A stretch of 25,125 nucleotides of DNA from a virus (Duplodnaviria > Caudoviricetes). Below are positions 1 through 25,125 of this stretch, one piece after another (position 1 is the first letter of the stretch; the number at the start of each line of letters is the position of its first letter). The stretch lies in IMG/VR virus record IMGVR_UViG_3300016649_000566, positions 1 to 25,125 of that record. One strand, given 5' to 3'. The notes beneath the pieces are model-generated. The model saw nothing but the letters and a program-made list of their open reading frames with translations, searched no databases and was not told where the DNA came from. A program made the position numbers and the translations under genes.

Positions 1-900
1 TCACACGCCGCGAGGATAGAAGTTGACCAAGAGCCGGTAATCAGGAAAAAGCGCGGCATAAAACTCATCCGTTAGTACGAGCTTTGCAATCACCTCTGTC
101 GCATCCGTGTAACCAGCTTTTTTAAGGGCAGGCATTATTTCGTCGGTTATTTCAACTAGCCGACGCTCCAAGCATTCAAGACGATCATGCTCGACGTCCA
201 TTTGGATAACTGAGAATAAGTTGTGGCCCGACGCAACCGTGCCGCCTCCTATCGGGCCATATGTGGTCTCATCCTTGGTAAGAAAAAAGGTATTTGTGTG
301 GACTTTCCTCAGCGCCGCTCGCTCCTCATCGGTGAGCGTTGACCCCTTTACGCCATGCATCACCCAACGAGCAACTGACTCGGGCCAGTTGCGATGAACG
401 GTTTCCACGATGCCGCCGTTAGTCCAGGACGAATGATCGTAAACATCTATCGCATAAAAATATTCGTCAGTGATCCTAGCGAAAAGCAGAGGGCCCGCTC
501 TTTCAACGAAGCCGTTTTCGATCCGAGTTCCAAGATGTAGGTGATACACCCCCCAGTCGTTCAACATCAGGTCTGTTTTTTTCGTTTTTTCGATGAGCTT
601 GCTCAAGTGTGGGATTAGATCTAGCCCATCTTTCACTTTTTGCTGAATTAGCTCCCAGCCCGCTTGATGTTCAGCGGGGCAATGAAAGGTATCCGATATT
701 AGTAGCGTCCTAGGCCTGGAGGATATGCGCCTTTGCGCTGCGTTGAAGTAATGAACGGGGATGTCTGTTGTGAGTCCTTTCGTCTCCATACCCCAATCAT
801 TGCTCATGATTTCTATGAGTGTGTCGTGCCAGTCTGCTTTGAAGTCCATGATAAATTTCATCGAGGCGCCCTCTGGTTTGTGTAATTCGGCTTCAATCAC
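1..900 (-). CDS. Hypothetical protein (299 aa from GTG 900, or 286 aa from ATG 861); accessory cargo
   Basis: Long ORF with a globular-looking sequence containing DLMLNDWGVYHLHLG. GTG 900 overlaps the stop of 897..1265 (GTGA); ATG 861 has an upstream GAGG. Confidence 0.8.
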   Translation of the reverse strand: MIEAELHKPEGASMKFIMDFKADWHDTLIEIMSNDWGMETKGLTTDIPVHYFNAAQRRISSRPRTLLISDTFHCPAEHQAGWELIQQKVKDGLDLIPHLSKLIEKTKKTDLMLNDWGVYHLHLGTRIENGFVERAGPLLFARITDEYFYAIDVYDHSSWTNGGIVETVHRNWPESVARWVMHGVKGSTLTDEERAALRKVHTNTFFLTKDETTYGPIGGGTVASGHNLFSVIQMDVEHDRLECLERRLVEITDEIMPALKKAGYTDATEVIAKLVLTDEFYAALFPDYRLLVNFYPRGV

Positions 901-1265
901 GAACGTTTTTTCCCTCTCACGAGGTCGAGCACTCTCTGGAATTCTTCTTTCGATTTCGCATGAGGATCTGGCGCTCCTGCAGTGTTTGATTTACTGGAGG
1001 TGACCTGTGGCCTCTTCAGCGCCGCATGCGGCTTAGACGGCAATGCATTTTGGGATGGCGCGCGCTTATCAATCGAGTGAGCAGCAATGTATGCGTCTGC
1101 CCATGCGTCCAGCTCTAGTCGGTCAAACCCTACGCCCTGTTTGCCGATGGGGAACTCGCGGACGTGTGGCCTCACGGTTTCATTGAACACGGCTCGACAC
1201 ATGCCCAGATATTTCGGAGCCTCATGGGCTCGGAGGATTCGAGGTAGTAGTGACTGCATAACCAT
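897..1265 (-). CDS. Putative excisionase/RDF-like winged-HTH protein (122 aa)
   Basis: PRILRAHEAPKYLGMCRAVFNETVRP...FDRLELDAW follows the Xis/AlpA pattern (A..YLG.S...F, then F...EL..W). It resembles small proteins found next to Pseudomonas prophage integrases. AAGGAG RBS precedes ATG 1265. Confidence 0.7.
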   Translation of the reverse strand: MVMQSLLPRILRAHEAPKYLGMCRAVFNETVRPHVREFPIGKQGVGFDRLELDAWADAYIAAHSIDKRAPSQNALPSKPHAALKRPQVTSSKSNTAGAPDPHAKSKEEFQRVLDLVRGKKRS

Positions 1266-1423
1266 TGTCGCTCCTTGTTCATTTGACTGAGGGGGATCGC
1301 ATTGGATGGCGTCAGTTACAGCGCTGCCAGCTTGGCAGACCGACCGATAAGCACTTGTCGCCGATTCCTTTATTACGACTGCGCTTGCGAAGGGCCAGGA
1401 GTAGAGCAGGAGGCATGAGGGGC

Positions 1424-1482
1424 CGGAAAAATATCCGACCCACCTCGGAAAAATATCCGATCAGGGTCGGAAAACTTTCCGG
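1424..1482. repeat. Three quasi-palindromic CGGA-N6-TCCG boxes at exact 22-bp period
   Basis: CGGAAAAATATCCGA at 1424 and 1446, CGGAAAACTTTCCGG at 1468; a degenerate fourth copy lies near 1489-1503. Intergenic. Confidence 0.85.
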
Positions 1483-1507
1483 TCTGGATCGAAAGTAATC
1501 CGTAAGG

Positions 1508-2014
1508 TCATACCAGTTTGTGAATGATCTTGCCCGTGCCTTGAGTTGCCTGTTTCCGGCGAGCCGGTTTCTTACCTGGGCTCCTTGCAAGCTCGACAAA
1601 CGGCGGCCAATGTCCCTCAAGGAAGGCCTCATAACGCTTCATGCTGTACATCACTCGACCATCCACCTTTCTCCAGATATCCCCCGGGATTGATCCATTA
1701 GAGCGCCTCCCTTCTAGGGCGCGTTGTGTGACACCTAAAAGCTCGGCCATAAGGCTTTCCGTGACCTTGTCCCAGTTGTCCGTTATCTCGACGAGGCTTG
1801 GCATAGGCGTGATCGGTAGTTCGGGGTCAGGTGTAGCCTGGTCAAGTTTGTTGAGTAGTGTTTGCCGAGCAACCTTGGGCATGCCATCGCCACCGAGGAT
1901 GAACGGAATTCCATTTGCTCGCAGCCATCGGGCCTGGATAGACGGACGAGCATTCCCTGTCAGTTCGACAATGTCCTGAGCGTTAATGAACATCGACTCG
2001 GAGGGGATATCCAT
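1508..2014 (-). CDS. Two-domain excisionase-like protein: DUF4224-like N-terminus fused to a second Xis-like HTH (168 aa)
   Basis: ATG 2014 has an AAGGA RBS. N-terminus MFINAQDIVELTGNARPSIQARWLRANGIPF...DGMPKVAR fits DUF4224. C-terminus DKVTESLMAELLGVTQRALEGRR...IWRKVDGRVMYSMKRYEAFL is a winged-HTH type seen beside prophage integrases. Confidence 0.7.
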   Translation of the reverse strand: MDIPSESMFINAQDIVELTGNARPSIQARWLRANGIPFILGGDGMPKVARQTLLNKLDQATPDPELPITPMPSLVEITDNWDKVTESLMAELLGVTQRALEGRRSNGSIPGDIWRKVDGRVMYSMKRYEAFLEGHWPPFVELARSPGKKPARRKQATQGTGKIIHKLV

Positions 2015-2145
2015 ATTTTGATTCCTTAAGCGCCAGACGACCGCTGGTGGTTGCCTATGGCGGGGTTTGCGGCAATGAAATTGACTATTTCTGCTACTTT
2101 CCCGCGAGCAAATCAACCAGCCGGAAACGACTTGGAGAACCCTGC

Positions 2146-2340
2146 ATGTTCCTGACCCATGAGGAAGTGGCCGAACTCACAGGCTACGTTAAATCGAGCG
2201 CCCAAATTAAGTGGCTTAAGGCCGGGAGATATGGATTTGCCATTGATGGATACGGAAAACCAAAGGTACTGCGACAGGTAGTGATCGCCCGGCTCGGCGG
2301 TGCTGAGGAGAAGAGGCAACCGGAACTACGGTTTAAATAG
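2146..2340 (+). CDS. DUF4224-family protein, putative excisionase (64 aa)
   Basis: MFLTHEEVAELTGY...AQIKWLK...DGYGKPKVLR...PELR is the DUF4224 pattern. GGAG RBS at 2134-2137 precedes ATG 2146. Confidence 0.8.
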   Translation: MFLTHEEVAELTGYVKSSAQIKWLKAGRYGFAIDGYGKPKVLRQVVIARLGGAEEKRQPELRFK

Positions 2341-2385
2341 GGATAACGCCACAGTCAGGCAAGCAATATTGAGCGCGCTGACTCG

Positions 2386-2428
2386 GCATCGCATGCAAGG
2401 ACGGCGCATGTCGGCCAGCATGCGATGC
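2386..2428. repeat. Perfect 11-bp inverted repeat with GCATG motifs
   Basis: GCATCGCATGC (2386-2396) and GCATGCGATGC (2418-2428); the 21-nt spacer contains another CGCATG. Confidence 0.75.
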
Positions 2429-2474
2429 GACAAAGTGGCATCTAGTTGAGGCCGATCAAAGCGAGGAAATACCC

Positions 2475-2687
2475 GTGGAGCAAAAACGCACCGCCCTGGT
2501 GGGCAACGCCGAAGTAATCAAGATGCTAGGCATGCAAAGCGTGTCCGGCCTCAATAAGCTGCGGGTTCGCGACAAGACCTTCCCTGTACCGATCAAAACC
2601 AGCGATGCGCGGGGTGCTCGATGCCGCTTCGATCCGGTCGAGGTCGAACAGTGGATCGCCAACAAGAAGGCTGCTCGCAACCAGTAA
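2475..2687 (+). CDS. AlpA-family DNA-binding protein / RDF (70 aa)
   Basis: EVIKMLGMQSVSGLNKLRVRDKTFPVPIK...RFDPVEVEQWI carries the AlpA FP.P and E...WI signature. GTG start with GAGGA RBS. Confidence 0.8.
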   Translation: MEQKRTALVGNAEVIKMLGMQSVSGLNKLRVRDKTFPVPIKTSDARGARCRFDPVEVEQWIANKKAARNQ

Positions 2688-2710
2688 TGAGATGTGAGCA
2701 GCAATTGCCC

Positions 2711-2740
2711 TGTGACTATGTGTGACGCTGCGTGACATTG
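2711..2740. repeat. Three tandem 10-bp units YGTGACNNTG
   Basis: TGTGACTATG, TGTGACGCTG, CGTGACATTG, directly downstream of the AlpA-like gene. Confidence 0.7.
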
Positions 2741-2771
2741 GTATTATTCGCCTTTGTCGCCGGGGGAGCAC

Positions 2772-3035
2772 CTATTTTGCGTGATACGCCCACCAATCGT
2801 GGATCGAGACCATAGGTACTGCCGTTCTGTCGCGCCCGGTCACGTTAGTCCAGAACGTTAGCAGTCGGTCGCCTTCGGAGTGTCGAGGTTCAGCTCCCTG
2901 CTTCCAGCCGATCAACGTGGTTCGGGCCACCCCGATTGACTCTGCAATCGCCTGCATCGGAAGGCCTGCGCGTGATATTTCGTTGATCACTTGAAACCAA
3001 TCAATTGAGCGCGCCGGCGGCGCCCGACGGCTCAT
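2772..3035 (-). CDS. Small XRE/Cro-like HTH protein of phage type (87 aa)
   Basis: MQAIAESIGVARTTLIGWKQGAEP is a classical HTH; ATG at 3035. Confidence 0.75.
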   Translation of the reverse strand: MSRRAPPARSIDWFQVINEISRAGLPMQAIAESIGVARTTLIGWKQGAEPRHSEGDRLLTFWTNVTGRDRTAVPMVSIHDWWAYHAK

Positions 3036-3334
3036 CAATCACCCACAAACGCGCGCGCGCGCGAGGCAGACCGTTTGAGGTGCGATAAAAACGTCTTCAA
3101 ACGCTCACCTTTCATAAAAATATCTACTGGCTACATTGGCCGCAGGGCCAGGGCTGACTGCCACTAAGATGCTTGCCGAGAGCTTACGTTTCCTCATCTG
3201 CCGAGGTGAGGGTAAACGCGCAGGAGATGTAGGCATTTGGTTGACAAAAAAAGAAATCTGCAATCTTTTCAGGTTGACAGATCCTGTTATCTGCCAGATT
3301 ATTCTCGGAAACCAGACCCAGCAGGCTTTCCTCC

Positions 3335-3925
3335 ATGGCTATAAAGAAACCCTCACATTTCAGCCCGGACTTATCTAATGAGCGTCTCGAGGTCATCGCT
3401 CGGGCTTTGCTGGACATTCGTCACACGACGATCCGTGAACTAAATTCAAAATATGATTCGAATTATAGCCGTGAAGGGACTGCGTTTGAGCGATCTCGCA
3501 ACCTGTTGATAGATATGTGTCTAGAGAAAGGGCATGACTGGTTACGCTTGGCCAGTTCCGCGATGGATGTGACCTTTCGTATTGGTAGCATTCCGTGCAG
3601 GTTTTTCAGGGATGATCCCGAGTCGCCCAAGAAAAGAGGGTTCTTCAAACGAAATCTGGTCGATAACCTCTTCGCGACTGATGAGGGCGAGCCAGTCATG
3701 TGGCGATTCGTTGTAGAACGTGCGGAGACTGACGAGGATGAGGATCGTGTTCATTTGATAGGTTTTAACGCCTTTCAAGAGAAAGTATCGCAGTGGACTT
3801 TTGGTGATTCGATTCGTTCTCTTCACTCTGTGGATAAAGAAGTTCCTGTGGCTAAAAGCTTGCGGCCTGCTGCTGTCGGCTTGCTTGATGATGAAGCTGC
3901 TAGTGATGAAGCGGTTAGTGAGTAA
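3335..3925 (+). CDS. Hypothetical protein, putative toxin partner of the HTH-metallopeptidase (RmrT-like), 196 aa
   Basis: ORF ends 3 nt before the HTH-ImmA/IrrE gene; both lie in a visibly more AT-rich block. The toxin role is inferred from gene context only. Confidence 0.6.
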   Translation: MAIKKPSHFSPDLSNERLEVIARALLDIRHTTIRELNSKYDSNYSREGTAFERSRNLLIDMCLEKGHDWLRLASSAMDVTFRIGSIPCRFFRDDPESPKKRGFFKRNLVDNLFATDEGEPVMWRFVVERAETDEDEDRVHLIGFNAFQEKVSQWTFGDSIRSLHSVDKEVPVAKSLRPAAVGLLDDEAASDEAVSE

Positions 3926-3928
3926 TTG

Positions 3929-5029
3929 ATGAGCGCAATTTTTGATGGAGCCTCCCTTCGGCTAGCTAGAATATTCAATGCCATGGCTCTGGAAGAGGTT
4001 GCCGAGCAAGTAGGGAAAACTCGGCAATACCTACATAAGTTAGAAACAAATCAGAGTTCCCCCACTGATGCGTTGTCGCAAGACCTAGCTGATGCGTTGA
4101 ACGTCGAAGTTGGCTTTTTTTCGTCCAGGCAGCACAGATTGCATGAAGATCAGTTTCATTTTAGAAAACTGATGAGCACCACGAAAACGATAAAGCAGGT
4201 TGCAATTGCTCGCGGTGAGGTAACAAACCTCTTTATCAAGGCGTTAGAAAAAGAGCTTCGACTACCTACGGTAAATATTCCCAGCATCCCAGAAATTCAC
4301 AGCACCGACTGTATCGAAAAAGCTGCTGAAGCATGTAGACAACAATGGGATCTTGGGCTCGGGCCGATTGAGAATATGACGCGTCTGGCCGAAAATCTGG
4401 GTGCAATCGTGATGTCTTTCGATGGTATCTCTCAAGAGATTGATGCTTTATCGGTAGCGGTTGAGCGGCCTTTTATTGTGCGGAACACTGCCAAGGAAAG
4501 TAATAGCAGACAACGTTTTGATCTAGCTCATGAGTTGGGCCACCTAGTTATGCACGAAGGCGTTGTTACAGGTGATAGGTTAACCGAGAATCAAGCGAAC
4601 AGATTCGCTAGCTCATTTCTTGTTCCTCGTAGCATGATGATAAAGCTGTTCCCTAGACCTACAGGTACGCGACTGGATTGGAAGGGGATAAGGGAGTTTA
4701 AACAAACTTGGAAGGTGAGTAAGGCCGCTATTTTGTATCGCGCTAGACAGCTCGAGTTGATCTCAGATGCACAGTATAGAACTGGCGTGATTACTCTGAA
4801 GAAGCATGAAGGAACACATGAGAAAGATGATTATCTAATCCCTTCAGAGCCGCCTGAAATAATTGGCGCCTCCCTCAATCTTCTAGCTAAACGTAAAGGG
4901 ATACAGCTTTCTGATATTGCTACCATACTTCAGGTCAAGCCTGAGTTTTTAAAAGAGCTTCTCGGCACTGGATATGAAAATCACTATGCGGTTACTCCTA
5001 TCGGGGGGCATCTCCGCTTGGTGAAATAG
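3929..5029 (+). CDS. XRE-HTH + ImmA/IrrE (peptidase M78/DUF955) zinc metallopeptidase, RmrA-like antitoxin (366 aa)
   Basis: N-terminal HTH LRLARIFNAMALEEVAEQVGKTRQYLHKLE; RQRFDLAHELGHLVMH (HExxH) followed by ENQANRFA. Confidence 0.9.
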   Translation: MSAIFDGASLRLARIFNAMALEEVAEQVGKTRQYLHKLETNQSSPTDALSQDLADALNVEVGFFSSRQHRLHEDQFHFRKLMSTTKTIKQVAIARGEVTNLFIKALEKELRLPTVNIPSIPEIHSTDCIEKAAEACRQQWDLGLGPIENMTRLAENLGAIVMSFDGISQEIDALSVAVERPFIVRNTAKESNSRQRFDLAHELGHLVMHEGVVTGDRLTENQANRFASSFLVPRSMMIKLFPRPTGTRLDWKGIREFKQTWKVSKAAILYRARQLELISDAQYRTGVITLKKHEGTHEKDDYLIPSEPPEIIGASLNLLAKRKGIQLSDIATILQVKPEFLKELLGTGYENHYAVTPIGGHLRLVK

Positions 5030-5053
5030 CCAAGGTGGTTCCCTTTTAATTTG

Positions 5054-5078
5054 AGCCTGGCCTTGAGCCGGGCTTTTT
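5054..5078 (+). terminator. Rho-independent terminator between the convergent peptidase and relaxase genes
   Basis: Stem AGCCTGGC / GCCGGGCT (one G-U pair), loop CTTGA, then a T run. Confidence 0.7.
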
Positions 5079-5079
5079 A

Positions 5080-6048
5080 TTATCGAAATGCCGGGTCTGC
5101 GCTATCCAAGGTACTTAGGGAGCTGGCAGGTATGTTTCTACAGATCCGCTGTAGTTTTGCTTCTAGGATATCAGCCCGACCCCTCTCCCTGTCTGCTATC
5201 AGACCCGCTTGCTGCAACGCATAATCAACCTCTGCTAACTGATTAATCCGTTTTTCTAACGCAACCTCACGACCATCGAGTTCACGCTGAAGGAGTTCGA
5301 GTTGTGTCTTTTGTCGCATGAGTGCAGTCCGCCGATTCTGTAGGGCCGCCTCAGCGGCACTTTGGAGCTTGACCTGTGTTACCGAAGCCTTAGCCCGAGC
5401 CAGTAACGCCGTATAACCCTGCGTATGTATGCCCATAGCGGCGGCCGCTAGGTCTGATCTGGCAATACTTGGTTCGACTGCAACGAGGGATTGGTAATAC
5501 CGGGAAACCTTCTGGTGAGGCGCTTTGGCCCCCTCAATACCACGAGACAGTCCGAAAGGCTTCCCACACCAATGATGGAAGTCGGTTTGCATCTTACGCA
5601 GCTTGGCGGGGCCTCCGAGGAAGTCACGGGCCGACAAGCGCCCGTCACGTGTTAGAGGTGTGACGTAAGCAACAAGATGCGGCGTTCTCTCGTCCAGGTG
5701 CACCTCGGCGCACACAATGTTTGCTGACCCATGACGCGCCTTGAGCCATGCCAAGGCTCGATCAAAGTAACCGCCGGTGTCAGGCATCGCCCCGCCATGT
5801 CTAGCAAACGCCTCAGGGCTTGCTGTAATCAAATATTCGATGCAGATCACCGCTCCCTTCCGTCGCTTTTGCGGAAGCCTGGCCAAGACTGCGCGACCCA
5901 GCTCGACGGCGCTTGTTGCACCAGCCATATGCATGCTGGGGGTGCTATCGGAGTTCGGCGTTGGCATCTCTCGGTATGTGTGCCGCCCCGATCCCAGTAC
6001 CCCTGTGATCGCTTTGAGCTTTTTTGTTCTTAGTATTGCGTACGGCAT
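5080..6048 (-). CDS. mobV: MOBV (Mob_Pre) family relaxase (322 aa)
   Basis: Starts MPYAILRTKKLK...HTYREMPTPN (motif I His), EYLITASPE (motif II), VHLDERTPHLVAY (motif III HxDExxPH), then LSARDFLG...MQTDF and a coiled-coil C-terminus. ATG 6048 is preferred over the track start at 6096. Confidence 0.92.
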   Translation of the reverse strand: MPYAILRTKKLKAITGVLGSGRHTYREMPTPNSDSTPSMHMAGATSAVELGRAVLARLPQKRRKGAVICIEYLITASPEAFARHGGAMPDTGGYFDRALAWLKARHGSANIVCAEVHLDERTPHLVAYVTPLTRDGRLSARDFLGGPAKLRKMQTDFHHWCGKPFGLSRGIEGAKAPHQKVSRYYQSLVAVEPSIARSDLAAAAMGIHTQGYTALLARAKASVTQVKLQSAAEAALQNRRTALMRQKTQLELLQRELDGREVALEKRINQLAEVDYALQQAGLIADRERGRADILEAKLQRICRNIPASSLSTLDSADPAFR

Positions 6049-6115
6049 ACCGGCCCCGTGCTGACGGTCTTTATCTTCAGCCTGCGGGTGGAGCAAAGAT
6101 CAGCGCAAGTCACCC

Positions 6116-6158
6116 CAAGCCTTCAGCTTGTGTACTCACTACACAAAGCACGCTTTGT
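6116..6158 (-). other. Putative MOBV oriT (pBBR1/pMV158-like)
   Basis: Minus strand reads ACAAAGC-GT-GCTTTGT (IR, 6143-6158), then G, TAGTGAGTA (6133-6141), CA, and a second hairpin CAAGC-TGAAG-GCTTG (6116-6130), ~70 bp upstream of mobV. This is the IR + TAGTGAGTA layout I recall for the pBBR1 oriT. Confidence 0.75.
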
Positions 6159-6319
6159 TGTTCGCCACGTGCCGTGGAAGGTCATTGGAGCAGGTGCGCG
6201 CGTCTGTGGCCGGCTATCAGGCTTCCCGGTCTTCTGATGCCAATGCGGAGCATCCTTGTCAGCGGCTCGGTGTTGGCACCGATTGCCATCATTCAGACAT
6301 TCGATATATGGAGAAAACG

Positions 6320-6580
6320 ATGAGCAACGTATCCGATGAGCAACCAATCGAATTCATCCGCTTGCGGGAAGTGAAAAGACTCACTGGCCTCAGTACAGCC
6401 ACCATTTACCGCATGGCAGTCAGCGAGACTTTCCCGAAACAGGTGAAACTCGGAACAAAGGCGGTGGCGTGGATCAAATCCGAGGTGCTGGATTGGAGCC
6501 GTGAGCAAGTCAAACGCTCCCGTGGGCATGATCTGCCTCCTGCTCCTAATGATCAGCAACCGATGAGCAACCAAGGCTAG
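6320..6580 (+). CDS. alpA: AlpA-family transcriptional regulator / RDF (86 aa)
   Basis: FIRLREVKRLTGLSTATIYRM...FPKQVKLGTKAVAWIKSEVLDW is canonical AlpA. GGAG RBS precedes ATG 6320. Confidence 0.9.
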   Translation: MSNVSDEQPIEFIRLREVKRLTGLSTATIYRMAVSETFPKQVKLGTKAVAWIKSEVLDWSREQVKRSRGHDLPPAPNDQQPMSNQG

Positions 6581-6657
6581 TTAGCGTTGGAGTGCGCGAC
6601 CTTTGGGCTTCTGCGGTTGGAATTGCTACGGAAACTGTGGGATTAGCAACCAACGGT

Positions 6658-6730
6658 CGTTGAACGCTCGTTGACGCTGTGTTGCAACGAACTTGCATCG
6701 CCGTTACATGAAACGTTACTGCTTCGTTAC
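6658..6730. repeat. Helically phased array of CGTTRM-like hexamers (~11-bp period)
   Basis: CGTTGA 6658 and 6669; TGTTGC 6680; ACTTGC 6691 (degenerate); CGTTAC 6702, 6714 and 6725. Confidence 0.6.
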
Positions 6731-6747
6731 AACTGGCTGCAGCAAGC

Positions 6748-6776
6748 AAAAGACCCGCATCAGCGGGTCTTCTTTT
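6748..6776. terminator. Bidirectional Rho-independent terminator ending the long leftward operon
   Basis: Stem AAGACCCGC (6750-6758), loop ATCA, GCGGGTCTT (6763-6771), with an A run on the left and a T run on the right; just after the stop at 6790. Confidence 0.8.
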
Positions 6777-6789
6777 CTGCGTCATCAGG

Positions 6790-7041
6790 TTACTTTTTCA
6801 ACTCAGCGATCTTTTGGCGCTCTTCCAAAGCCTTTCGCTCCAGGTAAAGGGACAAGAGCCCCTGACCGTTTGATTGACCAGCGTGGCTTCGCAAAAGCAC
6901 CAGGTTGAACAATGGGGCGAGCACTAGCAGCACAACCAAAGCAATCTGCCACCCTCCACTCGGCATCCCTTCTTCGCTGATTAGGAATACCACCACCCCG
7001 ATCAGGGCCAGATTCAAAACGATACCGAGCAGTCGCATCAT
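6790..7041 (-). CDS. Small two-TM membrane protein (83 aa)
   Basis: Two hydrophobic stretches (LLGIVLNLALIGVVVFLI; IALVVLLVLAPLFNLVLL) and a charged C-tail; starts 2 nt after the stop of the 2037-aa gene. Confidence 0.75.
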   Translation of the reverse strand: MMRLLGIVLNLALIGVVVFLISEEGMPSGGWQIALVVLLVLAPLFNLVLLRSHAGQSNGQGLLSLYLERKALEERQKIAELKK

Positions 7042-7043
7042 GG

Positions 7044-10000
7044 CTATTTTTTCCCTGTGAGAAGTCCTTTCATGAACGCAGCAGCGTCCTCCGGCTCTTC
7101 ATCCCCAACCGTTATATCCCACAGGTAAGTGCCTTGCCTGGTGAGCGGTTTGACCGGGATGCCTAGCAGGTAGCCAGTTGCCGTTACAGCAGATTTGACC
7201 ACTTGCCCTGGGTCTTTGTCACCACTTGCTACGCCAGCGACGGCAGAGGTTAGCTGGCGGCCTGCATTGATCGCCTGCCATGCAGGTGACAACGACCCTG
7301 CGTGACCGCTCAGTGCGGAGCCGATAGTGTCCCGAATGACCGGAAAGCCAGAGACACCGAAACCCAGTGTGCTTTTCGCCATCCAGGCTGCGGTGTTCTC
7401 GTCCTCTTCTGGGCCCTTACCCGTCAGCAGATCGCCGATGACTCCCTGAAAGAACGCCAAAGCCAGCATTGAAGCTGCGGCACTGGCGACAGTTCTCGTC
7501 CCTTGGCGAGCCTCAAAGGCCAGGTCTCGGTTCTGGTTGTAGTAGGCGCTGAACGGTGTGTAGAACATCGTCAGCAAGCGCATTGCGGCGCCCTGGTCTT
7601 TGCGTTGGATTGCCGCGATGTCCATGGCTCCGGTGCCGCCTTGGGATTGCCGTACAGCCTTGTCACCATCCAACACTGCGGCCGTGCTTTCCTTGCCTGC
7701 TGCAACACCTTCACGGTAAGCCGCGAGCCAAATCGCGCCCGAGATGCCCCGATCTAGGTACCCCAGCAGATTGAACGAGAACCGTACCAGGTCGGCTTTC
7801 TTGCGGAAGAACGCATTGCGGCCGATGAGGGCGCTCATGTTGGATTGCAGTCGGCCGTCTTCCATGTCCCAGCGTAGGCGCATCGCAGGAGAAGCCTCGG
7901 TGATCATCTGGTAGGTATCAACCGGCGACCGCACGCCTTCAAGCAGGGCCGTAGCGAGTTCACGAGGCTTCACGTACAGCAGGCCAGGTATAAGTCCAGC
8001 TGCCTGGGCCAGTAGGGTTGTTGTCGAAAGCCCTAGTCCTACGATGGACGTGTTTGTCCGTGCCGTGTCGAGGAACTGGTTGAAGTTGCCAGTCTCCGGA
8101 GGGTTTCGGTCATTAGCGATGGCCCTCAACCAGGGCAGGAATGCATCAGCTCCGCGCGGGCCCAGCTTATTGATGAGCACAGCCCGAACGTAGGGATCCT
8201 GCGTAAGGCGGTGGGCGTCCTGCAACGCTTCCCGGTGGGTCAGGTCGTGGACATGCTGGGCTAGGCGCTGGGGGATGGCGCTGAGGTCGAGCAGTAGTGG
8301 CCCTGACACGCTCTCGTTACGCTGGTTGGTGAAACCGTTACCCGGTAGCGCTCCTTCAAACCCTTCACCGAACAGCTCGCCGCCGACTGCCGCTGGCGGT
8401 GCGCCTGCACGCTTGCGGTCATAGATGATTGGGAAGTAGCCACCGCGGTATTCACCGAAGGCGGTTGTGATTGGTTTCGGCTCAATGCGGGGAGGCTCCA
8501 CACCGGAGAGGCGTTTGTACATTGCTGCGATATCGGGCCACAGGCCGTCGAACGAGTCCCATACAGACTGCACCAGATCCCAATCCTGTTTGTCGAGGCG
8601 TCCCAGCATGTCAGCCAGTGATGCTTCATCGACCTTGTTCCCTTTCAACAACTTGTTGCGGTTTGACTCGTTGCCGGTGTTGAGCGCGTGCATGATTAGC
8701 TCGCGGCGGTTGAATGATTTTCCAAGGCTGGGGATGTGGAACCGATCTGCCAGGCGTTCGGCGTTCATGTCCGCAAAGCGCTCAACTATCGAGCGGATGC
8801 CGGCATTGAACAACTGACGCTCATTGGCTTGGGCCTCTGCGAGTGGGCTCCAGATCAACTGGTGCCAGGGGCCGCTGGTGTCCCTGCCGTCTAAGCGGTT
8901 GATCACGTTCTCCATCCGCGTCAATGAGGCATCCAGCCCCTGCAGAAGACCTACTGCCTTGTCACCGATGGTTTCGCTGCTTTCGGATACAGCCACTTGT
9001 CGTGCGCGTACGGGCACATTTGTGTCTAACGCAGCTATGAGATCAGTCCTTGCCTGTTCGTAATCGCGCTTGTCCTTGCGGTTCAGCAGCTTGTTTTTCA
9101 GCCTGGCCATATGCTCGATGTTTGCCACTGCGTCACGTAGGCCGCCAAGCTCCTCGAATGTCAGTTCCCGATAGTTGACGCGGGCGCTCTGTTCAATCAG
9201 GTGTTGCGGTACCGCGACGATGTTGCCGGCGGCCTCTTGCTCCCTGACGAACTGGGCGAGGCTACGGCGACGATCAACCTGCGGGCCGCTGACCTTGCGG
9301 AACTCGTACTGATCCAGCAGTCCCTCGATTTGCTCCAGGTAGTTGGCCCCGGCTTTGCCTATGCGCTCCCGGGTTGCTGGCTTCTCAAAGCGGCGCATGA
9401 AGGTATAAATCCGGTCTTCTTCCTTTCGGGCAGCTGTCGCTTCCCGGAACAAGTAATGATTCAGCAACTCCCGTTGTTTGGCCTCGGCGGCCTCTTGCCA
9501 GCGGTTTTTCGTGGCGAAGTTGAAGGCGTCCCGGTTGGCCTTGCGCTCGGCATTGAGATACAGGTGAGGCTGGATATCTCGCACAACCTTGTCCGCGATC
9601 ACCTGTTTGGCAACTGAACGGATAGCCTCCAGAGGAGGTATGGCATCGTAGGCATCGTTGCGCAGAGCCCGAGAGTCGGCATCCTGAGCCCTCTGCACCT
9701 TGTCGACCTGGCGGCGAAGACGATCAATAGCGCGCAGCTCTTCGCGGAGAACCCTGGCACGATCATCGTTGTGCACTGCCTCAATGGCACGGTCTGCCAA
9801 AGAGCCGTCGTTAAGCATGTCGCCATACTCGGCGCGCATCCTGGCGTCTGTTTCCGCTTGGATGAGTTCCTTGCGTGCACGGGCACCTACCATGGCCTGC
9901 ACCAGTTCATCACCTGATGTGTACCCGAACTGTTCGGCAACCAGGTCGGGATGAATCCCATCATCGCCTGTCATGCCGCGCAGGCGTGTTACGACCGTCT

Positions 10001-13000
10001 TGCCGTAGCGTTCCAGCAGCGGTTCGCGCAGCAGTTTTACCGGCTCGCCAATCGTCCCATCGGTCTGCACCCCTTTTCGCAAGTAGTCTTGAACGCGATA
10101 CACCGGCTGTGAGTCGACGTCTTTGGTGACGTCAGCCAGCATCTTCGCGCGCGCATCCTTCCACCACTTTTCCTGCTCTCGGGTCAGCTCGCGTAGCGAC
10201 TCGGCTGTCAGTCGTTCCTCTGCAGCCTGACCAGCCTTGTAGGCGGCTGAGTGATAAGCCTCGAACTCGGCCGGTGACATGCCGGCGGCCTGGGCATCGC
10301 TGAACAAGGTGCGGAAGGGGGCTTGAGCAACAGAAATTTCATCATCGGTGGCCAACAGTCGATCAAACACCCGACGCACGTCGTCATTGAGTTGGACGTT
10401 GAGCCGACTGGCATCGCGATAGATCTGGGTCAGCCACGCCTTGAAGCGTGAAAAAGCCGACTGCAATGCTGCGCTGGGGGCCTTCCCTTCGCGCAAGTAC
10501 GCTTCAAAGCCGCGCGCAAACTGTTCGTGCTGATCGACTTTGATGTCTGTGCGCTCATTGACGCCGAACCAATCCAGAATTGTCTGGTAGTCCTGTTTCA
10601 CCTGATCCGGAACGTCCGTGCGCGATGCGAGATCACCCATCACTTCAAGGTAAAAATGCCCGGTTTCATGCAGGAAGGTAGAAAGGTTCGCCTTGTCGGT
10701 CAGTTTGATTTCGAACTTGCGGTCGGCGCCGAACTGGATAAAGCCGCGTGTACCGTCCTCTGATTGATCGAAGCGGATGGCGTCGCTCCCGAGCAATGCT
10801 TTTCGTACTGCGGCGTTGTCCAAGACGTTCAGATCAAGGCCAGATTGATCAAGTGCTCGTTGCAGGTCATCTAGCGAGCCGCGTGCATTGAGAAGCTCTT
10901 GGTTGAGATTGGCGGGCGCTGATTGGCGTTGGCCGCGCAGTTCTTTGTCCAGTGAGGCCAAGAGCATTTCCGGCGTTGCGGTTGGCACATTTCCCAAGTA
11001 TCCGGCCTCTGCAGCTTGAGTGGCCATATCGTCCAGACTGCGCCCACCCTTCCTGGCAATTCGGTTGTTACCTCGACGGCCCACATCAGCATCACGGGCC
11101 GCCAGCTCGCCACCATCGTCGCGTATGCCGCCGCGCTCACGAATGAAGTCGATTAGCGAGGCGCCGTAGATCTTCGCGTCGTCGGGAACATCGGCGGCGC
11201 GCAGGCGATCAATCAGCAGGTCAAACTGATCAGATCCGCCAGGCTTGCGCAGCACCTCAGGAATGTCCTGGCCGATGCGGAGCCGATACTGGTTGAACAG
11301 ATCGTAAGGGTCGATACCTGAGCGCTCTCCCAGAGAGCGAAAGGCGGACTGATAAAGCGATGCCTCTCTGTCTGCTGTCTGGGCTTCGCGACCAATACCA
11401 AGCAACTGACCGCGAACATCTTCATACACTCGGCGATCCGATGCGGCGACATGGTCTTGCTCAACACGATCACGAAGGCGCTCAAGCTCCTCAGGGGCGC
11501 GTTGCTGGAACTCAGCAAGTTCTCGTAGCGTCATCGCGTCGGGAGTTGCGCGCATATCCTGCTCGAGGCCGCGGTGGTGCCCGTCCTTGGCAATGACCGA
11601 CGCCCACTTCTCCAAAGGGATTGAGATGTCTGCACCAAGGGCCAGGGCTTCTCCAAGGGCATCGGGGTTGCCTGTCGCCGCTTTGGCGAACTGCTCAGGA
11701 TCGAGGTTGTTCTCCTGGAAGTAGCGTTGGAACTGCTCGGCGGGTACCAGGATGTTTTCTACATTGCCGCCAGCCTGCTCTTTCAGCCTGGCCACGAGTG
11801 CTTCGGCTCGCTGTGGTGAGCGTTTGAACATCTTGGAGTTCTGAGCCATGTCACCCAGTTGTTGGACGGCAGCCAGATCTTTCTCGATTTGCCAATATCG
11901 TCTGCCAGAGCTGGCACTTGCGATAGCGACATCAACCGGCGACGTTGCCAAACCCAAGAAGGCGTTCAAGAACATTTCTCCCCCAGTTGCCTGTTCGCCG
12001 ACGGCAGCAGCACCTGCGACCGTGCCACCAACAGCGCCTGCAGCTTGGGCTACACCTTCAACTGCGACGTTGCCCAGCTTTCCTGCTATGCCGCGGCCGG
12101 CAAACGGAATCGGCACCATGCCGCCTAATGCGTTGATCGCGGCTTCGGCCGCAGTGCGCTTGAAGCTGTAGGCGTATGCCTGGTCTAAGTCGCCGGTTTT
12201 CTTGAGCCCTTCGGCCAGGTTCTCTCCTGCACCGCCGGCGATGCTGGTACCGAGGTTAACCCCTCCCACTACGATTGCCTTCTCAGCCGCACGTTGCGCA
12301 AAGGTGCTGGCAAGACGACTGACAGCGAAGTTCTTCACCGGTTGCGCCGCAATCCCGCCTATAACCCCGCCTGCCAAAAGGCTAGGTAGCGATTCAGTCA
12401 GTGCGCTGCCGATCAATCCAGGGTTGCGTAATGCGTACAGGGCGGTATCACTCGCCGCGCCACCCACACCAGCACCGCCGTCGCGGGCTTTGTCGAATAT
12501 CTGTCCTGCGAAAGCAATACGTTGGTCGCGTGGTAGAGCCAGGTATCCCTGGGCGGTGTTGGTGATGTTGCTTTCCGTGCGGCCCGTATAGTTCGGCTCT
12601 TCTCCCTTGTTGCGATCCAAAGCGCTCTGCGGTGCCAGTGCGTTCACGAAAAAACCACCAACCGAAGACAGCGCCCTGTCCAGCATGTTGGCGCCGGCCT
12701 CACCGATTATTCCCAGTTGACCAAAACCCTTGGTCAGTGCATCGCTCTTACTCGTTGAGTGCTGTTGACCGGACTCTTTGACGAAGTTATCAAAGGCACC
12801 TTCGACGTTGGACAGCCCGTCGATATCGTCGTGGGCCACGCTGGCGTTGTCCGGGTCAGTCAGGAACTGGTTGGTGGCCGGCGCTCGCTCAATCAGGGCG
12901 TCGTAGTCCACGGATGCCAGCTTGGCTTGTCGCTCAACCTGCTTGCGGTTGCGAACAACCATGTCAGGAGCGAGCCCTGTCAGTTCGGCCAGGCGTTGAA

Positions 13001-13157
13001 TGCTGGCTTGCTCATCCGGGTTGTTGTCAGCAACGTAGCTCAGAGCCGTGCGGGGGTTGGGCTTGCTCTGCTGGCGCTGGATGGCAACGTCGTACTTGTT
13101 TGCCTCTACGCCCTGAGGTTCTTCTTTGCCGGCGAGGATGTTGTCGTACTGGCTCAT
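7044..13157 (-). CDS. Large internal virion / DNA-ejection protein (T7 gp16-analogous, polyvalent type) with zincin-like HExxH motif (2037 aa)
   Basis: Mostly helical, with Gly/Ala-rich hydrophobic segments near both ends and STFLHETGHFYLE...HEQFARGFEAY. It is the last and largest of three size-graded genes, as in podovirus ejection operons. ATGA overlap with the upstream gene. Confidence 0.8.
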   Translation of the reverse strand: MSQYDNILAGKEEPQGVEANKYDVAIQRQQSKPNPRTALSYVADNNPDEQASIQRLAELTGLAPDMVVRNRKQVERQAKLASVDYDALIERAPATNQFLTDPDNASVAHDDIDGLSNVEGAFDNFVKESGQQHSTSKSDALTKGFGQLGIIGEAGANMLDRALSSVGGFFVNALAPQSALDRNKGEEPNYTGRTESNITNTAQGYLALPRDQRIAFAGQIFDKARDGGAGVGGAASDTALYALRNPGLIGSALTESLPSLLAGGVIGGIAAQPVKNFAVSRLASTFAQRAAEKAIVVGGVNLGTSIAGGAGENLAEGLKKTGDLDQAYAYSFKRTAAEAAINALGGMVPIPFAGRGIAGKLGNVAVEGVAQAAGAVGGTVAGAAAVGEQATGGEMFLNAFLGLATSPVDVAIASASSGRRYWQIEKDLAAVQQLGDMAQNSKMFKRSPQRAEALVARLKEQAGGNVENILVPAEQFQRYFQENNLDPEQFAKAATGNPDALGEALALGADISIPLEKWASVIAKDGHHRGLEQDMRATPDAMTLRELAEFQQRAPEELERLRDRVEQDHVAASDRRVYEDVRGQLLGIGREAQTADREASLYQSAFRSLGERSGIDPYDLFNQYRLRIGQDIPEVLRKPGGSDQFDLLIDRLRAADVPDDAKIYGASLIDFIRERGGIRDDGGELAARDADVGRRGNNRIARKGGRSLDDMATQAAEAGYLGNVPTATPEMLLASLDKELRGQRQSAPANLNQELLNARGSLDDLQRALDQSGLDLNVLDNAAVRKALLGSDAIRFDQSEDGTRGFIQFGADRKFEIKLTDKANLSTFLHETGHFYLEVMGDLASRTDVPDQVKQDYQTILDWFGVNERTDIKVDQHEQFARGFEAYLREGKAPSAALQSAFSRFKAWLTQIYRDASRLNVQLNDDVRRVFDRLLATDDEISVAQAPFRTLFSDAQAAGMSPAEFEAYHSAAYKAGQAAEERLTAESLRELTREQEKWWKDARAKMLADVTKDVDSQPVYRVQDYLRKGVQTDGTIGEPVKLLREPLLERYGKTVVTRLRGMTGDDGIHPDLVAEQFGYTSGDELVQAMVGARARKELIQAETDARMRAEYGDMLNDGSLADRAIEAVHNDDRARVLREELRAIDRLRRQVDKVQRAQDADSRALRNDAYDAIPPLEAIRSVAKQVIADKVVRDIQPHLYLNAERKANRDAFNFATKNRWQEAAEAKQRELLNHYLFREATAARKEEDRIYTFMRRFEKPATRERIGKAGANYLEQIEGLLDQYEFRKVSGPQVDRRRSLAQFVREQEAAGNIVAVPQHLIEQSARVNYRELTFEELGGLRDAVANIEHMARLKNKLLNRKDKRDYEQARTDLIAALDTNVPVRARQVAVSESSETIGDKAVGLLQGLDASLTRMENVINRLDGRDTSGPWHQLIWSPLAEAQANERQLFNAGIRSIVERFADMNAERLADRFHIPSLGKSFNRRELIMHALNTGNESNRNKLLKGNKVDEASLADMLGRLDKQDWDLVQSVWDSFDGLWPDIAAMYKRLSGVEPPRIEPKPITTAFGEYRGGYFPIIYDRKRAGAPPAAVGGELFGEGFEGALPGNGFTNQRNESVSGPLLLDLSAIPQRLAQHVHDLTHREALQDAHRLTQDPYVRAVLINKLGPRGADAFLPWLRAIANDRNPPETGNFNQFLDTARTNTSIVGLGLSTTTLLAQAAGLIPGLLYVKPRELATALLEGVRSPVDTYQMITEASPAMRLRWDMEDGRLQSNMSALIGRNAFFRKKADLVRFSFNLLGYLDRGISGAIWLAAYREGVAAGKESTAAVLDGDKAVRQSQGGTGAMDIAAIQRKDQGAAMRLLTMFYTPFSAYYNQNRDLAFEARQGTRTVASAAASMLALAFFQGVIGDLLTGKGPEEDENTAAWMAKSTLGFGVSGFPVIRDTIGSALSGHAGSLSPAWQAINAGRQLTSAVAGVASGDKDPGQVVKSAVTATGYLLGIPVKPLTRQGTYLWDITVGDEEPEDAAAFMKGLLTGKK

Positions 13158-15286
13158 TGGTTGGCCTCATTGAACAGGTTGAGGATCTCGGCATCACTCG
13201 CAGTGCGGCCGTGGCGCTTAAGCGCCGCGGTAATCTGCTCGTGCTCATCGGCGGGAATCTGCTTGATGTCCGTGACCCGAACGTTGTCCCCAGGCTTCCG
13301 CTCAAACGCGCGTTGCTTGTTGGTGAAGAAACCGAACAGTCCTGACCCTTCAACCGTTCCTTCGATGAAGGCGTGATCCACGATCTGTTGCACCTGCTCG
13401 TGTGTGGCCTTCTTGTTCTGTTGCGCCTCTAGCCCCCGGATCTGGTCATCCACATAGCGACGTGCCGTTGCCACTTGCTTGGCTACCGCTGATCCCGGTT
13501 TAGGGCTGGAAGGCATGCCTGCGTTGCGCAAAGCGTCGTTGAACAGAGCTGTGCTCGTCGAGATCGATGCTGTTGCTGCTGGCCCGCCGGTCAGCCGCTT
13601 AATCTGCAGGTCGGTCAGGCGGGTGAAGTCCTCATTGCTCAGCTTGTCACGCATGTCGAGCAGGTTGACTTCGTTCCCTTGGGCGATGAGATCCCTGGCA
13701 TTGGTATACACCTCAGGATCGGTTTGCTGATTCTGCTTGTACGCCATCAATTGCTTGCGGTCTTTTGCAGGTAGCTTGGCCCAAAGGTCGGGATCCAAGT
13801 CTTGCCATTTGTTGCCCCTGAGCATGAAGTCCCAAGCCTGCCCTTGGTTCTGAATGTGCTCCTGCTTTTGCTGATCTTGCTGCCAACTGAATCGGTCGCG
13901 TGCATCAGCGATGGCGATGCGTTTCTGATCAGGGGTTAGATCGCTGCGAGCATCAATGCCCTTGGCGATTTGGCCGAATGTCGGTTCGGCCTCCTGCTGG
14001 ACGCTGCTGAGAACTTTCTGGGTATAGTCCTTCGTTTCTTTGAAGGGGATACCCTTGATGAAGTCTGCTTCGCTGATTTCGCCCGTCCTAGGGTCACCCA
14101 ATTTCAGCTTGCTTTCATTCTTGCCCGTGGTGTTGGTGCCGTTGATCCAATCGTTAACCATTCCAGGGCCCGCGTTATAGGCGGCGACGGCCAGCGCGTC
14201 CGAACCATCGAACGTTTGGCGCAGCTTCCCGTAGTACGCCTCTCCAAGTGAGCGGTTGTAGTCTGCATCGGTCTTGAATCGCTTTTCGTCCCATGGCAAG
14301 CCAGCAGCCTGAGCAGCCTCAGGGCCAGTGCTAGGCATCACCTGGGCGATACCTACCGCTCCACGATTGGAGGTAAGTGGCGCTCCGGATGCGTCGACCT
14401 GGCGACCGTCGCTCTCCGCCTGAAGCATTGCCGCGAACACCGATCCGCTCCCGCTTTTGGCTTGCTCGACCGCCTGTGCTCCAACGCTGACGCCGATGCT
14501 TCGATCCAGCAGCGGGTTGAGGGTTTTAATCAGGCTTTCTCGGTTCTTCAGGGTGAGCGATGAATATGGGCCGTCGTCCCAGTTAGACAGATCACGCTGG
14601 ATTTGCTGCAGTTGTTCCGGATTGTTCCCGGCGCTGTGGATCCGCGCCAGTGCGTTAGCGGAATAGGCCGACTGTTCAAAGGTGCGCACCTCTTTATCCC
14701 AGCCATCGATGCCATAAGCGCTGCGGCCAACGGTCTGAACACCGTCCGCCCGCGCTCGATTGAGGATCTGGCCCAGGTCAGCATCTGGCCTGGCGGCTGC
14801 GTTCTCCAACAGATCAAACCGAGACCGGAGCTCACTTTTAGCCAAACCTGTGCGGGCCTCCAGCACCGATCCTTGGATCTGTTGAAGCTTGTTTGCCTGC
14901 ATCTTGCGTACAGCGAGATTCAAATGCTCTTGGTCAGATGCATCCAGGCCTGCGACTTTCACCGGCTCCAGCTTGCTGATGAATTGCTGATAGCTTGATT
15001 CGCCTTGGTCAGGTTGGACTTCCAGGGTTTTCAGCTTGCCGCTGAGCTCGTTTACCCCGGTGTCTAGTTGGCTCTCATAGTCCAACAGCGCGTTGCTTAC
15101 CTTGACCTTAGAGAGCTCCTGGTCTTCTTTGTTTTTCTGGTCAAGGAAGGAAAGCGCTGCGTTCTGAACTGTGCCGGCTAACTGTTGCGCGCCACGATTC
15201 AGATTATTTGGGTCTGGTGTAATAACGCGATTTTGGGGCGCCTCTGGCAATACACGTACGCCCGGGCCAAGTGGTATCTGTGCCAT
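13154..15286 (-). CDS. Internal virion / ejection protein with lytic transglycosylase (SLT) domain (710 aa)
   Basis: SLT motifs AMLQAESDG (catalytic Glu), GAVGIAQVMPST, AVAAYNAGPG and ETKDYTQKV sit in a helical Q-rich scaffold. ATG 15286 overlaps the upstream stop (TGATG) and has a GAGGA RBS. Confidence 0.88.
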   Translation of the reverse strand: MAQIPLGPGVRVLPEAPQNRVITPDPNNLNRGAQQLAGTVQNAALSFLDQKNKEDQELSKVKVSNALLDYESQLDTGVNELSGKLKTLEVQPDQGESSYQQFISKLEPVKVAGLDASDQEHLNLAVRKMQANKLQQIQGSVLEARTGLAKSELRSRFDLLENAAARPDADLGQILNRARADGVQTVGRSAYGIDGWDKEVRTFEQSAYSANALARIHSAGNNPEQLQQIQRDLSNWDDGPYSSLTLKNRESLIKTLNPLLDRSIGVSVGAQAVEQAKSGSGSVFAAMLQAESDGRQVDASGAPLTSNRGAVGIAQVMPSTGPEAAQAAGLPWDEKRFKTDADYNRSLGEAYYGKLRQTFDGSDALAVAAYNAGPGMVNDWINGTNTTGKNESKLKLGDPRTGEISEADFIKGIPFKETKDYTQKVLSSVQQEAEPTFGQIAKGIDARSDLTPDQKRIAIADARDRFSWQQDQQKQEHIQNQGQAWDFMLRGNKWQDLDPDLWAKLPAKDRKQLMAYKQNQQTDPEVYTNARDLIAQGNEVNLLDMRDKLSNEDFTRLTDLQIKRLTGGPAATASISTSTALFNDALRNAGMPSSPKPGSAVAKQVATARRYVDDQIRGLEAQQNKKATHEQVQQIVDHAFIEGTVEGSGLFGFFTNKQRAFERKPGDNVRVTDIKQIPADEHEQITAALKRHGRTASDAEILNLFNEANQ

Positions 15287-15825
15287 CAGGAATTCCTCAC
15301 CCAGGCTGGATTGGTATTCAGTTCTTGCGTTTGGCCCTGCATGTCTCGACCTGCAGCGGATGCTTTCCACCCGCTAGCAATCCGAGCTCCACTGGAAAGC
15401 ACGGTGCCAATGGATTGGGCGTTCGCGTTGGATCGAGCCTGGCTTCCTGCCAGCTTGTAGTTGCTGGTATCGACGGAGCCGCGGGCCTTTTGGTTCTGGC
15501 CATTGAAGATGGTCAACACCGCGTCTTCCTCGGCATTGCCGATGATTTCTTCGTTGATGTTGACCGCGGTGCCTTCACCAACTTCAACACCAGACCCTGC
15601 AAGGGCCGTGTTGGCCTCACTGGCCTGGTTGCGGGCAATCCGTCGGATACGGTCGGCCTGCACCATTGAGGCACTGGCGGCCGCGTTGGCGTCGTTTTGT
15701 GCCTGCTCGGATTGAGCATCAGCGTTCAAGCTGGCCTGCTTACCGGCCTGCTGCGTTGAGTAGACCGAATAGGCCGTACCGGCAACGGCAGTGGCTAAAG
15801 CGACAGCGGTGGTGTATCCAGACAT
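15286..15825 (-). CDS. Small internal virion / ejection protein, T7 gp14-like (179 aa)
   Basis: Hydrophobic Ala-rich N-terminus (TTAVALATAVAGTAYSVYS), A/Q/N-rich helix, ALAGSGVEVGEGT motif and a Gly/Ser-rich segment near the C-terminus; GGAG RBS. Confidence 0.72.
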   Translation of the reverse strand: MSGYTTAVALATAVAGTAYSVYSTQQAGKQASLNADAQSEQAQNDANAAASASMVQADRIRRIARNQASEANTALAGSGVEVGEGTAVNINEEIIGNAEEDAVLTIFNGQNQKARGSVDTSNYKLAGSQARSNANAQSIGTVLSSGARIASGWKASAAGRDMQGQTQELNTNPAWVRNS

Positions 15826-15827
15826 GG

Positions 15828-16286
15828 TTATTCTCCAGTGGTGATGGTCAGGTCGTTGCTTTGCTGGCGCGACATGAGTGCTGTGGGTTGATTGGTAAAT
15901 TCAGATTCGGCGTCTTCAACCGTTTTGGCCTGGGTGGCAAAGGTCATGGTCAGGTCGGTATCGGCATGTGCTACAAACACCTGCTTGCGGCCGGCCTGTC
16001 CCGGGACGATGTGGTATCCCTTCAGCTCAAGTGTTTCGCCACCGATGAAAACCGTGACGTGGCCCGAGACAATCAGCAGAGTGGGGATATTGATCAGGGC
16101 GCCAGTGATCATTACGCCGGCGGGAATGCGGATGGTTCGGGAGTAGAGTCCCGCGTGAAAGTGGTGCTGGGTCTGGATGGCCACTTGCTCCATACCAAGC
16201 AAATGCGACTCCAACCCTCGGACTTTCTCAACGTCTGCACTTGTCATAGCGGGGAGTGATGGAGCCGCGGAGGCGATGCTGTTCAT
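15828..16286 (-). CDS. Phage cupin-like beta-rich protein (152 aa)
   Basis: HHFHAGLYSRTIRIPAGVMITG...LIVSGHVTV...GRKQVFVAHADT is a cupin-type pattern I associate with phage virion gene regions. ATGA-coupled to the GNAT gene. Confidence 0.7.
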   Translation of the reverse strand: MNSIASAAPSLPAMTSADVEKVRGLESHLLGMEQVAIQTQHHFHAGLYSRTIRIPAGVMITGALINIPTLLIVSGHVTVFIGGETLELKGYHIVPGQAGRKQVFVAHADTDLTMTFATQAKTVEDAESEFTNQPTALMSRQQSNDLTITTGE

Positions 16287-16744
16287 GCGAGCACCTTCAG
16301 GAATACCTGGTTGGTTTCGCGGTATCCGGAGCGGGGCAAAACCATCGCCAGCCTGCTGCCAATGGGCGCGCTGATCATCAGGGCAGATGCGCCCAGTGCT
16401 AGGGCGCGGGCCTCGGCTGCACGCAACAGCTTGATACCTGCCCCGCCCTTGCGTGCATGCGGCTCAACGAAGAATGACTCCATCGCGCAGATGCGACGGC
16501 CCGCGTAGTGCGGCAACCCATACACCAGCAGTGAGGCAAGCCCGACCAAGTCAGGGCCGAACGCACCGAGAATGTGGAGTGCGCCGCTCGCCTCCATTGC
16601 CCGATACGTTGAAAAGCAGGCATCAACCTCGCCGAACTCAGGGATGCTCGATTCATCGCCATAGGCAGCCAGTAACTCAGGCAATGCGCCGGCCTGCTCC
16701 AGCTCGGCCATCGTGCAGGTTCGAATAATCGTTTCAATGCCCAT
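16283..16744 (-). CDS. GNAT-family acetyltransferase (153 aa)
   Basis: ESFFVEPHARKGGAGIKLLRAAEARA is acetyl-CoA-binding motif A. Its position ahead of ejection genes matches podovirus morphogenesis clusters. Confidence 0.85.
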   Translation of the reverse strand: MGIETIIRTCTMAELEQAGALPELLAAYGDESSIPEFGEVDACFSTYRAMEASGALHILGAFGPDLVGLASLLVYGLPHYAGRRICAMESFFVEPHARKGGAGIKLLRAAEARALALGASALMISAPIGSRLAMVLPRSGYRETNQVFLKVLA

Positions 16745-17057
16745 GACGTGGTTCCTGTGCGTGTACTTGTGGTTGAGGACGAGAGCTGGCTATGAGTGGT
16801 GAAGCAGGGCCGGGCTCCGGTCGGATAACCTCGGCGTTTGGCCAGCGGTACCGGACTTCTTCCAAGGCCTGGGCTTCTGTCATGGGCTCTCCGATCATGC
16901 TGCAGAGCACTTTCCCGTCTCGAACCACGCACCAATGGGAATGGCTTGGCTCTATTGGCTCTGCGTATGCGTCGGGCTGTATTTCGAGATTTGGCTGTGG
17001 TTGTTCTGGCGGCGCTACCGCACTCAACCGCTCAAACATGCCGCGCAGGACTGTCAT
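16734..17057 (-). CDS. Hypothetical protein (107 aa)
   Basis: ATG 17057 with GGAG RBS; overlaps the GNAT start by 11 nt. Pro-rich ends flank a compact core (HWCVVRDGKVLCSMIGEPMTEAQALEEVRYRWP). Confidence 0.65.
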   Translation of the reverse strand: MTVLRGMFERLSAVAPPEQPQPNLEIQPDAYAEPIEPSHSHWCVVRDGKVLCSMIGEPMTEAQALEEVRYRWPNAEVIRPEPGPASPLIASSRPQPQVHAQEPRHGH

Positions 17058-17410
17058 GGCCGGTTCTCCAGAACAGATGTGTGTTCCCACCTGTTCACAC
17101 TTCTTTGTTTTAGTGGGAACGCTCGCAGCCCACGGCCGCTCTGGCTGTTCCCACCGTTCCCACTGTTCCCACCACTTTTTCCCTTCGCCCGATGCAGTAG
17201 CTCGAAAGCGTGGTGCGCGAATCGAGTCTTCTCAGCACGATCACCACAATGTGTTTCTGTGATTCTGAAAACGGTGGGAACAGTGGGAACCGGGGGAACG
17301 AGCCCGGCCAGTAAGGGCTCCAGGCGTTCACACTTGTTCCCACTATGAGAATTGGTGGGAACAGAGCTGCTGCACGAATTTGGCTGGATGGGGGTGCGAA
17401 GACTGGTCAT
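17054..17410 (-). CDS. Questionable 118-aa ORF spanning the iteron array
   Basis: ATGA overlaps at both ends (17407-17410 and 17054-17057), but VPPVPTVPTV and GGNSGNGGNS are simply translations of the iterons. Confidence 0.35.
   Translation of the reverse strand: MTSLRTPIQPNSCSSSVPTNSHSGNKCERLEPLLAGLVPPVPTVPTVFRITETHCGDRAEKTRFAHHAFELLHRAKGKSGGNSGNGGNSQSGRGLRAFPLKQRSVNRWEHTSVLENRP
17083..17362. repeat. Iteron array, putative replication origin (12 copies of GTTCCCAC and variants in both orientations)
   Basis: Forward GTTCCCAC at 17083, 17147, 17156, 17165, 17336; reverse GTGGGAAC at 17113, 17274, 17283, 17355; variants GTTCACAC at 17093 and 17326, GGGGGAAC at 17292. It lies directly downstream of the helicase, where SaPI/PICI origins sit. 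Confidence 0.85.
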
Positions 17411-19203
17411 TGGCCGAGTGCCTCGCGATCCATGGCCTCTGAGTCGACTACGTACAGGCCGCTAGTGCCCCCTCCTGGAAGTCGGTATTTCTTGGTATGG
17501 CGCTTCTTGTCGGAGTCGCGTTTGGCAAGGGCTCCCGCGCCTTCAAGAGCTTTGACGACGCGGCTCAGTCCATAACCGTGCGCTGCTTCGATCAACGCGG
17601 ACTTGTTGAATAGGTAAAGCCGCTTGGTGCCGGACATTTCCCAATAGCCGGCACGGTTGGAAACCTTCACCTCTGACTGACCTTCGGCTACATCGGAGAA
17701 TCGGCTGCTACCGTGGCGGTCAATGAAGTCCAGGATGCCGGACAAGATCTGGCGGTCTTCAGCGTTGCCACTGCCAACTCTGTTGAGCCATTCGCGGTAC
17801 AGCAGTTGGCAGTCCGCCAGGGCGCTACCTTCAGGCCATGGGAGCAGTTCGTAGGCGACTGCCATTTCGCAAGCCAGCGCGATGACCGCAAAGCGGTCGG
17901 CGACTCGTCCGGCTTGCGCATTGTCTTCCGCGAATGTGGCGCGCACCTTGGCGAAGTCTTCCAGTAACCCTGGACGATCATCGCTAGCCAGTAGCCGTTC
18001 AACGAACGCCGGCCCGACGTGGCCATGACTGCGAGTGACAGCGACAGTCAGTTGGCGGTGGAAGTCCGCACCCTCAAGTCCGTGCAGTTCGTCAAAGGCG
18101 CGGTGGGTGCGAGTGCCCGCGTTCACGTCGACCATGCGCAACTCGGCACCGGCGTGGGCGGCATTGCCCGAGATCGCAGCGTGCTCGGACAGAGACCGCT
18201 CGCCGCTTGAGAGTGCAAGCAGGCGCCAATTCAGCCTGGCTCTGCCTTCGCGCTCCCGGGTCATCGTGCCTTTGCCTTGCCCGTTTGCCAGTGCATAGGC
18301 CATTTCTTGAACGCGCTTGGGATCGGCGCGCTTGATTTCATCCAATGGAAGGAGGGTGTCGTTTCGTGATGACGCCTCAATTTCCAAACCACCCTTGGTC
18401 ATGTCCCACGATGCCGCGAAGACACCGGGGTCACCCCATACTGATGATCCAACCAACTGAACCAATGACTTGCCGCTTGAGCTGTCACCTACGAGGTGAA
18501 CGCCACCGCCGAGTACGCCGACCAGGCTCAGCAGTGGCCCAGCAAGCGCGCAGCCGATGGAAAGTGTCAGTACCGGGTTGCCGGCACATTTGGCCGCGAC
18601 TTCCAGTTGCCAGGTGGCCAGGTCTCCCTTCGTCTTGAACAGATTTTGCGCTTGGCTGCTGGCTTGGTAGCGAACCTTGTCACTACCGATAGTGCGTCCA
18701 GGCAAAACAAACGCCCCAGACTCATGCCAGCCTGGCCGGCTTGTGGTGACGAAAACATCGGTTGGGTGCTGCTCAAGCAGGTATTCCATGAAGTGGCTGC
18801 GCTTCTTGAGGGAAATGATCACCCCCATAGAAAACAGAGCTCGCCTGGCTTCCTCACCGCTGCCGCCAAACACCTCCATGGCAATAATCCAATCCTTCAC
18901 CCCGCTGTCGGTGACCATGCGGAGCAAGCGACCCTCACTGCCGTCATCGCTGTTGGTAGTGCGAGCCACGACTTTGACGGGGCTAGAGATCCACTCATCG
19001 GTGATTGCTCGGTCATCGCTGGCGCCATCAACGTCGTCCTGATCTGAATCACGCTTGAAGCCGTGCCAGTAAACGCCCGGCTTGAGTTTGCGGCCTTTCT
19101 CGTTGGTGACCCATTGGTCGTACACCGCCCAGCAGGGACGATTAGGCGCAATTACTGCGGCATCAGGCCGAAGGTTGATCACGTTGGTGTCAGGCTTGGC
19201 CAT
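17407..19203 (-). CDS. DUF927-domain replication helicase/initiator (598 aa)
   Basis: Walker A GDSSSGKS, Walker B LLPLDEI, YALANGQGKG, WRLLALSSGE and RVADRFA motifs. ATG 19203 overlaps the end of the primase gene. Confidence 0.88.
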   Translation of the reverse strand: MAKPDTNVINLRPDAAVIAPNRPCWAVYDQWVTNEKGRKLKPGVYWHGFKRDSDQDDVDGASDDRAITDEWISSPVKVVARTTNSDDGSEGRLLRMVTDSGVKDWIIAMEVFGGSGEEARRALFSMGVIISLKKRSHFMEYLLEQHPTDVFVTTSRPGWHESGAFVLPGRTIGSDKVRYQASSQAQNLFKTKGDLATWQLEVAAKCAGNPVLTLSIGCALAGPLLSLVGVLGGGVHLVGDSSSGKSLVQLVGSSVWGDPGVFAASWDMTKGGLEIEASSRNDTLLPLDEIKRADPKRVQEMAYALANGQGKGTMTREREGRARLNWRLLALSSGERSLSEHAAISGNAAHAGAELRMVDVNAGTRTHRAFDELHGLEGADFHRQLTVAVTRSHGHVGPAFVERLLASDDRPGLLEDFAKVRATFAEDNAQAGRVADRFAVIALACEMAVAYELLPWPEGSALADCQLLYREWLNRVGSGNAEDRQILSGILDFIDRHGSSRFSDVAEGQSEVKVSNRAGYWEMSGTKRLYLFNKSALIEAAHGYGLSRVVKALEGAGALAKRDSDKKRHTKKYRLPGGGTSGLYVVDSEAMDREALGQ

Positions 19204-20071
19204 TTGTGAGCTTCCAGTTGGCGAGGTCGTTGAAGTCTGTGAGGTCATCGGGTGCACCTTCTGGCCACTCAGGGAAAGCCACTTGGCCGCCTACGGCCGC
19301 CGCCGCCGCATTTGCTGCTGAGCGTCCTGGGTTGCCGTCTGTGAGTCGGTCGTCGTCGCCGGCTATAACGATTGGCTGACCTGGGTAACGGGCACGCAGC
19401 CCCATAGCTGCCGGGATCAAGTTCCCTGCGTTCATGGCTGCGGCGACGACGTAGCCGCCGTGCTGGTGAAGGCTGGCGGCCGTCGCCCATCCTTCGCAGA
19501 TGCAAAGCACAGAACCCGGCTCAATGATGCCCAGCGGCGAATAGGTGCCCTTCACGCGGCCGCCGGGTAGGAAGCGCTTGGCTCCGTCCGGGGCGATCCT
19601 TTGTAGGTTGATCAGGCGACCATCCAAGTACAGAGGGATGAGCAGGTCAGCACCTCGCTGGCGCAGGCCATGAGGGCGCACTGACTTGGCGACTAGGTAT
19701 GGATGATCTGGGTTAGCGCGCCGTGCATTTCGCCACCAGCGGTCGGCAAGTTCCGATGCCTTCTGCTGGCGCTGGAGTTGCTCTGCTTTGCGCTGGCGTC
19801 GTGCCTGGTCAACTCGCTCGCGGATCTGTGCGGCCTCGCGGGCGTCCACAGGCTCACGACTGCACCAGGTGCTGGCGCTGCCGGACTTCCAGCTGCCGAA
19901 TGCACCGGAAGCGATTCCGTCCAAGTACAGGACATACCAGCCATTGAGAGTGCCGGGCTTGTCTTCTGGAACGCGGAACCGGTGAATGGCACCGTCTGGC
20001 AGGGGAAGCCAGTCAAGCTGGCCATAGGCAGCTTGGAGTGCGTCACGGAAAAGGATGATTGCGTCAGTCAT
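19190..20071 (-). CDS. Toprim-domain DNA primase (P4 alpha-like N-terminal module), 293 aa
   Basis: HPYLVAK, LINLQRI, ICEGWATAAS (Toprim Glu), IAGDDD (DxD) and DFNDL motifs. Confidence 0.9.
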   Translation of the reverse strand: MTDAIILFRDALQAAYGQLDWLPLPDGAIHRFRVPEDKPGTLNGWYVLYLDGIASGAFGSWKSGSASTWCSREPVDAREAAQIRERVDQARRQRKAEQLQRQQKASELADRWWRNARRANPDHPYLVAKSVRPHGLRQRGADLLIPLYLDGRLINLQRIAPDGAKRFLPGGRVKGTYSPLGIIEPGSVLCICEGWATAASLHQHGGYVVAAAMNAGNLIPAAMGLRARYPGQPIVIAGDDDRLTDGNPGRSAANAAAAAVGGQVAFPEWPEGAPDDLTDFNDLANWKLTNGQA

Positions 20072-20286
20072 GCGGCACCCAATGGTGGGCTGTGCCGCTC
20101 AACCACTGCTGTCAGCAATTCCACCATGCCGTCCAAGCAATGCTTGCCCAACGGATCCTGCTCACGATCACGCAGCTTGATCAGATGATCTAGACCCACG
20201 TTGATCATGCTCAGGCTACGAGCGTCGATATGTGGGCGCTCTTTGACTGACACGCTCATTGTCGGATCGAACGGGATCACGGACAT
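20068..20286 (-). CDS. Hypothetical protein (72 aa)
   Basis: ATG 20286 with GGAG RBS; ATGA overlap with the primase start. Confidence 0.6.
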   Translation of the reverse strand: MSVIPFDPTMSVSVKERPHIDARSLSMINVGLDHLIKLRDREQDPLGKHCLDGMVELLTAVVERHSPPLGAA

Positions 20287-20582
20287 GGCAGTGTCTCCAC
20301 TGTGATTGGCTGTGAAGGTTCTGTGCCAGCGAACTTTCGGGCGATTGACCCATTGTTCATGCAGCGCCAATAGGTCGGCTCGTCCAAGGATTCAACCTGG
20401 CTCGATGTCACCAAGGCTCCAGGACTACGCATAACTACGCGTCCACATTCGGCGTCAGACGCAGTCAGAAAGGGCCCCATGAGCGGTTTCGGTGCTTTGG
20501 GGTGCGTGACGAAAAACAGCTCAGTGACTTTTTTCAGGCAAGCCGATCCCGTCGACGCTTTGGCGCCGTTTTGAATTTTCAT
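20277..20582 (-). CDS. Hypothetical protein (101 aa)
   Basis: Fits the tightly packed minus-strand operon: 3 nt after the upstream stop and overlapping the next gene. Confidence 0.6.
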   Translation of the reverse strand: MKIQNGAKASTGSACLKKVTELFFVTHPKAPKPLMGPFLTASDAECGRVVMRSPGALVTSSQVESLDEPTYWRCMNNGSIARKFAGTEPSQPITVETLPCP

Positions 20583-20585
20583 GGG

Positions 20586-20888
20586 TTAAGCCTCTTTCTG
20601 GGTGCTACGCAGTTCGATGTGAGAGCTGGCCGCCGCTTCGATACTCGCCATGTTTGAAGTTAGCTTTCCTAAGGCTTGAAGCAGCCAGCCAAGATCGGCC
20701 ACGGTATCGGTGTTCAAGCCTGCGTCCTCGTTCATCGCGGCGCTTGCCAGCATCACGCCTATAGCGGCAATGCCATGGCTAATGGTTCCACTCATGTCGT
20801 GTGCGGCAGAGCCTATGCTTTTCAGCTTTTCGGTGGAGGCGTCCCCGAAGTATTCAGGGTCGATCAGTAAATGCTTCAACGCGTTCAT
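20586..20888 (-). CDS. Hypothetical helical protein typical of satellite small-gene clusters (100 aa)
   Basis: ATGA-coupled; amphipathic helices GIAAIGVMLASA and VADLGWLLQALG. Confidence 0.7.
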   Translation of the reverse strand: MNALKHLLIDPEYFGDASTEKLKSIGSAAHDMSGTISHGIAAIGVMLASAAMNEDAGLNTDTVADLGWLLQALGKLTSNMASIEAAASSHIELRSTQKEA

Positions 20889-21190
20889 TGGGCGGCCCTC
20901 TTGGTGAGGTCTGTCAGAACTTCGGCGAGATCGCCTCGCGCCTGGCAGTAGAGCAAGTCCAGATCCTCAGCATCGTGATCGGCCGTGTATTGGGACGAGC
21001 CGACGCTTGATTTGCTTCCTGGATAGCGACGGTTCAGCAGCTCTACTGCCTCTGTTGCATCAACCTCTGTCGCGAACGGGGCAATGATTCTGGCAATGAG
21101 GATGCCATTGCCTTGCTTAGCCGGCGTCATGACCATGAAGTAGCTGTCACCTCGTGCTACGCCAGGATTAGTGATTGCGATGATCGACAT
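20885..21190 (-). CDS. Hypothetical protein (101 aa)
   Basis: Strong AAGGAGGT RBS before ATG 21190; coupled to the downstream gene. Confidence 0.7.
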   Translation of the reverse strand: MSIIAITNPGVARGDSYFMVMTPAKQGNGILIARIIAPFATEVDATEAVELLNRRYPGSKSSVGSSQYTADHDAEDLDLLYCQARGDLAEVLTDLTKRAAQ

Positions 21191-21500
21191 TTGCCACCTC
21201 CTTGGCTTCCGCGAAGCGATCAGCCTCACGCCAGTGCTGAGCGAGGAAACCGGCCGAGTGAAGATGAACCTCGCTTAGCAGCGTTGTGAGGCGGACGCTC
21301 ACTGGATGGCGTGCACCGCCCATAGCGGGGAGGACTGCATCGGTAAGGAGCGACCTCAACTCGTCGAACATCTCGCGTGCATTACGCAGTCCGATCAGCT
21401 CAGACGCAGAGAGCGTGACTGGGCCAATGACGGATCCGTTAACGTTTGTGGGGGCTTGGAGTTCGCCATGCTTGATGGCGATAGAGGCGACAGTGCTCAT
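21168..21500 (-). CDS. Hypothetical protein (110 aa)
   Basis: GGAGG RBS and ATGA overlap at 21497-21500. Confidence 0.65.
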   Translation of the reverse strand: MSTVASIAIKHGELQAPTNVNGSVIGPVTLSASELIGLRNAREMFDELRSLLTDAVLPAMGGARHPVSVRLTTLLSEVHLHSAGFLAQHWREADRFAEAKEVANVDHRNH

Positions 21501-21751
21501 TGGGCAGCCTCCTGCGGGAGGCCATGCAGTGCGGTCATGCATGACGCCATTGCGGCCCGTACTGCCAATTGGATTAGGAACGGATCGAAGTGGCCACCTG
21601 CGACGGCCTCACTCAAGCAACCTTCAACTGAGTAGAGAAGGCTGTAGGCCTGTTCGATGGCGTCCTCGGCGGGAATGCCCGGTACCGCCTGGTAGTGAGC
21701 GGTCGTAGCGCCGGGGGCCTTGAAATTTACCGCTTCCAGATGAGCGTTCAT
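21497..21751 (-). CDS. DUF3077-like small protein (84 aa)
   Basis: YQAVPGIPAEDAIEQAYSLL resembles the Pseudomonas DUF3077 pattern; GGAGG RBS; ATGA-coupled on both sides. Confidence 0.6.
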   Translation of the reverse strand: MNAHLEAVNFKAPGATTAHYQAVPGIPAEDAIEQAYSLLYSVEGCLSEAVAGGHFDPFLIQLAVRAAMASCMTALHGLPQEAAQ

Positions 21752-22206
21752 TGCGCACCTCCAAGATTATCCAGGGTGCGAGCGGCTGACATGTGGACGT
21801 TGTAGCGGTTCAAGCGAACAGCAAGGGACGAGTTTGCGCGAAGAGCGCTCAAGGCCAGACGGCGATGAACAAGGGCGCGAATTTTGGACGGAGTGAGGGC
21901 GTGCATAGGTGGAGCTCCTTCTGCTGAGGAGCTGCCACGATCCTTCCTACGGGATTGGGTGGCAGCTGTGTGCAGGGTAGGAATACCGGGGCAAAAGGAA
22001 CCCGGCAGGGCCGAAGCCCTCCCACACACAGCCGCCATAAAACGATATTTCAGGCATAAAAAAACGCCTGAGATAGAGTTCTGGGCGCTGGGCGCCTTTT
22101 GCTTACTCGGGTTCCTACACCCGGTCACTGAATTTGCAGTGACAGGCGAACTGTAGTCGTCCTGAGAAGGCTTGGCAAGCGTTGGGAACCGCTGATAACG
22201 ATTCAT
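21748..22206 (-). CDS. Ash-like ORF (152 aa) with an internal in-frame start at 21906 giving a 52-aa basic Icd/Kil-position peptide
   Basis: ATGA-coupled to alpA. The MAAVCGRASALPGSFCPGIPT segment is the translation of the C4 RNA, as in P4 ash-type ORFs. Internal ATG 21906 has a GAAGGAG RBS. Confidence 0.6.
   Translation of the reverse strand: MNRYQRFPTLAKPSQDDYSSPVTANSVTGCRNPSKQKAPSAQNSISGVFLCLKYRFMAAVCGRASALPGSFCPGIPTLHTAATQSRRKDRGSSSAEGAPPMHALTPSKIRALVHRRLALSALRANSSLAVRLNRYNVHMSAARTLDNLGGAQ
21957..22040 (-). ncRNA. C4-type antisense RNA (P1 c4 / P4 CI family)
   Basis: Closing stem GGCGGCTGTGTG / CACACAGCTGCC, hairpin AGGGC-TTCG-GCCCT, hairpin CCGGG-TTCCTTTTGC-CCCGG. Single-stranded CCTTTTGC and TTCCTAC have complementary targets upstream (22095-22102, 22112-22118) and downstream (21944-21950, 21916-21924). 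Confidence 0.85.
22150..22178 (-). promoter_or_regulatory. Sigma70-type promoter for the C4 leader (P4 PLE-like position)
   Basis: Minus strand TTGCCA (22178-22173), 17-bp spacer, TACAGT (22155-22150), followed by hairpin GTCACTG/CAGTGAC (22124-22143). Confidence 0.65.
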
Positions 22207-22424
22207 GCCGCTTCACCGCGACTCTCGGCAATGCGGGCATCCAGCCAGGCCAAAACCTCTGCCTCGATCCAGACAACGCACTTAGGGCCCAGGGTGACTT
22301 GCTTGGGGAATGTGCCGGCGGCAATTCGCCGATAGACCTCAGACGTCGAAAGACTGGACAGCTCTTTGACGTGGATGATTTTGATGAACTTGCGGGACGG
22401 GGCTTGATTGGTTGCGCTTGCCAT
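22203..22424 (-). CDS. alpA: AlpA-family regulator / excisionase of the element (73 aa)
   Basis: FIKIIHVKELSSLSTSEVYRRIAAGTFPKQVTLGPKCVVWIEAEVLAWL; GGAGG RBS; canonical PICI position at the head of the replication operon. Confidence 0.9.
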   Translation of the reverse strand: MASATNQAPSRKFIKIIHVKELSSLSTSEVYRRIAAGTFPKQVTLGPKCVVWIEAEVLAWLDARIAESRGEAA

Positions 22425-22485
22425 CGTCTGCGCCTCCTAGGGCGGTTTGGGTAATCGACGATGGCAATGCTGGAGAGGGTGGTGG

Positions 22486-22538
22486 CATGTCAGGAAGGGG
22501 TGTCATGGCGTCATGTCACCCTGACATGTAGTCATGTC
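22486..22538. promoter_or_regulatory. CATG/GTCATG-rich operator-like cluster upstream of alpA
   Basis: IR CATGTCAGG (22486-22494) / CCTGACATG (22520-22528); GTCATG at 22502, 22510 and 22531. Confidence 0.55.
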
Positions 22539-22557
22539 GCTGTGTCTAAAGGCGACT

Positions 22558-23871
22558 TCATAGGTCTGGTAGGTCATCAGGCCTGATGATGGTTGCTAGT
22601 TCCTTCGCTTTGCGCGGTGGCTCGTTGGTCTTCTGATAGTCCACGCCTAATGCTTCGCATATCGCATACCCGATCTCCTTCTGAGTCGGCTGGCGCTTGT
22701 CTGGCGTGTAGCCCGCCCATTTTTCCATGGCTACAGATCTCAGAGCCTCAAGCCCTCTTGTGGAATATGGGAAGCTAATACCTGAAGAGCCATCTGCCTC
22801 CGGGTTGTTCGACTGCTGAAGTGATAGCAGTTGTTCGCTTTGCGCAGCGATAAGCTCCTTCAGATCCAATATTTCCGATTCATGTGCATGAGAAGTAGTG
22901 CCTGCTTGCTGCGAGCCTTCAAGGCCGGCCCTCAAGGGGTTCAAATCTGAGCCTAGCTCCGCCAATAAGCGACCATCTTCAAACTTGATGCAGTAGCTCA
23001 ACCGATCGTTGAAATGATTGATCGAGATTTGTAGCTTTCCAAGGCGCTGAGCCAGCTCCGAGCCGTTGTATTCGGCGGGCTGCTCATCAGGCTGGTGGGG
23101 CTCAACGCTAGACCAACCGCCACGTTCATCAACAATCTGGCCCATCCGTTCGATGTCAGATGGTCGGAACAGAACTTCATAGTCCTCCAGGTCGTTAATC
23201 CACCAGCGGCGGTTGGGCACGATCTCTTCGAGACCGTACCGATCGACGTGAATTGCTGCCCCCAACAGGTGTAGCGGATCACCTTCCCCGTTCACCGGAT
23301 TCATTACCTGACAGATGCCCAGTCCATAGACCTTTCGATGCTCATGCTCCCCCTCTGCGGCGTATGTGAGCCCCCGAACAGCTCGGCAGTCCATGAAGGC
23401 ATCGCACATTTCAAAGCCGACCATCGCCCAAAGCGTGTGCCACTCAACGTGATGACCGGATATGCGCTCCATCCAGTCGAGAGCCTGGTCTGCCGTAAGG
23501 TAATCCAAATGGCGATAGACCTCTTCCGGTTCGCCGAGCTGCAGTATTGCAGGCGCGGGGAGGGGAGCGTACGGCTGCGCCGGCGAGGTAACGTTCAGTT
23601 CATGGCTAACCTGTAACCCAAGCAATCCCAAGAGCTCTGCCCACTTTTTCACGTCTTGCTTGTAGCTTTTGAAAAGCTCAACGGAACTGCCGCCTATCGC
23701 CTTTGCGACGGAGTCCAGGCCAACAGACTCAACTCGACTGAGCATCAACGCCTCTAGTTCCCGTAGGGACGATGAGGGTGGAGCATTTTCTTTAACGAAT
23801 AGGCTCATTGTCGGATCTGTTATGTGAGGATCTTCTAGAGAGGCGGGTGCAGAGGTATTGTCGTCGTTCAT
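22558..23871 (-). CDS. Multi-domain putative regulator with degenerate CII-like N-terminal domain (~437 aa)
   Basis: Long ORF between int and alpA (the PICI regulator position). N-terminal RELEALMLSRVESVG..VAKAIG...WAELLGLLGLQV, a coiled-coil, and a C-terminal helical domain PTQKEIGYAICEALG. Start uncertain (23871 or 23916). Confidence 0.7.
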   Translation of the reverse strand: MNDDNTSAPASLEDPHITDPTMSLFVKENAPPSSSLRELEALMLSRVESVGLDSVAKAIGGSSVELFKSYKQDVKKWAELLGLLGLQVSHELNVTSPAQPYAPLPAPAILQLGEPEEVYRHLDYLTADQALDWMERISGHHVEWHTLWAMVGFEMCDAFMDCRAVRGLTYAAEGEHEHRKVYGLGICQVMNPVNGEGDPLHLLGAAIHVDRYGLEEIVPNRRWWINDLEDYEVLFRPSDIERMGQIVDERGGWSSVEPHQPDEQPAEYNGSELAQRLGKLQISINHFNDRLSYCIKFEDGRLLAELGSDLNPLRAGLEGSQQAGTTSHAHESEILDLKELIAAQSEQLLSLQQSNNPEADGSSGISFPYSTRGLEALRSVAMEKWAGYTPDKRQPTQKEIGYAICEALGVDYQKTNEPPRKAKELATIIRPDDLPDL

Positions 23872-23919
23872 TTCATGTCTCCCAGGCCTAAGTCTCAATT
23901 TATATAGGCCCGCCAATTG

Positions 23920-25125
23920 TTAGGCTCGCAGCTGAATACTCACTATGTCCGCACTAACGCATATGGCATCGATCGAGTCGGCCCATGCCTGCATCATTTC
24001 TCTACGTTGCGGCACGTAGGCGGCATGGTTGTAAGTCCCGCGGATCTCATCGGTGTCACCGTGAGCTAGTTGCCGTTCGATCCAGTCCTTGTTGTAGCCT
24101 CGCCCGTTCAATTCGGTGCTGAGCAAGTGGCGGAATCCGTGGCCGGTCTGTCGCCCTTCGTAGCCCATCTGGCGCAAAGCCTTGTTGACTGTGTTTTCGC
24201 TCATGGGTCTTCCGGGATTGGCGCCAGCGAATACCAGTGAATAACGTCCTGTGATCTCTTGGAGTTGAAGCAGGATAGCTACCGCTTGGCCGGGCAGAGG
24301 CACGATGTGAGGGCGGCGGGCCTTCATCCGTTCTTTCGGGATTGTCCAGGTCGCATTGTCTAGGTCGAACTCAGACCATGGCGCTTGACGCAGTTCGCCC
24401 GGACGAACAGCTGTCAGTATCAGAAGTTTGATCGCGTGGCGGGTAAGGGTATGGACGTTCGCGGCCTCGCACTTGCTCAAAAGCTCGGGCAGCTCAGCGA
24501 AAGGCACGTGTGGATGGTGCCGAGCTGCCTTGGCTGGCGCTGCAACCACACTCAGATCGGTTGCAGGATTCGCATCAACGACGCCCTTGGCCAGGCCATA
24601 TCGGAAGATCTGGTGAAGCCATTGGCGAATCTTGCCGGCGGCATTCAACGTGCCTCTAGCTTCGACCTTACGAACAAGCTCTACCAGTTCTGGTCGGGTA
24701 ATGGATTTCAGAGCCCGTGATCCAATACCGGGGATCAGATCGTTCTCCAGGTAGAGCTTGGCTTTGTAGGTGGTGCTTTCTGCCCAGCGCGGCGCGTTAT
24801 AGGCGAACCACTCACGTGCGAGTGTCTCGAAAGTGATTCCGTCGACCTTCTGCGCTTGCTTGGTGGCTTTCTTCTGCTCGCCGGGGTCAACGCCTTCAAT
24901 CAGCATCTGACGGCTCTCATCGCGCATCTGGCGAGCTTTGAGCAGCGTTACAGCTGGGTACTTGCCGAGAGCCAGCATCTTCGCGCTACCGTTGAAGCGG
25001 TAGCGGTAGCGCCAGAGTTTTGAGCCCGTAGGGGTGACTTCAAGGCATAGACCGTTGGCATCGGTCAGGCGATAAAGCTTGTCCTTGGGCTTGGCGGTAC
25101 GGATGGTGGTATCTGACAGTGGCAA
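23920..25125 (-). CDS. int: P4-family tyrosine integrase (401 aa)
   Basis: Arm-binding N-terminus (LTDANGLCLEVTPTGSKLWRYRYR...LALGKYPAVTL) and catalytic residues in AVRPGELR, MKARRPH, HGFRH, QLAH and YNHA. TTG start at the window edge. Confidence 0.95.
   Translation of the reverse strand: MPLSDTTIRTAKPKDKLYRLTDANGLCLEVTPTGSKLWRYRYRFNGSAKMLALGKYPAVTLLKARQMRDESRQMLIEGVDPGEQKKATKQAQKVDGITFETLAREWFAYNAPRWAESTTYKAKLYLENDLIPGIGSRALKSITRPELVELVRKVEARGTLNAAGKIRQWLHQIFRYGLAKGVVDANPATDLSVVAAPAKAARHHPHVPFAELPELLSKCEAANVHTLTRHAIKLLILTAVRPGELRQAPWSEFDLDNATWTIPKERMKARRPHIVPLPGQAVAILLQLQEITGRYSLVFAGANPGRPMSENTVNKALRQMGYEGRQTGHGFRHLLSTELNGRGYNKDWIERQLAHGDTDEIRGTYNHAAYVPQRREMMQAWADSIDAICVSADIVSIQLRA

Follow-up and report, generated by a model that had tools for sequence, protein, structure and literature searches.

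Excisionases (RDFs) of tyrosine integrases, such as lambda Xis, TorI, AlpA, RdfS, GIsul2 Xis and Pukovnik Xis, are small MerR-type winged-helix proteins, and RDFs oppose integration, as lambda Xis does. Several described systems resemble parts of the locus analysed here. In Vibrio cholerae, the RDFs VefA, VefB and VefC act across islands, in trans on the excision of another element, and belong to islands with related integrases of their own (PMC7721734). The Mesorhizobium tripartite ICE carries several RDFs (RdfS, RdfG and RdfM) in one mobile element, each with a cognate integrase in that element and serving its own excision (PMC5882170). PICI, PICMI and P4-like satellites have an int–alpA–ash–primase–helicase core, a tRNA-type att site and defence cargo, and some PICMI contain 2–3 alpA copies (PMC10803314). 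The Tha/Ith genes of S. aureus phages illustrate that genes annotated as 'xis' may in fact serve in conflict; as described, Ith is a lone gene that overlaps the one for its toxin and has no fixed partner among integrase types (PMC11087260). The window of 25,125 nucleotides studied here holds four consecutive intact genes (X1–X4) that together encode five domains of the excisionase (RDF) type, drawn from four families. In every one of these families, homologs adjoin or overlap an integrase, as for other tyrosine-integrase RDFs, but the array pools the families without integrases or att sites, in defence cargo and with two of them fused. It is a captured multi-family array, in contrast to the Vef genes, with which it would share action in trans. 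In the open-access literature, we found no description of an array that combines integrase-less RDFs of several families under selection.

The carrier is a PICI-like Pseudomonas satellite of about 28 kb, in which int, alpA and a primase/helicase core lie between att repeats of the tRNA-Leu type; neither capsid nor tail tube genes are present, and no terminase gene was detected. In a circular sister (L056), the att core lies upstream of int; in L097, L071 and G179, it lies at the opposite end. The carrier differs from PICI, PICMI and P4-like satellites in its 28 kb, podophage ejection genes, MobV relaxase and multi-family array, which sits in the cargo end between PD-T4-7 and RosmerTA defence genes (Table 1). 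The ejection module is 83% (LPD22) and 60% identical to that of podophage UFJF_PfDIW6, the LPD22 identity making this phage type a likely helper. At an E value of 0.001, X1–X4 matched none of the curated PADLOC defence models, whereas their neighbours did, and no NCBIfam model matched X1–X4. Homologs of the adjacent cro-like gene lie just upstream of the holin–endolysin genes in helper-like podophages; a genome search with the cro alignment yielded no locus. An initial sequence-only reading had noted a single distant integrase together with extra AlpA genes at 6320 and 22203: the former is indeed integrase-less, but the latter is the satellite's own.

Table 1. Features of the array and its carrier in the window
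Feature	Position	Strand	Remarks
PD-T4-7-like anti-phage gene	1–900	-	Directly downstream of X1; PADLOC 1.3e-31; variable slot among sisters
X1	897–1265	-	phrog_13517 2e-41; winged-helix head 8–66, freed linker, conserved C-terminal helix 102–117
Three iteron-like 20-mers	1421–1484		Resemble repeats inside F116/LKA5 replication gene
X2	1508–2014	-	DUF4224 RDF-type domain (6.6e-12) fused to phrog_9668 excisionase domain (3e-19)
X3	2146–2340	+	DUF4224 3e-9; phrog_4764 excisionase 2e-20; orphan
X4	2475–2687	+	AlpA-like, orphan; phrog_66 6e-6; Atlas first hit 'AlpA family' 0.94
cro-like HTH gene	2772–3038	-	Kept in all sister satellites
RosmerTA toxin–antitoxin/defence pair	3335–5029	+	RmrT 3335–3925, RmrA 3926–5029; PADLOC 2e-69 and 3e-149
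MobV relaxase	5080–6096	-	Next to further AlpA gene
AlpA gene, integrase-less	6320–6580	+	Additional to X4
Podophage ejection module	7044–16744	-	LPD22 2037-aa protein, lytic transglycosylase, internal virion protein, 152-aa gene, GNAT
PICI-like core	17407–25125	-	DUF927 helicase, primase, Ash, AlpA, integrase
Satellite's own AlpA	22203–22424	-	1.5 kb from integrase
Single P4-type integrase	23920–25125	-	Only integrase in window

On the basis of HMM matches (X2, X3 and X4) and predicted fold (X1), the four proteins are members of RDF/excisionase-type families, and the five domains in about four families that the sequence-only reading had proposed were all recovered; X4 is the weakest by HMM, with a Pfam AlpA match (E 0.046) below the cut-off. 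Each ORF is preceded, 6–8 nt upstream, by an AAGGA, GGAG or GAGGA ribosome site. The genes form two divergent pairs (X2>X1 on the minus strand, X3>X4 on the plus strand), which rules out a single operon. X3 is 78% identical to a gene directly upstream of a 325-aa integrase in mutS-integrating prophages, and X4 is 86% identical to gene 23 of UFJF_PfDIW6, upstream of that phage's integrase; the UFJF_PfDIW6 paper reports that no excisionase was found (PMC8951688). The iteron-like 20-mers mark a junction: X2 and X3 (about 1474–2405) are present here and missing from sister L004. A sigma-70-like promoter scan of 850–3400 gave 1 site against 1.7 by chance and was uninformative. SOS control of the array was dropped, the window containing no LexA box (CTGT-N8-ACAG). 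X1 and X2 are covered by RNA-labelled contigs from three studies, and X3–X4 by those of one of them; these contigs were retrieved by this region, may be DNA and cannot show transcription.

All four families normally accompany an integrase, as had been supposed: 40 of 46 X1 homologs (251 genomes), all 48 fetched homologs with single phrog_9668 domains, 9/9 close homologs of X3 and 25 of the best 30 DUF4224 proteins adjoin one, and X4-type genes can also lie across att from theirs. The integrases differ between families, again as predicted, with each family tied one-to-one to one integrase type and often overlapping it. The X2 fusion, by contrast, is without an integrase at 5/5 other loci. Nor does the array adjoin a cognate integrase and att site like a canonical int–xis module: no cognate integrase lies within 21 kb of it in the window. 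As the window is a trimmed record whose source contig extends 2,725 bp further left, that stretch was read in the 99.8% identical relative L097, which is free of integrase genes from the array as far as the att core, situated 2,630 bp to the left of base 1; a closed-genome sister (G179) likewise has no cognate integrase left of the array up to att. These observations rule out a tandem-island remnant.

The AlphaFold model of the X1 head is a MerR-type winged helix, as anticipated for an Xis-type protein. Its similarity to four solved RDFs is middling (Z 5.6–6.4, rmsd 2.3–5.0 over 53–61 residues; GIsul2 Xis 6.4, Pukovnik Xis and RdfS 5.8), and the top match, tied with these, is the PICI protein RppA (Z 6.6). 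Searching PDB sequences with the X1 profile gave no match, and the model of the X2 C-terminal (9668) domain (4-row alignment, pLDDT 58; no clear Foldseek or VIA-align match) is too poor to judge. The RppA match raises the possibility that the genes do not act in recombination at all and instead repress att-proximal promoters of rivals, silence rival defence genes or, like RppA, redirect packaging. RDFs double as regulators elsewhere (PMC5882170, PMC3064807), S. aureus phage genes labelled xis are defence inhibitors (PMC11087260) and PrtN-like genes belong to some arrays; however, the tight linkage of each family to one integrase, often overlapping, and a predicted X1–integrase contact point the other way, and we consider such a role unlikely. 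In that prediction, X1 residues 88–122 and residues 1–170 of the L005 integrase scored 0.69 (best control, 0.14) against a mark reached by 116/157 solved pairs and 2/215 mismatched pairs, the integrase being a cut domain from another phage, the alignments being made for this analysis and the amphipathic X1 helix being of a kind that may dock on an exposed groove. Runs had at least 96% of contacts in common (partner pLDDT at least 62) and placed the helix on the core-binding domain (residues 64–98). X1 is thus predicted still to grip its cognate integrase through the C-terminal helix, in a contact that would be compatible with activation or jamming alike.

The array is kept under purifying selection without its integrases, judging from coding patterns. 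All ten orphan X1 frames are open, and the overlapping integrase frame, found in 17/17 linked copies, occurs in 0/10 orphans. In X1, dN/dS is 0.08–0.22 for the head (measurable in 4 of 8 pairs, the other 4 being saturated), 0.29–1.06 for the linker and 0.12–0.77 for the C-terminal helix, a noisy estimate over 14 codons; it is 0.03–0.13 for the X2 domains (against three close fusions) and 0.04 for X4 (against its sister). C-terminal motifs are retained in orphans of X1 (F109 invariant, 62 rows) and of 9668. The X1 tree requires 3 orphan/linked label changes against 11.2 when shuffled (0/500), a clustering which indicates that X1 copies are inherited as orphans, and orphan lineages are common to different element types. 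Neutral debris left by recurrent integration and deletion events at a hotspot near att would explain why arrays lie near element ends with variable content, why broken copies exist (L044 X4, L185 X1 and L265) and why a replication-gene fragment lies among the array genes. Nevertheless, open frames, an erased integrase frame, dN/dS of 0.03–0.22 in heads and domains but not linkers, and a retained X1 helix predicted to dock on the cognate integrase argue that the orphans are not debris, as do the conservation of the X2 fusion in 22 database proteins, the shared orphan lineages and the use by the four cognate integrases of sites other than the carrier's att; debris is largely refuted and very unlikely.

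About 19 loci in Pseudomonas satellites and prophages carry mixed orphan arrays. A second RDF-type gene lies within 1.2 kb of 3/6 integrase-less and 0/40 integrase-linked X1 homologs in the 251 genomes (Fisher p 0.0013), and of 4/5 and 0/23, respectively, on viral contigs (p 0.0002), a contrast favoured by the integrase occupying one flank of linked copies; RDF-type genes cluster more than expected by chance. Content varies among sister satellites, consistent with the expectation of variable arrays in related elements: the array is missing from 4/8 sisters (L055, L056, L071 and L073 had no RDF seed match beyond cro), and independent assemblies show insertion-like breaks within X1 (984) and X2 (1611). 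Array genes of different loci had no repeat or cassette-capture site in common. Complete temperate phages, which are independent of any helper, carry arrays as well; in G210, a prophage integrated at mutS has its own integrase and a DUF4224 gene at one end and the array at the other, for which reason tailocin cargo, suspected from mutS/prtR neighbours, was dropped.

These phages bear on whether the array handles the helper, with helper-family RDFs speeding helper excision, or cures competing residents. Helper-like podophages use X1-, X4- and DUF4224-type modules, X4 closely resembles the UFJF_PfDIW6 gene, and AlpA in trans excises and cures PICMI (PMC10803314). Against this, none of the helper-like phages examined showed a 9668-type module, the array is dispensed with by half of the sisters, and arrays exist where no helper is needed. 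The same four families are common in Pseudomonas prophages generally, which also speaks against a helper-specific use. G179, moreover, harbours both the orphan X1 of a sister satellite and a full-size X1-type prophage, making eviction of residents less likely. We therefore regard both variants as quite unlikely; excision of resident prophages as the main effect, as first proposed, was not upheld, and no evidence emerged that helpers are pushed to lysis. X1-type prophages showed no depletion signal in carriers: one of five genomes that have an intact orphan contains such a prophage, compared with about 15% of the others.

The same coexistence would suit jamming at induction. In this scenario, rival integrases would be bound, or rival Xis filaments poisoned, by orphan and fused RDFs; prophages sharing the host would stay locked in the chromosome, leaving the burst to the carrier. 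The predicted contact on the core-binding domain, the shortened and freed linkers of orphans and two independent head-to-tail fusions are consistent with it, and prophage competition elements exist (PMC13492144). However, orphan DNA-binding heads are as conserved as linked ones, which would be superfluous in a decoy that only sequesters, and the missing LexA box gives no sign of induction-coupled control; jamming appears improbable.

We give about even chances to another explanation, that the orphan RDFs act in trans to block integration of incoming temperate phages; action in trans, already suggested by the sequence-only reading, gains support from selection and the predicted Xis-helix–integrase contact. 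The genes would be expressed in the resting host, and each domain would engage a single phage family, binding its attP arm and its integrase and tipping recombination away from integration. A phage choosing lysogeny would then remain an unintegrated repressed circle and be diluted out. Repressed resident prophages, with their integrase silent, would escape this effect, so that finding orphan X1 and an X1-type prophage together in G179 is expected. The flanking defence genes also fit this explanation; the optional presence of the array and the lack of X1-type prophage depletion in carriers count against it. The carrier would gain from fewer co-resident prophages able to lyse the host or outcompete it, and fusions (DUF4224–9668 and 539–9668) may broaden the targets per gene.

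The protein families are known, but we came across no account of this kind of system in the literature searched; the arrays also provide guilt-by-association labels for the unannotated families phrog_13517 and phrog_6355. With a probability that we place a little short of even, such arrays of stolen excisionases, each matched to one integrase family, constitute a modular anti-lysogeny weapon, expanded and fused like anti-CRISPR arrays, that decides which phages settle in the host. If so, they would represent a new class of inter-element conflict aimed at site-specific recombination and a source of programmable, family-specific integration blockers. Known defences stop adsorption, injection or replication or kill the cell, whereas the array would police integration and thereby influence polylysogeny as well as how prophage cargo spreads.

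The RDF (excisionase)-type genes X1–X4 are each preceded by a ribosome site; no promoter for them was detectable in a scan of the array region of the window, which counts against functional readings and leaves expression putative. The head of X1 is predicted to be a MerR-type winged helix, and structure comparison gave tied fold matches with middling scores (RppA, Z 6.6; GIsul2 Xis, 6.4; Pukovnik Xis and RdfS, 5.8; TorI, 5.6). The structure model of X2, a fusion with 22 relatives in databases, was poor, and the fold of its second domain could not be read from it.

The complete virus record (25,125 bases) is trimmed at gene ends, and its likely parent contig of 28,107 bp adds 2,725 bp on the left and 257 bp on the right. 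In the circular sister satellite L056, the att core (22 bp, which we take to be the 3′ end of tRNA-Leu) lies 210 bp upstream of the integrase. A contig of Pseudomonas sp. CHM02 (L097; 99.8% identity to window 1–1610) continues leftwards of window base 1 with an IrrE-like gene, a 213-aa gene, the att core at 2,630 bp and then host genes, with no integrase between array and att core. The sister G179, from a closed genome, has the same layout and a single integrase. Given this left end and the G179 layout, the element is a satellite of approximately 28 kb with one integrase, and the array of four RDF-like genes without an adjoining integrase, first noticed in the sequence-only reading, is real.

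Features of the satellite and of compared loci
Feature	Record	Positions	Strand	Content
PD-T4-7-like gene	window	1–900		left end, beyond X1–X4
X1	window	897–1265	minus	phrog_13517
Iteron-like repeats	window	1386–1484		
X2	window	1508–2014	minus	fusion, DUF4224 + phrog_9668
X3	window	2146–2340	plus	DUF4224
X4	window	2475–2687	plus	AlpA-like, HMM support weak
cro-like HTH gene, upstream CG-repeat motif	window	2772–3070		
RosmerTA	window	3335–5029		
MobV relaxase	window	5080–6096		
AlpA	window			between relaxase and ejection genes
Podophage ejection genes	window	7044–16744		leftwards of core: GNAT, internal virion protein, transglycosylase, 2037-aa LPD22 protein
PICI-like core	window	right part		AlpA (22203), Ash, primase, DUF927 helicase, P4-type integrase (23920–25125)
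IrrE-like + 213-aa pair	L097	2392–4014		beyond window
KilA-N fragment	L004	9431–9790		antirepressor-type domain
Gene 23, UFJF_PfDIW6	L098	16272–16502		X4 homologue

The satellite codes its own ejection set, without capsid or tail tube; the set is retained in sisters (L004, 98%; L055, 94%; L056, 88%), and a smaller satellite type (L074/G122) keeps the internal virion protein as its sole ejection gene. The LPD22 protein is 83% identical to its counterpart in podophage UFJF_PfDIW6, which is likely to represent one type of helper. The MobV relaxase, conserved among the sisters of this phage satellite, points to conjugation as a further means of spread. PD-T4-7, RosmerTA and the IrrE-like pair form a defence hotspot at which sisters carry exchanged cargo (for example, a PDC-S33-like pair). 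The cro-like gene and its motif, kept in all sister satellites, may be a late-gene regulator or packaging signal acquired by capture; in helper-like podophages the gene stands just upstream of holin–endolysin.

Homologues of the array genes normally accompany integrases. Among 251 genomes from the genus of CHM02, phrog_13517 had 46 matches, with an integrase within 500 bp in 40 and not in 6; in viral contigs, 23 of 28 were integrase-linked. Single 9668 domains adjoined an integrase of approximately 395 aa in all 48 cases examined (from 54 matches to the X2 alignment), and the other DUF4224–9668 fusions lacked one (5/5). Viral relatives of X3 stood before an integrase (9/9), eight of them before the 325-aa type beside mutS. 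At least one DUF4224 match occurred in 91 genomes; among the best 30 matches, a seed search placed an integrase with 25 and none with 2, and the remaining 3 had an integrase but no DUF4224 seed match. X4 is 86% identical to gene 23 of UFJF_PfDIW6, 320 bp upstream of that phage's integrase; because the two occupy opposite ends in prophage records of this type, only 1 of 13 X4 loci has an integrase nearby. The passages retrieved from the UFJF_PfDIW6 paper report no excisionase (PMC8951688), and gene 23 is likely, from its sequence, to be the missing one. The four domain families match four integrase types, bearing out the expectation that the homologues would sit beside different prophage integrases.

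We scanned the collected loci with eleven seed families, taking at least two RDF-type domains without an integrase as an array. Arrays occurred at approximately 19 distinct loci (duplicates merged by hand), of which the 251 genomes contribute at least 10, and mixed X1, DUF4224, 9668, X4, AlpA, phrog_6355, 539, 629 (Exc), 1300 (PrtN-like) and 12527; L008 held a second RDF fusion. Some arrays are carried by satellites; others lie at the far ends of temperate prophages, among them G210, whose own DUF4224–integrase pair sits at mutS. An RDF neighbour accompanied 6 of 8 orphan (integrase-free) phrog_6355 copies versus 0 of 8 linked ones (p 0.007; excluding five weak matches, and with one linked copy assigned anew after visual inspection). 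Four of the eight sister satellites had arrays (X1–X4 in the window; X4 and X1 in L004/G179; X1, 6355 and 539 in L074/G122; 1300, AlpA and 6355 in L076) and the seed-family scan found none in the other four, so array content does vary among related elements, as the earlier reading had asked. Relative to L004, X2 and X3 are an extra block of approximately 930 bp in the window, beside the iteron-like repeats. Over 96 bp, these repeats are 77% identical to an internal stretch of the F116/LKA5 replication gene, and L004 shares 29 bp of the region exactly. They could be a relic, or they could decoy a phage initiator. In L004, the KilA-N fragment occupies the slot between X1 and X4. Two small families, phrog_12397 and phrog_6388, recur with orphan arrays (L001 6763, 9277; L008 11596; L044 3585; L097 1836).

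The array is highly unlikely to be debris. The integrase start overlaps linked X1 in another frame (17/17 linked copies versus 0/10 orphans), and all ten orphan X1 frames are open; their linker, released from the overlap, has diverged, and the C-terminal helix is kept, with F109 invariant across 62 alignment rows. Orphan 9668 domains likewise keep a hydrophobic C-terminal motif. Nei–Gojobori dN/dS for X1 was 0.08–0.22 in the head (measurable in 4 of 8 orphan pairs, 4 being saturated at silent sites), 0.29–1.06 in the linker and 0.12–0.77 in the helix (noisy). Values were 0.03–0.13 (domains) and 0.47–0.76 (linker) for X2 against three close fusions, 0.07–0.10 for X3 against linked copies and 0.04 for X4 against a sister. 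The X1-head tree (68 rows, 12 orphans) required 3 orphan/linked label changes versus 11.2 in shuffles, a contrast inflated by near-copies; a five-orphan group (92/75, not starred) unites a satellite with prophage ends. By these sequence comparisons, the orphans are under selection and not leftovers. Against every functional reading, however, the array is optional among sisters and interrupted in some assemblies. Independent assemblies break within X1 (984) and X2 (1611), with loose ends that we take to resemble IS3-family termini, and the CHM02 contig stops at 1610.

A predicted complex of X1 88–122 with residues 1–170 of a cognate integrase (L005; cut domain, alignments made for this analysis) scored 0.69 versus 0.14 for the best control; 116 of 157 solved pairs and 2 of 215 mismatched ones reached the score mark. 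The runs shared 96% or more of their contacts, with a partner pLDDT of 62 or higher, and placed the helix at integrase residues 64–98. The model supports, at the level of prediction, binding of X1 to a cognate integrase.

The array consists of known parts in an arrangement for which we found no description in the open-access full-text literature (most subscription papers lie outside it); nor did we find one there of PICIs with ejection proteins. Its nearest precedents, in the passages retrieved, are RDF cross-talk between Vibrio islands (PMC7721734), the three RDFs of tripartite ICEs (PMC5882170) and AlpA-driven curing of PICMI (PMC10803314); each of these RDFs belongs to an element that also carries a cognate integrase.

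The sequence-only reading proposed an RDF toolkit that acts in trans, evicting residents or blocking incomers. Handling of helpers or eviction is quite unlikely: X1-, X4- and DUF4224-type modules are in use among helper-like podophages, but a lone RDF would be unable to excise a repressed prophage, because the overlapped xis–int layout implies a silent integrase. Jamming of rival excision, for which prophage competition elements offer a background (PMC13492144), seems improbable, as do regulatory or counter-defence roles, despite accounts of RDFs doubling as regulators (PMC5882170, PMC3064807) and xis-labelled Staphylococcus aureus defence inhibitors (PMC11087260). The blocking half of the proposal is favoured, at about an even chance. 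It fits the position among defence genes, the arrays in phages independent of helpers and G179, where an orphan X1 coexists with a prophage that has terminase, portal, capsid, baseplate and its own X1 (74% identical in the head). RDFs favour excision and counter integration, and an orphan RDF would encounter integrase and attP while a newcomer attempts to integrate. The array is real, selected and recurrent; the function we infer for it is that orphan RDFs may block the integration of incoming phages in trans.

Follow-up and report, generated by a model that had tools for sequence, protein, structure and literature searches.

A capsid-less Pseudomonas satellite with a hybrid podovirus-type ejection module, and its possible use in helper podophage particles

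The stretch of DNA analysed here (the window, 25,125 bases) devotes 9,955 bases (40%) to a module of six genes on the minus strand, among them genes that resemble those for the internal ejection proteins of short-tailed phages. The question raised by this locus is what an element that makes no particle of its own would do with a channel for DNA delivery. Pfam and PHROG scans of the 29 ORFs in the window detected no head, portal, tail, terminase or lysis gene and no recognised packaging module (terS or a capsid morphogenesis gene). The six ORFs are intact and are joined by ATGA or TGATG overlaps or by 2-nt gaps. In these respects, and in the share of the window occupied by the module, a preliminary description made from the sequence was accurate.

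Almost all of a PICI-like element integrated in tRNA-Phe is contained in the window. The integrase, alpA and primase/helicase genes all run in one direction, as in Gram-negative PICIs. The attL site is the 3' end of tRNA-Phe, about 210 nt past the window end, and tRNA-Phe lies directly upstream of the integrase in two relatives, G552 (98% identical) and L159 (95%). The attR site is about 2.6 kb past the left end of the window, and a near-identical contig of 28,107 bp, from which the window may itself derive, extends to it. The att core is absent from the interior of the window; the attL flank and the SLT gene have 17 bp in common, which fall on the coding motif QVMP and were regarded as a chance match. 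A permuted contig of 24,454 bp represents the excised circle of a relative, having attP (with about 22 nt absent at the join) and one tRNA-Phe 3' end but not the 5' part of the tRNA. Contig depth in run X1, a weak measure, was 91 for the element and 81-86 for the flank, with no sign of amplification.

The circle, the att-bounded copies and the 28,107-bp contig give this family of Pseudomonas satellites a size of 24.5-28 kb. G552 is a 25.7-kb copy bounded by an 18-bp repeat and G701 a copy of about 25.5 kb bounded by a 17-bp repeat at tRNA-Leu, neither of which has structural genes. The preliminary description had proposed an att-bounded satellite without a capsid, a proposal that these two copies and the circle bear out, and the syntenic copies speak against a one-off junction. 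Structural genes might have been located elsewhere in the element, but close relatives that are att-bounded or circular lack head, tail, terminase and lysis genes; about 2.55 kb of the window's own element lies outside the window. Four further copies have the full module; one of these is circular, and one lies at a different tRNA and has a different integrase. In all, five full copies at two integration sites have open frames, and two copies are incomplete: G506 stops after gp14 and L005 retains only the C-terminus of gp16.

Table 1. Features of the window, listed from the integrase end
Feature	Coordinates	Strand	Basis or remark
Tyrosine integrase	23920..25125	-	Pfam
AlpA regulator	22203..22424	-	PF05930
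Ash-like regulator	21748..22206	-	PF10554, E 0.004, under curated cut-off
Toprim primase	19190..20071	-	PF13362
DUF927 helicase-like replication protein	17407..19257	-	PF06048, phrog_1139
Likely origin, GGGAAC/GTTCCC iterons in inverted arrays	17080..17365		Inverted repeat I1, sequence; putative role
Small ORF, ~107 aa	16734..17090	-	Found here only in module-bearing satellites
GNAT-fold protein, YeP4-like-lineage type	16283..16744	-	PF00583; 61-78% to YeP4-like prophages
Cupin-fold protein, GNAT partner	15828..16286	-	Model pLDDT 85, Foldseek cupins
gp14-like small ejection protein, 179 aa	15286..15825	-	phrog_418 internal virion protein, E 1.6e-29
gp15-like helical protein with SLT domain	13154..15286	-	PF01464, model, fold search, sliding identity
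gp16-like large ejection/polyvalent protein, 2037 aa	7044..13157	-	83% to UFJF_PfDIW6 gp16; PF18834
Two-helix membrane protein, 83 aa	6790..7041	-	33% homologue 3' of PfDIW6 tail spike
Hairpin, likely terminator, between module and reversed alpA	6750..6771		
Second AlpA, reversed as in EcCIMP1	6128..6580	+	PF05930, PMC11773190
MobV relaxase	5080..6096	-	NF041497, above cut-off
RmrT/RmrA (RosmerTA-like) defence pair, variable cargo	3335..5029	+	PADLOC
19-nt (CG)n motif	3046..3064	-	Shared with YeP4-like prophages
HTH gene	2772..3038	-	Homologues just before YeP4-like prophage lysis/head operon
PD-T4-7-like defence gene	1..900	-	

The order of the module from the GNAT gene to the membrane protein gene is as first described, except that the small ORF (dN/dS 0.2-0.4) separates it from the origin. 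The hairpin at its far end is present, but it is called as a terminator only on the plus strand, and shuffled sequence yields one such site as well. The module contains a podovirus-type gp14-gp15-gp16 set; the GNAT and cupin proteins are at most candidate ejected proteins. The GNAT protein is a paralogue of the GNAT encoded 3' of the tail genes in YeP4-like prophages (hhalign 96%); it was rejected as a homologue of T7 gp13, as hhalign gave no profile match to the T7-gp13-like protein. The GNAT gene adjoins the cupin gene in 73 of 80 viral loci. The cupin ORF matches PHROGs labelled 'short tail fiber/adhesin', a role that was rejected since the predicted structure is a plain cupin barrel.

The gp14-like protein matches gp14 of phage UFJF_PfDIW6, a member of PF24072 (T7_gp14), with an hhalign probability of 96% (E 1e-9). 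The gp15-like protein has 710 aa from its ATG and an SLT domain at residues ~275-436 in which the motifs AESDG, QVMP and AYNAG are all present; its best PHROG labels, 'endolysin', reflect a match to that domain. Its model matches the T7 core (9jyy_G, E 0.025) and PhiM1 (8vb2_I, Z 7.7, rmsd 8.5, 255 aligned) weakly. The gp16-like protein has an LPD22 domain, HExxH at 830 and three weak late hydrophobic or membrane segments, and its Atlas neighbour is 'Internal core protein' (0.94). Sequence searches with gp14 and gp16 gave no match in the PDB.

Judged from sequence similarity, the module is a hybrid that draws on two lineages. The GNAT, cupin and gp14 proteins, with residues 1-250 of gp15, resemble those of YeP4-like Pseudomonas prophages, and the remainder of gp15 together with gp16 resembles those of the Purivirus UFJF_PfDIW6. 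In bins of 50 residues, gp15 residues 1-250 score 26-58% against the YeP4-like and 14-26% against the Purivirus-type proteins, and residues 251-700 score 10-30% and 40-84%, respectively. The gp15 of G701 shares this junction. It fits the domain split in T7, since in the T7 models described in PMC8954989 the N-terminus of gp15 touches gp14 and the C-terminus touches gp16. The same gp15 mosaic occurs at 58-61% in three further proteins (P0126-P0128) on contigs of 42.5, 59.5 and 67.8 kb, suggesting that the hybrid may have come ready-made from an unsampled phage.

The module is under strong purifying selection. In comparisons of copies with the window, dN/dS is 0.05-0.08 for gp16 (dS up to 1.2) and 0.06-0.09 for gp15 (dS up to 2.5), values that resemble those of the replication genes. 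The GNAT gene differs from that of G552 by seven non-synonymous changes and one synonymous change. In a gp16 tree, six satellite sequences separate from seven phage sequences with support of 100/100; the tree is unrooted, because one with HU1 and Carin1 as outgroup was unresolved owing to long branches, and it thus shows a split rather than a rooted clade. Diversity of gp16 is greater in the satellites (85-99% identity) than in the phages (92-98%).

The likely helpers, as far as sequence can indicate, are YeP4-like temperate podophages of Pseudomonas. The 19-nt motif was found in 7 of 401 genomes, comprising three satellites with the module and four prophages of the YeP4-like group, and the reversed motif used as a control scores 1. 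The HTH gene of the satellites, separate from the module, matches its homologues in YeP4-like prophages at 51-61%. Gene and motif occur only in these satellites and prophages, an indication of the helper's identity; in YeP4 itself the HTH gene is present and the motif absent. The motif is a candidate for a late switch or a packaging signal, and the HTH gene, the motif and the small ORF are the candidates for a packaging module. Purivirus was rejected as helper, having no non-coding sequence, HTH gene or motif in common with the satellites. No capsid protein of the YeP4-like or Purivirus lineage was matched in G552, G701 or G506, the Purivirus search being one that had no positive control.

The element shares an integrase, alpA and a replication module with cf-PICI and P4-like satellites, and an Ash-like gene with P4. 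P4-like satellites are marked by sid, psu and delta genes, to which no match was found among the 29 scanned ORFs, and the capsid, portal, protease and terminase genes of cf-PICI were likewise not found. The preliminary description knew of no satellite defined by ejection machinery alone. That claim goes too far in view of EcCIMP1, a proven PICI of E. coli MP1 that is excised and transduced by the podophage Kapi1. It lacks capsid and terminase genes and has an integrase, alpA, a primase and genes of DNA-transfer type, which were interpreted in the original study as packaging candidates (PMC11773190). Both elements integrate in a tRNA, carry such genes downstream of the primase and have a reversed second alpA at the far end. 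The genes of EcCIMP1 are P22-type and resemble those of its helper, whereas the set described here is T7/BPP-1-type, twice the size, a two-lineage hybrid and part of a Pseudomonas element of 25-28 kb with MobV. The family also exceeds in size both EcCIMP1 (20 kb) and Gram-negative PICIs (about 10-15 kb; PMC11364771). In the Charybdis preprint the ejectosome appears only in the reference list. Ejection-type genes in a satellite are therefore not wholly new; what is new is a hybrid of T7/BPP-1 type, together with the signature of a helper.

Among phages, gp13-gp16 of UFJF_PfDIW6 (also AF, HU1, BPP-1 and Carin1) have the gene order seen here, with gp16 at 83% over its full length and gp15 at 60% from residue ~255; the T7-gp13-like gene is absent from the satellite, and its gp14 and gp15 N-terminus are of the other lineage. 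The gp16 slot in PfDIW6 lies between gp15 and the spike gene. YeP4-like podophages (PMC6548840) and the related Pseudomonas prophages share gp14 (up to 78%), GNAT/cupin (61-78%) and the gp15 N-terminus but, unlike the satellite, encode heads, tails and terminase, and their core ends with proteins of ~650 and ~840 aa. The T7 ejectosome (PMC8954989) is likewise a small-medium-large operon (gp14/gp15/gp16) with a gp14 family link, and according to that review gp15 may be the protein that carries the muralytic domain. It differs in that the structural match obtained is limited to the SLT domain and in that gp16 here has 2037 aa with LPD22 and HExxH.

The satellite probably puts its own ejectosome into helper particles and so delivers its own DNA through its own channel. 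Helper induction would lead via alpA to excision and replication, and the HTH gene and motif would tie the element to the late programme or the terminase of the helper. The helper-like gp14 and gp15 N-terminus could then engage the portal and nozzle of the helper, and the Purivirus-like gp15 C-terminus with the single gp16 could stand in for the two terminal core proteins of the helper at the inner membrane. The benefit may be escape from exclusion or defence directed at helper entry proteins, or delivery of the extra domains of gp16.

Alternatively, the proteins could interfere with the helper, mixing into its cores or acting in the envelope so that virions are spoiled or entry is blocked, as Tai does with tails. 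PICIs bear tail-assembly inhibitors beside the primase (PMC11364771), EcCIMP1 raises immunity to its helper, and the front half, being helper-like, might assemble together with cores of the helper. A poison, however, needs neither a 6-kb gene with low dN/dS throughout and an intact SLT motif and HExxH nor the entire operon order that is retained here, and this alternative is rather unlikely. It is also unlikely that the helper is an unsampled phage with the same hybrid core, the satellite copy topping up or replacing like with like, for example when helper late genes are shut down. The P0126-P0128 mosaics would suit such a phage, as would L009, which pairs Purivirus-type gp15/gp16 with a different head and tail. 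Yet no donor phage with a hybrid gp15 was found among viral contigs, GenBank phages or two samples of 301 genomes, a close gp16 occurs in 3 of the 80 cupin loci, all of them satellites, and P0126-P0128, at about 40% divergence, may themselves belong to satellites. Transfer by MobV-dependent conjugation or passive transduction, with a non-virion role of the module in the envelope, would accord with the relaxase adjoining the module in five copies. This is highly unlikely given that the nearest relatives of all module genes sit in virion operons, that the helper-type HTH gene and motif are retained, and that a sister satellite without the module (L182) also has a relaxase. The two truncated copies might suggest a decayed prophage remnant or a chimera without current function, which is scarcely credible: five full copies at two sites have open frames, synonymous divergence exceeds 1, and purifying selection is strong.

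The hybrid origin and the nameable helper lineage had escaped the preliminary description, as had a third feature of the locus, that this satellite family uses its position generally as a slot for DNA delivery. In sister satellites the same slot holds tape-measure, tail-tip or P22-type ejection genes. A broader reading, which can be offered tentatively, is that a widespread family re-tools the DNA-entry apparatus of its helpers through this post-origin slot, with tape measures or tail tips for long-tailed helpers and ejection proteins for short-tailed ones. The gp15 protein would then be a hybrid adapter with a helper-compatible nozzle end and a foreign inner-membrane end, and satellite particles might be helper-like outside yet enter cells that exclude the helper.

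As the helper lineage can be named and complete chromosomes contain intact copies, delivery of satellite DNA through a satellite-encoded channel can be tested directly. A natural gp15 hybrid would reveal which ejectosome interfaces are tied to the head and which are exchangeable, an open question in podovirus entry. Known satellites take over head size, packaging or tails. If the favoured explanation is true, parasitism would go one step further here by seizing the trans-envelope channel, once adsorption is over and at the stage at which exclusion and entry defences act.

Re-examination of the window sequence confirmed the open reading frames, strands and junctions of the module. The backbone seen in ORF scans consists of an integrase, AlpA, an Ash-like protein, a Toprim primase and DUF927, followed by an iteron region. 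The preliminary description had proposed a satellite with a complete podovirus-type ejectosome but no capsid, portal, terminase or tail, and none of the 29 window ORFs scanned encodes a head, portal, terminase or lysis protein. The virus record contains nothing beyond the window. On the complete Pseudomonas chromosome G552, a copy sharing about 97% identity starts at tRNA-Phe and ends 25.7 kb away at an 18-bp repeat of the 3' part of the tRNA. In G701, a divergent copy (integrase 67%) occupies tRNA-Leu, and its 17-bp repeat lies at a distance of about 25.5 kb. These att-bounded copies lack capsid, portal and terminase genes. A 24,454-bp viral contig is an excised circle: it carries the element with the permutation point inside gp16, and its single tRNA-Phe 3' end is flanked on either side by element genes. 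Among 26 further ORFs scanned in G552, G701 and the circle, the only structural genes are the gp14 and gp15 of G701 itself. The window may derive from a 28,107-bp contig of sequencing run X1. This contig continues for 257 bp beyond the integrase and runs into attR at its opposite end, so that about 2.55 kb of the window's own element is unseen, a stretch that could not accommodate capsid, portal and terminase genes all at once. The module was present at no fewer than half its words in 18 runs from 10 studies, one run being a possible source.

Coordinates of features in the window and in related loci
Feature	Location	Remark
PD-T4-7-like gene	window 1-900	defence cargo
Cluster of excisionase-like small genes	window 897-2687
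Gene in this cluster	window 2475-2687	84% identity to neighbour of PfDIW6 integrase; recalls EcCIMP1 excisionase cross-talk
HTH gene	window 2772-3038	preceded by 19-nt (CG)n motif
RmrT/RmrA pair	window 3335-5029	defence cargo; RelA/SpoT-domain and NA37 genes in that place in G552
MobV relaxase	window 5080-6096	within a phage satellite; suggests a second, conjugative route
GNAT	window 16283-16744
GNAT-cupin pair, BPP-1-like phage	L034:9537-10459	between terminase and portal, as in many loci
Slot of sister satellite	L169:8539-10843
Slot of sister satellite	L186:4839-8213
Slot of sister satellite	L182:5899-9554
Prophage	L009:707-16114	Purivirus-type gp15/gp16 with different head and tail; short C-terminal motif of gp14 resembles that of satellite gp14

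The 2037-aa protein shares 83% identity with gp16 of podophage UFJF_PfDIW6 and 33-39% with the same-slot proteins of Carin1, HU1, AF and BPP-1. It contains LPD22 and a conserved HExxH, and weak membrane segments lie late in the sequence; these features fit injected polyvalent proteins as described in PMC5512222. Comparison with known ejection proteins, as first suggested, bore out the 179-aa protein, a phrog_418 member that aligns with a T7_gp14 family member; the 710-aa protein is modelled as all-helical around its SLT domain (Z 15.7 to lytic transglycosylase), and its structural matches to the T7 and PhiM1 cores are weak. The cupin fold was confirmed. Since GNAT and cupin are adjacent in 73 of 80 viral loci, frequently between terminase and portal, they are regarded as accessories, at most putative ejected proteins. 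In other phages the pair is placed after tail genes, and the name 'short tail fiber' that PHROG gives it seems to be mistaken.

The module is a hybrid of two lineages. The closest relatives of GNAT, cupin and gp14 are in a second lineage of Pseudomonas prophages, kin of temperate podophage YeP4 (PMC6548840), and gp15 switches lineage near residue 250, at the same position in G701. In T7 models, gp14 contacts the N-terminus of gp15 and gp16 its C-terminus (PMC8954989), so that the YeP4-like half would face the helper and the Purivirus-like half (UFJF_PfDIW6 and kin) the inner membrane. Three other proteins, on contigs of 42-68 kb, carry the same gp15 mosaic.

The full module occurs in the window, G552, G701, the circle and locus L007 (the G552 element is apparently also represented by L006 and L019), and with four further copies the arrangement is not the one-off that had been a concern. 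At L159 the contig end cuts inside gp16, the G506 copy ends after gp14, and at L005 the gp16 C-terminus alone remains. The gp15 clusters also contain NCBI entries for P. extremaustralis and a number of putida-group species. Relative to the window, dN/dS was 0.05-0.08 for gp16 and 0.06-0.09 for gp15 (five comparisons each), 0.03-0.15 for gp14 and 0-0.19 for cupin (six each), and 0.07-0.16 for GNAT in five comparisons, with dS up to 1.2-2.5, similar to DUF927. GNAT versus G552 gave 7 non-synonymous changes to 1 synonymous, small counts that possibly reflect fast adaptation. An unrooted tree separates 6 satellite from 7 phage gp16s with support 100/100; it was used for this split, as a run with an outgroup left the branching without resolution. 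The element is a real satellite whose hybrid ejection module is under selection.

The slot after the origin was surveyed in 36 genomic DUF927 elements drawn from the 53 genomes that match DUF927 strongly: the top 33 by match, two from the following ranks and a single element at greater distance. In overlapping categories, a lambda-type tail assembly protein was found in 20/36, tape measure protein, P22-type ejection proteins and the window-type module or its front in 3/36 each, and a tail fibre piece and a capsid protein in one each; three elements had none of the queries. Based on these counts, the slot is mostly occupied by virion entry parts. At L168-L202 it is filled by lambda-type tail assembly protein (with lipoprotein), tape measure or P22-type ejection proteins. 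A phrog_7215 gene, with no assigned role, is usually first in the slot (23/36).

Far from the module, the HTH gene and its motif are conserved between the window and five relatives (G552, L007, the circle, G506 and G701), amid flanks that differ. HTH homologues (51-61%) stand directly ahead of the lysis/head operon in prophages of the YeP4-like lineage, the proposed helper. A search of 401 Pseudomonas genomes found the motif in 7, in satellites of G552, G701 and G506 and prophages of G383, G001, G524 and G488 (an unpublished genome whose prophage context comes from a single search), and a reversed-motif control gave 1 match. Among the 53 genomes that match DUF927 strongly, the other 50 lack the motif, and three more exact matches in viral contigs all belong to YeP4-like prophages. 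The motif is a candidate late switch or packaging site. G001 combines a truncated satellite at tRNA-Phe with a YeP4-like prophage (L005; L231-L232) whose gp14 is 78% identical to window gp14.

Judged from sequence, the most likely function of the module would be its use by the satellite itself in helper particles, which we consider reasonably probable. That the satellite proteins instead spoil helper virions or entry draws support from the tail-assembly inhibitor Tai of PICIs (PMC11364771) and seems unlikely. The preliminary description knew of no satellite defined by ejection machinery alone; literature on satellites with ejection, internal-virion, DNA-transfer or tape-measure genes, including few subscription papers, yielded EcCIMP1 of E. 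coli MP1 as the sole precedent. EcCIMP1 is a proven PICI (PMC11773190) that has a layout in common with the window and DNA-transfer-like genes proposed there to serve packaging. The satellite with its hybrid ejection module is a variant on a layout already known from EcCIMP1.
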